From assembly GCA_963678065.2 (NCBI GenBank), contig CAXXVZ010000002.1, positions 1 to 64,000 on the forward strand: a DNA stretch of 64,000 nucleotides, given 5' to 3'. Below are positions 1-64,000 of this stretch, piece by piece. How positions within the stretch are numbered: the stretch's first letter is position 1; each line of letters starts with the position of its first letter. The translations under genes were made by a program, and so were the position numbers. This stretch comes from Treponemataceae bacterium. Lineage in GTDB: Bacteria; Spirochaetota; Spirochaetia; Treponematales; Rectinemataceae. The notes beneath the pieces were generated by a model. The model saw only the letters and a program-made list of their open reading frames with translations, was not told the DNA's origin and did not search any database.

Positions 1-1797
1 TCGTTCGAGCAGTACGCGGATAAACCGCTCGTACTGACGTTCATCGAGACTTCGGACATCCACGGAGCCATCTATCCCTACGATTTCGTCAACGCGAGGC
101 CGATGGCCACATCCCTCGCCCAGGTCGCGACACTGGTCGGCGAAGAGCGCTCCGCCCCGGACGCCAATGTCGTTCTTCTGGACAACGGCGACTCCCTCCA
201 GGGACAGCCCACTGTCTACTATTACAACTTCGAGAAGACCGACGGTCCGCACATCTGGTCCCGGGCCCTCAATTTCCTGAATTACGACGCAGTCGGCGTG
301 GGGAACCACGACATCGAGGCCGGTCACGCCGTCTATGACAAGCTCTACGAGGAACTCCAGGCCCCCGTCATCTGCGCCAACGCCGTCAATCCGGACGGAA
401 GCCCCTACTTCACCCCCTACAAGATCATCGAGCGCCAGGGCGTCAAGATCGCCATCCTCGGCCTCGTCACCCCGAAAATCCCCGACTGGCTCCCCCCGCA
501 GTTCTGGACCGGCATGCAGTTCGAGGACATGGTCGCCTCCGCCAAGAAGTGGGTCCCGATCATCATGGAGAAAGAGAAGCCGGACGTCCTCGTCGGCCTC
601 TTCCACTCAGGCGTCGACTATACCTACGGTGGAACCACCAAGACCACCCCGAACAACGAGAACGCCGCCCAGCTCGTCGCAGAGCAGGTTCCCGGATTCG
701 ACATCGTTTTCGTCGGCCACGATCACTCTGGCTGGGATGGCATGGGATGGGATCCCGTCGCCAAGAAGAAAGTCGAGGTCAAGGATCCGAACGGCAAGAC
801 TGTCTACATCTACGGCTCCCTCGCCAGCGGGCAGGCCGAGCCCGTCGTCAACCTCATGATGAGCTGGAACAAAGACAGCCAGTCCTGGACCAAGATGGTC
901 CGCGGAGCCCTCGTTCCCATGAAGGGCGTCGCCGCTGATCCCGCCTTCGTCGCCGAATTCCAGCCCTCCTTCGACGCGATCAAGGCCTGGGTCGACCGCC
1001 CCATCGGCAAGATGGACGGCGTCATCACGACCCGCGAGTCCATGTTCGGCGACTCCGCCTTCGTCGACCTGATCCACAGGATCCAGCTCGACATCTCCAA
1101 GGACCCCGCCATCGGGCTCGTCCCCGCCGACATCTCCTTCGTCGCCCCGCTCTCCGCCGACTCGAAGATCCCGACCAGCAAGGACGGGACCCTCTACGTG
1201 CGCGACATGTTCAACCTCTACGTCTACGAGAACTTCCTCTACACGATGACGCTCACCGGACAGCAGGTGAAAGACTTCCTCGAGTACTCCTACCAGTACT
1301 GGTTCGACACCATGCCGAACGAGGGGAACCACATCATCAACTTCCAGAAGAACAAGGAAGGCAAGCTCGTACTCGACACCCGGACCAACATGCCGCTGAC
1401 CGCGACCCGCTACTACAACTACGACTCCGCGGCCGGCATCAACTACTCTGTCGACGTTTCCCAGCCGGCGGGGAAACGCATCAATATCTCTTCCATGTCC
1501 GACGGCAGGGTCTTCAACGCCGACGCGACCTACGTCGTCGCCATCAACTCCTACCGCGGCTCGGGCGGCGGCGGCCACCTCGAGAAGGGCGCCCGGCTCG
1601 ACAAAGAGACCATCCGAACCATGAAGCTCGTCAACGGCGCCACCACCAAAGACCTCCGCTACTTCCTCCTGAAGTGGTTCGAGGGGCAGAAAGAGACTGT
1701 GACCGTCGGTTCGATCGGCAACTGGACAGTCGAGCCCGCCGATCTCGCCGATCTCGGTGCGGCCAACGACTATCCCCTCCTCTATCCCAAGAAGTGA
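1..1797 (+). CDS. 2',3'-cyclic-nucleotide 2'-phosphodiesterase / 5'-nucleotidase family (CpdB-like), 5'-truncated by window edge
   Basis: Frame open from base 1; metallophosphoesterase motifs ETSDIHG, DNGDSLQG, GNHD, GHDH; C-terminal nucleotidase domain (NSYRGSGGG). Confidence 0.88.
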   Translation, partial: SFEQYADKPLVLTFIETSDIHGAIYPYDFVNARPMATSLAQVATLVGEERSAPDANVVLLDNGDSLQGQPTVYYYNFEKTDGPHIWSRALNFLNYDAVGVGNHDIEAGHAVYDKLYEELQAPVICANAVNPDGSPYFTPYKIIERQGVKIAILGLVTPKIPDWLPPQFWTGMQFEDMVASAKKWVPIIMEKEKPDVLVGLFHSGVDYTYGGTTKTTPNNENAAQLVAEQVPGFDIVFVGHDHSGWDGMGWDPVAKKKVEVKDPNGKTVYIYGSLASGQAEPVVNLMMSWNKDSQSWTKMVRGALVPMKGVAADPAFVAEFQPSFDAIKAWVDRPIGKMDGVITTRESMFGDSAFVDLIHRIQLDISKDPAIGLVPADISFVAPLSADSKIPTSKDGTLYVRDMFNLYVYENFLYTMTLTGQQVKDFLEYSYQYWFDTMPNEGNHIINFQKNKEGKLVLDTRTNMPLTATRYYNYDSAAGINYSVDVSQPAGKRINISSMSDGRVFNADATYVVAINSYRGSGGGGHLEKGARLDKETIRTMKLVNGATTKDLRYFLLKWFEGQKETVTVGSIGNWTVEPADLADLGAANDYPLLYPKK

Positions 1798-1827
1798 GTC
1801 TTCCTTTCAGTCCCTGACTGCAAAGAT

Positions 1828-1856
1828 GGCCGCGCCCCCAGGCGCGGCCTTTTCTT
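1828..1856 (+). terminator. Rho-independent terminator
   Basis: GGCCGCGCC-ccca-GGCGCGGCC followed by TTTTCTT, just after the stop at 1797. Confidence 0.8.
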
Positions 1857-1950
1857 GATCCGCACGTGGGTTTCATACCCCGCGGCTCGCTGCGAGGTTG
1901 TCGACCCGGACACCGCGTTTTCCCCTGCCGCCGCTTTTTTTCGTGAAATG

Positions 1951-1979
1951 TTGTCGGGAGAAGAAAAGCGCGGTACTAT
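1951..1979 (+). promoter_or_regulatory. sigma70-type promoter of Hsp20 gene
   Basis: TTGTCG-17 bp-TACTAT. Confidence 0.55.
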
Positions 1980-2112
1980 TGATGAGTGGACGGTCGGTCT
2001 GTTCGACGCCCGTCACCTGGTCGCTCCGTCCGGAGGACCATATACGATTTTTGCCGGCGCGAAGGATTCGCTTCCGGCAAGAAACTTCGCCGGAATGGCG
2101 ATGGAGGTCATC

Positions 2113-2652
2113 ATGAAAGGCAACAGAATGTACATGGACATCGGTTCCATCATGGACGAAGTCTTCGAGGCAGCCAAGGATTTCGGCGAAAAAATGAAGC
2201 ACTTCGATCCTTCGGAGATGCCGAAGTGCGAGCCGAAGTTCACCTCGACCTGGTTCGATTCCGGCACCGAAGAAAACACCGACTACTATCCCAACTATTC
2301 CTATCCCCCGATGAACATCTACATGACGCCCGACAGAAGCATCGTGTTCGAGTTCGCGCTCGCGGGATTCGACGAGAAGGACATCTCCCTCACCTTCCAG
2401 GGCGACTACATGGTCTTCGCGGCCCGCATCGGCATCACCGAGCAGACCGAGGAGGGCGTCAAATACTTCAAGCGCAGGCTCAAGCTGAAGGACGTCGACA
2501 AGCAGAAGTACTATGTCCCCGCCGACAAGTTCGATCAGGAGAAGGTCCGCGCCGTCTTCCGCAACGGCATCCTCAAGATCACCGTTCCTCCCAAGGAAGA
2601 CTCGGAGTCGGGCGACGGAATCAAGATCGAGATCGTCCGCGAAGGGAAGTAA
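2113..2652 (+). CDS. Hsp20/alpha-crystallin small heat-shock protein
   Basis: GGAGG RBS at 2103-2107; YPPMNIY...FALAGF...AVFRNGILKITVP alpha-crystallin signature. Confidence 0.88.
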   Translation: MKGNRMYMDIGSIMDEVFEAAKDFGEKMKHFDPSEMPKCEPKFTSTWFDSGTEENTDYYPNYSYPPMNIYMTPDRSIVFEFALAGFDEKDISLTFQGDYMVFAARIGITEQTEEGVKYFKRRLKLKDVDKQKYYVPADKFDQEKVRAVFRNGILKITVPPKEDSESGDGIKIEIVREGK

Positions 2653-2742
2653 GCGCAGATCGGGCGGGCGTCAATGCTCGTCCGGAAGCGCTCCCCGAGG
2701 GGCAGGGCCGCAGGCCCCGAGCCGTTGTCGCAAAGCTACTTC

Positions 2743-2777
2743 AAAAACCGCCGACTGCGAAGTCCGGCGGTTTTTTT
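2743..2777. terminator. Bidirectional intrinsic terminator
   Basis: AAAAACCGCCG...CGGCGGTTTTTTT between convergent genes. Confidence 0.8.
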
Positions 2778-2780
2778 ATT

Positions 2781-3191
2781 TCAGCCCGGAAACCCTGCCG
2801 CCCGCAGGGCCGCGCGGGCCGAGGCGAGTTCCGCTTCGGACATTGCCCACAGCTCGCTGTTCTCCATGGACGTATCGCTCGCCTCGACGAGGACGAGGGA
2901 AACGCCGGGAGCCGTGACCGTCGTGTGCCAGAGGCCGGAGGGGATGGTGTATGTCGCGCCCGCCTCCATCATGGTCGCGGAGAAACCGCCCCCCTTCTCG
3001 CCCGCGAGAATGCAGCACGATCCGGCGAGGAGGATGAAGGTCTCGTCGGTCTTGCGGTGAAGTTCGAGCGTCTCGAGGGCTTCGAAGGAATTCTGCGGCT
3101 TGAAATTCTTGAGGCCTATTTTCCACGAGGCATTGTCGTACACCCATTTCAGACCTTCGCCTGCGTGGGAGTCCATCTTCCAGAGATTCAT
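2781..3191 (-). CDS. Small cupin-fold protein
   Basis: ELHRKTDETFILLAG and YTIPSGLWHT cupin-like motifs; GGAG RBS. Confidence 0.6.
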   Translation of the reverse strand: MNLWKMDSHAGEGLKWVYDNASWKIGLKNFKPQNSFEALETLELHRKTDETFILLAGSCCILAGEKGGGFSATMMEAGATYTIPSGLWHTTVTAPGVSLVLVEASDTSMENSELWAMSEAELASARAALRAAGFPG

Positions 3192-3263
3192 GAGCGTCTC
3201 CTTGTCGTTCCTGGTTTGTCGTTCCTGGTTTCCGGGTTTTGGCCGTGGGCGCGGGCTTGCCCG

Positions 3264-4094
3264 TCAACCTTTCACCGCCCCCGCCGTCATGCCCGAGATC
3301 ATCTGTTTCTGCACGAAGAAGAAGAGGATTATGATCGGGAGGGCCGTCAGGATTCCTCCCGCGGTCAGAAGCCCCCAGGCGATCTGGAACTCGCCGACCA
3401 TGTTCTGCAGAGCGACGGGAATCGTCCTGACCTTGCTCGATGTGAGGACGGCCGCGTAGAGGAATTCGTTCCAGGCCGTAATGAAGATGTAGATTCCCGT
3501 GGCGGAGATGCCCGGCATAGCGACCGGGAACACGATCCTGAGCATGGCCCCGAATCGGCTGAGGCCGTCGATCAGCGCGCTCTCGTCGAGCTCCTTCGGG
3601 ATAGCCCTGAAGAAACTCGTCATCATCCAGGTCGAGAAGGGGATGGTGAAGGTCGAGTAGGCGAGGATGAGTGCGAGCCGGGTATCCATGAGTCCGAGCT
3701 TTTTCATGAGGATGAAGAGTGGGATGAGGAGAAGGACGATCGGGAACATGTTGATGACGAGAAACTGAAGGAGAAGCGGCTTACGGAAGCGGAAACGGAA
3801 TCGCGCGAAGCTGTAGCTCGCCGTGAGGGTGAGTCCGAGACCCAGAATCGTACTTCCCGCCGCGACGAGGAAACTGTCCATCATGTTTTTTCCGAAATTG
3901 ATATTCCGGAACAGCCGGACATAATTCCCGAAGGTCGGGTGCTGGGGAAAATAACGGAATCCCGTGTTGAGCTCGACATCGGGCGTGAGCGAGGTGATGA
4001 AGGTCCAGATGTAGGGACCGACCGCGAAGAGCACGAGAAGAATGACGGGCAGGTGGAGGCCGAAAATCCGCTTGAGGGATCGGACTGTGCGCAT
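3264..4094 (-). CDS. Carbohydrate ABC transporter permease (MalG-like)
   Basis: Starts MRTVRSLKR, overlapping upstream stop; EAA loop IPKELDESALIDG; multiple TM helices. Confidence 0.92.
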   Translation of the reverse strand: MRTVRSLKRIFGLHLPVILLVLFAVGPYIWTFITSLTPDVELNTGFRYFPQHPTFGNYVRLFRNINFGKNMMDSFLVAAGSTILGLGLTLTASYSFARFRFRFRKPLLLQFLVINMFPIVLLLIPLFILMKKLGLMDTRLALILAYSTFTIPFSTWMMTSFFRAIPKELDESALIDGLSRFGAMLRIVFPVAMPGISATGIYIFITAWNEFLYAAVLTSSKVRTIPVALQNMVGEFQIAWGLLTAGGILTALPIIILFFFVQKQMISGMTAGAVKG

Positions 4095-4981
4095 CAGTAT
4101 TGATCCTCCGTTTTCAGCACTCTCTTGACGTATCCAGCGACGAAGACGACGAGCACGAGGGTCAGAAGGAGGGAAATCGTCGCCGCGTAGCCGAAATCGA
4201 GGGCCTTGTAGGCTTTCAGGTAGGAGAACACGGGCAGCGTGTAGGTCGCATAGCCGGGGCCTCCTCCCGTCATCACGTAGATGATGTCGAGGGAGTTGGC
4301 CACCCAGATGATCCTGAGGAGAATCGAGGTCAGGAGGATGGGGACGATGAGGGGCAGGGTCACGGAAAAGAATTTTCTGAAAGTGCCAGCTCCGTCCACG
4401 GTCGCGGCTTCCAGGAGTTCGGAGGGAACGGACTGGAGTCCCGCGAGGATCATAATGGAAAAGAAGGGGAAGCCTTGCCACATGAGGGCGACCATGACCG
4501 CGGGCAGGGCAGTCGAAGCGTCGGCGAGCCAGGGCTGATACTGGTGAAGGATGCCAAGCCTGACAAGTATGTCGTTGATGACGCCTCGGTTTCCATCGTA
4601 CATGAGGCGCCACATGAGCCCCGTGATGATCGAAGGCGTGACCCAGGGGATGAGGATGAGGCTGCGGGCGATGCCGCGCCACGCGAAGTCGCGGTTCAGG
4701 AGCAGGGCCGCAGCGAAGCCGAGCGCGAGCTGGAGGCTGATGACGCCGACGATCCAGACAGCCGTATTTTTGAGGGCGATCCAGAACACGGGATCGCGCA
4801 GGACCGCGACATAATTCGCGAATCCGATGAAACCGCGATCTTTCGGTTTCCAGATGACATACTTCATGAAGCTCATGAAAGAAGTCTGGACGATCGGAAC
4901 GAGAACGATCGCGACGGTGACGGCGATGGCTGGAGCGATGAGGGCATAGGGGAAATAATCGGCTTTTCCTGTTTTCACCAT
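4094..4981 (-). CDS. Carbohydrate ABC transporter permease (MalF-like)
   Basis: FIGFANY, LAGLQSVPSELLEAATVDGAG, MTGGGPG motifs. Confidence 0.92.
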   Translation of the reverse strand: MVKTGKADYFPYALIAPAIAVTVAIVLVPIVQTSFMSFMKYVIWKPKDRGFIGFANYVAVLRDPVFWIALKNTAVWIVGVISLQLALGFAAALLLNRDFAWRGIARSLILIPWVTPSIITGLMWRLMYDGNRGVINDILVRLGILHQYQPWLADASTALPAVMVALMWQGFPFFSIMILAGLQSVPSELLEAATVDGAGTFRKFFSVTLPLIVPILLTSILLRIIWVANSLDIIYVMTGGGPGYATYTLPVFSYLKAYKALDFGYAATISLLLTLVLVVFVAGYVKRVLKTEDQY

Positions 4982-5077
4982 CGGGTCCTCCGTTCGTGGC
5001 CGGCACGGCGCCGGCAGGCGGCGAAAGCCCGCCGCTGCCGTGTCTGTGCCGGTTCACCTCGATTCACTGGAATCGGA

Positions 5078-6304
5078 TCACTTCTTGAAGTGCTCCTCGA
5101 AGATTTTCATCATCTCGGCGGAGCTGATCTGGCCGTTGAAGGCGCGGGCCATGGTAGTCGGCCAGACCGAATCCACGAACTCGGCTATGGCGGGGTGGGC
5201 GGGCAGGACGCCGGCGAAGGGCATGGAGTCGATTGTCGCCTTCATGAAGCGGTCGGATTGCGCGGAGGAAGTCATACCGTTCGAAATGTTCACCGAAACC
5301 TGGCCTGATGCCTTCTGCCAGATCGCGTTGTTCTCGGCCGAGGCGAGGAAGGAAATCCACTTGAAGGCCTCGGGTTTGACCTTGGAAGCCTTGAAAATGG
5401 CGTTCTCTTCGTCGCCGAAGCTCGTCCAGGATCCGGTCAGGCCGCGAGGCACGGGGGCGGCGGAAATCTTGTCGCCGAGGGCGGCCTCGAGTTCCTTGGA
5501 GCTGCCGAGATGGTGGATGGTCATGGCGGTCTTGCCGGACTTCATGTTGGCGATGACCTCGGCGAAGCCGTCCATGGGGGTCGTGGGCGGGCTGACCTTG
5601 TGGACCCTGTACAGGTCGATGAACCACTGGTTCGCCTTGATCGCCTCGGGAGTGGTCAGGCCGGACTTGCCCTTGGAGTCGAAGAACTGGGCGCCGCTCG
5701 ACAGGACAAAGGCGCCCCACCAGTCGTGGCCGCCCTTCGCTCCGCGGATGCCGAAGCCGTAGACATCGGTGATGCCGTCGCCGTTCGTGTCCCGGGTGAG
5801 CTTCTTGACGACATCGAGGAACTCGTCGCGGGTCGTCGGGACCTTGAGGCCGAGCTCCTTGAACATGTCGACGCGGTAGTACATGTACAGGATGACCATC
5901 TGGAGGGGCATGAGGTACTGCTTGCCGTCGGTGTACTTCGTGAGTTTCCAGACGTTGTCGAAGATATCCGACTTGCCGGCCCACGATGCGAGATAGGGAT
6001 CGAGGGTTTCGAGGGCGTCCATCTCGACGAGCTGGGGCTGCCACCAGAGCTTGACCTGGGATACGTCGGGGGGTGTGCCGGCGGCCACGGCGGTCACGAG
6101 TTTCTGGTAGTAGGTCGACCAGTCGATGCGCTCGGCGATGATCTTGATGCCGGGATTCTGGGCCTCGAATTTGTCGATGAGGGGCTTTACGGCCACCTCG
6201 GGGTTGTCGAAGTGGTACCAGAACCGGACTTCCTTGTTCGGGGCTGCGCCCGCGAGGGCGACCGCGAAGCAGAGGACGAAGAGAATGGCGAGGATCTTTT
6301 TCAT
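5078..6304 (-). CDS. Sugar ABC transporter substrate-binding protein
   Basis: AAGGAGG RBS; signal peptide MKKILAILFVLCFAVALA; SBP family 1 motifs (AAGTPPDV, YYRVDMFKELG). Confidence 0.9.
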   Translation of the reverse strand: MKKILAILFVLCFAVALAGAAPNKEVRFWYHFDNPEVAVKPLIDKFEAQNPGIKIIAERIDWSTYYQKLVTAVAAGTPPDVSQVKLWWQPQLVEMDALETLDPYLASWAGKSDIFDNVWKLTKYTDGKQYLMPLQMVILYMYYRVDMFKELGLKVPTTRDEFLDVVKKLTRDTNGDGITDVYGFGIRGAKGGHDWWGAFVLSSGAQFFDSKGKSGLTTPEAIKANQWFIDLYRVHKVSPPTTPMDGFAEVIANMKSGKTAMTIHHLGSSKELEAALGDKISAAPVPRGLTGSWTSFGDEENAIFKASKVKPEAFKWISFLASAENNAIWQKASGQVSVNISNGMTSSAQSDRFMKATIDSMPFAGVLPAHPAIAEFVDSVWPTTMARAFNGQISSAEMMKIFEEHFKK

Positions 6305-6468
6305 GAATGCCTCCTTCATGACTCCAGCCGCGGCCATACGGCCCGGCCCCCGGTCTCCCTGTGAGACCGGAACAATCCTTCATCCGGCGCCGGGACGATG
6401 GCCGGCGGCCGGCAGTTTCACGACTTTCCGGCGCGTCCGCACGAACGCGTCGGCGAGTTCACTCCTCG

Positions 6469-7416
6469 TCAACGGACCCGCGCGAGCGCCTTCCCGCAAG
6501 CCTCGACGACCGCGGTGGCGGTCAATCCGTACTTTTTCAGGATCTCGGCAGGTTCGCCGCCTTCGCCGAAGCGGTCAGGAACAGCCACGGTTTCGAGGGG
6601 GACGGGCATGGTGCGGCACAGGCACTCGGCGACGGCGCTTCCGAGGCCGCCCAGAATCGAATGTTCCTCCACCGTGACAAGGGCGCCGCAGTCGCGCGCC
6701 GCAGCGACGATTGCGGCTTCATCCAATGGTTTGATCGTGTGGACATCGAGGACGCGGGCGGAGATCCCGTCGAGCGCCAGCCTGTCCGCGGCTTCGAGCG
6801 CCAATCCGAGCATGGAACCTGTCGAGAGAATGGCGAGATCCGACCCCTCGCGGACTGCCCTGATTTTCCCGGGAAGAAATTCGTCGGAGTCGTCCGTGAA
6901 TACGGGCGAGCCGATCCTGCCGAGCCTCAGATAGACGGGACCCCTTATCGCGGCTGCCGCGAACGTGGCCTTGTAGGCCTGGACGGCGTCGCAGGGCACG
7001 AGAACAGTCATTCCGGGAATGACGCGCATGAGGGCGATGTCGTCGATGGACTGGTGAGTCGCGCCGTCCGCTCCGACGCAGATGCCGCCGTGGCTCGTCA
7101 CGATCTTCACGTTGGCCCCGTTGTAGGCGACACCGATCTTGACGGGGAGGTTGGCGAGCCCCGTGGCGAAGGTGGCGAAGGTTCCGGCGAAGGGGATTTT
7201 TCCGGAGATCGCCAGGCCGGCGGCCGTGCAAATCATGTCGTTCTCGGAGATGCCCATCTGGAAGAAGCGCTCGGGGTAGGCTTTGGCGAACCAGTGCATG
7301 CGAATGGCCTCGGTGAGATCGGCGACGAGGGCGACGACATCGGGATTTGAGGCGGCGAGGTCGACGAGAGCGCGTCCGAAGCCGTCGCGTATGGCTGTAC
7401 CAGCGGGAAACATCAT
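6469..7416 (-). CDS. Transketolase-like C-terminal subunit
   Basis: GISENDM, GADGATHQ, DVHTIKPLD, EEHSILGGLG. Confidence 0.92.
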   Translation of the reverse strand: MMFPAGTAIRDGFGRALVDLAASNPDVVALVADLTEAIRMHWFAKAYPERFFQMGISENDMICTAAGLAISGKIPFAGTFATFATGLANLPVKIGVAYNGANVKIVTSHGGICVGADGATHQSIDDIALMRVIPGMTVLVPCDAVQAYKATFAAAAIRGPVYLRLGRIGSPVFTDDSDEFLPGKIRAVREGSDLAILSTGSMLGLALEAADRLALDGISARVLDVHTIKPLDEAAIVAAARDCGALVTVEEHSILGGLGSAVAECLCRTMPVPLETVAVPDRFGEGGEPAEILKKYGLTATAVVEACGKALARVR

Positions 7417-8300
7417 GATGCCCTCCTCGGATCGGGATAGTCGGCAAAAATTCCGGAGCTGCCGAGGGCTTCCAGCGCCCTCGCGGTCTGCTCGGCGTTC
7501 GGACAGCTGCCGTGCCAGGCGGGATCATTCTCCATGAAGGGAACACCCTTGCTCATGACCGTGCGGGCGATGAACGCTTTGGGCTTGCCTCGTCCGCCTG
7601 AGGCGGCCTGCGCCACAAAGCCGCCGGGGCGGAATGCCCGCGCGAGGACGCCGTGGTCGTGGCCGTCGATCGTCTCGACCTCCCAGCCAAAGGACTCGAG
7701 GCGTTTGTCCAGCGGATCGATGCTCTTGACCGAGGCCACCGTTCCGTCGATCTGGAGATCGTTCTTGAGGACGATCAGGTTCATGGACGAAAGGCCGCGC
7801 TGGGCTGAGGTCATGAGCGCTTCCCAGACGATGCCTTCCTGCATCTCTCCGTCGCCGACGAGACAAAAAATCCGCGCCCGGCTCTTTGCCATGGCGAGGC
7901 CGAGGGCGAGTCCGTTCGCCACGGCGAAGCCCTGCCCCAGCGGTCCGGTGGACGCGTCGACGAGGTCGGAAAGATGCCTGCGCGAGGGGTGGCCCTGGAG
8001 GCGCGTCCCGAACTTTCTGAAGGTCGCGAGTTCCTCCCGTGGAATGAAGCCCGCGAGGCTCAGCGCCGAATACCAGGCGGCGCAGATGTGCCCGTTCGAG
8101 AGGATGAGCCGGTCGCGGTCGGGATCGGCCGCAGAATCCGGGGATACGCGCATGGCGCCGCCGTACAGCACCGCGAGAATGTCCGCGGCCCCGAGCGCGC
8201 CGCCCGGATGGCCGGAACCGGCCCCCGAGATCATGCGGATCGTGTCCCTTCTGATCTGGAGCGCCGCCTGCCGCGTGCGTCCCGTGTCGATGTCCGTCAT
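7413..8300 (-). CDS. Transketolase-like N-terminal subunit
   Basis: SGHPGG, DRDRLILSNGH, LQGHP, TPP motif GDGEMQEG. Confidence 0.92.
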   Translation of the reverse strand: MTDIDTGRTRQAALQIRRDTIRMISGAGSGHPGGALGAADILAVLYGGAMRVSPDSAADPDRDRLILSNGHICAAWYSALSLAGFIPREELATFRKFGTRLQGHPSRRHLSDLVDASTGPLGQGFAVANGLALGLAMAKSRARIFCLVGDGEMQEGIVWEALMTSAQRGLSSMNLIVLKNDLQIDGTVASVKSIDPLDKRLESFGWEVETIDGHDHGVLARAFRPGGFVAQAASGGRGKPKAFIARTVMSKGVPFMENDPAWHGSCPNAEQTARALEALGSSGIFADYPDPRRAS

Positions 8301-9016
8301 GCTGTCTCCTGTTTCCCGCCGGGAAGACGACGCCCGCGGGATTTGTTCATGTGATCTTCCATGGCTGCGGCAGCGGCCGCAGGATCATGGTCGCGGATGG
8401 CCCTGACCACCCGCTCGTGCTCTTCGGAGGTTCGCTGGAAACGGTCGGGATCGCGTTCCTCGAAGCCCCTGTTCATGGCGATTATCTGGGGCGTGATGTA
8501 GCTGACGAGGGAGATGGTCACGGGATTTCCGCTCGCCCGGGCGATGGAGAGATGGAAGAGGTGATCCTCTTCCAGGGTGTTCTCGCCGGCGAGAGCCTTC
8601 TGCCTGAACTCCTCGTGGCAGCGGACAACTTCCCCGATCGCCTCAGGTGAGGCGTGGAGGGCGGCGGCCCTGGCGGCGTGGGCTTCCAGAAGCGTCCGGA
8701 CTTCGATCAGGTCGGCTGCCTCGTAGTCCTCCCCGAGTTCGCCGATCGACGAGATGAGTCCGGCAAGAGCCTTGCCGCCGATTCCGGCGACGATGGTCCC
8801 CCGCTGCGGAAGGGTTTTCACGATTCCGTAATGCTCGAGAGTGTTGATGGCCTTGCGGACGTAGCCGCGCGAGATCCCGAGCTCGGCGGTGAGGGTCCTC
8901 TCCGAAGGAAGCTTCATGCCGGATCGCAGTTCGCCCGAGATGATGAGCTTCCGGATGTGGTCGAATACGATGTGGTCGGGAGAATCGTTTTCTGTTTCCG
9001 CTCGGTTCTGTTCCAT
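8297..9016 (-). CDS. GntR family (FadR subfamily) transcriptional regulator
   Basis: KLPSERTL...GISRGYVR winged HTH; FCD domain (DHLFHLSIA, EEHERV). Confidence 0.92.
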   Translation of the reverse strand: MEQNRAETENDSPDHIVFDHIRKLIISGELRSGMKLPSERTLTAELGISRGYVRKAINTLEHYGIVKTLPQRGTIVAGIGGKALAGLISSIGELGEDYEAADLIEVRTLLEAHAARAAALHASPEAIGEVVRCHEEFRQKALAGENTLEEDHLFHLSIARASGNPVTISLVSYITPQIIAMNRGFEERDPDRFQRTSEEHERVVRAIRDHDPAAAAAAMEDHMNKSRGRRLPGGKQETA

Positions 9017-9020
9017 GGGA

Positions 9021-9060
9021 CTCCCTACTGGTTAACCAGATCTGGTTAACCAGTAGGGAG
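9021..9060. promoter_or_regulatory. Perfect 40-bp palindrome with two TGGTTAACCA boxes; probable FadR-type operator
   Basis: CTCCCTACTGGTTAACCAGATCTGGTTAACCAGTAGGGAG equals its own reverse complement. Confidence 0.8.
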
Positions 9061-9087
9061 TATAGGGGCATATTCCGATCCTGTCAA
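9059..9087 (-). promoter_or_regulatory. sigma70 promoter of GntR/transketolase/ABC operon
   Basis: Minus strand TTGACA-17 bp-TATACT. Confidence 0.85.
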
Positions 9088-9180
9088 ATTTTTTCTTTTG
9101 CGTCTTTTTTTCGGGTCGGAGATGCCAATGCCGGCGATCGAATCCCGGAAACCCGCGCGCAGCGAGGATCTGGCCAGGCT

Positions 9181-10509
9181 TCAGTGCGAAGTCGTTTTCG
9201 AGAGCACCGGCTCCGAAAGATTCCCCTGGGCGTCGAACTCCAGGGCCAGCGGTTCGCCTGAGGCTACAAGGTTCGGCCAGGCTCCCCGGAGGACATCGGC
9301 GTAGTAGGCTTCCGAGAGCATGATGTGCTCGATGTGGAGACTGTTCGCGATCCGGACCACGCGGGCTTTTTCCATATCGACGCCGTTCAGGGTCTTAAGG
9401 CATGCCTGGATGGCTTCTCTGTCGCTGGACACGACCATGGGTATCATGGCCGATTTGAGTACCGTGCTCGTGAGGCAGTTGGGGTACATCTTTTCCGTAT
9501 CCACTTTGTCGAAGAGGCGCTTCGTAATGACGCTGGCGAGGCCTACGCCCAGGGCGTTGCCCTGCGAGCACTCACTGAGGTCGAGCATGCAGGTGCGCTG
9601 GACCGCGAGGCCTCCGGAGGCGTATTCGGTGGAAAACGTGCCGGTTATGTTCGGGTCGACGCCGGTGCCGCTGAAATTCTTTCCGATTTCGTCGATGACG
9701 AGGACATCGGCCTCGCCGACGATGAGGCGTGGCATCTGCGCGAAGGCATATTTCAGGAGTTCAGGCTCCCTCGCGAGGATCTCTTCCGCGGGGATGGCCT
9801 CGATCCTGCAGGTTTCGTCGAAGGCATTCTCGATGCAGGGGAGGGCGAAAAGGATGGGGGCTTTGTCGAGGATCACCCTGGCGTTGGCCGGGAGGTTTTG
9901 CGCCATTTTCCCCATGCCGTCGGAGTGGACGCTCTCGGCGCCCTCGCGCTTGCCGAGGCCGACGACCATCATCTTGCAGGGCCCGCTCTCGTAGGGGCCG
10001 CGGAAGGCGTTGTGAGGCTTCAGCCTGCAGGAGACGATGATCCCGTCGGATTCATATGCCAGCCTGTCCATGTAGACAGGTTTACCCAGTTCCGAATGTC
10101 CGAGGAGGACCGTCTCCATGCAGGAACGGATGGGGCAACCCATGGATTCTTCCGTGATCCCGTATCCGGCCAGGAGTTCGGTCTGGCCCTCCGCGGTGGC
10201 GCCCCCGTGGCTTCCCATGGCGGGTACGATGAATGGGTCGGCATTTTTTGATTTGGCGAAGTCGACGATGGCCTTGGTGATGATGTCGACATTGGCGATG
10301 CCGCGGCTGCCGGCGGTGATCGCGAGGCTCATTCCCGCGCGAAGACGCCCCGCGATCTTTTCCTCCGACAGGGCTGCGAAGATGACGCTCGGAATGTCGT
10401 TGGGTTCGATGACGGGCCGGGGAAAGGCCTGTCGCGCGCGGAACATTTTCGGGATCGGTACCCCTTCCAGAAGCTTGGACACGTTCCCGCCAGTCTCTAT
10501 TTCCATCAT
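9181..10509 (-). CDS. Lactate-racemase-domain (LarA-like/DUF2088-type) protein
   Basis: AITAGSRGIAN...PAMGSHGGATAEGQ...RLKPH...GLGK pattern typical of this family. Confidence 0.7.
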   Translation of the reverse strand: MMEIETGGNVSKLLEGVPIPKMFRARQAFPRPVIEPNDIPSVIFAALSEEKIAGRLRAGMSLAITAGSRGIANVDIITKAIVDFAKSKNADPFIVPAMGSHGGATAEGQTELLAGYGITEESMGCPIRSCMETVLLGHSELGKPVYMDRLAYESDGIIVSCRLKPHNAFRGPYESGPCKMMVVGLGKREGAESVHSDGMGKMAQNLPANARVILDKAPILFALPCIENAFDETCRIEAIPAEEILAREPELLKYAFAQMPRLIVGEADVLVIDEIGKNFSGTGVDPNITGTFSTEYASGGLAVQRTCMLDLSECSQGNALGVGLASVITKRLFDKVDTEKMYPNCLTSTVLKSAMIPMVVSSDREAIQACLKTLNGVDMEKARVVRIANSLHIEHIMLSEAYYADVLRGAWPNLVASGEPLALEFDAQGNLSEPVLSKTTSH

Positions 10510-10958
10510 GCCTCCTCTGCCGGCCGAGGCGGGGTATGAGGCAGCGACCGAGACTGCGAATGCGGTTGCGGCCCGGTCTGCGGCTGGACGGAAATCGGGA
10601 CATGTTTTGTGACGACCACGTCGACGCCGAGCCCGAGAACATCCACGATCGCGATCTGCCCCATGGACACCGGGGCTGTCAAAATCACCTTCCCGATCTC
10701 GTCGAGAACCGGAAAGATCATCGCTTTGGGGATGGGGCCGGTCAGGCGGACTGAGGCCAGCGGTCCGGTTCCACCCAGGACGAGAACCGAGGTCGCGATA
10801 TTCCGCTGCGGATCGGTCAGTTCCTGTTCGACGAATTTCCGGCCTTTCGGGCAGGTCGCACCTTCGATAGAGATTATGGATGCGATGGCGCCATCGCCGA
10901 TGTCCACCTCGATGTCGCAGCCGCGGGGACAGGCGATGCAGGTGTATTCTTTCAGCAT
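10506..10958 (-). CDS. DUF1667 family small CxxC protein (copy 1)
   Basis: MLKEYTCIACPRGC...CPKG...ATSV; start overlaps upstream stop. Confidence 0.85.
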   Translation of the reverse strand: MLKEYTCIACPRGCDIEVDIGDGAIASIISIEGATCPKGRKFVEQELTDPQRNIATSVLVLGGTGPLASVRLTGPIPKAMIFPVLDEIGKVILTAPVSMGQIAIVDVLGLGVDVVVTKHVPISVQPQTGPQPHSQSRSLPHTPPRPAEEA

Positions 10959-12187
10959 GTGACGGCGACCTCCAGCGCGCCAGTCGGGGCGAGGGCGGAA
11001 GCCGCGACCGGAATCTGGATCATCTCGGCGGGTATCGCCTTTTTCATCGCGAGGGATGCGACGACGCGCCCGTTCTGGGAGATCCGGATTTCGCAGTCCC
11101 CGAAGGGGCGCCTGACGCGCGTGGACAGGGTAAAATCGACTCCGGCGCTGATTCTCTGCGGGATGGTGTGGAGGATCGCGGCATCTCCCGAGATCGCGAG
11201 GGAGCATTCCGGAAGGCGCTTTTCGCGGACATACCGGGCAACCGAGCGCGCCATCTTCTCGGCCTCCAGCGAGACGAAGTCCACGAGGTCGTGCACCTGC
11301 AGGACGTTCCCGGCCGCAAAGATGCCAGACACGTTTGTCTGGTAGTTCTCGTCGACGACGGGACCCCTGGTGTGGCTGTCCAAGACTACGCCCGCCATGG
11401 TGGAGAGCTCGTTCTCCGGGATGAGGCCGACCGAGAGGATCAGCGTGTCGCAGGGCCAGAGCTTCTCCGTGCCCGGAACCGGATTCATGCGCTCGTCGAC
11501 TTGGGCTACCGTGACGCTTTCCAGCCGGGAGCGCCCCGCGATGTCGGTGACGGTGTGGCTCAGGTAGAGAGGTATTCCGTAATCCTCCAGGCACTGCTGG
11601 ATGTTGCGGGGCAGGCCGCTCGCGTACGGGAGTATTTCGAAAACGGCCTTCACCGTAGCACCCTCGAGCGTGAGCCTGCGCGCCATGATCATGCCGATGT
11701 CGCCCGAACCGAGTATGACGACTTCCTTGCCCACCATCGTGTTGTGCAGGTTGATGTAGGACTGGGCGACTCCCGCGGTCCAGACGCCTGAGGGCCTGTT
11801 TCCCGGTATGCTCACGGCTCCCCGCGTGCGTTCGCGGCAGCCCATGGTCAGGACTACGGCCTCGGCCTGGAATTCCAGGATGCCATCCCGGGTGGAGGCG
11901 GTAACACGCCTGTCTCCTGAGATATCGATGACGGTGGCTTCGGTGATGCAGGGAATGTGATTCAGTTCCACCAGGTCGATGAAGCGTTGCGCGTATTCGG
12001 GGCCGGAGAGGCTCGCCTTGAAACGGGTCAGGCCGAAACCGTCGTGGATGCACTGGCGAAGGATTCCGCCTGGGAATTTCCCGCGCTCCAGGATGAGGAT
12101 GTTTTCGACCCCGCATCTGTGGAGTTCCACTGCCGCGGCCAGACCCGCCGGTCCGCCGCCGATGATGATGACGTCTTTGTCGATCAT
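10952..12187 (-). CDS. NAD(P)/FAD-dependent oxidoreductase (copy 1)
   Basis: GGGPAG, GGILRQCIHDGFG, GSGDIG, GNVLQVHDLVD. Confidence 0.9.
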   Translation of the reverse strand: MIDKDVIIIGGGPAGLAAAVELHRCGVENILILERGKFPGGILRQCIHDGFGLTRFKASLSGPEYAQRFIDLVELNHIPCITEATVIDISGDRRVTASTRDGILEFQAEAVVLTMGCRERTRGAVSIPGNRPSGVWTAGVAQSYINLHNTMVGKEVVILGSGDIGMIMARRLTLEGATVKAVFEILPYASGLPRNIQQCLEDYGIPLYLSHTVTDIAGRSRLESVTVAQVDERMNPVPGTEKLWPCDTLILSVGLIPENELSTMAGVVLDSHTRGPVVDENYQTNVSGIFAAGNVLQVHDLVDFVSLEAEKMARSVARYVREKRLPECSLAISGDAAILHTIPQRISAGVDFTLSTRVRRPFGDCEIRISQNGRVVASLAMKKAIPAEMIQIPVAASALAPTGALEVAVTC

Positions 12188-13670
12188 GGCTCGGCCCTCT
12201 CACCCTGAGCTCTCACCGGGCCTGTAAACATGTTCGATCCCGCCCGGTTGAAGAGGATTTCCGTCACATTCCTGCCCGTCTCTTCCTGCATCAGGCTGGC
12301 GATGCGGGTCTCGCAGTAGCCGCCCTGGCAGCGTCCCATCGTCGCCCTGGTCCGGTTCTTGATGGCGGCGACCGTACATACTCCGAGCGGGTTGTGGATG
12401 GCCTCGAGGATTTCCGCCTTCGTCACGTTTTCGCAGCGGCAGATGATCTCCCCGTAATCGGGATTCCGGCCGATGAGGAGCTTCTTCGTCGCGAGATCCT
12501 GTTCCCGGAAACGCACGGCGGTCTTCCTGCGCGGGGTGAAATCAGGATTCGGGACGAGGGCTTCTTTTGGGGCCATCAGGGCGACGGCGCGCCTCGCGAG
12601 GGGAAGGGCTCCGGTGAGCCCAGGGGATTCGATGCCGACGAAGTTGATCGTATTGGGAGCTTCGTCGCGCGCCTCGCAGACGAAATCGAGGACTTCCCCG
12701 GTGGCCGGGTCTATCCGCTTGGGCCTGATCCCGGCGAAGTTGCGGATGAAGTATTCGCGCTTGACCTGAGCGAACATTTTCAGCCCATCCCGGACAAGTC
12801 CGTCCATCTGCTTCTTCGTCACGCTGAAATCTTCGAAATCCTCGGTGATGTAAGAATCGAGGCCGATCAGGACGTTTCCGTGGATCGTCGGGGTCGCGTG
12901 CGTCGCGAATCCGCCCTTGGCATCCGGCGCGGGGTAGACCGGCATATTGAGGAAGGCACCGGCTTTCTTGTCCAGTATGAAATATTCGCCCTTGAAACCC
13001 CGGATGACATAGCCGCCGATTCCGAGCATCGAGGAGATGCGCGCACAGTTGAGCCCTGCGGCGTTCACCACCCACCTGGCCGCGAAGGTCTGCGCGGGGG
13101 TGACCAGCTCCCAGCCACCGTCCACGCGCGCGATGGCGGTCACTTCCCGGTCGAAGAAAAAATCGGCGCCGTTCATCCTGGCGTTCTCCGCCAGGGCTAT
13201 CGTGTAGGCCATCGGATCCAGGATTCCGGAATCGGGAGAATGCATCGCGAACTCGCCGCCTGCGCTGGAATCCAGTTCGGAGAGGCGTTTCTTGTCGACG
13301 ATCTCGAGGCCCGGACGCCGTTACCCTCGCCGACTGCCTTGAACCGCACAAGGCTCTCCATGTCGGCCTCGGTAAAGCCTACGACGACCTTGCCGAGTCG
13401 TCTGAAGGGCACGCCCAGCTCCTCGGCCACAGCGTCGAACTCCCGATTTCCTTCGACACAGCAGGCGGCTTTGAGCGAGCCCTTTTTGTAGGTGAAACCG
13501 CCGTGCAGCACGCCGGAGTTCCTTCCTGAGTTGCCGCAGGCGACATCGAGCTCTTTTTCCAGCACGCCGATTTTGAGCCGGTACCGGGAGAGCTCGCGCG
13601 CGACGGCGCATCCGATCACGCCCGCGCCGATTATGAGGACATCGTATCGTTCGTTCATTTTATCCCTCAT
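12184..13670 (-). pseudogene. GlpA-like FAD-dependent oxidoreductase with C-terminal BFD-like [2Fe-2S] domain, split by a 1-bp frameshift near 13313
   Basis: N-part 13197-13670 has IIGAGVIG and NSGVLHGG; C-part 12184-13245 has CRCE and GRCQGGYC; adding one base gives continuous GNGVPGLEIVDKKRL. Confidence 0.8.
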
Positions 13671-13689
13671 GCGCCGAAAACACGCGACG

Positions 13690-13911
13690 CCACCTGTGAC
13701 AGTTCGCGGGCCTCAGGCGCGCGATCGATTCGGCCGGGCTTTCAAGAAGGTCATGATCGCCTCCATGTGCCCGCGCAGCACCCCGGACAGATCCGAGATG
13801 CCCCGGAGGATAGGCGGCCCGACGGGGTAGCGGCCTTCTGCTTGGTCTGCGAGAAGGCTTCAGGTTCCAGAAATCACGGTATCGCGACAGTTTCGCTTCC
13901 AGATCGGGCAT
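13690..13911 (-). pseudogene. Degraded gene remnant, possibly of a UroD/methyltransferase-like protein
   Basis: AGGAG RBS + MPDLEAKLSRYRDFWNLKP, then in other frames GRYPVGPPILRGISDLSGVLRGHMEAIM and DLLESPAESIARL. Confidence 0.4.
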
Positions 13912-14049
13912 GGGGTTTCTCCTTGGTGGCGGAGGATTTTCAATGACGGTCGGATGGCCCGGAAGCCGGGAGGCTGTGGCCACGGCCAGTGACTGTCAGC
14001 GGCAATCGCGGGCTCCGGTCGCGCGGTATCGGGTTTTTGCCGCGACGTG

Positions 14050-15234
14050 CTAGGGCCGTTTTCCGACCTCGGTGCGATCCAGAGTCCAGGAGGCGACCTG
14101 GTCGCTTAAGGAAAGGCCCAGTCCGGGACGCTTCGGGACTATCATGCGGCCACCCGAGATTTCCAGCCGCTCGTTGAAGAGGGGCTCCAGCCATTCGAAA
14201 TGCTCCACCCAGGTATCCTCGCGGAAAGCGGCGGCCAGATGGATGTGGATCTCCATCACGAAGTGCGGCGCTATTTTCAGGAGGTTGTGTTCGGCGAGGG
14301 CGGCGATTTTCAGGAAGGGCGTTATCCCGCCGACGCGGGGAGCGTCCGGCATCAGGATGTCGACAGACTTCAGGTCGACAAGGCGGGAGTGCTCCGCGAC
14401 GCTCGTGAGCATCTCGCCCGAGCCGATCGGCGTCGCGAGCTGGGCGGCGAGGGCCGCGTGGCCTTCGGCGTCGTAGGCGTCAAGGGGCTCCTCGATCCAT
14501 TCGAGATTCAGCTCCTCAAGGATGCGTCCCATGCGGAGCGCGGTCGGCCTGTCCCACTGCTGGTTGGCGTCGACCATGATCGGAACCGAATCGCCGAGGT
14601 GGGCGCGCAGGGCCTTCACCCTCTTCAGATCCAGGGTCGAGTCCGGCTGTCCCACCTTGATCTTCACGCCGCCTATGCCCCGCGCGCGGGAACGGTCAGC
14701 GCTTTCCAGAACTTCCTCGATGGGCGCCTGGAGGTAGCCGCCCGAAGTGTTGTAGCAGGGCACGGAATCGCGATAGGAACCGATCAGTTTGGAGAGGGGA
14801 AGATTGGCGCGCTTCGCCTTGAAGTCCCAGAGGGCGGTATCGAAGGCCGCGATGGACTGGAGGGCGAGGCCGGAGCGCCCGACCGAGGCACCGAGCCACA
14901 CGAGCTTGTTCCAGAGGCGGGCTATGTCGGCGGGATCCTCGCCGAGGAGAGCGGGAGCGATCTCGCGGGCGTGGGCGTACTGTCCGGCACCACCAGTGCG
15001 GAGGGAATAGCTGAAGCCAAGTCCCGAAAAGCCATTTTCACTGACAATCTCGGCAAAGAGTATCGAAACACCGTCCAGCGGTTTCTGTCTTCCGGTGAGA
15101 ACCTTGGCGTCGCTCACCGGTTTTGCGAGGGGCATGAAAACCGAGGAAAGGCTGATCCACGCGATCCTGTCGCTTTTTATTTCGGGCCCTGACGTCGTGA
15201 GGCGGGTTCCCCTTTCATCGGCTTCATCGGCCAT
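14050..15234 (-). CDS. L-talarate/galactarate dehydratase-like (mandelate racemase subgroup)
   Basis: KPVSDAKVLTGRQKPL signature; KIK, VDANQQW, WIEEP, GEM, APHF, EHF. Confidence 0.88.
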   Translation of the reverse strand: MADEADERGTRLTTSGPEIKSDRIAWISLSSVFMPLAKPVSDAKVLTGRQKPLDGVSILFAEIVSENGFSGLGFSYSLRTGGAGQYAHAREIAPALLGEDPADIARLWNKLVWLGASVGRSGLALQSIAAFDTALWDFKAKRANLPLSKLIGSYRDSVPCYNTSGGYLQAPIEEVLESADRSRARGIGGVKIKVGQPDSTLDLKRVKALRAHLGDSVPIMVDANQQWDRPTALRMGRILEELNLEWIEEPLDAYDAEGHAALAAQLATPIGSGEMLTSVAEHSRLVDLKSVDILMPDAPRVGGITPFLKIAALAEHNLLKIAPHFVMEIHIHLAAAFREDTWVEHFEWLEPLFNERLEISGGRMIVPKRPGLGLSLSDQVASWTLDRTEVGKRP

Positions 15235-15368
15235 CGAGATCTCCTTGACCTATGGTGCAAACGAAAATCAGAACGGGGCTGCCGCGAACGACAGCCCCGT
15301 TCCCAGGCGAAAACAATGCGGGAAACATGCAGCACTCCCGGGGAATCCGAGGGAATCCCCGAGTGGAA

Positions 15369-16352
15369 TTATTGTTTGACTTCTTCCTTGTCGATCTTCG
15401 CGTTCGTCATCAGATCCTTGTACTTCATGTACGTCGCCTCCTGCGCTGTCATGTACTTGATGGCGGCCGCGGGAGCCATGTACTGGGCGCTGACCATGAA
15501 CTTGTTGAGTTCGGCCTGGAGTTCGGGATTCGCGGCAACCTTGGCGACGGCTGCGCTGAACTTGGCGACGACAGCCTGGGGCGTTCCCTTCGGGAAGAGG
15601 TAGTAGAAGAACTTCGGGAAAGAGATATTGACTCCCTGCTCCTTGAACGTTTTCACGGCGGGAATGAGAGGGTTGGTCTCTTCGGCCATGACGCCGACGA
15701 CGCGGAATCTGCCGGAGGTCACATAGTCCTTGATGATGCCGTAGGAGATGCCGATCATGTCGACCTGCTTTCCGAGGAGGGCGACGATCTTCTGGGCGGC
15801 CGAGCCGACGTCGACGACGTTCAGCTTGGTGTTGGTCTCGTCCTGGAAGGCGAGAATCTGCAGGTGGGTGAATCCGCCGGTCTCGGTGGCAAACTTAATC
15901 TTGCCGGGCCTAGCCTTCGCCGCTTCGATGAGATCGTTCAGGTTCTTGTAGGGCGAGCTTGCGTTGACGACGAAAATGTTGGTGTTGTCCATGACGCCGA
16001 TGCCGGCGTTCTCGAAGTCGCCGAAGCTGTAATCGACGAGTCCCATGATCTTGTTCAGGAACATAGAGGGATGATAGAAAAGGGCCGTGTAGCCGTCCGG
16101 CGCCGAATCCTTGACCTTGCGGGTGCCGAGTGAGCCGCCAGCGCCGTTCACGTTGACGATGACCACCGGCTGGCCGAGTTCCTTCTCGAGGTATTTGGCC
16201 ATGATCCGGCAGTTCAGGTCCGTGTCTCCGCCGGGAGCGGCGGGAACGACGACCTGGATGGCCTTGGCCGGGTAATTCGCCTGGGCCGACATTGCGAAGG
16301 TGGCGACAAGAGCGAGGCAGACGAGGAGCGTAAACTTCCGGATACCTTTCAT
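15369..16352 (-). CDS. tctC: Tripartite tricarboxylate transporter substrate-binding protein
   Basis: Signal peptide; YPAKAIQVVVPAAPGGDTD...NVNGAGG...PDGYT (Bug family). Confidence 0.9.
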   Translation of the reverse strand: MKGIRKFTLLVCLALVATFAMSAQANYPAKAIQVVVPAAPGGDTDLNCRIMAKYLEKELGQPVVIVNVNGAGGSLGTRKVKDSAPDGYTALFYHPSMFLNKIMGLVDYSFGDFENAGIGVMDNTNIFVVNASSPYKNLNDLIEAAKARPGKIKFATETGGFTHLQILAFQDETNTKLNVVDVGSAAQKIVALLGKQVDMIGISYGIIKDYVTSGRFRVVGVMAEETNPLIPAVKTFKEQGVNISFPKFFYYLFPKGTPQAVVAKFSAAVAKVAANPELQAELNKFMVSAQYMAPAAAIKYMTAQEATYMKYKDLMTNAKIDKEEVKQ

Positions 16353-16422
16353 CGGGATCCTCCATTCATAGGTTTTCCATTGCCTAGGGCAATGGCGGAT
16401 TGCGTATCGAATGATCTCGTAC

Positions 16423-17928
16423 TCATGCGGCGGCGGCCTCCTTCTTCTTGTTCCTGATGTTTCCGAGACCGGTGAAAATCATCATGGCAGCCGCTGCGAG
16501 GAAGAAGAACACGGCGATGGGGCGGGTGAAGAACTGGAAAAAGTCGCCCTCGTAGAGCTGCAGGCCGCGGCGGAAGCCGGTCTCGGCCATGGGCCCGAGG
16601 ATGAGGCCGAGGATCATGGGGGAGGTGGGGAACTTGAGCTTGGTGAGAACATAGCCGAGGACACCGAATCCGAGGGCGACCCACACATCGAACACCCGGT
16701 TGTTGAGGCCGTAGGCTCCGACCGCGCAGAGCACGAAGACGATGGGCAACAGGATGTGCTTGGGAACCCGGAGAAGCTTCGCGAATACGCGGAGGCCGAA
16801 GAACTCCATGGCGAGCATGACGAAGTTGGCGATGATGAGAGAGACAAAGATTCCGTAGACGACCGTGCCGTTGTTGATGAAAAGCAGCGGTCCAGGCGTG
16901 AGCCCGTGCACCATGAGTCCGCCGAGGATGATGGCCGTGACCGTGTCGCCGGGGATTCCCAGGGTGAGGAGCGGTATGATGGCCCCGCCGATGGTCGCGT
17001 TGTTCGAGGTCTCGGAGGCGACGACGCCGTCGATGACTCCGGTGCCGAACCGTTCAGGATGCTTGTCCGAGCTCTTGGCCACGCCGTAGGCGACGAGGTT
17101 GGAGGTTCCGGCGCCGATGCCCGGCAGGATCCCGATGCCGACTCCGATGAGGGCGGAGCGGATCATGTTCCAGGTTTGGCCCGTGAACTCCTTCCAGCTG
17201 AATCCGAATCCCTTGATCTTGAAGTCCTGGAGGATGTTCTGCTTCTTGAGGAGGACATCGGCCTCAGCCACGTTGAGGATCTCGGAGACGGCGAAGAGGC
17301 CGATGAGCGCGGGGAGGATGTCGAAGCCGCCGTCGAGCATGGGCAGGCCGAAAGTGAAGCGAGCGTAGGCGTCGATGGGGGCGATCCCTACGAAGGCGAG
17401 CACCATGCCGAGAATTCCGACCGAGATGCCCTTGGCGAGCTGCTTGCCTGCGAGGGTGCCGATCATCGTGAGGGAGAAGATCGCGAGGGCGAAGTATTCG
17501 ACGGGCGTGAACTGCAGCGCGAACTCGGCCAGCGGAGGCGCCAGGAACACGAGGACGACTATAGAGACGAGGGTCCCGATGAAGGAAAAAACGACTCCCG
17601 CGCCGAGGGCCTTTCCCGCCTCTCCCCTTTTGGCCATCGGGTGTCCGTCGAAACAGGTCGCCACGGAGGCCGGCGTTCCCGGAATGTTGATGAGAATGGC
17701 CGAGATGAGTCCTCCCGAGGTTCCTCCGATGTAGAGACCCATGATGAGGCTCATCGCCACAGTCGAATTCATGCCGAAGGTGAGGGGCAGACAGAGAGCC
17801 ACCGCCATCGTCGTAGTCAGGCCAGGTATGCAGCCGAAGACGATGCCGACGAAGACCCCGAGGATGATCATCAGAAAGTTCGGAAGCGTGAAAACCGCCG
17901 CGAAACCGGCAGCGAACATGGTGAGCAT
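16423..17928 (-). CDS. tctA: Tripartite tricarboxylate transporter large permease
   Basis: GCIPGL, INIPGTPAS, ETSNNA, LTLGIPGD, GLTPGP. Confidence 0.93.
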   Translation of the reverse strand: MLTMFAAGFAAVFTLPNFLMIILGVFVGIVFGCIPGLTTTMAVALCLPLTFGMNSTVAMSLIMGLYIGGTSGGLISAILINIPGTPASVATCFDGHPMAKRGEAGKALGAGVVFSFIGTLVSIVVLVFLAPPLAEFALQFTPVEYFALAIFSLTMIGTLAGKQLAKGISVGILGMVLAFVGIAPIDAYARFTFGLPMLDGGFDILPALIGLFAVSEILNVAEADVLLKKQNILQDFKIKGFGFSWKEFTGQTWNMIRSALIGVGIGILPGIGAGTSNLVAYGVAKSSDKHPERFGTGVIDGVVASETSNNATIGGAIIPLLTLGIPGDTVTAIILGGLMVHGLTPGPLLFINNGTVVYGIFVSLIIANFVMLAMEFFGLRVFAKLLRVPKHILLPIVFVLCAVGAYGLNNRVFDVWVALGFGVLGYVLTKLKFPTSPMILGLILGPMAETGFRRGLQLYEGDFFQFFTRPIAVFFFLAAAAMMIFTGLGNIRNKKKEAAAA

Positions 17929-17941
17929 GGATTATCCCCCC

Positions 17942-18415
17942 TTATCCCAGGATGCCGGCGGGCAGCATCAGGCTGAACACCTTGACGAACATGTAATAGA
18001 TCGAGACCGAAGCGACGACGGAGATGATTCCGAAGAGGACCGGCTTCTGATGCTCCTTCGCCGCCATGATGTACATCTGGGCGAAGAGGTAGGCCGCAGT
18101 CGTGATCATGAAACCGAGAGTGGGCATGAGTGTGGCGTAGATCGCCATGATGGCGAAGGTCGCGAGGACGGCCCACATGCGGGGCTTGCCCTCCGCGGCC
18201 TTCGACTTCTCGTCGGGACCGCGCGCTTTCTTCACGCCGCCCACGATGATCGCGACGCTGACTATGGCGAGGATCACCGCGATTATGGACGGGAAGGTGC
18301 CCGAGCCGACAGACGAGACGGAGAGGGTCTTTACATTCTTCGCTCCGATGAAGAGAACGACTGAAAAGACCAAAAGGAAAATACCGGAGGCGAGATCCCA
18401 GTATTTCTTCTTCAC
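17942..18415 (-). CDS. tctB: Tripartite tricarboxylate transporter small permease
   Basis: GTG start after AAGGAGG; four TM segments; ends LPAGILG; adjacent to tctA. Confidence 0.85.
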   Translation of the reverse strand: MKKKYWDLASGIFLLVFSVVLFIGAKNVKTLSVSSVGSGTFPSIIAVILAIVSVAIIVGGVKKARGPDEKSKAAEGKPRMWAVLATFAIMAIYATLMPTLGFMITTAAYLFAQMYIMAAKEHQKPVLFGIISVVASVSIYYMFVKVFSLMLPAGILG

Positions 18416-18479
18416 ACGAACCTCCTTGAATCGTATCCGACAATGCATCGCCGGCTCTTTCCGCATGTATGACGAATCG

Positions 18480-19367
18480 TCATTTTTTCCTGGCTTCGAA
18501 CTGAGCCATCTTCTCGTAGTACTGGACGATGCCGGAATGGTCGTTCGCGGCCTTGCCGTCCACTTTCAGCGCCTGCATGATCTCCATGACCTGGCTCGTG
18601 AGGGGCAAAGGGACACCGATGTCGTGGCCAGTCTCGATGGCGTTGGCGAGATCCTTTATGTGAAGCTCGATGCGGAAGCCGGGCTTGAAGTTGCCTGCCA
18701 TGACCATGGGAGCCTTGGCGTCCAGCACGGTGCTGCCCGCGAGTCCTCCGCGGATCGCCTTGTAGAGGACCTCGGGATCGACGCCGGCCTTGGATGCGAG
18801 CACGAAGGCTTCGGACATGGCGGCGATGTTGAGGGCGACAATGATCTGGTTGGCCAGCTTCGTCACGTTGCCTGCGCCGATATCGCCGCAAAGGACGACG
18901 GAGGCGCCCATCTTCGAGAGGAAGGGCACGCAGGCCTCGAATATCTCTTTCTTTCCCCCGACCATGATGGAGAGGGTCCCCTCGATGGCCTTGGGCTCGC
19001 CGCCGGATACCGGGGCGTCGAGCATCTCCACGCCCTTCTCGGCGAGCTTCGCGGCGATTTCCTGGGCGGCGAGCGGGGCGATCGAACTCATGTCGACGAC
19101 GATCTTGCCGGCCGTGATGCCCTCGATGATGCCGCCTGAGCCCAGCACCGCCGTCTTCACGTGGGGCGAGTTCGGCAGCATCGTGATGACGACGTCGCAC
19201 TGCTGTGCCACTTCTTTGGGATTGGAAGCCCTGTCGGCTCCGGCCGCGACAAGCTCCTCGATCGGCGCGGGGATACGGTCGTACACGGTGACGCTGTAGC
19301 CCGCTTTGAGAAGATTCTTCGCCATGGGCTTTCCCATGATTCCAAGACCGATAAATCCGATTTTCAT
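18480..19367 (-). CDS. garR: 2-hydroxy-3-oxopropionate (tartronate semialdehyde) reductase
   Basis: MKIGFIGLGIMGKPMAKNL, DAPVSGGEPKAI, NFKPGFRIELHIKDL. Confidence 0.92.
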   Translation of the reverse strand: MKIGFIGLGIMGKPMAKNLLKAGYSVTVYDRIPAPIEELVAAGADRASNPKEVAQQCDVVITMLPNSPHVKTAVLGSGGIIEGITAGKIVVDMSSIAPLAAQEIAAKLAEKGVEMLDAPVSGGEPKAIEGTLSIMVGGKKEIFEACVPFLSKMGASVVLCGDIGAGNVTKLANQIIVALNIAAMSEAFVLASKAGVDPEVLYKAIRGGLAGSTVLDAKAPMVMAGNFKPGFRIELHIKDLANAIETGHDIGVPLPLTSQVMEIMQALKVDGKAANDHSGIVQYYEKMAQFEARKK

Positions 19368-19520
19368 TTTTCCTCCTGAAGGAAACCACCCGGAGAACAT
19401 CCGGGGCACATCCACTGAAATCCGGGAAAATCCCGAAAACATATCCGCGTCATCGTCATCGTCAGCGTCCGCGGCATCCGCGAATCGCGATTCTGCGAGG
19501 CCCTGCGTGGCGCCTCCGGG

Positions 19521-20876
19521 CTACCTCGCCAGGCAGGGACGCTTGTTGTCGAACTTCCATCCGGGAATGAGGTACTGCATGGCCGTGGCGTCATCCCGGG
19601 AGCCAAGACCCTTTTCCAGATACAGCCGGTGCGCCGCCTCGATGCGCTCCATGTCGGGCTCGATGCCGAGGCCCGCCTTTTCCGGCACCTTGATCTGGCC
19701 GTCCACGATCTTCAGGGGCTCCACCGTGAGGCGCTCCTGGCCTTCCTGCCAGATCCAGTGGGTGTCGAGGGCGGTGATGGAGCCCGGCGCGGCCGCTCCG
19801 ACCTGGGTGAACATCGCGAGGGAGATGTCGAAGTGGTTGTTGGAGTGAGAGCCCCACGTGAGGCCCCACTCATTGCAGAGTTGGGCGACGCGGATCGAGC
19901 CTTGCATGGTCCAGAAGTGCGGGTCCGCGAGGGGGATGTCGACGGAGTGCAGCTGGATGGAGTGACCGAGCTGGCGCCAGTCGGTCGCTATCATGTTCGT
20001 CGCCGTGGGGAGGCCCGTGGCATTCCTGAATTCGGCCATGATCTCGCGGCCGGAGTAGCCGTTTTCGGCGCCGCAGGGGTCCTCGCAGTAAGCCAAGATT
20101 CCGCGCTTGTCCCTGCACAGCCTCGTGGCCTCTTCCAGGGACCAAGCGCCGTTCGGATCGATAGTGATGCGGGAATCGGGGAAACGTTCCGCGAGGGCGA
20201 TGACGGCTTCCATCTCGGCCTCGCCGGGAAGGACGCCGCCTTTAAGTTTGAAATCCTTGAAGCCGTAACGCGCCTTTGCCGCCTCGGCGAGGCGCACGAC
20301 GGACTCTGGCGTCAGGGCTTCCTCGTGCCGCAGGCGCAGCCAGTCGTCGGTGGCCGAGGGGGCGCTCAGATAGGGAAGGTCGGTCTTGTTGCGGTCGCCG
20401 ACGAAGAAGAGATAACCGAGCATGGGCACGGCATCCCGCTGCTTGCCGATGCCGAGAAGAGAGGCGACCGGCACTCCGAGGAATTGTCCGAGGAGATCGA
20501 GGAGGGCCGACTCGATGGCGGTGACGCAGTGGATCGCGACACGGAGGTCGAAGGTCTGCAGACCCCGTCCGCCCGAATCCCTGTCCGAAAAAAGATGACG
20601 CGCGCGGCTCAGGATGTCGTTGTAGGCTCCGAGCGATTTGCCGAGCACGAGGGCGCGGGCTTCTTCCAGTGTCCTGCGGATCTTCTCGCCGCCGGGCACC
20701 TCGCCTGAGCCGGTATGCCCGGCCGAGTCCTTGAGAATGACGATGTTTCGGGTGAAGAAGGGACTGTGTGCGCCTGACAGATTGAGGAGCATGCTGTCCT
20801 GCCCGGCGACCGGGATGACGAGCATTTCCGTGACGACGGGCGCCGACGAAGCCGCTGTGCAATTCTCAGTGTTCAT
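19521..20876 (-). CDS. gudD: Glucarate dehydratase family, paralogue 1
   Basis: [45 protein letters not shown]. Confidence 0.9.
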
Positions 20877-20902
20877 GTTTCTGACTCCCCTATGTTGCTT
20901 GC

Positions 20903-21817
20903 TCAGCGCAAGAGACCCATGCCGATGAGTACATGGCGGAGTTTTTCCCGCTCCTCGTGCGTCATCGGCCCGACGGGGTCCATGCAGGGACCGGCCTCGA
21001 TTCCGAGCAGTCCGAGCGATTCCTTGATCACCGAGGGGAAGGTTCCGATGGTGAAGGCGATACGCAGCGGCGCGAGGTTGAACTGCGCCTCGAGGGCGCC
21101 CGCCATGTCCCCGGCCATGAACTTGTTGTAGATGTCGGCGCAGATGCGCGGCGCCACGTTCGCGCAGGAGGCGATGGAGCCGGTCGCTCCGTAGCACAGG
21201 GCGCCGTAGATCAGCGTGTCGCGCCCCATGAGGACGGAAAAATCCTTCCTGTCCCGCGTCAACCGGATGTATTCGGCGGTGACGGTCAGATCCCCGCTCG
21301 AATCCTTGATGCCGACGATGTTGGAGATTTCTGCGAGTTTTGTTACGGTGGAGGAAGCCAAGGCAACGCTCGTCTTGGGCGGATTGTTGTACAGAAGCAC
21401 CGGAAGCGAGGTGTTGGCCGCGATGGTCCTGTAATGATCGTAGAGCTGATTCTGATTGGGCGTGATGAACATGGGCGTCAGGATCGAGACCGCGTCGACC
21501 TTGCACTCTTCCGCGAGCTGGGTGAGCATGACGCTCTCCCTCGTGGTGATGCCGTTCGACCCCGCGTAGACCGGCACCCTTCCCCTCGTATGGTCCATGG
21601 TGACGAGGAATATTTCCCGCTTCTCTTCGGCTGTGAGTCCGTAAAACTCGCCCGTCGTCCCGACGACGAAAAGGCCGTGTATGCCCCCGTCGATGAGATA
21701 GTCGATCAGCTTGCGCATCGCCTTCTCGTTGAATTTGCCCGTCGCGTCGAGCGGCGTTATGACAGCGGGTATGATCCCCTTGGGTTTGAATCCCGCGCTT
21801 TCTCCGTTCTGCTTCAT
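20903..21817 (-). CDS. DHDPS/NAL-family class I aldolase/lyase
   Basis: [20 protein letters not shown] (Schiff-base Lys). Confidence 0.88.
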
Positions 21818-21926
21818 CTGGTATCCATCCTCTCCTAATGATTTCGTCGATATGAGGCCGCAGCACGGAGCACGGACACTATCCATGCACCGGCATCACG
21901 CAGTCCCTGCCCGCCTGAACGGGCCT

Positions 21927-23462
21927 TCAGGTCACCGGGGCGGGGTTGAACAGGCACAGGGCGTTGTACAGTCTCCATTTCTCGGCCCATGTGCTCGTGC
22001 GGCCGCTTGCAACATCCAGAATGAAATTAAAAAGCTCCCATCCGAGCTCTTCGATCGTCGCCTCGCCCGAGGCTATCTGCCCCGCATTCACGTCGATAAG
22101 GTCGGGCCACTGCTCGGCGAGGGAGTTGCGCGTGCCGACCTTGATGACCGGTATCATCTCGAGGCCGTAGGGAGTGCCCCGTCCTGTCGTGAAGACCTGG
22201 AGCTGGATGCCAGAGGCCATCTGCAGGGTGCCGCAGATGAAGTCGCTCGCCGGCGTCGCCGCGAAAATGAGGCCCTTCCTGTCCACCCTTTCGCCGGGAG
22301 AGAGCACTCCGTCGATCGGGCCCGAGCCGGATTTGGCGATGGAGCCGAGGGCCTTTTCGACGATGTTCGCGAGTCCGCCCTTCTTGTTCCCGGGCGTCGT
22401 GTTGGCGCTGCGGTCCGCCTTTCCGAGGTCGAGGTAATCGTCGTACCACTTCATCTCGCGGATCAGGGCGCGCCCGACCTCGGGAGTCGCGGCGCGGGGC
22501 GTCAGGATGTGGATGGCGTCGCGCACCTCGGTGACTTCGGAGAAGAGCACTGTCCCTCCTGCCCGGACGATGAGGTCGGCTGCGAAGCCGACAGCCGGAT
22601 TGGCTGTGACTCCCGACAGGGCGTCGCTGCCGCCACACTGCACGCCGACGACGAGGTCGGAGACCGGGCAGCTCTCGCGTCGCCGCGCGTCGAGGCGCTT
22701 CAGGTGGACTTCGGCGCGCTCCATGATGACCCTGACCATATCCGCGTAGCCGTGGCAGTCCTGGAGCGAGACGATGTCCGCTTCCGCCCTACCCTGAGCG
22801 AGTCTCTCCGGGGCGAATTTCTCGCAGCCGAGGCCGACCACCATGGTTTCTCCGCCCAGGTTGGGATTCAGCGCCAGATTCTGGAGGGTCCGGATGGGGA
22901 TGATTGCCTCGGGAGCGTTGATCGCTACCCCGCAGCCGTAGTTGTGGTTGAGGGCGACGACTCCGTCCACGTTCGGGTACTTCGGAAGAATTTCGTCCTT
23001 TATCCGTTTCACCGCATGGTCGACGACGCCGGCCACGCACTGGACGCTCGTGTTGATGCCGAGGAGGTTCCTGGTTCCCGCGCTGCCGTCCGGATTGCGG
23101 TAGCCCTCGAACGTGTAGCCATCCAGGGCGGGCATGCGCGCGGGGACGGCGTTGGCCAGAGGCAGGCTGTCCATGTCGGGGGCCTTCGGCAGGTCGACGA
23201 GGGATTCGTCGATCCAGCTTCCTCGTGAAACAGGGCGGGCGGCGTGGCCGATCACCTGTCCGTAGCGGAGGATGGCCTCGCCTCTTCCAAGATCGCAGAG
23301 CGCGACTTTGTGCCCCTCGGGTATCCGCTCGAGGAGCACGAGGCCGTCCGGGAACTGTGTCCCCGCCGGAGCGCCTCCCGCGGAGCCGATCACGGCGACG
23401 TTGTCAGCCGGATCTACTTTAATGAGATTCGGGTATATCCGCGCGGCAGATTCTGAAGACAT
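21927..23462 (-). CDS. garD: Galactarate dehydratase (UxaA/GarD family)
   Basis: SAF-domain N-terminus; [33 protein letters not shown], ends FNPAPVT. Confidence 0.92.
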
Positions 23463-23583
23463 TCTGTCGTTCTCCCCTGAAAAATTGCCTTATCCCGTCA
23501 ATCGCGATGATCGCGATGATCGCGATCGGAACCAGGTGCGCTCGCATGCCCGGCGCACAAGCATGCCTGGCGTATGAGCAGTG

Positions 23584-24978
23584 CTACACGTACATCGAAT
23601 TGCGCTTGGGGTCGTACTTCCAGTCGGGGATCAGGTATCTCATCGCCATGGCGTCGTCCCTCGCCCCGAGGCCGATCTTCTGGTAGAGGCGGTTGGCGCT
23701 CTCGACCCGGTCCATGTCCAGTTCGACACCGAGTCCGGGTTTTTTCGGGACCTGCACGAGGCCGCCTTTGATCGGAAAGGGTTCCTTCGTCAGACGCTCC
23801 TCGCTCTCCTGCCAGATCCAGTGGGTGTCGATGGCCGTCGTTCGTCCCGGAGCGGCGGCCGCGACGTGGGTGAACATCGCGAGGGAGATGTCGAAGTGGT
23901 TGTTAGAGTGCGAGCCCCAGGTGAGCCCCCACTCCTTGCAGAGCTGAGCGACGCGGACGGAGCCCTGCATGGTCCAGAAGTGCGGATCGGCCAACGGGAT
24001 ATCGACCGCGTGCAGTTTGAAGGAGTGGCCGAGCTGGCGCCAGTCGGTGGCGATCATGTTGGTCGCGGTCGGAACGCCGGTGGCACGGCGGAATTCGGCC
24101 ATGATCTCGCGCCCGGAGTAGCCGTTCTCGGGACCGCAGGGGTCTTCGGCGTAGGCCATTACATCGTTCCGGCCGCGGCAGAGGGAGATAGCCTCGTCCA
24201 GAGACCATGCCCCGTTCGGATCGAGGGTTATCCTGGCCGCGGGAAAGCGCTTCGCCAGGGCCTCGACAGCCTGCATTTCCACGGCCCCGCTCATGACGCC
24301 GCCCTTCAGCTTGAAGTCCTCGAAGCCGTAGCGCTCCTTGGCCGCCTCGGCGAGTCTCACGACCGATTCGGGCGTGAGCGCTTCTTCGTGGCGGATGCGC
24401 AGCCACTCGTCGGCTCCGCCCGGATTCCCGAGGTAGGGAAGGTCGGTCTTCTTGCGGTCGCCGATATAGAAGAGGTAGCCGAGCATGCGGACAGCGTCGC
24501 GCTGCTGGCCTTCGCCCAGAAGCGCCGCGACGGGAAGGCCCAGGAATTTGCCCAGGAGGTCGAGCAGGGCTGCCTCGATGGCGGTGAGGACGTTGTCGGC
24601 CCGGAGATTGATCTCGTGGGGTTGTTTGAGGACGGCGGCCTCGGCCGCGCTCGTGACTTCGTGGACCGTCGTCCGGGGACCCGTCGCATTTCCGCCGAGG
24701 AGCTGCGAGCGGATGCCGTCCAGGATGCCGTTCATGGCTCCGATGGATTGGCCGACGACGAGGGGAATGGCCTTCTCCAGGTTCTTCCGGATGCCTTCGC
24801 CGCCGGGGACTTCGCCGACGCCGGTCTGTCCCGAACTGTCCGCGAGGATGACGATGTTGCGGGTAAAGAAGGACGAATGCGCGCCGCAGAGATTGAGCAG
24901 CATGCTGTCATGTCCGGCTACCGGGACGACCAGCATTTCCGTCACGACCGGCGCTCCGGTATAGGTATTCTCTCCCAT
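23584..24978 (-). CDS. Glucarate dehydratase family, paralogue 2 (long-loop variant)
   Basis: Same catalytic motifs as paralogue 1, but [24 protein letters not shown] replaces GLQTFDLR; start could be 24987. Confidence 0.85.
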
Positions 24979-25078
24979 TCTTTTCATCCTTCGTTCAGAT
25001 TTTTGGTCTTCGATTCGCGGGCCCATGATTCCGGCCCGGAACCCGAGGTCGCAGAAAGTTCGCTGGCTGACCGCGGGC

Positions 25079-25777
25079 TCAGGCCCTCTCGTCCGCCGGA
25101 ATCTCTTTCTTCGCCTTCAGCCTCTGCATGCGATGCTGCGTGTGGAGGACGGCGATCTCTTCCGCGTCGGTCTCGTTCTGGGTCTTGATGGCCTCGAACA
25201 GCTTTATGTGGCTCTTGTAGGCCTCTTCGCAGATTTCGGCGTTGAAATTTTCCAGGCGGTAGGGCCTGAGCATCACCTGAATGGCTTCGAGGAGGAATAC
25301 GACGAGAGGATTCCGGATGATCTGCGCGAGGCGAGTGTGGAACTCTTCGTCGGCGGAGATGAAAGCTTTGCTGTCGTTGAAGGACTCTGCCTGCCGCGCC
25401 AGGTTTTCCTCGAGATCGTAGAGGTCGTTTTCGTTCCGGTACTTGATCGCGTTGAGAAAGGTTTCCCTGTCCAGAAGCGCCTTCACCGCGTAGAGATTGA
25501 TGGTGTCCGCCTCTTTTCCGAGCATTCCGAGGCGGAAAAAGAGCACGAAGAGGGTGTCGAGGTCGCCGGGCGACAGCTGTTTCACGAAGGATCCCGCCCG
25601 AGGATGCATGTCTATGACGCCCAAGGCCGCGAGCGTGATGAGTCCGGTCCGCACCTGGCTCTGATTGCAGTCCCAGAGCGTAGCCATCTCCCGGATCGAG
25701 GGGAGTCTGGTCCCGACCTGCAGGTTGTTGTCCACGATGTACTGGATGAGTTTGAGCGCAACGGTGTTGGTCAACAT
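25079..25777 (-). CDS. GntR family (FadR subfamily) regulator
   Basis: RLPSIREMA...[21 protein letters not shown] motifs. Confidence 0.88.
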
Positions 25778-25797
25778 GATCTCTCGCCTGTCCTTTT

Positions 25798-25840
25798 TAG
25801 ACTCTGATTATCAGTGATTATCACAGATAATCAGAGTCTA
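25798..25840. promoter_or_regulatory. Near-perfect 43-bp palindrome with three GATWATCA boxes; probable operator
   Basis: TAGACTCTGATTATC-AGTGATTATCACA-GATAATCAGAGTCTA; 15-bp perfect arms. Confidence 0.75.
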
Positions 25841-25863
25841 TGGGCATTATTGGAATCCGTCAA
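25835..25863 (-). promoter_or_regulatory. sigma70 promoter of GntR/aldarate operon
   Basis: Minus strand TTGACG-17 bp-TAGACT. Confidence 0.75.
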
Positions 25864-26111
25864 GAAAAAAAGTGTGTCGCCTTTTCTTTTTTAGATCGCC
25901 CGGGCAGCGATGAAATTCACGTGTTGCCGGTACTGTACTGCAGGGGTGGTCAGTCATGTACCGGCATGAATGTGCCGTGCATACGACGGTGAAAAACGGG
26001 GCTTTCCGTAAACGGGACGACCCGCTATCCTGACGCGGTCATCGTGGCGGCGGCGTGATTTCCCTGCCGTGACCGGCCTTGAAGGACAGTTTTCGACAAG
26101 GAGGCAGTCAC

Positions 26112-27524
26112 CTGAAAACGATTTTCCGCATCGGAATACTGGTTCTCGTCGGCCTGCACCTCGCCGGCCCATTTCTGCCCACCACCCTGCAGCCTGTGAT
26201 GTTCATCCCCGCCCTTCTCGTCCTTGTGACAGGATTTCCCCTGATGAGCGGAGGATTCCGCAAGGCTGCCACCCTCTTCCTGGCGCTCGGCGCGGCGATG
26301 CTCGCCTTCAGCCGGCAGCCTGCCTCCGCATGGATGGCAGCCTGCACCTCGATGACCAACATCATTGCCATCGTGGCAGTCATGCAGACCTTCTCCATGC
26401 CAATCCGGCTGGGCGACTATGATTCGGCGATACATTCCTGGCTCAGCCGCAGGTTCAAGAGCAATCGTGCGCTTTTCTTCTTCACGACCATGGCGACACA
26501 CCTTCTCGCGAGCCTCCTCAATCTGGGCTCCATCCCGGTGACTGTCTCCCTCCTCGAGGACACAATCCGACGAAGGGCGCCCCGGTACGAGCGATTCTTC
26601 GCGGCAGCCATGACGCGCGGCTATGTGCTCGCGACGCTCTGGTCTCCCGGAGCGGTCATTCTCTACCTGATTTTGCAGGCAACCGGCCTCTCCTGGGCAC
26701 GACTCTTCGTGCCGGGCTTCCTCCTGGGACTTGCGGGCATGGCGATGTCGTACCTGATGGAAACGCAAAAGCGCGGCGTCCTCTACGAGGCGCCGGAACA
26801 GGTTCACAGGCACGATCGCGCGGACAGGAACGACCCCGAAACCCCGCCCCCTCAGGATGCGCAGGCGAAGAAAGGCGAAGGTTCGCGCGCCTCGCATATC
26901 GTGCTCGTCGCCGCGGCCTTCGTCATAGTCCTCTTTGTCTTTGAAACGCTGCATATCGGCTCATCATCGGGCAGGATCATACTCGCCGGAACTCTGATTT
27001 CCCTCGGATGGACCCTTCTTTTGTCCCGCCGCCCCGGACTCTCCGGCGTACTGAAATCGTACTGGACCGACGGACTCATGAAAGCCGCCGAAATCGGACC
27101 CTTCTTCGTGGCCATGGGATTCTTTTCAGGTGCGCTGGAAAAATCGGGAGTCATGGACATAGTCGGCCCAGCACTCCAATCCGCGTCGATTTCCCTCGGG
27201 GCAGGGGCCGTCGTCTTCATCGGACTCGTCATCGTCCTCTGTTCGCTCGCAGGACTTCACCCCTTCATCACCATCGTCCTGTTCGGAAAGATTCTGGCAC
27301 ACGCGGACCTGCCCATTCCCCCTCTGACCGTCGCCCTTTCGCTCACGGTAGGCGCTGCGACCTCCTACATGATCTCGCCCTTCGCGGGAATGATCATGAC
27401 GGTCTCGAAGCTCCTCGGGGCCAAGGCCACGGATGTGGCCATCCGTTGGAACTGGCGGTTCTGCATCCTGTTTTTCACGACAGGGATGCTGTTCTCGTTT
27501 CTCTGGGGGGCCTGGTTCGGCTGA
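26112..27524 (+). CDS. Multi-pass membrane protein, probable organic-acid transporter
   Basis: About 11-12 hydrophobic segments with a central hydrophilic loop; AAGGAGG 7 nt before an in-frame CTG (alternative TTG at 26079). Confidence 0.7.
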   Translation: MKTIFRIGILVLVGLHLAGPFLPTTLQPVMFIPALLVLVTGFPLMSGGFRKAATLFLALGAAMLAFSRQPASAWMAACTSMTNIIAIVAVMQTFSMPIRLGDYDSAIHSWLSRRFKSNRALFFFTTMATHLLASLLNLGSIPVTVSLLEDTIRRRAPRYERFFAAAMTRGYVLATLWSPGAVILYLILQATGLSWARLFVPGFLLGLAGMAMSYLMETQKRGVLYEAPEQVHRHDRADRNDPETPPPQDAQAKKGEGSRASHIVLVAAAFVIVLFVFETLHIGSSSGRIILAGTLISLGWTLLLSRRPGLSGVLKSYWTDGLMKAAEIGPFFVAMGFFSGALEKSGVMDIVGPALQSASISLGAGAVVFIGLVIVLCSLAGLHPFITIVLFGKILAHADLPIPPLTVALSLTVGAATSYMISPFAGMIMTVSKLLGAKATDVAIRWNWRFCILFFTTGMLFSFLWGAWFG

Positions 27525-27526
27525 GA

Positions 27527-27564
27527 CTGAAGGCAGACCGTCCTGCGACGGTCTGCCTCTTCAG
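27527..27564. terminator. Hairpin between convergent genes
   Basis: AGGCAGACCGTC-ctgc-GACGGTCTGCCT. Confidence 0.7.
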
Positions 27565-27575
27565 ACTTTATATAG

Positions 27576-28943
27576 CTAGCGCACGAGACAGGGTTTCTTG
27601 CTGTCGAACTTCCATCCGGGAATCAGATACTGCATCGCGCTCGCATCGTCTCTGGCGCCCAGGCAACGCTGCAGGTAGAGACGGTTCGCCGCCTCGATGC
27701 GCTCCATGTCGGGCTCGATTCCGAGGCCGGGGCGATCCGTCACTGCGATCATGCCGTCGACGATGCGGTGTGGCTCCCGGGTGAGCCGCTCGCGGCCTTC
27801 CTGCCAGATCCAGTGCGTGTCCAGGGCGGCGATTTCGCCGGGAGCGGCGGCGCCGGTGTGGGCCGTCATGGCCAGGGAGATGTCGAAGTGATTGTTGGAG
27901 TGCGATCCCCAGGTGAGGCCCCATTCGGCGCAGAGCTGGGCCACCCTGACCGAACCCTGCATGGTCCAGAAGTGCGGGTCGGCGAGGGGGATGCTCACCG
28001 ACTGGAGCATGATCGAGTGTCCCATCTCGCGCCAGTCCGTGGCAATCATGTTCGTCGCCGTGGGCAGGCCGGTCGCCCGCCTGAACTCCGACATCACTTC
28101 GCGGCCGGAAAATCCCCGCTCGGCTCCGCAGGGATCTTCGGCGTAGGCGAGTATCCCGTGCAGATTTCTACAAAGCCCGGTGGCCTCCGCGAGGGACCAG
28201 GCGCCGTTTGGATCGATCGTGATGCGGGCTTCCGGGAAGCACTCCGCAAGCGCCGTGATCGCCTCGATTTCCTTCACGCCCGCAAGGACGCCGCCTTTCA
28301 GCTTGAAGTTGCGGAAGCCGTAGAGCTCCCTGGCCGCTTCGGCGAGCCTCACGACGGATTCGGGAGTCAGGGCTTCCTCGTGCCGCAGGCGGTACCAGTC
28401 CTCTTTCGCGCCAGGCTCGCACTGGTAGGGAAGATCGGTCTTCGTCCGGTCTCCGAGGTAGAAGAGATAGCCGAGCATCTCCACCTCGCTTCTCTGCTGG
28501 CCGGTGCCGAGGAGGGCAGCGACCGGAAGGCCGAGAAACTGGCCGAAAAGATCGAGGAGAGCCGATTCGATCGCGGTGACCGCGTGGATCGCGACGCGCT
28601 GATCGAAGGTCTGCTGGCCCCGCCCCTCTGCATCGCGGTCAGCGAAGCGCTTGCGGACGATGTTCAGTGTATTGTTGTACGCGCCGATCCGGGAACCGAT
28701 GACGATGGACCGCGCATCTTCGAGGGTGGCGCGGATCTTCTCGCCTCCCGGTACTTCTCCGAGGCCCGTGTTGCCATGGTTATCCTTCAGGATGACGATG
28801 TTCCGGGTAAAGAACGGACCATGCGCTCCTGACAGGTTCAGCAGCATGCTGTCGTGGCCCGCGACGGGGATCACGAGCATTTCGGTGACGGTGGGGGATC
28901 CTGGGCCTGCGTGACCCGGGACGGTTTTTTCGAGGACTTCCAT
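27576..28943 (-). CDS. Glucarate dehydratase family, paralogue 3
   Basis: [43 protein letters not shown]. Confidence 0.88.
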
Positions 28944-28994
28944 TATTTCTCCTTCGCAAATTTCCTGACCGGATAGAGTATCCCGATGTGGATA

Positions 28995-29011
28995 TGCAAA
29001 AACCGCGCCAA
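28995..29011 (-). promoter_or_regulatory. sigma54 (-24/-12) promoter of gudD paralogue 3
   Basis: Minus strand TTGGCGCGGTTTTTGCA (GG-N10-GC). Confidence 0.8.
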
Positions 29012-29403
29012 ATGGTTCAAATAATGGAATCATCTATATGAAATAGAATTATTCAGACTCCACCTGTAACAGGCACATGCCCTGATCTCGCGCAACAGTT
29101 GTTGCACGGTGGCAGAGCACGCCCAATCCTGCATCATTCGTTGCAGGATTGTGTCGCCATGGTCGGGCTTTGGCCGATCGCGGCTCTTCGATACAGTCCG
29201 CGGGGAGACCGACGGGAAGTTATCAGGAAATTCCCGTCCATCCGGAAAAGCCTTCCAGGCTCTGCAACCACTGTGGCATTTCCCTGCTTCGCACCAAAAA
29301 ATTGCTGCATCCCCTGATGCATCGAGGCGATTCTTGACCTGGAACCGTCCGCGGAACCTCGCGGATCATTGTCGTTTTTCGCATCTGTCGCAAATCAGAA
29401 AGA

Positions 29404-29420
29404 TTGGCATGTAAATTGCT
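29404..29420 (+). promoter_or_regulatory. sigma54 (-24/-12) promoter of esterase pair
   Basis: TTGGCATGTAAATTGCT (GG-N10-GC). Confidence 0.8.
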
Positions 29421-29517
29421 AAACCTCGTTCAGACAACAGCAGGAGGTCGAAGGCACAAAAATGGAGTTCGATACATCCGCATCGAAAATTCCGGACGAC
29501 AACAAAGGAGACATCTC

Positions 29518-31281
29518 ATGATGAAGAAAACCGCATTTGCATTGATTGCCGCACTGCTTTTCGCATCGTCGATATCCGCTCTGGATATCCAGAAATTCCC
29601 TAAAATCGGGGATATGTACAAAATGCTGGACCCCGCCGATCCCTACAAAACGGTCATCAGCGGCCTGTTCCGCCAGACCGTAAAAGTCGGGACCGTCGAG
29701 CGCTCCTTCCTCGTCTATATCGCGAAGGACAACGCCCAGTACCAGCCCTACCTCGTCATCGTCCCGGATGCAGGTCAGAATCCAGTCGAGACGCTCGAGA
29801 AGAGCGGCTGGAAGGAGATCGCCGACGCCAACGGCATGATCCTCATCGTCGCCGAAAGTCCCGACGGAAAGTGGGACCGCGCCAGGGACCTCGTGTATCT
29901 GGAAAGCATGTATTCCCTCAGCCATACCCGCAACTGGTACAATGTCCAGAAGGGCAACAACTACCTGGCGGGCTACGGAAACGGCGCCGCGCTCGCGCAG
30001 GCCTGGGCTATGAAAAAGCCGGCCAATTTCTGCTCTTTCGCCACCTTCGGCGATTTTTCCATCGACCAGAAGTACATGACGGATTCAGGCAGCGCCCCTT
30101 CCGAGCTCCGCTACATCCCCATGCGCGAAGTTCCGATGCCGGTGTGGATGTTCGTGCCCTCGATGACGGGCGCGGTGCAATCCGCGCTCGATTATTGGAA
30201 ATATTCCAACAAGGCCGAAGGCGAAGCCCTCTCCGATGCCAACGCGACAGGTATTTTCCTGGCCAAGACCAACGGGATCGACAGCCTCATCGACGAACAG
30301 GATCTGCTCGCGCAGACGAGGTATACGGTGACCGCGGACGCGGCCGCCTGGAATCCCGGCAGGGCAGCGGCCGTATGGAAGTTCCTCTCCAGCGTCATCA
30401 GGCCCGTCGCCCTGGCGAACAACGACCTCCGCGCCGCGCGTTCCACCGAAGACTGGGGCGCCGTCCGCAGGACGCTCACGATAGACGGCTACAGCCGCTA
30501 CTGGATCGAGTTCGTTCCCAAACAGCTGCGCACGACAGTCGCGGGGAAGGCGCCTCTCGTCGTCTATTGCCACGGCGTCAACAACACGGCCGAAGCGATC
30601 GTCGACCGAACCGAGATGATCAAGTGCGCCAACGAGCGCGGCTTCATCGTCGTGTTCCCCACGGGTTCGCTCTTCAACAGCGACAGCCAGTTCCCGAATC
30701 CGGGCTGGAACCTTCTCGAGGATCCGAAACTCTTCGACGACTATACGTTCATAAAGGCGATGGTTTCCGAGGTCGCTGCACGATTGCCCGTCGACAGGAG
30801 CCGGATCTACATGAGCGGGCAATCCTACGGATCGATGGCCACCATGGCGATGTCGCTGAGGATGAACGATATCTTCGCGGCCGGCGCTTCGACCGCGGCC
30901 CTCCTTGCCGGTCCCCATGCCGAACTCTACAAATCCGCGAAGATCCTTCAGGGCAATAAAATGCCGATTTACTACATAGCCGGCGAACGCGACAATCCCG
31001 ACTCCATCGATCCGAAAAACATCGAACTCAACATGAGCTACTGGATCCAGCGCGACGGCGCCGGCGACTATGCCAGGCCCTCCGCGTACAAGGACGGCCG
31101 CTACAACATCAGGGCCTGGCTCGACGCCGACGGCGTGCCTCTCGTGCAGTGCGCCATCGTCGACGAGAAGCCACACACACCGCTTCCGATGGACAACTAC
31201 ATCATGTACGACACCTTCCTCTCCAAATACTCGAGGGGCGAGGACGGAACGCTGTACTACATGGGCGCGGCCGTCAAATAA
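29518..31281 (+). CDS. Secreted double-domain alpha/beta hydrolase (PHB-depolymerase/LpqC-like esterase) 1
   Basis: Signal peptide; C-domain PLVVYCHG, GFIVVFP, RIYMSGQSYGS, late His (KPH); N-domain equivalent GYGNG. Confidence 0.8.
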   Translation: MMKKTAFALIAALLFASSISALDIQKFPKIGDMYKMLDPADPYKTVISGLFRQTVKVGTVERSFLVYIAKDNAQYQPYLVIVPDAGQNPVETLEKSGWKEIADANGMILIVAESPDGKWDRARDLVYLESMYSLSHTRNWYNVQKGNNYLAGYGNGAALAQAWAMKKPANFCSFATFGDFSIDQKYMTDSGSAPSELRYIPMREVPMPVWMFVPSMTGAVQSALDYWKYSNKAEGEALSDANATGIFLAKTNGIDSLIDEQDLLAQTRYTVTADAAAWNPGRAAAVWKFLSSVIRPVALANNDLRAARSTEDWGAVRRTLTIDGYSRYWIEFVPKQLRTTVAGKAPLVVYCHGVNNTAEAIVDRTEMIKCANERGFIVVFPTGSLFNSDSQFPNPGWNLLEDPKLFDDYTFIKAMVSEVAARLPVDRSRIYMSGQSYGSMATMAMSLRMNDIFAAGASTAALLAGPHAELYKSAKILQGNKMPIYYIAGERDNPDSIDPKNIELNMSYWIQRDGAGDYARPSAYKDGRYNIRAWLDADGVPLVQCAIVDEKPHTPLPMDNYIMYDTFLSKYSRGEDGTLYYMGAAVK

Positions 31282-31341
31282 GCGCACAACCAATCGGGAA
31301 ATAATGCATGGAGCGCCGTACCGGCACGGCCGGCGCTCCGG

Positions 31342-31480
31342 AATGAACGAACCCCGGAGCAGAGCTCCGAGGTATCGTTCGTTCTGTAAGGAATGGATTG
31401 TATGCGGGTCCATACCCGATAGGCACCTCACAAGAAGAGCGAAGCAGGACTTCGGGGTATGGACCCGCATGCGAATCAAA
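31342..31480 (+). repeat. 139-bp two-hairpin dispersed element, copy 1
   Basis: Near-identical to 49807-49945; stems GAACGAAC/GTTCGTTC and TGCGGGTCCATACCC/GGGTATGGACCCGCA. Confidence 0.92.
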
Positions 31481-31496
31481 TGATAAAGGAGCAAAC

Positions 31497-33302
31497 ATGA
31501 AAAGCATCAAGAAGGCGCTCTGCGTTCTTCTCCTCCTCGCCTCGGCCTGCGCCTCATACGCGGCAGGTGCGGGAGCCTTCGCGGCTAAAACCGGGATCCA
31601 GAAATTCCCGGCGATCGGGGCGCTCTACGACAAGCTCGATCTCTCCGATCCATACAAGACGGTCGTGTCGGGGCTTTTCAGGCAGGACCTGAACCTCAAG
31701 ACCGAGACGAGGTCCTTCCTCGTGTACGTCGCGGCCAACAATCACCAGGCTGAATCCTACGTCTGCATCATCCCCGATTCCCGGCAGGATCCCCGGCAGG
31801 CGCTCGAGCTCAACGGCTGGAAGGAGATCGCCGACGCCAACGGGCTCGTCCTCGTCATCATGGAGCCGAAGAGCGGAGGCTGGGACATCGAGAAGGATAT
31901 GACCTACCTGAGTACGATGTACTCCCAGAGCAGACTCAGGCAGTGGTACAACGTCCAGAAGGGCAACAGCTATCTGGTCGGCTACGGCGACGGCGCCACC
32001 CTCGCTCAGGCCTGGGCCATGCGCGCGCCGGCGAACTTCGCCTCCGTCGCGACCTTCGGACCGGTCTCTCTCGGCGTGGATTTCATCGCTTCCGCGGCGG
32101 CCGCGAAGACGGAGAGCCCCCTCGTCAGGAACAACGAGATTCCCCTTCCGATGTGGATGTTCGTCGAGTCCTGCGGCGTCCCGGAGCGCAGGGTCTTCGA
32201 GTACTGGAAGACGGCGAACCAGGCCGACGGGACGCAGGTCTTCAGGAACGACGACGTGAGCGAGCTCTATCTCGCAAAGCCGAATGCCCTCTCCACCTTC
32301 GTCGACGAAGTGGACATGATCGCGCAGACACGCCTCAGTGTCGCCCCGAATGCGCTCGCCGACGACGCGGAAAGGACGAAGAAAGTCTGGGGCTTCCTCT
32401 CCTCCGTGACGAGGACGGGCGGCATCATCAATTCCGACCTTCGCCCGGCATACACGCTGCAGGATTGGAAGGCGACGAAACAGACCATACAGATCGATGG
32501 CGTCACGCGGCAATGGTTCGAATTCGTGCCCGCCCAGCTCCACAACGCCGTGAATGGTAAAGTGCCTCTCGTCGTCGCGATGCACGGCTCGAGCACGACA
32601 GCCGACGCTTTCCTCTGGCGCTCGGAGTGGATCAAGCTGGCGAACGAGCGCGGGTTCATCGTCGTGTTCCCGGCCGCTTCGTTCAACAAGGATGACAAGG
32701 CCATGCCCAGGCCGAACTGGAATATCGCCGGGGACAAGACCAATTTCGACGACTACAAATTCCTGCGCGGCATGATCGCCGAAGTTTCGAAACGTCTGCC
32801 GGCCGACCCTTCCAGAGTGTACGCGACCGGACAGTCCATGGGCTTCATGACCAGCCTGGCCATCGCCCTCCGGCTGGACGACCTCGTCACCGCGATTGCC
32901 GGCGAGACGGGTTTTCTTCTCACCGACAAGGCAGGAGCTCCCTACTACACTTCCGAATATGCCAAGCATACGGGCAAAATCCCCGTCTTCGTCATCATCG
33001 GCCAGAATGACATGCCGGATTTCCTTTCGGAGCCCACGAAGAAGATCAACCTGGAGTACTGGATCCGCAGGGACGCAGCAGGCGAGTACGAGGCGCCCTT
33101 CGGCAGCTATGTCGACGGCCGCTATCGCATAACCTCCTGGGCGGACCGGAACAACATTCCCCTCGTTCAGTACGCCTTCGAGCTGGAGCGGCCGCACGCG
33201 CCTGTCCCCTCCGACAACACGATGCTCTACGACGGATTCCTGTCCAAGTGGAGCCGCGGTTCCGACGGCACGCTCTATTACATGGGAAAAGCGATACAAT
33301 AG
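31497..33302 (+). CDS. Secreted double-domain alpha/beta hydrolase (PHB-depolymerase/LpqC-like esterase) 2
   Basis: Paralogue of 29518-31281; PLVVAMHG, RVYATGQSMG, RPH; N-domain GYGDG. Confidence 0.8.
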   Translation: MKSIKKALCVLLLLASACASYAAGAGAFAAKTGIQKFPAIGALYDKLDLSDPYKTVVSGLFRQDLNLKTETRSFLVYVAANNHQAESYVCIIPDSRQDPRQALELNGWKEIADANGLVLVIMEPKSGGWDIEKDMTYLSTMYSQSRLRQWYNVQKGNSYLVGYGDGATLAQAWAMRAPANFASVATFGPVSLGVDFIASAAAAKTESPLVRNNEIPLPMWMFVESCGVPERRVFEYWKTANQADGTQVFRNDDVSELYLAKPNALSTFVDEVDMIAQTRLSVAPNALADDAERTKKVWGFLSSVTRTGGIINSDLRPAYTLQDWKATKQTIQIDGVTRQWFEFVPAQLHNAVNGKVPLVVAMHGSSTTADAFLWRSEWIKLANERGFIVVFPAASFNKDDKAMPRPNWNIAGDKTNFDDYKFLRGMIAEVSKRLPADPSRVYATGQSMGFMTSLAIALRLDDLVTAIAGETGFLLTDKAGAPYYTSEYAKHTGKIPVFVIIGQNDMPDFLSEPTKKINLEYWIRRDAAGEYEAPFGSYVDGRYRITSWADRNNIPLVQYAFELERPHAPVPSDNTMLYDGFLSKWSRGSDGTLYYMGKAIQ

Positions 33303-33313
33303 ATCGCCGCGGT

Positions 33314-33343
33314 CGGGGCTCCGGAAATGGGGCCCCGTTTTTA
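33314..33343 (+). terminator. Rho-independent terminator
   Basis: CGGGGCTCC-ggaaat-GGGGCCCCG-TTTTT. Confidence 0.75.
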
Positions 33344-33539
33344 TCCGCAGGAATTGCAAAAAATGGCAAAACGACGGCGGCTGGCTACGCTCTGCGAGCC
33401 CAGCGAAGTTGACGACACAGGGACAATGCCTTGCATCATGTGTTGCAGTGCCACAGGTGATGCACATCACTGCACGTGTCATGATTCATCTTCATATCGA
33501 TAAATATCTACTGCAATGTGAAATATCAAATCAGGACAG

Positions 33540-33556
33540 TTGGCATGATGTTTGCA
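33540..33556 (+). promoter_or_regulatory. sigma54 (-24/-12) promoter of MBL-fold gene
   Basis: TTGGCATGATGTTTGCA (GG-N10-GC) preceded by an AT-rich tract. Confidence 0.8.
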
Positions 33557-33594
33557 TTACGATGATGTGAAAAACGCATCAGGAGGTTCCTACC

Positions 33595-35829
33595 ATGAAA
33601 AGAGGTCTGGTTCTGCTTCTCGCATCGCTCCTCGCGGCCACGGTCGCCGCGACCCAGGGCTTTGCCGCCGGGGCTGCGGCCGGAGCTGTCGCTCCCGCAG
33701 TATTCGACGGGCTCGTAATAGGCGTACCCTCGCTCGCGATTGCGGGCGGAAAAACGGTCATCACGGTCGAAATGCTCACCCAGGGCAAGAAGATGAAGCT
33801 CTCGACACAGGCGATGGAAGCCGACACGGCGAAAGCGGTCGCATCCACTCTCGTGAAGGGCAATCTCGTCGACTATCGCATGGCCGATGGCCTCGTCCTC
33901 GTCGCCGGAAACCCTTCCGGGACCTTCAACATGATCCTCGCGAAGGACGCCAAGGACAATGGACCCCTTGCCATGAAATTCGGACCCGCGCAGTTCGATT
34001 CCATGAAATATGGTCCCGAGATGCCGCCTGACAATGGCGTCGCGGGCAACATGGTCGCGGCGGGCTGGATATATGGAAAGACGGGCGGAACGATCACGGT
34101 GGGAGATGGCAGGATCGTCAGCGAAGACATCGCGGGTCGGGCACTCCCAAAACCTGTCAAACGCTATGAAGAGGTCTACAATCTCGCACGGGACGTGGCA
34201 GTCTACAATGTAAACACCGCGGATTACAGCAGTTCCAGCGTATCGGACCTCGCTTCGCTTCCCGTCACGCCGGACTACAATTACGCGACAACGAAGCGAC
34301 CGGCCGCATATGTGGTCTTCGATAAAAACTACAGAGAGGCCGCATCGGCAAAAGCGGTTTCCGTCTACTATTTCACTCCGCTGTCCGTTTCCGACGGGCG
34401 ACCCGTGTGGGACGTACCGACCCAGAGCTACCTGCTCAAGGATAAAGGCATCGATCCGGTATCGGGAAAAACGTACGTCTCGATACTTGCGACTGGTGTC
34501 GCCGAGGCTCCCTACACGCGCAGCACCGAACCCTTCGAGATCGTCAAGAACACATTCTGGTTCGTCGGCGACAACGAGGTCGCCGTCTACCTCTTCAACG
34601 CCGACATGGGCACCGCCGACGTGGCCGACGACAGGCTAATCATGCTCGACGCGGGCTGGGTGAACAGCGGATACCAGTACTGGAAGAACATCGAGGCTGT
34701 CGGATTCGATCCCCGGAAAGTCACCGACATCATGCTGACCCACGGACACGCCGACCATTACGGCACGGCGATGGAACTCGTCACCATGATCGAGAATGCC
34801 GGAGGCTCCGTGAGGATGTTCGGAACCGCGGAAGACACATACGGAATCAGCGTCGACGCGCTCGGAAACCCCTGGAAAATCTCAGGAGCGCTGCCCGATG
34901 TCGAGACGGAGATCAGGAGAAGGACGATACCCTACACGTACGACACATACATGGACTTCGGCAACGTCCAGATCCTCGTCACACCCACTCCAGGCCACAC
35001 GCCCGGCACCGGCTCCTTCATCTTCAGGACAAAAAACCCGGATACCGGAGCCTGGCTGAGTTTCGGCTACATGGGAGGATACGGTTACAACGGGCTCTAC
35101 ACCCCCACCGCGGATAACGGTTACCTGAGACTCTCCTTCCAGCTCGGCCTCGCATGGCTGCAGCAGATGGTGGATGTCGACTACGTCGCTCCGCAGCACA
35201 CGAATCAGTACCCGATCGTCGAAGTGTACCAGGCCCTGAAAGCCTACAACAACGATCCGGCCAACTCAGGCAAACCGCTGACCATGCTGGATGCCATGAC
35301 GAAAAACGAGTTCATCAATTTCTGCGAGAAACGGTATTCAGTCGCCACCAACGCCCTGAGCGACCTCAAGGACAAGAGGTACAAGAGCATCGAGACTTCC
35401 GGCCCCTTCAAGCCCTGGAGAGAATACGGACTCCACGAAGTGAAGGCCACGCTCCTGGATGGCGGCAAGATCATCCAGGGATTCAACGGCTTCCAGAATG
35501 TCGTGCCACAGATTCCCCTTCTCAAGGACGGCATCCAGATCATCACGGATTCCTACACGCACGACCCCGAGGGATGGTATGTGCAGTTCTTCATCGATGT
35601 GCTCGACGGCTACGGCGGATTCCTCCCTGGCTCGGGACCTGTCGAATCCTATCGCCCAACCCCCGGAGCCCCTGAAATCCTCAGGACCCAGAGACTCGGC
35701 TCAAAGGCAGAGGCCGAGGCGATCCTGAAAACCGTGCACAAAGGCGGGACATACTACATCGACCTGACCAAGGCGAGCGCGATCATCGTTCCGAAGAACA
35801 TTGTCGAGACATTCAAGGAAGTGAAGTAA
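33595..35829 (+). CDS. Large secreted metallo-beta-lactamase-fold hydrolase
   Basis: AGGAGG RBS; signal peptide; LDAGW, THGHADHYG, TPGHTPG, PQH. Confidence 0.82.
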   Translation: MKRGLVLLLASLLAATVAATQGFAAGAAAGAVAPAVFDGLVIGVPSLAIAGGKTVITVEMLTQGKKMKLSTQAMEADTAKAVASTLVKGNLVDYRMADGLVLVAGNPSGTFNMILAKDAKDNGPLAMKFGPAQFDSMKYGPEMPPDNGVAGNMVAAGWIYGKTGGTITVGDGRIVSEDIAGRALPKPVKRYEEVYNLARDVAVYNVNTADYSSSSVSDLASLPVTPDYNYATTKRPAAYVVFDKNYREAASAKAVSVYYFTPLSVSDGRPVWDVPTQSYLLKDKGIDPVSGKTYVSILATGVAEAPYTRSTEPFEIVKNTFWFVGDNEVAVYLFNADMGTADVADDRLIMLDAGWVNSGYQYWKNIEAVGFDPRKVTDIMLTHGHADHYGTAMELVTMIENAGGSVRMFGTAEDTYGISVDALGNPWKISGALPDVETEIRRRTIPYTYDTYMDFGNVQILVTPTPGHTPGTGSFIFRTKNPDTGAWLSFGYMGGYGYNGLYTPTADNGYLRLSFQLGLAWLQQMVDVDYVAPQHTNQYPIVEVYQALKAYNNDPANSGKPLTMLDAMTKNEFINFCEKRYSVATNALSDLKDKRYKSIETSGPFKPWREYGLHEVKATLLDGGKIIQGFNGFQNVVPQIPLLKDGIQIITDSYTHDPEGWYVQFFIDVLDGYGGFLPGSGPVESYRPTPGAPEILRTQRLGSKAEAEAILKTVHKGGTYYIDLTKASAIIVPKNIVETFKEVK

Positions 35830-35964
35830 AAACCGTTCGGCCCCTCCAGGAGCCGGACGAAAGCCGCGGGCGGGTCGCCCGTCGCTGCCTGAAAATCGGG
35901 GCCATGGAGACTACCTTTCAGGTGAAGCCTGCAGCCTTTCCGTGATTCATGATATGATGGGAGC

Positions 35965-38118
35965 ATGGCGATTTTGGAAACAGGTCAGCGGAATATACGG
36001 ACAGGCGGCTCCGCCAAGATCGTCTTCATCGCCCCCTACGAGGAGATCTTTGCGATAGGATCGCGCCTGATCGTCGAAATGGGGCTTTCGGACAGAGTCG
36101 AAATATACCCCGGCCTCCACTCGCAGGGACTGGAACTGGCGCGCAGGGCCGAGTCTGAGGGTGCAGACCTCATCATCACCCGCGGCGGCACGGCCGAACT
36201 CATCGTAAAGTCCGGCGTGCAGGTGCCTGTAATCGAAATTCCCCTCACCGTACGCGATCTCGCTGATATCCTCCTCGACGCGCGCAAGGCTTCGGGCGTG
36301 GCCGACCCCCGCGTCGCCCTCATCGCCTACCGGAACATGATGCAGCACCTGGAAACCCTGTCGCGGATGATGGACATGCGTCTCGAGGTATACGAGCTCG
36401 TTTCGGAATCCGACATCTCGCCGGCAGTGGAGAAGGCCTGGCACTCCGGCGCCGATGTCGTGATCGGCGGCATCACAACGACGAGCCTCGCGGCTGCCCG
36501 CGGGATGAAGACCGTCATTCTCGCCTCGGGCGAAGACTCCTGCCGCGAGTCCCTGCTGCAGGCCATCAAAATGTCCCAGGTCATGTCGCAGGAGAAAGAA
36601 CGGCTCCAGAAGTTCCGCGTCCTCGTCGAATACTCCGTCCAGGGGATAATCGGCACAGGGGGCGATGGCAGGATCACAGTGTTCAACGAGTCCGCGGAAA
36701 AACTTCTCGCGCGGCGGGCGGCCGATGTCATGGACCGCGATATCGACGAGGTCCTGCCCGAGATACCGGTTGCCCTGGCGATGGCGAGCGGGAAAGCGAT
36801 CCTCGGCCAGCTCGTGCGCATCGAAACGCACCGCTTCATGGCGAACATCGTGCCCATCGACGTGGGAAAATCGCTCGCGGGCGCGATGATAACCATAGAG
36901 GACGTGGGGCAGATTCTGAAGATGGAGGCCAAAGTCCGCTCCGCCCTCTACAGCCGCGGCCTCTGCGCCGAATACAAATTTTCAGATATCTTCGGCACTT
37001 CGCCCCGGATACTGGAGGCGAGACGCATCGCGGCGGAGTATGCGGCGACCGATTCGACCATTCTGATTTACGGCGAGTCGGGCACCGGCAAGGAACTCTT
37101 TGCCCAGGGCATCCACAACGCGGGAAAACGCTCGGCCGGTCCCTTCGTCGCGGTGAACTGCGGCGCCATACCTTCGAGCCTGCTCGAAAGCGAACTTTTC
37201 GGCTACGAGGAGGGGGCCTTCACCGGGGCGAACCGCAAAGGGAAACCGGGGCTGTTCGAGCTGGCCCACGGCGGCACGATCTTCCTGGACGAGATAAGCG
37301 AGCTGGACAAACTGGCCCAGACCAGCCTTCTGCGCGTCATACAGGAAAGGCGCGTGATGCGCCTCGGAGGCGACAAATTCCTCCCGGTGGACGTGCGCAT
37401 AATCACGGCGACGAACAAAAACCTGGCTGCCCTCATCCGTGAAGGCAAATTTCGCGAGGACCTCTACTACCGGATCAACGTCCTGCCCCTGGATCTTCCG
37501 CCACTGCGCGACCGCGCCAGCGATTCGCTGGCGATCGCGGCCCATTATCTTGCCGAATACAACGAGCGTTACAGCAGGAAATCCCGGCTCAGTCCCGCGG
37601 CCCGCGAGTTCATCGAGAAGTACAGCTGGCCGGGCAACCTCCGCCAGCTCCGCAATTACATCGAGCGGCTCGTCGTGACAGGCAAGGACGACCTCGTGGA
37701 GGTACCGCTCAGAGTGGAGGATGACAGGCCGTGGGCAAGCGTCGAGTCACCGGCTCCTGCCTCATCGGATACGGCGGGCTCATCTGCATCCGATGCCTCC
37801 GCGGTACCCGCTGCATCCTCTGTCAGGTCGGCTTCGTCCGCGCGGAGGATGAAGTCCCGGACTCCGCCCGATCCCCGCAAAGCAGCTGTCGGAGAATCTG
37901 CGGGACAGGCATCGCCGCCCCTCGACCCCTCTGACCTGTCCTGCCTGACGCATGCCGCACGCGAATCATTGTCCGAGAAAGAACACATCATCGAGGTGCT
38001 CGCCCTGACCGGTTACAACCAGAAGGAAGCGTCAAAACTTCTCGGAATCGACAGAAGCACGCTCTTCAGGAAAATGAAGGCCATGAACCTAGAAGTGCGC
38101 AAGTCCTGTGCGGACTGA
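35965..38118 (+). CDS. sigma54-dependent activator, PrpR-like (sensor, PAS, AAA+, Fis-type HTH)
   Basis: IITRGGTA N-domain; GESGTGKE, GAFTGA, FLDEI, WPGNLRQL, LGIDRSTLFRK. Confidence 0.92.
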   Translation: MAILETGQRNIRTGGSAKIVFIAPYEEIFAIGSRLIVEMGLSDRVEIYPGLHSQGLELARRAESEGADLIITRGGTAELIVKSGVQVPVIEIPLTVRDLADILLDARKASGVADPRVALIAYRNMMQHLETLSRMMDMRLEVYELVSESDISPAVEKAWHSGADVVIGGITTTSLAAARGMKTVILASGEDSCRESLLQAIKMSQVMSQEKERLQKFRVLVEYSVQGIIGTGGDGRITVFNESAEKLLARRAADVMDRDIDEVLPEIPVALAMASGKAILGQLVRIETHRFMANIVPIDVGKSLAGAMITIEDVGQILKMEAKVRSALYSRGLCAEYKFSDIFGTSPRILEARRIAAEYAATDSTILIYGESGTGKELFAQGIHNAGKRSAGPFVAVNCGAIPSSLLESELFGYEEGAFTGANRKGKPGLFELAHGGTIFLDEISELDKLAQTSLLRVIQERRVMRLGGDKFLPVDVRIITATNKNLAALIREGKFREDLYYRINVLPLDLPPLRDRASDSLAIAAHYLAEYNERYSRKSRLSPAAREFIEKYSWPGNLRQLRNYIERLVVTGKDDLVEVPLRVEDDRPWASVESPAPASSDTAGSSASDASAVPAASSVRSASSARRMKSRTPPDPRKAAVGESAGQASPPLDPSDLSCLTHAARESLSEKEHIIEVLALTGYNQKEASKLLGIDRSTLFRKMKAMNLEVRKSCAD

Positions 38119-38188
38119 AGGCCAGTCCGCCGAACTGCCTCCTGTGAGACCAAGACCGGAACCGGCCTTCCCCCCGCCCTGTCTCCCC

Positions 38189-38659
38189 CTACCCTATCGC
38201 CCTCGTCGCTATCACATCGATCCCCGTCCCGAGCGCATTCGCGATGATGATCTGCCCGCGCGCGACAGGCAGGGCGACTTCGGTTGCATAGATCATCCCC
38301 AGGAGCTCGTCGACCTTATGCCGCGGAAAGGCCGCGGTTGTGCGGCAGGAGACCCTGCGGGGACCCGAGAGCGAGTCGCCCGCGCGTCCGCCTGGAATCG
38401 CGCCCGGGCTGCGGGCGGGTGAGATGGAATCGGAACAGGCAGGACCGGCGCAATCGCGCACGAGGCGACAGGTGGCGGTGACAGTGCGTTTGGGGTCGAG
38501 CAGCTCTTCCTTCGCGTAGGCGACGCCGCGCGGACACCGGTTGCCGGTGATGACGAGTTCGCCGGATGGCTGTGCCGCTGATTCGGCCAAGGCCTCTGCG
38601 GCGCTGCGGATCGTGAGGTGGCAGCCCATGGGACAGGTAATGCAGACAAGCTCTTTCAT
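38189..38659 (-). CDS. DUF1667 family small CxxC protein (copy 2)
   Basis: MKELVCITCPMGC...GNRCPRG. Confidence 0.85.
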   Translation of the reverse strand: MKELVCITCPMGCHLTIRSAAEALAESAAQPSGELVITGNRCPRGVAYAKEELLDPKRTVTATCRLVRDCAGPACSDSISPARSPGAIPGGRAGDSLSGPRRVSCRTTAAFPRHKVDELLGMIYATEVALPVARGQIIIANALGTGIDVIATRAIG

Positions 38660-38671
38660 GGTCCGCCTCCT

Positions 38672-39943
38672 TTATCTGATCGAGATTTCGACGACGGCGT
38701 CGGGATGGGCCGCCGATACGGCGCCCGAATCCGCGCCGAGTTCTGCCGGGCCGAGGTTGAGGCTGATCATCTCGGAAGGCTGGATGTGGCCCTTTTTCTG
38801 GCTGCGCACGACGCGTCCGTCTACCTTGACCTCGAGCACTGCGTCGTTCTTGACGACGAGTGGCCGCATGAAGAGTTTGTTGTCGCGCCCGATGTCGACG
38901 CGCGAGGGGCTGACGTAGCGGATGTTGGAGCCCGCCTTCACGCGGAGCTGGCTTCCGGGCCTGCCGCCGGCGAGCCAGTCCGCGGCGAAGCAGCCCGCGC
39001 GCCGCGATTCTTCGACGACGAAGTCGACGAGATCGTGCACGTGGAGCACGTTGCCGCAGGCGAATACGCCGGGGATCGAAGTCATCATCGTCGCGTCGAC
39101 CCAGGGGCCGTTTGTCATGGGGTTGATCTCGACGCCCGCCTTCTTGGAGAGTTCGTTTTCGGGCACGAGGCCGACGGAGAGGAGGACGGTGTCGCAGGGG
39201 ATGCGCCTCGCCTTCTCGTACACGACCGCGCCGTTCTCGATCGGGGTGATCTCGACGCCTTCGACTCTGTCTTTCCCGTAGATGTCGGTCGTGAGGTGGG
39301 AGAGGTAGAGGGGGATGTCGAAGTCGTGGAGGCACTGCACGATGTTGCGCGTGAGACCCGAAGGATACGGCAGTATTTCGACGACGGCGTGGACCTTGCA
39401 GCCGATCCAGCTCATGCGCCTCGCCATGATGAGGCCGATGTCGCCCGAGCCGATGATGACGACTTCCTTGCCGGGGATGTAGCCCTCGATGTTGACGAGT
39501 CGCTGGGCGAGCCCGGCCGTGTAGACTCCGGCGGGACGCGAGCCAGGAATGCGGATGTTCCCGCGGTTGCGCTCGCGGCAGCCCATGGCGAGGATGACTG
39601 CGCGCGCGGTCATGCGGATGACGCCGCGCTCTCGCGAGACGCAGTAGAGGACCTTGATCTCGCCCTCGGTCTCCATCCCGATGACGGTGGTGCCGCAGAA
39701 GCTCATGACGCGCGAGCCGCGGAGCCTGTCCTCGAAGCGCTGGGCGAACTCGGGCCCCGACAGCTCCTCGTTGAACTCGATGAGGCCGAATCCGTTGTGG
39801 ATGCACTGCATGAGGATGCCGCCGAGCTCCTCTTCCCGCTCGAGGACAGCGACGGAATATCCGCGGGTTTCCAGCTCGAGGGCGGCGGCCATGCCGGCGG
39901 CACCGCCGCCTATGACTATCGAATCGAAGTTGAGTTCTTTCAT
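38672..39943 (-). CDS. NAD(P)/FAD-dependent oxidoreductase (copy 2)
   Basis: GGGAAG, GGILMQCIHNGFG, GSGDIG, GNVLHVHDLVD. Confidence 0.9.
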   Translation of the reverse strand: MKELNFDSIVIGGGAAGMAAALELETRGYSVAVLEREEELGGILMQCIHNGFGLIEFNEELSGPEFAQRFEDRLRGSRVMSFCGTTVIGMETEGEIKVLYCVSRERGVIRMTARAVILAMGCRERNRGNIRIPGSRPAGVYTAGLAQRLVNIEGYIPGKEVVIIGSGDIGLIMARRMSWIGCKVHAVVEILPYPSGLTRNIVQCLHDFDIPLYLSHLTTDIYGKDRVEGVEITPIENGAVVYEKARRIPCDTVLLSVGLVPENELSKKAGVEINPMTNGPWVDATMMTSIPGVFACGNVLHVHDLVDFVVEESRRAGCFAADWLAGGRPGSQLRVKAGSNIRYVSPSRVDIGRDNKLFMRPLVVKNDAVLEVKVDGRVVRSQKKGHIQPSEMISLNLGPAELGADSGAVSAAHPDAVVEISIR

Positions 39944-41460
39944 AGCTCGCCCCTCAAGATTTCGGAGCCGGGACCACTCTTGGTTATCTCTGCCCAGGTC
40001 ATGCCGGTCTCGCGCATGATGATCTTGATTATCTTGTACGTGCAGAAGCCGCCCTGACAGCGCCCCATCTGGGCGCGCGTGAAGTACTTGATGCCGTCGA
40101 GCGTGGTGTGGCCGCGCTTTACGGCCTCGACGATTTCGGCCTCGGTGACCTGCTCGCAGCGGCAGACCATTTCGCCGAAGGCCGGATCTGTCTTGACGAG
40201 TTCGTCGAGCTCGTAGGGCGAGAGGTCGCGGGCGCGCGGGAACTTGCGCATGAAGGGGTCGTAGTCGGCCTTCTCCACGAGGCGGAGGCCGCCCCTTTTG
40301 AGAATGTCCTTGACGTACTCGCCGATCGCGGGGCTCGCCGTGAGCCCGGGAGACTGTATCCCGGCCACCTGGACGAGGTTGGGCGCGACAAAGGACATCT
40401 CGATGAAGAAGTCCTCCTCCAGCACGGGGCGGGAGCCGGCGAAGCTCGTGATGACATCGCTTTCCGAGATGGAGGGGACCATGTTCCGGGCATTGCGCAG
40501 GATGTTCTCGAGCTCGGCGCGCGTCGTGGACGCGTCGTCCTTCTCCTCGCTCGGCGTGGCCGTCGGGCCGATGAGAACGGTGCCCTCCACCGTGGGAATG
40601 ACAAGCATGCCCTTGGATACCGACGAGGGGACGGGGAAAACGACACGGTTCGGTCGGGACTTCGTCATGCGGTCGAGGAGGTAGTACTCGCCCTTGCGCG
40701 GCGTGATGCGGAAGGATTCACCTCCGAAGACGCGGGACACATCGTCGGCGTAGAGCCCCGCCGCGTTGACGACATAGCGGGCCCTGATGCTGCGCCCGTC
40801 GGCCGCGGTGACCTTCCACAGTCCTTCGCGGCGTTCGGCGCCGGACACCGCGAAGCCTGTAACGAGGCGCACGCCGTTCTTGACGGCGTTCTCGACGAGG
40901 GAGAAGACGAAGCGGTAAGGCTCGACGATGCCGCCGCCGGGGGCGTAGAGCCCTCCGACCGTGTCGCGGCTCAGCTTGGGCTCGAGTTCGAGCATGCGCT
41001 CCCGTGAGCACATCTCGATGCCGATGGCGCCGTTCTCGACTCCCTGCATGTAGAGCTGTTCCACGGAGCGCATTTCATCCTCGTGGAGGGCGACGACGAC
41101 GATGCCGCAGCGCTCGAAGGGGAAGTCGAGCTCGGCCTTGAGTCGGTCGAACATCATGGCTCCCTGAACCTCCAGCCTGGCCTTGAGGTATGTGGCGTTG
41201 TGGTGGAAGCCGCCGTGCACTATGCCCGAGTTGGCCTTGGATACGCCGAAGGAGACGTCGACTTCCTTGTCCACGAGGGCGACATCGAGTTCATAGGCCG
41301 AAAGTCGGCGGGCTATGTTGGCCCCGCAGACTCCGGCGCCGATGACGAGGACGTCAAAGGCCGTCTCCGCTCCCGGCGCTCCGCCCTCGGTCCGGTCCGC
41401 GGCCGCAGCCAAAGCTTCGGCCAGGGCCGGCATCGCCGGTTCATTCACTGTGTTCTTCAT
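39940..41460 (-). CDS. GlpA-like FAD-dependent oxidoreductase with BFD-like [2Fe-2S] domain (intact)
   Basis: IGAGVCG, SKANSGIVHGG, GIQSPGLTASPA, CRCE, GRCQGGFC; start uncertain. Confidence 0.88.
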   Translation of the reverse strand: MKNTVNEPAMPALAEALAAAADRTEGGAPGAETAFDVLVIGAGVCGANIARRLSAYELDVALVDKEVDVSFGVSKANSGIVHGGFHHNATYLKARLEVQGAMMFDRLKAELDFPFERCGIVVVALHEDEMRSVEQLYMQGVENGAIGIEMCSRERMLELEPKLSRDTVGGLYAPGGGIVEPYRFVFSLVENAVKNGVRLVTGFAVSGAERREGLWKVTAADGRSIRARYVVNAAGLYADDVSRVFGGESFRITPRKGEYYLLDRMTKSRPNRVVFPVPSSVSKGMLVIPTVEGTVLIGPTATPSEEKDDASTTRAELENILRNARNMVPSISESDVITSFAGSRPVLEEDFFIEMSFVAPNLVQVAGIQSPGLTASPAIGEYVKDILKRGGLRLVEKADYDPFMRKFPRARDLSPYELDELVKTDPAFGEMVCRCEQVTEAEIVEAVKRGHTTLDGIKYFTRAQMGRCQGGFCTYKIIKIIMRETGMTWAEITKSGPGSEILRGEL

Positions 41461-41618
41461 TCTCTCGTGTTCCTTGCTACCGTTATGAACCATGATAATA
41501 GGATGGTAAAACTGCAGCTGACAAGCCAAAAAGCGAGGGATGGGGCTTTCGGGCCTTCCCTTGCCGTTCCTGTCGGTTTCATTGACATTTCCGGCATTCT
41601 GTTTTCATACTGCCTTCC

Positions 41619-42971
41619 GTGAACAACCCACAAGAGCCACAACGCAACAAGCCAAAAATGCCGGATACGACAGTCAATCTCTATGGTCCGGGGATACTCG
41701 AAGACCTGCAGTCCATTCTCGAGCCCTGCTTCGGGCAAGGACCCTTCATCGTCATCACCGACGGAAGGATATGGGAGGCGGTGTCGCGTCTTTTTTCCGC
41801 CTTCCTGCGCAGGGTGCCCGGCACGACCATCCACATCCTTCCCGCCCATCCGGCTCCCTACGCCTCCGACAGCCTCGTCGCCCGCATCGCGGCCGTCATC
41901 GCCGCGACTCAGGCCGTGCCGGTCGCCGTCGGCTCGGGCACGGTCAACGACATCGTCAAGAGGGCTTCCTTCGAAAACGGCAGACGCTATGTCTGCGTTC
42001 CGACGGCGCCATCTGTCGACGGCTACACTTCCATGAGCGCCGCCATAACCGTGGGCGGATTCAAATCCACGATCGAATGCCCCGCGCCTCTGTGCGTGGT
42101 GGCCGACGAAAATATCATCCTGGGGGCCCCCCAGGGGCTGATTGCCTCGGGATACGGAGACATCATCGCCAAGCTGACGGGGGGCGCCGACTGGATCATC
42201 GCCGATACTATGGGTATCGAAGCGATCGACCCTGTCGCCTGGGATCTCGCCCAGTCCGCCGCCGTCGACCTTCTCCCCCGCGGAAAGGCCATACAGAGGG
42301 GTGACAGAGATTCTGTCGGGACCCTGTACAGGGGACTCGTCGCCTCGGGGCTCGCGATGCAGGAATACAACGATTCGCGCCCGGCATCGGGCACCGAGCA
42401 TCTGATGTCGCACACCTGGGAAATGTCCCACCTCGCGAAGGACGGAGAGGAAATTTCCCACGGATTCAAGGTGGCGGTAGGGACACTGGTGGCCGCAGCC
42501 CTGATGGAAGAGCTTTTCGGGGAAAAAGGCGCTGCAGGAGCCATGGTACGCCAGAGGCACTTCGACCCCTGCCTGAATCTGCTCGATTCCCGCATGCGGC
42601 TGGCCGGGCTCATCCCTCCCGAGAGTCCGCATCGGGCGAAAACGATCAGCACAATCGCGGCCAAAACACCCGGTGAGGCAGAAATCGCCCGACGGGCGGA
42701 AGTGGCCGGCAGATGCTGGACGACGCTCTCGGAGCGGGTCCGTCGCCAGGTGCCTCCCTTCGCTGTCCTCGCACAGGCGCTCCGATCGGCCGGATGTCCC
42801 GTCCAGCCGGCCCAGATCGGGCTCTCGCGCGAAGAGTGCCTCAGGAGCGCGAGAATCGCCTCACTCATCAGGGCCAGGTACACCGTACTCGACCTGGCTT
42901 CCGAGCTGGGTGCCCTGGAGACGGCCATCGAATCTGTCTTCAGCGGAGACTATTTCCAAGATTATGCCTGA
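41619..42971 (+). CDS. sn-glycerol-1-phosphate dehydrogenase (AraM/EgsA family)
   Basis: AVGSGTVNDIVK, PTAPSVDGYTS, SRPASGTEH, HGFKVAVG; start could be 41658. Confidence 0.85.
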   Translation: MNNPQEPQRNKPKMPDTTVNLYGPGILEDLQSILEPCFGQGPFIVITDGRIWEAVSRLFSAFLRRVPGTTIHILPAHPAPYASDSLVARIAAVIAATQAVPVAVGSGTVNDIVKRASFENGRRYVCVPTAPSVDGYTSMSAAITVGGFKSTIECPAPLCVVADENIILGAPQGLIASGYGDIIAKLTGGADWIIADTMGIEAIDPVAWDLAQSAAVDLLPRGKAIQRGDRDSVGTLYRGLVASGLAMQEYNDSRPASGTEHLMSHTWEMSHLAKDGEEISHGFKVAVGTLVAAALMEELFGEKGAAGAMVRQRHFDPCLNLLDSRMRLAGLIPPESPHRAKTISTIAAKTPGEAEIARRAEVAGRCWTTLSERVRRQVPPFAVLAQALRSAGCPVQPAQIGLSREECLRSARIASLIRARYTVLDLASELGALETAIESVFSGDYFQDYA

Positions 42972-42980
42972 GGAAAAAAC

Positions 42981-43781
42981 ATGAACCCTCTGCCGATTTC
43001 CGAGATGAGCGCCGCCCGGGCGCGCCGCATCGAATACGTCCTCATGGACATCGACGACACCCTCACGACCGGCGGCAAGCTCCCTGCCGTCGCCTACTCC
43101 GCCCTCTGGAACCTGAAGGAGGCGGGCCTGCGCGTCGTGCCGATCACGGGGCGGCCGGCGGGCTGGTGCGATCTCATCGCGCGCGAGTGGCCCGTCGACG
43201 GCGTCGTCGGAGAGAACGGAGCCTTCGCCTTCTGGGAAACCGAGGGACACCGCCTGCGCTCCATGACCCACCCCGCCGCCGTACGCAACGACTGCGCCAC
43301 CCTCGAACGGATACGCGATCGGGCCCTTTCCGAGGTGCCGGGCTGCCGCGTCGCCCGCGACCAGTTCGCCCGCCTCTACGACCTCGCGATCGACTTCGCG
43401 GAGGAGGAGCCCGCCCTGCCACTCGAAGCCGCAATTCGGATAAAGGCCATCTGCGACGAAGAAGGCGCAATCGCCAAAATCAGCTCCATCCACGTGAATG
43501 CCTGGATGGGAAGCTACGACAAGCTGACGATGGCCGAGGCATTCCTCGCCGCCCGCTTCGGCTACGACGCAGAGAGCGACCTCGAAAAAGTCGCCTTCGC
43601 GGGCGACTCCCCGAACGACGAGCCCATGTTCGCGCACTTTCCCAACAGCTGTGGCGTGGCGAACGTCCTGTGCTACGCCGGACTCATGAAAAGGCTTCCC
43701 CGCTTCGTGGCCTCGATGGAGTGCGGCGAGGGCTTCGCGGAGATAGCGCGCACGATAATCAAGAGGAGAAAAGCGCCATGA
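42981..43781 (+). CDS. HAD-IIB family hydrolase
   Basis: DIDDTL, ITGRP, GENG, GDSPND. Confidence 0.88.
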   Translation: MNPLPISEMSAARARRIEYVLMDIDDTLTTGGKLPAVAYSALWNLKEAGLRVVPITGRPAGWCDLIAREWPVDGVVGENGAFAFWETEGHRLRSMTHPAAVRNDCATLERIRDRALSEVPGCRVARDQFARLYDLAIDFAEEEPALPLEAAIRIKAICDEEGAIAKISSIHVNAWMGSYDKLTMAEAFLAARFGYDAESDLEKVAFAGDSPNDEPMFAHFPNSCGVANVLCYAGLMKRLPRFVASMECGEGFAEIARTIIKRRKAP

Positions 43782-44257
43782 ACAAAATCCCGAGCTTCAC
43801 CGTCAATCACCTCGCCCTTCTTCCGGGCGTCTATGTCTCGCGCAGGGACTCTGTCGGCAAAGGCGTTGTCACGACATTCGACATACGCATGAAGCGCCCG
43901 AACCTGGAACCGGTCATGAACACGGCAGAGATCCACGCCATCGAGCACCTCGGCGCGACATTCCTGCGCAATCAGGCCGCGTGGAAAGATTCCATCCTGT
44001 ACTTCGGGCCCATGGGATGCAGGACGGGCTTCTACCTCCTCGTGAAAGGAGAGCTCGTGCCCGTCGATATCCTGCCCCTTCTCGTCGAGACATTCAGCTT
44101 CATCGCCGCCTACGAGGGCGGGATTCCCGGCGCGAGCCCGCGGGACTGCGGGAATTACCTCGACATGAACCTGCCGATGGCGAAATACGAGGCCGCCCGC
44201 TTCCTCGAAACCACTCTGTCGGCGATGGATGAGAGCAGGATGAGCTACCCGGACTGA
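43778..44257 (+). CDS. luxS: S-ribosylhomocysteine lyase
   Basis: SFTVNH, HAIEH, GPMGCRTGFY, CGNY. Confidence 0.95.
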   Translation: MNKIPSFTVNHLALLPGVYVSRRDSVGKGVVTTFDIRMKRPNLEPVMNTAEIHAIEHLGATFLRNQAAWKDSILYFGPMGCRTGFYLLVKGELVPVDILPLLVETFSFIAAYEGGIPGASPRDCGNYLDMNLPMAKYEAARFLETTLSAMDESRMSYPD

Positions 44258-44276
44258 AGACCCTCGAATTCGCATG

Positions 44277-44314
44277 GAAAATCCGATCCCATCGATTCGC
44301 GGGATCGGATTTTC
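44277..44314. terminator. Bidirectional hairpin terminator
   Basis: GAAAATCCGATCCC-N10-GGGATCGGATTTTC. Confidence 0.75.
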
Positions 44315-45023
44315 ACCTTATCGATAAAAATGGCACCAAACCATATTGCAATATGATTATATTATATGCCCCATGAATAAACACCGGCACACCAATTTTA
44401 TCTATTTTTGCGAAATATCTGCCCGCAAAGCATAAGAGAGATACCATGAAAAGAATCATAAAGTAGGGAAAATCAGATACACGTGGAATTCCTGTCACGT
44501 GACAAAGAGAAAAAATAATCGAAAAACCAATGAAACCAATAACGCGTCGCCGGGAAGTAATGCTATCAGGAAAGAAAGAGTTATATAAATAGCCTCTAAA
44601 TATTGTTTCTTCCAATAATGGGAAAAAGAGTCCCAAGGAAAAGACACTGAAAACTTCAGTGAGATTTATGTTTTTTTTAATTGCAAGAAAATTGATAATA
44701 ACAAGCGCTCCAATCGTGGGCAAAGTGATAAGCTTATTGATGTCTTTTTTTATTTCATTGCCACCTGCAAGGACAAATGATATTGCCGCAGTAACAAAAA
44801 AGACTACCAGGAAGATTATGGCTGATACATAGTTATTTTTTTCTAAAAACATTTTTGTTGTCAACAATGACATTCCGCCAATAGCTAACAAAGCAATTGA
44901 GAAAATTGCTACGAATGCTTTTTTCTGTACTTTTTCTTGTCGCTCGTTCCGCTTTATTCGGATGAAAAAAAATAAAACGCAAAAAACTTCAACAATTGCA
45001 ATAAGCAAAGCCCCTGCGATCAT
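44313..45023 (-). CDS. CPBP (CAAX/Abi) intramembrane metalloprotease, AT-rich gene
   Basis: EETIFRG, FSLCH, HGAYN motifs; multiple TM segments. Confidence 0.85.
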   Translation of the reverse strand: MIAGALLIAIVEVFCVLFFFIRIKRNERQEKVQKKAFVAIFSIALLAIGGMSLLTTKMFLEKNNYVSAIIFLVVFFVTAAISFVLAGGNEIKKDINKLITLPTIGALVIINFLAIKKNINLTEVFSVFSLGLFFPLLEETIFRGYLYNSFFPDSITSRRRVIGFIGFSIIFSLCHVTGIPRVSDFPYFMILFMVSLLCFAGRYFAKIDKIGVPVFIHGAYNIIILQYGLVPFLSIR

Positions 45024-45120
45024 TGCTTCTTCCTCATAGTTGCGGTGTGCCATATGGCACACCGCTAATACTAGATCCTACCGAACGTCAGGGTTCATTA
45101 GCAGATACAAGGACACAGTC

Positions 45121-47658
45121 TCAGGCCCAGCGCACCAGGCCGGGCACGAAGCTCTGCACGAGGTCGGGGTGCTTGGGAAGGACGCGCACGGCGTAGCCGA
45201 CCTGGCCCGTGCGCACGCACTTCACGTCGATAGCGTACTCCAGAAGGTTGTTCTTCTGGCCGGCCGGACTCATCTCGTCGAGGATAGCCGACTCGATCTC
45301 GCCCGTGCTGGACAGAGGGCCGTGGTAGCACTCGACCCTGACCTCGTCGGGGGAAAGTCCCGCGAGGTCCACGAGGGCCCGCACGTTGACGAAATCGCCG
45401 CGCTCCATGACCGGCTTCGCGTCGGCTACGAGATCGCGGATCTGGACGCCCGGCCAGGCGCGGCGCGCCTTGTCGAGATAGCTCGCGAGGCGGTCGGCAG
45501 ACACGAATCCTGCCGCCGTCATCTTCCTGTGGTTCTCGAGGGCGGGAATGTAGAAGGAGTTGGAGTACTCCTCGAGCATGCGGTATGTCGAGAAGTCCTT
45601 GCCTATCGTCCTCATGGTAGCCTTCATCTTGGCTATCCATTCGCGGGGCAGGCCGTCGCGGCCGCGCCTGTAGAAGAGGGGGATTATCTCGCTTTCCAGA
45701 AGATCGTAGAGGGCCTCGCTCTCGACCTTGTCCTGGAGCTCCTCGTCCTTGTATTCCTCTCCCGAACCGATGGCGAAGCCGATCTCCGGAGTGTAGGCCT
45801 CGGCCCACCAGCCGTCGAGGATGGAGCAGTTGAGGACGCCGTTCATGCCGGCCTTCATGCCCGAAGTGCCCGAGGCCTCCATCGGACGCCTCGGCGTGTT
45901 GAGCCATACGTCGGCGCCCGATGTCATGTAGCGCGCCATGGCCATGTCGTAGTTTTCCAGGAAGACGATGCGGTTCTGGACTTCCGGCAGGCGGCTGAAA
46001 TGGACGAGCTGCTTGATGAGCTCCTTGCCGGCGATGTCGTGCGGGTGGGCTTTTCCGGCAAAGATGAGCTGGATCGGATGTTCGTTGTCTGAGAGCAGCT
46101 TGAGCAGGCGCGCAGGGTCGCGCAGGAGCAGGTTGCCCCGCTTGTAGGTGGCGAAGCGCCGGGAGAAGGCGATGGTGAGGGCGTAGGGCGAAAGGGTGTC
46201 CTCTGCCTCGTGCAGGGCCACATCCGTCGCTCCGTTGCGCTTCAGGGATTTCTTGAGCTGCTCGCGCGCGAACACGACGAGGCGGCTGCGTCTGCGGGCG
46301 TGGGTGCGCCAAAGTTCCTCGTCCGAAATCCTGTCCATCCGGTCCCATATCTCGCGCTTGGCGGGCTCGTCGTAGAACCTGGGACCGAAGTAGCGGTCCA
46401 TGACCTCGAGCATGTTGTGGGAGATCCATGTGCGGGGGTGGACGCCGTTGGTGATGGAGGTGATGGGCACTTCCGGATAGGGGAGGCCCGGCCAGAGCGA
46501 GGACCACATCGTTCGGGACACTTCGCCGTGGAGGGCCGAGACGCCGTTGTTGTAGGCCGAGAGCTTGAGGGCCAGGATGGTCATGCAGAAGGTTTCGTTG
46601 TAGTCCTCGGAATTTTCGCGGCCGAGGGTGAGGAAATCCTTCCAGTCGAGGCCGAGGAGACTGGCCCAGGAGCGGAAATACCTCTCCATGAGGTCGATGC
46701 CGAAGCGCTCGTTGCCCGCCGGAACGGGGGTGTGGGTCGTGAAGATGTTCGTGGGTAAGAGAGCCTGCAGGGCCTGGTAGAAATTGAAACCGCGCTCGGC
46801 CATGAGGATGCGGATCCGCTCCAGCCCGAGGAAGGCGGCGTGCCCCTCGTTCATGTGGGTGACCGCGGGCACGATGCCGAGGGCGCGCAGCGCGCGGATG
46901 CCGCCGATGCCGAGAAGCATCTCCTGGCGCATGCGCATATCCTTGTCGCCGCCGTAGAGCGTCGCCGTGATGACCCTGTCCTCGGGGCTGTTCTCGTCGA
47001 TATTGGTGTCGAGAAGGTAGAGGGAGTTGCGTCCGACCTTGACTTCCCAGATGGCCGCGGCGATCGTCCTGCCGGACATCTCGACGGAGATGAGAACGGG
47101 TTTGCCATCGGCGCCGAGGCAGCGGTAGACGGGCATGTTGTACCAGTCATTCTCGGGGTAGGATTCCTGCTGGTATCCGTCCTGGTTCAGGTTCTGCTTG
47201 AAATAGCCCTGGCGGTACAGGAGACCGACGCCGACCAGAGGAAGGCCCATGTCGCTCGCCGTCTTCATGTGGTCGCCGGATAGGATGCCGAGGCCGCCGG
47301 AATAGATGGGCAGCGAGACATCGAGACCGTACTCCATGGAGAAGTAGGCGACGAGATCCTCGCGGGGGCCCTTGTACCAGGTCTCGCCGTGCTTGTAGTT
47401 CTCGAACTTGTCGACGACTTCCTTCAGGGCGGCGAGGAAAGAATCGTCCTTGGCGAGCTCGTCGTAGCGCTCCTGGGAGACCATGCCGAGCATCTTGGCG
47501 GGGCTCTGGTCGGACTCGATCCACTTGTCGTAGTCCAGCCTCATGAAGAGCATGACTGCGTCGAAATTCCAGGACATCCATATGTTGTGTGCGATTTCTT
47601 CGAGAGGAGCGAGGGGGCCCACTATTTTCGGTTTCACGGTATGCGAAATAATCTTCAT
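45121..47658 (-). CDS. glgP: Alpha-glucan (glycogen) phosphorylase
   Basis: YSGGLGILSGD, HMNEGH, RRFATYKR, EASGTSGMK. Confidence 0.95.
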   Translation of the reverse strand: MKIISHTVKPKIVGPLAPLEEIAHNIWMSWNFDAVMLFMRLDYDKWIESDQSPAKMLGMVSQERYDELAKDDSFLAALKEVVDKFENYKHGETWYKGPREDLVAYFSMEYGLDVSLPIYSGGLGILSGDHMKTASDMGLPLVGVGLLYRQGYFKQNLNQDGYQQESYPENDWYNMPVYRCLGADGKPVLISVEMSGRTIAAAIWEVKVGRNSLYLLDTNIDENSPEDRVITATLYGGDKDMRMRQEMLLGIGGIRALRALGIVPAVTHMNEGHAAFLGLERIRILMAERGFNFYQALQALLPTNIFTTHTPVPAGNERFGIDLMERYFRSWASLLGLDWKDFLTLGRENSEDYNETFCMTILALKLSAYNNGVSALHGEVSRTMWSSLWPGLPYPEVPITSITNGVHPRTWISHNMLEVMDRYFGPRFYDEPAKREIWDRMDRISDEELWRTHARRRSRLVVFAREQLKKSLKRNGATDVALHEAEDTLSPYALTIAFSRRFATYKRGNLLLRDPARLLKLLSDNEHPIQLIFAGKAHPHDIAGKELIKQLVHFSRLPEVQNRIVFLENYDMAMARYMTSGADVWLNTPRRPMEASGTSGMKAGMNGVLNCSILDGWWAEAYTPEIGFAIGSGEEYKDEELQDKVESEALYDLLESEIIPLFYRRGRDGLPREWIAKMKATMRTIGKDFSTYRMLEEYSNSFYIPALENHRKMTAAGFVSADRLASYLDKARRAWPGVQIRDLVADAKPVMERGDFVNVRALVDLAGLSPDEVRVECYHGPLSSTGEIESAILDEMSPAGQKNNLLEYAIDVKCVRTGQVGYAVRVLPKHPDLVQSFVPGLVRWA

Positions 47659-47740
47659 CTCTTACCACCTTTTCGGGCAGGACTGTTCAGGTCGGATTAT
47701 ATAGGATCGAACCGACTCCGCCAGAGGGATCGAAAAATAT

Positions 47741-49519
47741 TCAGTGTAAATTTGAGTTTTTTCTGAACAAATTGGCGATTTTTCCAAGCAATCCGTTCCC
47801 GGAAGCGTGCGCCTCGTCGATACGATCATTTTTATCTGGTATCCGATCGTCCAGGCGCGCCTCAGGCAGAACTCCGGAGGGAGAGGAGGGCCGGGAGACA
47901 GCTGCCTGCGGCGACCTGCCGCGGTCCCCGCCGCCCCCTCTGCCTTCGCCGTACTTCTCGCGGTAGGAACGGAGGCGTTCTTCCATTGAAAGCGAGTACG
48001 GATCGGCGGCACGGCCGGTCATTCCGGTGTCACTCGTGCCCTGGGAGGCCGCGCGGCTCTTCCCAACGGGACGATCAGCGCGCCGGGTCTGCTCGCTGCC
48101 GGCTTTTTTCCGGTCAGGCAGGGATCGCGGCCGGGTCTGGCGGCCGGAGTGCGTTGCCTTGTCTGGGGATTTTCCCGACGCTCCACCTTGTCTTCGGCCT
48201 GCGGCGTCCGCGACCTGTGCCGGGCGAATTCCGCCTTCCTCGCGCATCTTCTGCGCCGTCATCCTGCCCGCGGCCTCGTCTACGCTCATCATGATGAGAG
48301 GCGCCGCCTCCGCGCCCCTGTCCTTCCGCGGGCGACGACCTTCCCTATTCATGTCCCTGCCCTGAACAGGGCGGCTATCGGCTGCCACGGCCGAAACATC
48401 GGCATGATCCAGCATCGCCTTTGGCGCCTCGACCGCATTCAGGCTGAAGCCGACGAGGCCCTCTATCGCGGGCAGTCCGTAGACATAGCGCTCGCAGGCC
48501 AGGTTCACTACCTTCGATCCAGGATAGTGCGGATCGAGCCAGGCGAGTCGTTTCCCGTAGAGTTCCGGCTCGAGGGGAATGTCGAAGTTGACGACAAGGG
48601 AAAAGCGGCCCTGGGCGGGCTTTCCGGCGCCCTCATCGCTCGCGACAAAGAAGGAACCGCGGGGGGGCGCGGCGCCGGCCTCCGCGCTCCGATGCCGAAA
48701 TGGAGGAAGGTTCGCGGGCAGCGGCTTCGCATTCAGACCGTTCGCCGAAAGACGGCGCGTCAGATCCGCGGCCGTATCCCTCAGATTGCAGAACACGATG
48801 CAGAATTCGGGCTTTTCGCGCTCGGCCAGACCGAGCAGAAAGCGGAGTTTCGCGTCGCTGTCAATATGGTAGGTTTCGCTCCGGATACTGCGCATGCGGA
48901 GAAAGGTCTCATCGATCGAAATCTCCGAGAGGTTCTCCGCGAGATCGCGAGCGAGCTTCCTGGCTTTTCCCGTAAAGCGGGAGCAGACGAGGATGGCGCG
49001 CATCTCCCAGGAAGGGGGAAGAAGGGCGCGAAGAGCCTCCATCCGGTTTCCGGCCTGCTCGGCGATCGCGTCGAGGCCATCGACGACGAGAAAACCGAAG
49101 TCGCGGGGCGAAAGGCCACCGCCTTCAAAGGCGGCCAGGACAGCCGACAGAGTGCCGGCCACAAGAGACTCAGGAAACTCGCTCCCGCCCGGGACTTCGT
49201 CGCCGGAAAGCGTCCGGACGGAAACACCGAGGGGGGTCCCGAGTGTCTTCGCGACGACACCCGCCTTCACGGCCGAATCCGCGTCGGGGGTCAGGAGAAG
49301 GACCCTGCCCTTCCGTTCCGGAGTCGCCGACAGTATCCAGTCCAGGGCAGGAAGGATGAAAATCTCCTCCCTGCCCACGCCGATATCGAGTCTGGCGCAG
49401 ACATTTTCTCTGTTCAGCACGGCGTGGCTCAGCATCGAATCATGCAGCGCGGGCGCCGAACGCAGCCTTCCGACCGCGGGCATCAGCCCGGCCGCAAGCC
49501 CATATAGTGAAAAATCCAT
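47741..49519 (-). CDS. DEAD-box-helicase-like protein with degenerate catalytic motifs
   Basis: Helicase framework (MDFSLYGL, LLLTP, IVFCN, VVNFDIP) and basic disordered tail, but no GKT, DEAD, SAT or HRIGR. Confidence 0.7.
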   Translation of the reverse strand: MDFSLYGLAAGLMPAVGRLRSAPALHDSMLSHAVLNRENVCARLDIGVGREEIFILPALDWILSATPERKGRVLLLTPDADSAVKAGVVAKTLGTPLGVSVRTLSGDEVPGGSEFPESLVAGTLSAVLAAFEGGGLSPRDFGFLVVDGLDAIAEQAGNRMEALRALLPPSWEMRAILVCSRFTGKARKLARDLAENLSEISIDETFLRMRSIRSETYHIDSDAKLRFLLGLAEREKPEFCIVFCNLRDTAADLTRRLSANGLNAKPLPANLPPFRHRSAEAGAAPPRGSFFVASDEGAGKPAQGRFSLVVNFDIPLEPELYGKRLAWLDPHYPGSKVVNLACERYVYGLPAIEGLVGFSLNAVEAPKAMLDHADVSAVAADSRPVQGRDMNREGRRPRKDRGAEAAPLIMMSVDEAAGRMTAQKMREEGGIRPAQVADAAGRRQGGASGKSPDKATHSGRQTRPRSLPDRKKAGSEQTRRADRPVGKSRAASQGTSDTGMTGRAADPYSLSMEERLRSYREKYGEGRGGGGDRGRSPQAAVSRPSSPSGVLPEARLDDRIPDKNDRIDEAHASGNGLLGKIANLFRKNSNLH

Positions 49520-49806
49520 GAATTCTCTCTTTCGTATCGATTGCGCGCCTTATGGAAGTTGCGCGAAGGGTAGGATCATACCCGATCAAAGGGCATAAAG
49601 TGAAGGCGTGGATCGCAGGCGGGTTTCCTACCCCACAGATGCCCTCCTCTTTACTGGAGACACCGGGCATGAAACCCGCACACAACCAATTCCCTACAGA
49701 TCCGACATCGGAGGAAAGTCCTTCTATTTGGTTATTTTTATCTATATAAGAATGTATATAGCATTTTCTACGAGACGGAGTTATACTGTCTCCGCTTCAA
49801 CAACCT

Positions 49807-49945
49807 AATGAACGAACCCCGGAGCAGAGCTCCGAGGTATCGTTCGTTCTGTAAGGAATGGATTGTATGCGGGTCCATACCCGATAGTCACTTCACAAGA
49901 AAGAGCGAAGCAGAGCTTTGGGTATGGACCCGCCTGCGAATCAAA
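49807..49945 (+). repeat. 139-bp two-hairpin dispersed element, copy 2
   Basis: Near-identical to 31342-31480. Confidence 0.92.
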
Positions 49946-49969
49946 ACCCCCCGACAAGGAGCGATCCGA

Positions 49970-52027
49970 ATGGGTGCACAGAAACGAATCCTCATCCTGG
50001 GCGGCGGCTACGGCGGAGTCTGGGCCGGCAAAATCCTGGAAAAACAGTTCCGCAAGCGCGACGATGTCGAGATAACTCTCGTCGACATGAAGCCTTTCCA
50101 CACGCTCATGACCGAGCTGCACGAGGTCGCCGGATGGCGCACCGAGCCTGAGTCGGTCCAGGTGGGCTTCCGCAAGATCTTCGGAACCAAGCGGATCAAC
50201 GTCGTCCTGGACAGAATCACGAAGGTCGATATCGAGGGCAAGAAGGCCTTCTCGGCGAAGGCGGAGTATCCCTTCGACTACATCGTGGTCGGCGTGGGCG
50301 CCGAGCCTGAGTACTTCGGCATCCCCGGCGTGAAGGACAACTCCTTCTCCCTGTGGTCTTTCGAGGACGCGATGCGCCTTCGGAACCACGTCGAGCACGT
50401 CTTTATGGAGGCCGCCAAAGAGACCGACCCCGCGAAGCGCGCGCGCATGCTGACCTTCGTCGTCGCCGGCGCAGGATTCACCGGAATCGAGATGATCGGC
50501 GAGCTCCTCGAGTACCGCGATGTGATGTGCAAGAAATACTACCTCGACAAAAAAGAGGTCCGCGTCGTCAACATCGAGGCCCTGCCCTCCATCCTCCCCA
50601 TTCTCGAGGAACCCCTGCGCGCCAAGGCCGAGAAGTACCTGCAGAAGGTCGGCTGCGAGATCATGCTGAGCGCGGCCATTGTCGGCGCCGAACCGGGGAA
50701 GGTTCTCCTCAAGTCCGGCCAGATCGTCGAGACCGACACCTTCATCTGGACCTGCGGCGTCAAAGGCTCCGACTTCGCCGGAGCCCTGCCCGTTCCGATG
50801 GGCAGGCGCAACCGCATCGAGTGCGACCAGGAGATGAAGTCGACGAAGTATCCCTACGTCTACGTCGTGGGCGACAACGCCGGGCTCATGCTGGATGGAA
50901 AGCCGATGGCCCAGGTCGTCGAGTCCGCGCACTTCTCCGCCGAAGCCGCAGCCAAGAACATCATCGCCGACATCGACGGCGGAGAGCGCCACACCTTCAA
51001 ACCGAACTACCACGGCTTCATGGTCTCGATCGGCGGCAAGTACGCCGTGGCCAACGCCGGCGGCATGAAGACTTCCGGCCTCATCGCCATGGCGATGAAG
51101 CACATGATCAACATGTACTACCTGTTCTGCATCGCCGGCATCAACCAGGTGTGGGAGTACTTCAAGCACGAGTTCCTCGACATGCACAACAAGCGCACGG
51201 TGATCGGCGGCTTCATCACGCACAAGGTCCGCTCTTACTGGCCGCTGCTTCTGCGCATGTGGCTCGGTCTCATGTGGATCATGGAAGGCGTGAACAAGAT
51301 CGGCGAGGGCTGGCTGGCCTTCTCCGCCGGCTCCAAATCGAGCTGGATGTTCTCCAAGGGCGTCGTGCAGGCCGGCGTGAAAGCCGTCGCCGACGCGGCG
51401 GCGGCAGCCGGCGCGGATGCCGCAAGCGCCGCTTCCGCCGCCTGGGACGGAGCCGCCACCACAGTCACCACGATCGCGGCTGCTGCCACGAGCGCGGCCT
51501 CGGCCGTCCCGACGACGACAACCATCGCAGACGCGACGAGCGCCGCCACTGCGGCTGCAACCGCTGTCGCTCCCGCCGCGACGGATGCGGTCGTCCAGAC
51601 CGGAGCCGCCGCCGCGAAGGCATTCGGCAAGGTCTGGGATCTGACGAAGCCCATCATCGCCCCGGACTCGGGCTTCGTGACCTGGTTCCGCACCACCTTC
51701 ATGGACGGGATCATGGCCTTCCTGCCCTTCCAGTTCTTCCAGGCGATGATCGTCGTCATGGAGATCGGAATCGGCCTCGCCCTCTTCGGGGGCTGCTTCA
51801 CCTGGCTCGCCGCCGCGGCCAGCATCGTGATGTGCTTCGTATTCACGTTCTCGGGCATGTTCGCCTGGGACCAGCTCTGGTTCTTCTTCGCCGGCATCCT
51901 GATGCTCGGTGGGCTCGGCCGCGCCTTCGGCTGCGACTATTGGGTCGTCTCCTTCTTCAAAAAGTGGTGGAACGGCACCAGGTTTGCCCGCAAATGGCAT
52001 TTCTACGCCGACGATCCCACGAAATGA
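49970..52027 (+). CDS. Type II NADH dehydrogenase fused to a C-terminal DoxX-like membrane domain
   Basis: ILGGGYGG, GAGFTGIE, WTCGV, VGD; C-terminal LRMWLGLMW...GRAFGCD TM domain with Ala/Thr-rich loop. Confidence 0.85.
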   Translation: MGAQKRILILGGGYGGVWAGKILEKQFRKRDDVEITLVDMKPFHTLMTELHEVAGWRTEPESVQVGFRKIFGTKRINVVLDRITKVDIEGKKAFSAKAEYPFDYIVVGVGAEPEYFGIPGVKDNSFSLWSFEDAMRLRNHVEHVFMEAAKETDPAKRARMLTFVVAGAGFTGIEMIGELLEYRDVMCKKYYLDKKEVRVVNIEALPSILPILEEPLRAKAEKYLQKVGCEIMLSAAIVGAEPGKVLLKSGQIVETDTFIWTCGVKGSDFAGALPVPMGRRNRIECDQEMKSTKYPYVYVVGDNAGLMLDGKPMAQVVESAHFSAEAAAKNIIADIDGGERHTFKPNYHGFMVSIGGKYAVANAGGMKTSGLIAMAMKHMINMYYLFCIAGINQVWEYFKHEFLDMHNKRTVIGGFITHKVRSYWPLLLRMWLGLMWIMEGVNKIGEGWLAFSAGSKSSWMFSKGVVQAGVKAVADAAAAAGADAASAASAAWDGAATTVTTIAAAATSAASAVPTTTTIADATSAATAAATAVAPAATDAVVQTGAAAAKAFGKVWDLTKPIIAPDSGFVTWFRTTFMDGIMAFLPFQFFQAMIVVMEIGIGLALFGGCFTWLAAAASIVMCFVFTFSGMFAWDQLWFFFAGILMLGGLGRAFGCDYWVVSFFKKWWNGTRFARKWHFYADDPTK

Positions 52028-52158
52028 CTGAAAAGCCGTGGCCTTCACGGTATGTTGAATGACATCCCCGCTCAGGTGGTTCCCGGCGAAGGCCCGGATC
52101 GAAATCGGCCGCTGCCTGAGACATTCTGAGCGGGAATGATCGATTGTTCGGGAAGAGA

Positions 52159-53139
52159 ATGAACGGATATTGGAATGATACACCCGGCCTCCGGGCGCGC
52201 CTTCTGCGCGTCGAGGCTATTATGGAAGAGACCGTCCGGGATCCTTCCTTCCCGCTCGGGGACCAGGTCGCGCAGATCGCCCTCTCGCAGGGAAAAATGC
52301 TCCGGCCTGCCCTCCTTCTGATCGGCTCCGGTTTCGGCCGTCCCATCCGGGGAGCCGCGCCTCCTGCGACGATAGAGAGGCTGGCCGCGGCCGTCGAGCT
52401 TCTGCACACGGCCACCCTCATCCACGACGACGTGCTCGACAAGGCGGAGACGAGGCGGGGCTTACCCACGCTGCACACCCGCTTCGGCACGGTCGAGGCC
52501 GTCCTCGCCGGCGACTGGCTTCTCTCGCGCTGCTTCCGGCTCGCTTCGGAAAACGCCGGCCCCGAAAACGCGCGGCTGCTGTCCCGCCTCGTCGGCTCGG
52601 TCTGCTCAGCGGAAATAGCCCAGGATCTGGGCAAATTCGGCTACACGACCAGCGTCCGCGCATACATGCGCACGATCGCCGGCAAGACGGCCGCCCTCTT
52701 CTCCCTGGCACTGCACACCGGCGCCTCCGAGTCCAAGGCCAAGCCCGCCGTGACCTCGACCCTGAGACGGGCGGGATACTGCATAGGCATGGCCTTCCAG
52801 GTCATCGACGACATCCTCGACTGCGAATCGACCGAAGGCGTCATGGGAAAGCCGGTCGGCAAGGACATCAGGGAGGGGCTCTGCACTCTGCCCCTCATCC
52901 ACGCCCTGCGGGCTGATCCGGCCGGCATGAAGGCCCTCCTTGTGCGGACGAGGGAGGACGACTCTGTCGTCGGAACCGTCATCGCGAGGATTTTCGAGCT
53001 GGGCGGGATAGACAGGGCGAGGGAGACTGCACACCTGTTCACGGAAAGGGCGCGGCGGGAGATCGCCCGCCTGCCCGGGCTTCCGCAGAAGGACGAGCTC
53101 TCTCTCCTCGCCGAAAGGCTGCTTACGCGCAGGTACTGA
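52159..53139 (+). CDS. Polyprenyl diphosphate synthase
   Basis: GKMLRP, HDDVLD..RRG, GKTA, FQVIDDILD. Confidence 0.92.
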   Translation: MNGYWNDTPGLRARLLRVEAIMEETVRDPSFPLGDQVAQIALSQGKMLRPALLLIGSGFGRPIRGAAPPATIERLAAAVELLHTATLIHDDVLDKAETRRGLPTLHTRFGTVEAVLAGDWLLSRCFRLASENAGPENARLLSRLVGSVCSAEIAQDLGKFGYTTSVRAYMRTIAGKTAALFSLALHTGASESKAKPAVTSTLRRAGYCIGMAFQVIDDILDCESTEGVMGKPVGKDIREGLCTLPLIHALRADPAGMKALLVRTREDDSVVGTVIARIFELGGIDRARETAHLFTERARREIARLPGLPQKDELSLLAERLLTRRY

Positions 53140-53159
53140 AAGAAATATGGGCTTGCCAT

Positions 53160-53215
53160 GAGAAGGCCCGGCCGGTCCCTCGGGAGTTTTCCCGAAGGGC
53201 GGGTCGGGCCTTCTC
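53160..53215. terminator. Long hairpin between convergent genes
   Basis: GAGAAGGCCCGGCC...GGTCGGGCCTTCTC. Confidence 0.65.
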
Positions 53216-53242
53216 CTACAGCAGACCTGCGGATGACAGGGA

Positions 53243-53881
53243 TCAGGTTTCGCGGACGTCGATGATCTCGCGCACGACGGGCTTCACCACTTCGACGAGT
53301 TTGCCCATCGCGACGCCCTGCACTTTGAAGGTGAGGCGCCACTCGGCCCTGTCCTCGTAGGCACCGAAGCCGACAATGTCGCCGCCGGCCGCAGCGATCG
53401 CGGCGGAAATGCGCGCGAAGGTGCCCTTCTCGCCCAAGACGGCGGCTGTGAGGCGGACTCCGCCCCTGCGCCCGCCGAGGAGTTCCAGGAATGCGCGGAA
53501 CATGTCCGTCTCGGTGATGATGCCGACGAGCTTCCCCTCATTGACGACGGGCAGGCCGCCGATCTTGTTGTCGGCCATGATGCGGGCGGCTTCCTCGAGG
53601 GGAGTCTCGCCGTCCACCGAGATGATATGCTTCGTCATCACCTTTTCGACCGTGAGGCGCGCCATGAGATAGTGCACCTCGTAGACCGAGAGGGATGTCG
53701 TCGGCGAAGGGGAAGCGTAGAGAAGGTCCTTCTCGGACACGATGCCGACAAGCTTTCCGGAATGGTCGAGCACGGGAGTACGCCGGATCTTGCGGTCGTG
53801 CATGAGCTTGAGGGCGTCGGGAACAGGGGTATCGGACAGGACGGTGATGGGATTCGTCGTCATGCGCTCGTGGACAAGCAT
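53243..53881 (-). CDS. CBS-pair + ACT domain protein (AcuB-like)
   Basis: MLVHERMTTNPIT, LVGIVSEKDL, ASPSPTTSLS, LVGIITETD. Confidence 0.88.
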   Translation of the reverse strand: MLVHERMTTNPITVLSDTPVPDALKLMHDRKIRRTPVLDHSGKLVGIVSEKDLLYASPSPTTSLSVYEVHYLMARLTVEKVMTKHIISVDGETPLEEAARIMADNKIGGLPVVNEGKLVGIITETDMFRAFLELLGGRRGGVRLTAAVLGEKGTFARISAAIAAAGGDIVGFGAYEDRAEWRLTFKVQGVAMGKLVEVVKPVVREIIDVRET

Positions 53882-54063
53882 GGAGGCCTCCTTTGATGCA
53901 GTGCTGGCGGGGCGTGGGAGACGGCGCCTGAGGCCGTCAGATGGACACCCTGTCTATCCGAATATAATCCAGCCCGCCCGCGGAAGCCAGTCCGCAGTCT
54001 CTGCGCCTTGGAGGGAACCGGCCCCTTTTCAGCCCACGGCGGCCCGTAGTATCTTCCGCCACG

Positions 54064-54642
54064 ATGCTGACCTACATACTCGTCGCGGTAGCGCTTTCCA
54101 TGGACGCTTTCGCCGTATCCGTTTCGAGCGGAATATGCATTCCCCACCTGAAACTGCGCCACGCGCTGCGCGCCTCCGCGGCCTTCGGCCTCTTCCAGTT
54201 TTTCATGCCGGTCGCAGGGTGGCTCGTCGGCGGCGCCTTCCGCTCGCTCATCCAGGGATTCGACCACTGGATAGCCTTCATCCTGCTCGCTTTCGTCGGC
54301 GGAAAAATGATAAAGGAATCCTTCGACATCGAAGACCCCAGCTCCTGCGACGATCCGGATGAAGCGAAGGGCATCCTCGACCTGAAGACCCTTCTCGTTC
54401 TCGCCGTGGCGACGAGCATAGACGCACTCGCGGTCGGCCTGTCTTACAGCGTTCTCGGCCAGCCCATCTTCCTCCCCTCGATCATAATCGGAGTCGTCAC
54501 CTTCGCCCTCTGTCTCGTCGGCACGGAATTCGGAAAGAAGCTCGGCACGGCCTTCGAACGATGGGCCGAAATCGCGGGAGGAGCCATGCTCGTCATCATC
54601 GGGCTCAAGATCCTCGTCGAGCATCTCCTGAAATCGGTGTAG
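54064..54642 (+). CDS. mntP: Manganese efflux pump MntP family
   Basis: ALSMDAFAVS, FGLFQFFMP, DHWIAF, ATSIDALAVG. Confidence 0.92.
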   Translation: MLTYILVAVALSMDAFAVSVSSGICIPHLKLRHALRASAAFGLFQFFMPVAGWLVGGAFRSLIQGFDHWIAFILLAFVGGKMIKESFDIEDPSSCDDPDEAKGILDLKTLLVLAVATSIDALAVGLSYSVLGQPIFLPSIIIGVVTFALCLVGTEFGKKLGTAFERWAEIAGGAMLVIIGLKILVEHLLKSV

Positions 54643-54712
54643 CGCGGCAGGCGAAAGATCATTCTGGACATTCCTCGCCCATCTGCGCGCGGGAATCCGC
54701 CCGCCTCCTCCG

Positions 54713-55459
54713 TCACTCCAGCTTGATTTTTGCCCAGGAGGCGGAGAGTCCGGTGTACTTGCCGCCTCCCGGGGGCGTCTGGGTGAGGACCGTCGATCCG
54801 GTTTTGATCAGGCTGCGCTCGAACACGCACCAGTCCTTGTCGGAGGCGGAGAGGCGGGCTGTCAGCTCCGCCGGAAGTGTCAGCTTTGTCGCGCCCGTTG
54901 TTTCGGTCGATAGGGTCGTGAGGATAAAACCCCAATCGTCGGTTATGCTGAAGGAAGCGGTCTCGCCCGCGGCGAGGGAAGGATCGGCGGGGTTCCAGGT
55001 CGCGTCGTAGGCCACGCCGCGCGTGAGTTTGGGAGCGAAGCGGTCCGCGTCGACCTGAGCCCTGATGGCGGAGGGAAGCGCGAGGGTGTTGGTGAAGGAC
55101 CTGCTCTTGCCGTCCGTGTAGACGACGACTCCGGATTCCACGCGGCCGAACTTCTTCCAGACGAAGCCTTCCTGGTTGCTCCAGTATTCGGAGGCCCGCC
55201 CGTCGAGCACGACATCGTGCGCGAGGGAGGAGTCGATTATGCTGCCCGCCTTCCTCGTGTCCCAGAGTTTTACCTGGAAGGTCGTCTCGTTGTGGTAGTC
55301 GTCGTAGAGCGCGATGAGTTCGAGCTTGACCTTGTCCCAGTCGACCTCGTCGCGGGATATGGGGTTGCAGGCCGAGAACAGCATGAGAACGACAGCAAGT
55401 GCGACGCTCAGCGTCGCAGTCAGTGTAAAGATCGTGGCGGGTTTTTTACGCATCGGCAT
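54713..55459 (-). CDS. Hypothetical lipoprotein
   Basis: Basic N-terminus, hydrophobic stretch, LFSAC lipobox; GGAGG RBS. Confidence 0.65.
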   Translation of the reverse strand: MPMRKKPATIFTLTATLSVALAVVLMLFSACNPISRDEVDWDKVKLELIALYDDYHNETTFQVKLWDTRKAGSIIDSSLAHDVVLDGRASEYWSNQEGFVWKKFGRVESGVVVYTDGKSRSFTNTLALPSAIRAQVDADRFAPKLTRGVAYDATWNPADPSLAAGETASFSITDDWGFILTTLSTETTGATKLTLPAELTARLSASDKDWCVFERSLIKTGSTVLTQTPPGGGKYTGLSASWAKIKLE

Positions 55460-55534
55460 TCCTCCGGATATCGTTCATGGCCAATCATAGATCCGCGCGA
55501 GGTCGCGCGCAAGCGGATATCAGGTTTTTGTCAC

Positions 55535-56806
55535 TCAAATCGAAATCATCGATCCCGCAGCCATAAGGATGTACGCGGCCGCGACGATCCACCCCCATAC
55601 AGGCTTGTCCACGGACGCGGGCAAGAGGGTCACGGCCCCGACGCGGGCGCGGTAGCGCCGGTAGGCAGGCACGAGGAGGACGGCGACGAGGACAGCGATG
55701 CCGCCGCCCGCAGTGCGCATGAAGCCGAGGAAGCCGCCTGCGAAGGACAGCGCGAGAGTCGGAACGGTCGCAAGGAGGAATGCGGCAAAGGGCCCTATCC
55801 CCAGACGCTCGCGCAGAATGTCGGCGAGGGCCTGGGCGATCGACCAGTAGCTCGTGAGCATGGCGAGCATGACGAAGACCGTTCCCGCGACGCCAGCCCA
55901 GGGGCCGAGGGCGGCGGCCCAGCCGACCGTCGCGATGCCGGTGACATCGCCCGACACGGCCAGTGTGAGGAGGATGACCGCGGCGATGATGCCGGCATTG
56001 ATGCCGAGACCGGAGGCTACGGCGCGGACGATGAGTCCGGGTCTGTCCGAGAGCCCGTTCACGGCCTGGGGCACGGAAAAAAAGGCCGAGAAAGAGAACA
56101 TAGCCATGCCGTAGAGGGCGAGAACGCGCGAAGGTGTCGGCGTGGCAGGGCGGGCCGCGAGGGCGAGTCCCGTCCCGGCGACCTTCACGACCGTGGCGAC
56201 GGCGAGGACGGCGAAGAGGGCGAGCATCGCCCCGATCGCCCATTTCTCGGCCACGCCGAGAGCTTTCAGTCCCATGGCGGCCACGGCGGCGGCCGCGGCG
56301 TAGAACACGATGTTGCCGGCCGCCGCGGGCAGCCCGAGAGAGGCGCTGAAGCCGGAGAGCACTTCCCCTCCTCCGGCGACATAGGCCGCGAGGTTCGTGA
56401 AGAAAGCGATCGCCATGAGGACGAAGAAGAGCCAGGTGAGAATACCCCCGGCGCGTCCCGTGAAGAGGTATTTCCGGAACAGTTCGAGGATCTGGCTTCC
56501 CTTTCCGTCGCCGGCGCAGAGTTCGGCGATCATCAGGTGCAGAAGCAGGCTGAGAAAGTAAGCTGCCACGATGACGAGAAAGGAGATGCCGAGTCCATTG
56601 AGAGAGACGAGCCAGGGCAGGGCGAGGACACCGCCGCCGATTCCGTAGCCCGCGATGATTCCCGAGGCCTCGCGGAGGGTCAGTTTTCCTCGTGGCGGGA
56701 CGAGGGCTCCGGCACTTTTCAGAGTGCCTGCGGCGCCTGTCCCCGACACGGTCCCTGTGCCCGCCTCTTTGCCTCTGCCCGCAGAGCTGTTTTCATCGGT
56801 GTTCAC
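55535..56806 (-). CDS. Amino-acid permease (aromatic amino acid/HAAAP-like)
   Basis: GYGIGGGVLALP TM1 motif; about 11 TM segments. Confidence 0.8.
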   Translation of the reverse strand: MNTDENSSAGRGKEAGTGTVSGTGAAGTLKSAGALVPPRGKLTLREASGIIAGYGIGGGVLALPWLVSLNGLGISFLVIVAAYFLSLLLHLMIAELCAGDGKGSQILELFRKYLFTGRAGGILTWLFFVLMAIAFFTNLAAYVAGGGEVLSGFSASLGLPAAAGNIVFYAAAAAVAAMGLKALGVAEKWAIGAMLALFAVLAVATVVKVAGTGLALAARPATPTPSRVLALYGMAMFSFSAFFSVPQAVNGLSDRPGLIVRAVASGLGINAGIIAAVILLTLAVSGDVTGIATVGWAAALGPWAGVAGTVFVMLAMLTSYWSIAQALADILRERLGIGPFAAFLLATVPTLALSFAGGFLGFMRTAGGGIAVLVAVLLVPAYRRYRARVGAVTLLPASVDKPVWGWIVAAAYILMAAGSMISI

Positions 56807-58500
56807 AATTTCCTCCCGCGTCGTTTCAAAAGCGATGCCGCGAAGCCGAGGACATCCTCCGGCGGCGTCTCGAGGCGTCTGCCCTCGACCCAGGTTTCCC
56901 TGACCCGCAGGCTGTGTATTCTGTCCCTCGGAACCTCGAAGGGGTCCTCGTCGAGGACGGCGAAATCGGCGAACTTGCCCGGCTCGAGAGTTCCGCGCTC
57001 GTCTTCCTCGAAGGCCGCGTAGGCCCCTCCGAAACTGTAGGCCCGAAGTGCCTGATAGACCGTGAGCCTCTCGGATGCGACCGGATGGTCCACCGCGCCG
57101 GCGATCTGGACAAAGGGATCGAAGTCCTGGACGGGGGCGTCGGTGGACAGGGCGAGGACGCAGCCGGCATCGTGCATGGATTTCAGGGGAGTCATGAGCC
57201 CGCGCGTTTCGGCGTCGAGGGCTTCGTCGTAGGAGTGGACGAAGTGCGAATCCGCCCAGAGAAAGCCGGGCTGGACTGCCGTCACGATCCTGCGGCGCCC
57301 GGCCCTCTCGACCTGATCGGGCCGGGGAAGCTCGAAGTGCTCGATGCGCAGGCGCGCCGCGTTGGAGGGGTCTCCCGTCTCATCGAGAACGCGCTCGCAG
57401 GCGGAAAGCACGGATTCGATGGCTCGGGTTCCGATGGCGTGGGCCGAAGTCTGGTATCCTGAGCGGACGAAGGGCGCGATGAGGCTGTAGGCCTCATCCG
57501 GGCTGCGGTAGAGTTCCCCCCGGTGGCCGGGTCTGTCCAGGTAGTCGCGCTCGAGGGCGGCGCTGCGCGAGGAGATCGAGCCGTCCATCTCCCACGCGAG
57601 GCAGCCTCCGACGCGCCGGCGCGACAGGAGGCGGAGCTTCGGGCCGAGCCTGGCGGGATCGGTGTACTGGATGTAGAGTTTGAGCCGCAGTTGAAGATGA
57701 CCAGCGACGAGGCCGAGGATGGAGAGGCCGGGATCGCTCTTCGCGTCGTCGAATCCCTCCAGGCAGTGGATCGTGGACAGGCCTGACCGGGCCGCCTCCC
57801 CGACAGCGTGAGAAAAGCCCCGGGCCAGCGCGGAGAACGACAGGCTTTTCATGATGCCGTCGGTCACCTTCCCCATGTTGAACTCGTGGGCTTCGCCCGT
57901 GAGAAGGCCGTCGCGGGCGATTTTTTCGAAACCGAAAAGCCTCTGCGCGGGCGTGGAGTAAGCCGAAGAGTGCCCGTCCATGGCGAAGATGGCGACGACG
58001 CGGCCCGGAAGCCAGGCGTCGAGTTCGGCGGCCGTGGGCAGGCGCCGCTCCGCGAGGCCGCCGGCAAAGGCGCCGTAACCCAAAATGGGGCCGCGGGGAA
58101 TCGTGCGCGCGTGGGCGAGAAGGAGCTCGGCCAGCCCTTCGAGCCGGTCCGGCATGATTCGGCCGTTTTCCAGCCGGCCGAGCCTGACAGCGAGAGCGGA
58201 GAGTGCGACTTTGGGCATGAAGTGGGCGTGGGCGTCCGTGAAGGCGGGCACGACGATTTTTCCGCCCAGGTCGACGATATCGCAGTCTTCACGCGCGCCG
58301 GCGGCGCCCTCCGGAAGACCGGCGGCAGGCTGCCCCGCGTCGCTTCCCCGCGCGCCCCGCGTCCCGGCTCCCGACGCTTCCGCCGGTATGAGCCGGACGA
58401 TCCTTCCGTCGGCGCCGACCAGCATGGAGGAAAATTCTTCGCCTTCCGCGGCGAGGCCGTAGATCCTGCATCCAGTGAAGAGGGTCGGGCGCTTCATCAT
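56803..58500 (-). CDS. Amidohydrolase 3 family (YtcJ-like)
   Basis: PAFTDAHAH, DGHS, AHAIG, RIEH, STDAP, GTLEPGKFADF; start approximate. Confidence 0.88.
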   Translation of the reverse strand: MMKRPTLFTGCRIYGLAAEGEEFSSMLVGADGRIVRLIPAEASGAGTRGARGSDAGQPAAGLPEGAAGAREDCDIVDLGGKIVVPAFTDAHAHFMPKVALSALAVRLGRLENGRIMPDRLEGLAELLLAHARTIPRGPILGYGAFAGGLAERRLPTAAELDAWLPGRVVAIFAMDGHSSAYSTPAQRLFGFEKIARDGLLTGEAHEFNMGKVTDGIMKSLSFSALARGFSHAVGEAARSGLSTIHCLEGFDDAKSDPGLSILGLVAGHLQLRLKLYIQYTDPARLGPKLRLLSRRRVGGCLAWEMDGSISSRSAALERDYLDRPGHRGELYRSPDEAYSLIAPFVRSGYQTSAHAIGTRAIESVLSACERVLDETGDPSNAARLRIEHFELPRPDQVERAGRRRIVTAVQPGFLWADSHFVHSYDEALDAETRGLMTPLKSMHDAGCVLALSTDAPVQDFDPFVQIAGAVDHPVASERLTVYQALRAYSFGGAYAAFEEDERGTLEPGKFADFAVLDEDPFEVPRDRIHSLRVRETWVEGRRLETPPEDVLGFAASLLKRRGRKL

Positions 58501-58701
58501 CCTTGGCATGATACACCTCTCCCGGGCAGAAAGACACAGAGCCAACCATATTTCGCCGTTTCGACGAGCGGACCATCCCGGCGCGCCGGTCCTCCGGGTT
58601 TGCCGGATCGCGAGAATTCACGGCAACACTATCCACGGTTCATACGGCGTTCACACCGAGCGAGTAGGATCAGATCCAGCTTTCAATTCGGAGGATCCTT
58701 G

Positions 58702-59196
58702 ATGGCACAATCGAGTTCCGGCAGGATTTCTTGCGGAATTTTCCGCATCATCATGGCAGGCATCGCTCTCGCGCTTATCGCCGCTCCCATCGCTTTTTCC
58801 CAGGAATCGGGAGCGCAAAAGTCCGCCGATTGGGGCATCGTGATAAACAAGAAGGACATCACCGCAAAAGCCAAATTCTACCCTTATGCCCTGAACGGCA
58901 AGAATATGGAGGTTTTCGCGGTCAGGGCGTCGGACGGCACGATCCGCACCGCGCTCAACACATGCCAGGTCTGCTACGGCTCGGGGCGCGGGTATTACAG
59001 ACAGGAAGGCTCGGTTTTCGTCTGCCAGAACTGCGGCAACAGGTTCAGTCTCGACCAGATCGAGAAGATCAAGGGCGGCTGCAATCCGATCCCGATCCTC
59101 GGCAAAGACAAGACCGATTCAGGCGATTCGATCGGCATTTCCAAAGACTACCTCGCGAGCGTCATGCCCTATTTCGCGAGGTGGAAGAAGAACTGA
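58702..59196 (+). CDS. DUF2318 family exported Fe-S protein
   Basis: GGAGG RBS; signal/TM segment; CQVC...GYY...CQNCG...GGCNP. Confidence 0.82.
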   Translation: MAQSSSGRISCGIFRIIMAGIALALIAAPIAFSQESGAQKSADWGIVINKKDITAKAKFYPYALNGKNMEVFAVRASDGTIRTALNTCQVCYGSGRGYYRQEGSVFVCQNCGNRFSLDQIEKIKGGCNPIPILGKDKTDSGDSIGISKDYLASVMPYFARWKKN

Positions 59197-60610
59197 GCGA
59201 GACGACGAATGAGGCGCCTCCCAGGTCGGAATCCGCCACCGTGATGCTCCCTCCATGCGCTTTGACGATTTCGCGCGCGATGGCGAGTCCAAGCCCTCTG
59301 CCCCCGAGATCCGTCGACCGAGACTTGTCCATGCGGTAGAAGCGCTCGAATATGCGCTCGCGCTCCTCGTCGGGGATGCCGGGGCCGGAATCGTCGACAT
59401 ATATGAGGGCCAGGGTTCCGTTGTCAGCTCCCTGTGCGCGTACCCGCACCCTTCCGCCGGCAGGAGTATATTTGATCGCGTTCGAGATGAGGTTGTAGAT
59501 GACTTCGCCGATGCGGAGGTAATCGGCGCTGATGTGCGGCGACGGTGGACCGGGTTCTTCGACCGAGAGGGCAATCCGTTTTTCCGCGGCAGCGGACGCG
59601 AACAGCGCGACCGCCTTGTGGGCTATCTCCCCGGCATCGACTGTTTCGAGCGAGAGAGCCAGTCTGCCGGATTCGATGATCTCGAGTTCCCGCAGCATGT
59701 CGATGAGGCGCGAGAGCCGCACAGTCTCTTCGTGGACCGATTCCAGTGTCGGAATGTCGAGAGGGTACACGCCGTCGATCATCGCCTCGATGGTCCCTTG
59801 GATGAGCGTCACGGGCGTCCTGAGTTCGTGGGCCGAATCGGCGATGATCTGCTTCTTCGCCTCCTCCAGGCGCTTCAGCTCCTCGGTCATCGCGTTGAAC
59901 GAGACCGACAGATCCGACACCTCATCCCTTCCGCCCACCTTCACGGCGGCAGTGAGGTCCCCTGAGGCCACTTTTTTGACCGCGGCAGTGAGGGACACGA
60001 CCGGCCGCGTCACCTGCGCGGAAAAAACGAGGCCGAGGATGAAGGCGATGCCCGCCGAGATCAGGATGGCCCAGACAAGAGAGGTGGTGATCGAGCCCAG
60101 GAAGCGCTCGTTGATTCCGGTCAGGGAGGAATCGACCATCGAGCCGACGAGGACTGTCCCCTTTTTTTCGAAATTCACCATGATCGGCACCCCGTGCGCC
60201 AAGTGCATGGGCGGATGGACGGTGCCCAGGAGCTTGCCGGAAGTGTCGGCGACGATGATGCCGTCGCTGTCAGCCACCGCGATCCTGTCAGACAAGAGCG
60301 CGCTGATAGTCGCAGAAGGATAGGATGATGGAGACACGCCTCCGCCTTCGCCGTGGATGCGTTTGTCGAGTCCGAAAAAGACAAGCTGAGGTATCTCCGA
60401 CAGAAAAGACTGGAGGTCCCGCCAATCCTTCTTCTCGGCGTAGTAGTCGCCGAGAATCGTGGCGTAGATTTTCGCCTTTTCCGAATCGCCGGAAAAGATG
60501 AAGGAGCGGAAAACGCTCTCCGTCGTCTGGCGGACAAAGAAGAGCGTCGTGCCCGCGACTACGGCAATGACGAGGAAAAAGTATATCGACAGGCGCTCCC
60601 TGAGCTTCAC
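59162..60610 (-). CDS. HAMP-domain sensor histidine kinase (BaeS-like)
   Basis: Two TM, HAMP, AHELRTP, NAIKY, DSGPGI, GLGLAI. Confidence 0.92.
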   Translation of the reverse strand: MKLRERLSIYFFLVIAVVAGTTLFFVRQTTESVFRSFIFSGDSEKAKIYATILGDYYAEKKDWRDLQSFLSEIPQLVFFGLDKRIHGEGGGVSPSSYPSATISALLSDRIAVADSDGIIVADTSGKLLGTVHPPMHLAHGVPIMVNFEKKGTVLVGSMVDSSLTGINERFLGSITTSLVWAILISAGIAFILGLVFSAQVTRPVVSLTAAVKKVASGDLTAAVKVGGRDEVSDLSVSFNAMTEELKRLEEAKKQIIADSAHELRTPVTLIQGTIEAMIDGVYPLDIPTLESVHEETVRLSRLIDMLRELEIIESGRLALSLETVDAGEIAHKAVALFASAAAEKRIALSVEEPGPPSPHISADYLRIGEVIYNLISNAIKYTPAGGRVRVRAQGADNGTLALIYVDDSGPGIPDEERERIFERFYRMDKSRSTDLGGRGLGLAIAREIVKAHGGSITVADSDLGGASFVVSLSSSSTSRNRA

Positions 60611-61317
60611 GGGCCTGATCCCTGGGCCTGTTCCAGGAACCTGTATCCGGCGCCCCGCACCGTACCGATGAACCGAGGCTCCTCGCTGTCGTCGCCCAAA
60701 ACTTTGCGGATATTCTTGATGTGGGCGTCTATGGTCCTCTCGTAACCCTCGTAGGTGGTACCGGCGCACCCTTCGAGGATTTCGAGCCGGCTGTAGACCC
60801 TTCCGGGTTCGCGCATGAGAAAGCCGAGGATGTCCAGCTGTATGGTCGTGAGGTTGACGATCTTCCCGTCGATGCGGACCGACCTCTTTTTGAAGTCGAT
60901 CTCCACGGGGCCGCAGCGGAGCATCGATCCCTGGCCCTCCTCCTGGGGTGGCGTCGAGCTCCGGCGCAGAACGGCGCGCACGCGGGCAACGAGTTCCCTC
61001 GGGCTGAAAGGCTTGGATATGTAGTCGTCGGCGCCAAGTTCGAGCCCCACAATCTTGTCCGTCTCGTCGGTCCGGGCGGTCAGGAAGATGATGGGAACCG
61101 AGGATGATTTTCTCAGCTCGCGCGCGACATCGAGTCCATTGGAACCGGGCATATTGATGTCGAGAATGAGGCAGGCTGGCGCATGTTCCCTGAAAAGAGT
61201 GAGGGCCCGCGATCCGTCGAAGGCGAGGATAGCCTGGAATCCGGCGGCCTCGAGATAGCTTCCCACCATTCTGGCGATTTTCTCTTCATCGTCGGCGATA
61301 AGAATTTTGACAGGCAC
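60607..61317 (-). CDS. OmpR-family response regulator
   Basis: ADDE, LDINMP, GADDYISKPF, TVRGAGY; GTG start after GGGAGG. Confidence 0.92.
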   Translation of the reverse strand: MPVKILIADDEEKIARMVGSYLEAAGFQAILAFDGSRALTLFREHAPACLILDINMPGSNGLDVARELRKSSSVPIIFLTARTDETDKIVGLELGADDYISKPFSPRELVARVRAVLRRSSTPPQEEGQGSMLRCGPVEIDFKKRSVRIDGKIVNLTTIQLDILGFLMREPGRVYSRLEILEGCAGTTYEGYERTIDAHIKNIRKVLGDDSEEPRFIGTVRGAGYRFLEQAQGSGP

Positions 61318-61420
61318 GACAATCCTCCCGGCAAGGGCGAAGACACTGCGACACAATGATGGAGTCAATCGCGGAAAAACGCCAGCGGGCAGGCCTCCTC
61401 CCGAGGCGAAGACATGCCCA

Positions 61421-61486
61421 CGCCTGGGACCCAGGACGTCCGCATCCGGGACCCAGGAGGATCCGCGCCCAGGACCCAGGAGGGTC
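61421..61486. repeat. Three imperfect direct repeats with core GGACCCAGGA, period 22-23 bp
   Basis: GGGACCCAGGACG / GGGACCCAGGAGG / AGGACCCAGGAGG. Confidence 0.75.
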
Positions 61487-61519
61487 CTCAATGCCTTCGA
61501 GCCGGGATTCCCTCTGGAC

Positions 61520-62242
61520 TTATTTGAGGTTGAAGGGCTTCAGCAGCTTGTCGACGAAGACGGTCTTGCCCGCGTCGTCCTTGGTCTCAACCTTCGCGTA
61601 GACCCAGCCCTCTACTTTGGCGGGATCGACCCCCGCGGCGATGAAAGGCGCGGGATTCAGGACCCAGACGATGTCCTTGTCGTTTTTGGACATGTCCTTG
61701 GCCCACTCGAACATGTTGCCGTCGCCGAGCTTGATCCCGTAGTGGTCGAGCTTCTCGTGGTAGACGATGCGGGAGCGCTGGGTTTTGACTATCTCGGCGA
61801 AGGTCGCCTCGAAGGATTTCGCCGCGTCTGCCGGAAACTTGTCCGAACCGAGCTCGAAGTGGAGCATGAACCGGCCATTCTCTATTTCATACTTGATGCC
61901 ATCGACGGCCGGAAGCTTCGCCAGGTCGAGTCCCGCCGCGAGGAAGGGCGCCGCGTCGAAGGCAAACTCCACGTCGGGCTTGTCCATGTCGGCCATTCCG
62001 CCGCCGGATGCGGCGTTGCGTGAAAAGTCGGTGGAGAACAGCACTTCGTCTCCGGCTGCCGACCTGAGAACCCAGGATTCATCCTCTTTGGAGAACGAGA
62101 CTGTATCCTTGGATGCGTCGAGAACGGCCTTGAACGAGGTCTTCGCGACCTTTCCGACCACATCGGTGGCCGCGCAGCCGCTCACGGCCATAGCCAGGAC
62201 GATTGCAGCAATCGCTACGAAACCATATCGCACATTTTTCAT
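61520..62242 (-). CDS. Hypothetical lipoprotein downstream of copZ
   Basis: Lipobox VSGC; YHEKLDHYG, FEWAKDM motifs; host-like codon usage. Confidence 0.75.
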   Translation of the reverse strand: MKNVRYGFVAIAAIVLAMAVSGCAATDVVGKVAKTSFKAVLDASKDTVSFSKEDESWVLRSAAGDEVLFSTDFSRNAASGGGMADMDKPDVEFAFDAAPFLAAGLDLAKLPAVDGIKYEIENGRFMLHFELGSDKFPADAAKSFEATFAEIVKTQRSRIVYHEKLDHYGIKLGDGNMFEWAKDMSKNDKDIVWVLNPAPFIAAGVDPAKVEGWVYAKVETKDDAGKTVFVDKLLKPFNLK

Positions 62243-62303
62243 ACCGACTCCCTGGAACCTGATCGGTTCACTATCATCATCCGTATCATCATCGTCCACA
62301 TCA

Positions 62304-62516
62304 TCATCCGCCGAGGACAGCGGTGACCTGGTAGCCGGCTTCGGCTACGGCATGTTTGAGGGCGAGGTCATTGAGGGCTTCGCCTTCCACCATCGCGCTC
62401 TTCTTGATCAGGTCGACATCGACCTTCGTCACTCCCGGGACCTCGCTCAGCGCGGACTTCACGTGCATGACACAGTGGCCGCAGCTCATTCCTTCGATAG
62501 TAAGCAGTTTTCTCAT
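62304..62516 (-). CDS. copZ: Copper chaperone (HMA domain)
   Basis: GMSCGHC. Confidence 0.92.
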   Translation of the reverse strand: MRKLLTIEGMSCGHCVMHVKSALSEVPGVTKVDVDLIKKSAMVEGEALNDLALKHAVAEAGYQVTAVLGG

Positions 62517-62535
62517 GACAAAACCTCCGTGGTTA

Positions 62536-64000
62536 TCAATTGAACGGTTTAAACCGTTTCAGTCGCAATGCGTTGGTCAGGACCGATACTGAGCTCATAG
62601 ACATGGCGGCGGCGGCGATGATCGGATTCAGGAGCGGGCCGCCGAAAGCGTAGAGCAGGCCGGCCGCGACAGGGATTCCGAGAACGTTGTAGCCGAAGGC
62701 CCAGAACAGGTTCTGCTTGATATTCCGGATGACGTTCTTGGAGAGCTTGATCGCCGTCGGGACATCCATGAGGTCGCTTCTCATGAGGACGATGTCCGCG
62801 CTCTCCATTGCCACATCGGTGCCCGATCCTATCGCGATGCCGATATCGGCCTGCGCGAGGGCGGGGGCATCGTTGATCCCGTCTCCTACCATGGCGACCT
62901 TCCGCCCTTCGGCCTGGAGTTTCTTGACTTCGAGCGCCTTGTCCTGGGGCAGGACCTCCGCGAGCACGCGGTCGATACCGACCTGAGAAGCTATGGCCGC
63001 CGCAGTCCTCGCCGAGTCGCCGGTTATCATGGCGACCTGGATGCCCATGCCGTGGAGGGCCGCGATGGCGCGCTCGCTCGATTCCTTGACGACGTCGGCG
63101 ACCGCGATGAGTCCCGCGTACTTCCCGTCGACGGCCACGAACATGGGCGTCTTGCCTTCTCCGGCGAGCCGGTCCGCCCGGGCGGCGCCTTCGCCGAGCC
63201 CGATGCCGCTCCCGGCCATGTGCTTGGCGTTGCCGAGAAGCACGCGCCGGCCATTCGCCGTCGCCTCGATTCCGTGACCCGGAACCGCGCTGAAATCGCT
63301 CGCCTCGACGAGGGTTATGCCCTTCTCTTCCGCGGCGCGGACGATGGCCTCTCCGAGGGGATGTTCCGATCCTTTTTCAGCCGAGGCCGCGAGACCCAGG
63401 ATTTCATCCGCCGTGAAGCCACTCGCGGGTACGATGTCTGTCGTCTCCGGCCTGCCCTTCGTGATCGTCCCCGTTTTGTCGAAGACGATAGTATCTATCG
63501 TATGCGCCGTCTCGAGGGCGACGCCGGACTTGATGAGGACGCCGTGCTCGGCGCCCTTGCCCGTGCCGACCATGATGGCCGTGGGCGTCGCGAGGCCGAG
63601 GGCGCAGGGGCAGGCTATCGTGAGCACCGCCACGAAGACCGTGAGGGCGAAAACCGGCGTGTGGCCCAAAAGAAGCCAGACGAGGGCGGACAGAAGGGCG
63701 ATGACGAAGACGACCGGGACGAAGTAGCCAGAGACGATGTCGGCCATCTGGGCGATGGGAGCCTTCGAGCCCTGGGCGTCCTCGACGAGCTTTATGATGC
63801 GCGAAAGGACGGTGTCGGTGCCGACTTTCGTCGCGCGGAAAGTGATCGAGCCGTTTTTGTTGATGCTCGCGCCGATGACCGCGTCGCCGATTTCCTTCTC
63901 CACGGGCATGCTCTCCCCGGTGAGCATGGATTCATCCACGGCGCTCCGGCCGGTCACGACCTCGCCGTCGACCGGAATCTTTTCGCCCGGCCTCACGCGG
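62536..64000 (-). CDS. copA: Cu(I)-translocating P1B ATPase, 5'-truncated by window edge
   Basis: TGES, CPC, DKTGT, SEHP, GDGIND, YN and MSMSS motifs. Confidence 0.95.

Follow-up and report, generated by a model that had tools for sequence, protein, structure and literature searches.

A gene-less insertion of 132 nt with IS200-type ends is present in two full-length copies in the 64,000-nt stretch of Spirochaetota DNA analysed here (the window). The element lies directly 3' of a TGAT target and brings no target duplication. We hold with high confidence that it is a transposable unit likely moved in trans by an IS200 TnpA and predicted to mask its own ends. An earlier, sequence-only reading of the window had offered a non-autonomous, HUH-mobilised, PATE-like element as one of two explanations, and an empty site, guide/cleavage covariation and an IS200 with matching ends in the same genome now support it. 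On the minus strand, which is the active one (Table 1), the left end runs from target TGAT through 13 nt to guide CATA and a palindrome, and the right end from guide GATA through a second palindrome and 5 nt to TCAT, followed by T.

Table 1 Features of the element and its relatives in the window
Feature	Position	Strand	Basis or remark
Copy 1	31343..31474	-	Left end 31474, right end 31343; bounds transferred from the copy 2 empty site
TGAT, target and left cleavage site; part of the chromosome, not of the element	31475..31478	-	18/19 long copies; covaries with left guide
CATA, the left guide, set 13 nt in from the left end	31458..31461	-	Spacing as in the genome's own IS200; covariation
Left subterminal palindrome, within the loop of hairpin 2 of the sequence-only reading	31440..31454	-	Same hairpin type in autonomous IS200 left ends
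Inner inverted arm, 14-bp helix P1 with left guide and linker	31404..31417	-	383/406 cells Watson-Crick, 30 distinct arms
Conserved 21-nt core, mostly single-stranded	31384..31404	-	Diverged but recognisable in f3 and G081; absent from 110 tnpA loci
Right guide GATA	31373..31376	-	Covariation
Right subterminal palindrome; with its flanks, the extended stem (hairpin 1 of the sequence-only reading)	31352..31372	-	Same hairpin at autonomous L105, L156-L158
Right cleavage site TCAT, then conserved T outside the element	31343..31346	-	Covariation; empty site
Copy 2	49808..49939	-	Missing from run X7, where 49806 joins 49939; 132 nt skipped, joint ambiguous by 3 letters
Target TGAT of copy 2	49940..49943	-	Occurs once in X7, where the element is missing
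Decayed older long copy, opposite orientation	49609..49733	+	Covariance model 44.3 bits, E 1.9e-8
Short single-hairpin relative, ~50 nt; likely a core-deleted relic	1856..1906	+	nhmmer E 3.2e-10; 0 matches in reversed-genome control

Much of the initial description held. The two near-identical copies align with 132 of 140 columns identical and no difference in the first 81 nt; both proposed hairpins fold far better than shuffled sequences (z -6 to -9; 0 of 200 shuffles as good, as RNA and as DNA on both strands); and the ATGs at 31497 (copy 1) and 49970 (copy 2) do lie 16 and 24 nt beyond the copy ends drawn at the time. Terminal inverted repeats are absent, as had been said, since the top-strand ends (TCGC.. 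and ..TCAT) are not complementary, and the empty site carries no target duplication; both absences set the element apart from a MITE. In the cmscan-type check that had been proposed, no Rfam family reached its gathering score in the window, and copy 1 returned just miRNA-type hairpin noise up to E 10. Three details changed. The length is 132 nt, as given by the empty site, rather than 139; the supposed terminal TCAA belongs to the chromosome, being the target read in reverse complement, and the empty allele retains it; and the suggested plus-strand pair GAAT/TCAA gives way to CATA/TGAT and GATA/TCAT on the minus strand, GAAT being replaced in other lineages.

The gene 3' of copy 1 is esterase-like, and this copy lies between the genes of two paralogous proteins of 600 aa, each with a PHB-depolymerase-like esterase domain at its C terminus (window 29518-33302, plus strand). 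Copy 2 precedes a pyridine-nucleotide oxidoreductase with a weak DoxX match, for which no NCBIfam model scored above its cut-off; 'NDH-2' was the label of the sequence-only reading. Because copy 2 contributes an in-frame ATG and 54 open codons before the oxidoreductase start at 49970 (window 49808-52027, plus strand), ORF finders give a 739-aa protein, which is likely an annotation trap. Elsewhere in the window (19520-29033, minus strand), three tandem paralogous blocks about 4 kb apart are 70-83% alike; the one gene scanned among them belongs to the enolase superfamily, and a GntR regulator lies in between.

The empty site was found by comparing contigs of four public runs (X3, X5, X7 and X8) with window positions 47500-52500. 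Copy 2 is exactly missing from X7, a related strain, where 132 nt are skipped and the target is retained once; this evidence concerns a single site in assembled contigs, whose shorter flank at the joint spans 30 nt. The ambiguous joint permits four registers, from which the guide rule described below led us to choose 49808-49939. Contigs of X8 end at 49809 and restart at 49939, and X3 and X5 gave no joint of the empty-allele type at copy 2 within the compared interval. Across the 19 long copies of the genome (G000), the fifth target base, next to TGAT, is variable, with TTGAT in 12. Head-to-tail junctions that join TCAT to TCG occur at three G000 loci and at L017 and L068 and show the same ends. 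The G000 copies are homogeneous, with a median identity of 95% among 13 full-length copies.

In IS608, a guide 5' of each palindrome pairs crosswise with the cleavage site, the target remains in the left flank and a particular base is preferred after the cut (the +1 preference), as set out in part of PMC5934647; from two IS608 pairs given there we derived a fourth-base pairing rule. Parsing of relatives yielded 83 cores, 59 of which have an xATA left guide. Position 1 of the left guide pairs with position 2 of the target in 55 of these 59 (CATA/TGAT type, 45; AATA/TTAT, 10; rule broken, 4), counts in which copies inside one genome are not independent and the AATA/TTAT type comes from five genomes. 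A CGTA/CGAT left pair was seen twice, in one genome, beyond the 59. At the right end, 60 of 66 parsed copies obey the rule by parser (GATA/TCAT, 46; CATA/TGAT, 14), and the six misses comprise five mis-parses that read TG by eye and one truncated end. Right-end covariation of the element can also stem from its extended right stem; autonomous right ends mostly lack this stem and yet obey the guide rule. Among autonomous IS200 ends, the rule held at 39 of 48 right ends (unselected parser) and 20 of 31 left ends.

A candidate mobiliser is encoded in the same genome. G000 contains six Y1 matches, three of which are identical copies of an intact IS200 tnpA (NF033573, 135 bits against a cut-off of 55), two of them in tandem. 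The ends of this IS200 have the same palindrome type and 13-nt spacing as the element, with CATA/TGAT as right guide and cleavage site and AATT as left guide. IS200 homologues in the order and in metagenomes carry the same ends, and the element's own right palindrome recurs at four autonomous loci (Table 1). At G000 C3:861735-862846, two identical IS200 copies lie head to tail with the right-end/left-end junction expected of a circle intermediate. None of the 110 tnpA loci read combined a CATA left guide with a TGAT target; the left guides seen at autonomous ends were AATT, AGTT, AATA, GATT, CATT and TATT. One TnpA cross-mobilises cognate guide/target pairs, according to part of bioRxiv 10.1101/2023.03.14.532601.

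The sequence-only reading had pointed to tnpA, tnpB or RAYT as possible partners, and the first of these is the likely one, given the intact tnpA of the IS200 whose ends match. TnpB was absent from all 16 carriers searched and from G000, and IscB did not score above its cut-off in any of 20 genomes. A partial IscB-like HNH gene (94 bits, below the cut-off) lies at a contig end in G028 (L256, C191), with no element end downstream of it. Some complete carrier genomes yielded no Y1 transposase at all: none was found in 5 of 5 genomes of family f3, in 3 of 5 draft relatives or in 13 of 20 other carriers. Among these Y1-free genomes, the complete G081 holds about nine near-identical copies of the element. 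The simplest reading of Y1-free carriers is that a transient IS200 has been lost. A comparable puzzle of a missing transposase is described for Haloquadratum in part of PMC3119063.

The genome-wide search recommended at the outset replaced the two-copy view with a census of 19 long copies and 46 that are short or partial in G000, in all gene contexts (65 loci), alongside the one empty site. The long copies were identified with a covariance model (20 candidates scored); the remaining 46 loci came from a profile built on short relatives, which gave 0 matches in a reversed-genome control; BLAST and nhmmer returned 17 matches of at least 120 nt plus shorter variants. Two further window copies, one decayed and one short, came to light beyond the original pair (Table 1).

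That each copy precedes a ribosome-binding site (RBS), as first described, is true of both window copies and is a window effect rather than a rule. A start codon lies within 40 nt downstream of 4 of the 19 long copies, and neighbouring genes occur in all four orientation pairs, as judged from a simple gene-calling model that also placed 4 of the 19 long copies inside a called ORF. These counts bear on the second explanation of the sequence-only reading, a cis-regulatory RNA of the downstream genes. Both window copies do have an RBS on one side and an upstream gene or promoter region on the other and would be co-transcribed, but the two downstream genes are unrelated, the same RBS and gene are present in the strain that lacks copy 2, and the predicted accessibility of the RBS is about equal with and without the element. 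We give this explanation next to no credence.

The target TGA coincides with the stop codon of the adjoining gene at 16 of 65 loci, against 6.3% expected, an excess that likely reflects retention at harmless sites. The frequent position of short copies right behind stop codons, together with a longer Y1 protein in G000 (C3:1420694) and several carriers, could also be taken to indicate REP/REPIN sequences spread by a RAYT (TnpA-REP). However, no element flanks any of these longer, RAYT-like Y1 genes, the palindromes are direct rather than inverted, the tags are CATA, GATA and AATA rather than GTAG or CGTC, and the ends match those of IS200 tnpA loci. REP/REPIN spread is highly improbable.

Short copies of about 50 nt with a single hairpin fuse the left end to the right end across the two similar palindromes, a collapse of the same kind as the 52-bp forms of PATEs reported in part of PMC3119063. 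About a dozen of them, counted by eye, combine a CATA guide with a TCAT end against the rule and are therefore likely dead deletion products; the remainder terminate, by eye, in TGAT or CGAT, as do older long forms. Other deletions removed the loop or the arm (a 113-nt form in three copies, an 89-nt form in one, and L071, L082 and L135). The 113-nt form carries an identical loop deletion at the distant G000 loci C5:240693, C3:1443450 and C4:632980, which suggests that it moved without the normal left palindrome. In one short copy (L007, G000 C3:2347621-2348879), the hairpin loop contains an IS110-family element with a PF02371 match, a 311-aa ORF whose 5' part is apparently damaged, and short subterminal inverted repeats. 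This element, which is single-copy in the genome, may target these palindromes.

Orientation was strongly biased in G000, where the top strand lies on the contig minus strand at 54 of 65 loci, compared with 49.6% of available intergenic targets (p 3e-8). The GC skew of this genome is too flat to place replichores, and dnaA and gene-strand bias were used instead. On contig C5, all 16 copies left of dnaA are on the minus strand and the sole copy to its right is on the plus strand. In the complete genome G081, 16 of 19 copies follow the GC-skew switch, read in 20 windows of 15 kb (Fisher p 0.006 with the skew-read cut and 0.024 with the midpoint cut). The complete genomes G038 and G051, whose origins were not located, showed no clear strand switch, and the 100-850 kb region of G000 C3 is mixed. 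The bias in G000 C5 and G081 fits entry into the lagging-strand template, a route treated in parts of PMC3597680 and PMC3971601; the relevant part of the latter gives no biased IS family in Spirochaeta, taken as a phylum.

Applied to 151 genomes of the order, the covariance model recognised the family in 50 of them, in 24 of 63 genera. A third of the genomes sampled contain this unannotated repeat. In a phylum-wide sample it was found in 7 of 151 genomes, one of them outside the order and weak. BLAST recovered relatives in 11 of 60 genomes, and a core-pattern search recovered 49 loci, all titled Spirochaetota. One genome outside the order, G378, contains a 100-nt repeat (L233, L240 and L246) with the same palindromes, an inner complementary arm, an extended right stem and another linker, possibly an independent or distant form. 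The plasmid collection gave no match to the element; in viral contigs, a 16-nt core pattern matched nine times, and none of the nine scored as the element (best 12.8 bits).

Three features of the element are absent from autonomous ends: the inner arm, the extended right stem and the 21-nt core that sits between them. The left guide is predicted to be paired in 45 of 56 elements and in 0 of 57 autonomous left ends. Similarly, all 41 distinct element ends (six mis-parsed rows dropped) are predicted to pair the right cleavage site with bases 5' of the guide, as against 4 of 36 autonomous ends chosen for a visible right end. The guide is also masked in the predicted circle form, so that integration would be hindered too. 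Every long subfamily seen in families f1, f2, f3 and f4 has both helices and the core motif despite turnover of the loop, and in the covariance-model matches of f3 and G081 the core is diverged but recognisable, with helices and spacing preserved; loci L053-L101 were picked by core pattern and cannot show core conservation. In the loops of L080, L059 and L072 (termite-gut-type records), a resemblance to the 5' end of IS200 tnpA was seen by eye, a hint that the variable loop is a relic of that gene. A conserved peptide starting from the RBS-like motif of the core was rejected, as reading frames are not kept across lineages, as was a conserved outward promoter at the core TACAAT, for which copy 2 gave a single weak match, copy 1 gave none and no -35 is conserved.

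The inner arm and extended stem may instead be neutral by-products of fold-back duplication and quasi-palindrome repair, which would leave an ordinary PATE and would challenge the masking step only. Double changes inside single young copies (C3:2049023 and C5:1183) suggest templated repair rather than selection; with the DNA-palindrome-like character of the helices, they mean that covariation in the helices is not proof of selection. Perfected palindromes in G000 and the forms lacking loop or arm point the same way. Against this account, arm-less forms were seen as single copies and the long subfamilies retain helices and core, and we rate it as rather unlikely. The persistence of arm, core and stem while the loop changes makes selection on the element, in our view, more likely than not. 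Our proposal that the helices are kept because they throttle excision is tentative, and we put it at somewhat below an even chance.

Under a different view, the element has an IS200 PATE origin and its helices and core serve a structured RNA or a second factor, now used for spread or for a host function. Such a role would suit an architecture kept across four families though the loop is unalignable, coordinated changes of the extended right stem in L232 and L239 that are independent of the guide, and bursts of apparently recent date in complete genomes in which no Y1 gene was found. A weak sigma-70-like match on the minus strand of copy 2, absent in copy 1, could be added, and the plus-strand order of flank, closing stem and conserved linker presumably recalls the start of IscB omega-RNAs. 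However, P1 is near-pure Watson-Crick with no excess of G-T over A-C (5 versus 7), as in DNA palindromes, the double changes in single young copies fit templated repair, and the searches for TnpB, IscB and Rfam families came out as reported above. Metatranscriptomes X19 and X20 share a small fraction of the region's words, an overlap that in itself is not evidence for or against an RNA. We consider an RNA or second-factor role improbable.

A bolder extension of self-masking would see these elements as order-wide 'locked' single-strand transposons, whose anti-guide and anti-cleavage arms and core gate HUH transposition or pass it to a factor other than canonical TnpA. We regard this as unlikely; if true, it would account for new expansions in complete genomes that have no Y1 gene and would give peel-and-paste elements a TnpB-free route to avoid self-loss.

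For the favoured reading, trans-mobilisation of a self-masking element, the IS608/ISDra2 pathway suggests how transfer could proceed. TnpA would bind both palindromes on the exposed lagging-strand template, with guide CATA picking TGAT and guide GATA picking TCAT; the element would exit as a single-stranded circle and enter 3' of another TGAT. Recombination between the two similar palindromes would shrink copies to the single-hairpin forms of about 50 nt. Peel-and-paste elements delete themselves from the donor strand, and TnpB or IscB counters that loss. For an element without TnpB, excision would amount to loss of the copy, and masking may act as a brake on it.

The element thereby bears on how gene-less peel-and-paste derivatives without TnpB or IscB persist and expand. 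It provides a natural test case of 120-160 nt with defined ends, an empty site and a cognate-type TnpA in the same genome, and its natural guide variants (CATA, AATA, CGTA and GATA) make a guide-masking role testable with oligonucleotides. Its insertions also place strong hairpins in leaders or just after stop codons, and they can give rise to false gene starts.

Among known systems, the autonomous IS200 elements (G000 C3:851-863 kb and L102-L227) share with the element the palindrome, the spacing of about 13 nt, the guide/cleavage pairs and the T after the right cut. They differ in carrying tnpA, in showing no CATA left guide of the kind described above, and in leaving guide and cleavage site mostly unpaired. 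In HEARO or IscB omega-RNAs (RF02033), the transposon end is closed by a stem that lies on the opposite strand from the one used by TnpA. The element, in contrast, has no Rfam match at copy 1, is much shorter and has no linked nuclease gene.

IS608 and ISDra2, as covered in part of PMC5934647, resemble the element in the cross-pairing of guide and cleavage site and in the +1 base preference. They also have a second left-end hairpin for which a regulatory role has been proposed; that of IS608 buries bases 3' of the palindrome, whereas the extra arm of the element pairs with the guide itself. REP, BIME and REPIN sequences, in the descriptions given in parts of PMC8266576 and PMC3733652, are likewise short intergenic palindromes with a tetranucleotide tag and with short forms behind stop codons. 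The element departs from them in having no GTAG or CGTC tag and no flanked RAYT, and in its direct palindromes and fixed ends with a precise empty site.

The closest counterparts are PATEs (Dyall-Smith et al. 2011, PMC3119063), which, in the parts of that report compared, also lack terminal inverted repeats and target duplication, have near-terminal palindromes and IS200/IS605-like ends, are too short to code and are homogeneous above 90%. They too form terminal-only versions of about 52 bp by core deletion and have other mobile elements inserted in a palindrome. PATEs also occur in G. stearothermophilus, as noted in part of bioRxiv 10.1101/2023.03.14.532601. No description of the element in treponemes was found in the literature searched (ISfinder and subscription journals lay outside its scope), and Treponema is not mentioned in the relevant parts of PMC3733652 and PMC3184786. 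The present element is bacterial, from the Spirochaetota, and its inner arm, core and extended right stem do not appear in the PATE descriptions compared. It is a PATE by every testable feature, and the new part is the self-masking architecture added to an otherwise PATE-like element.
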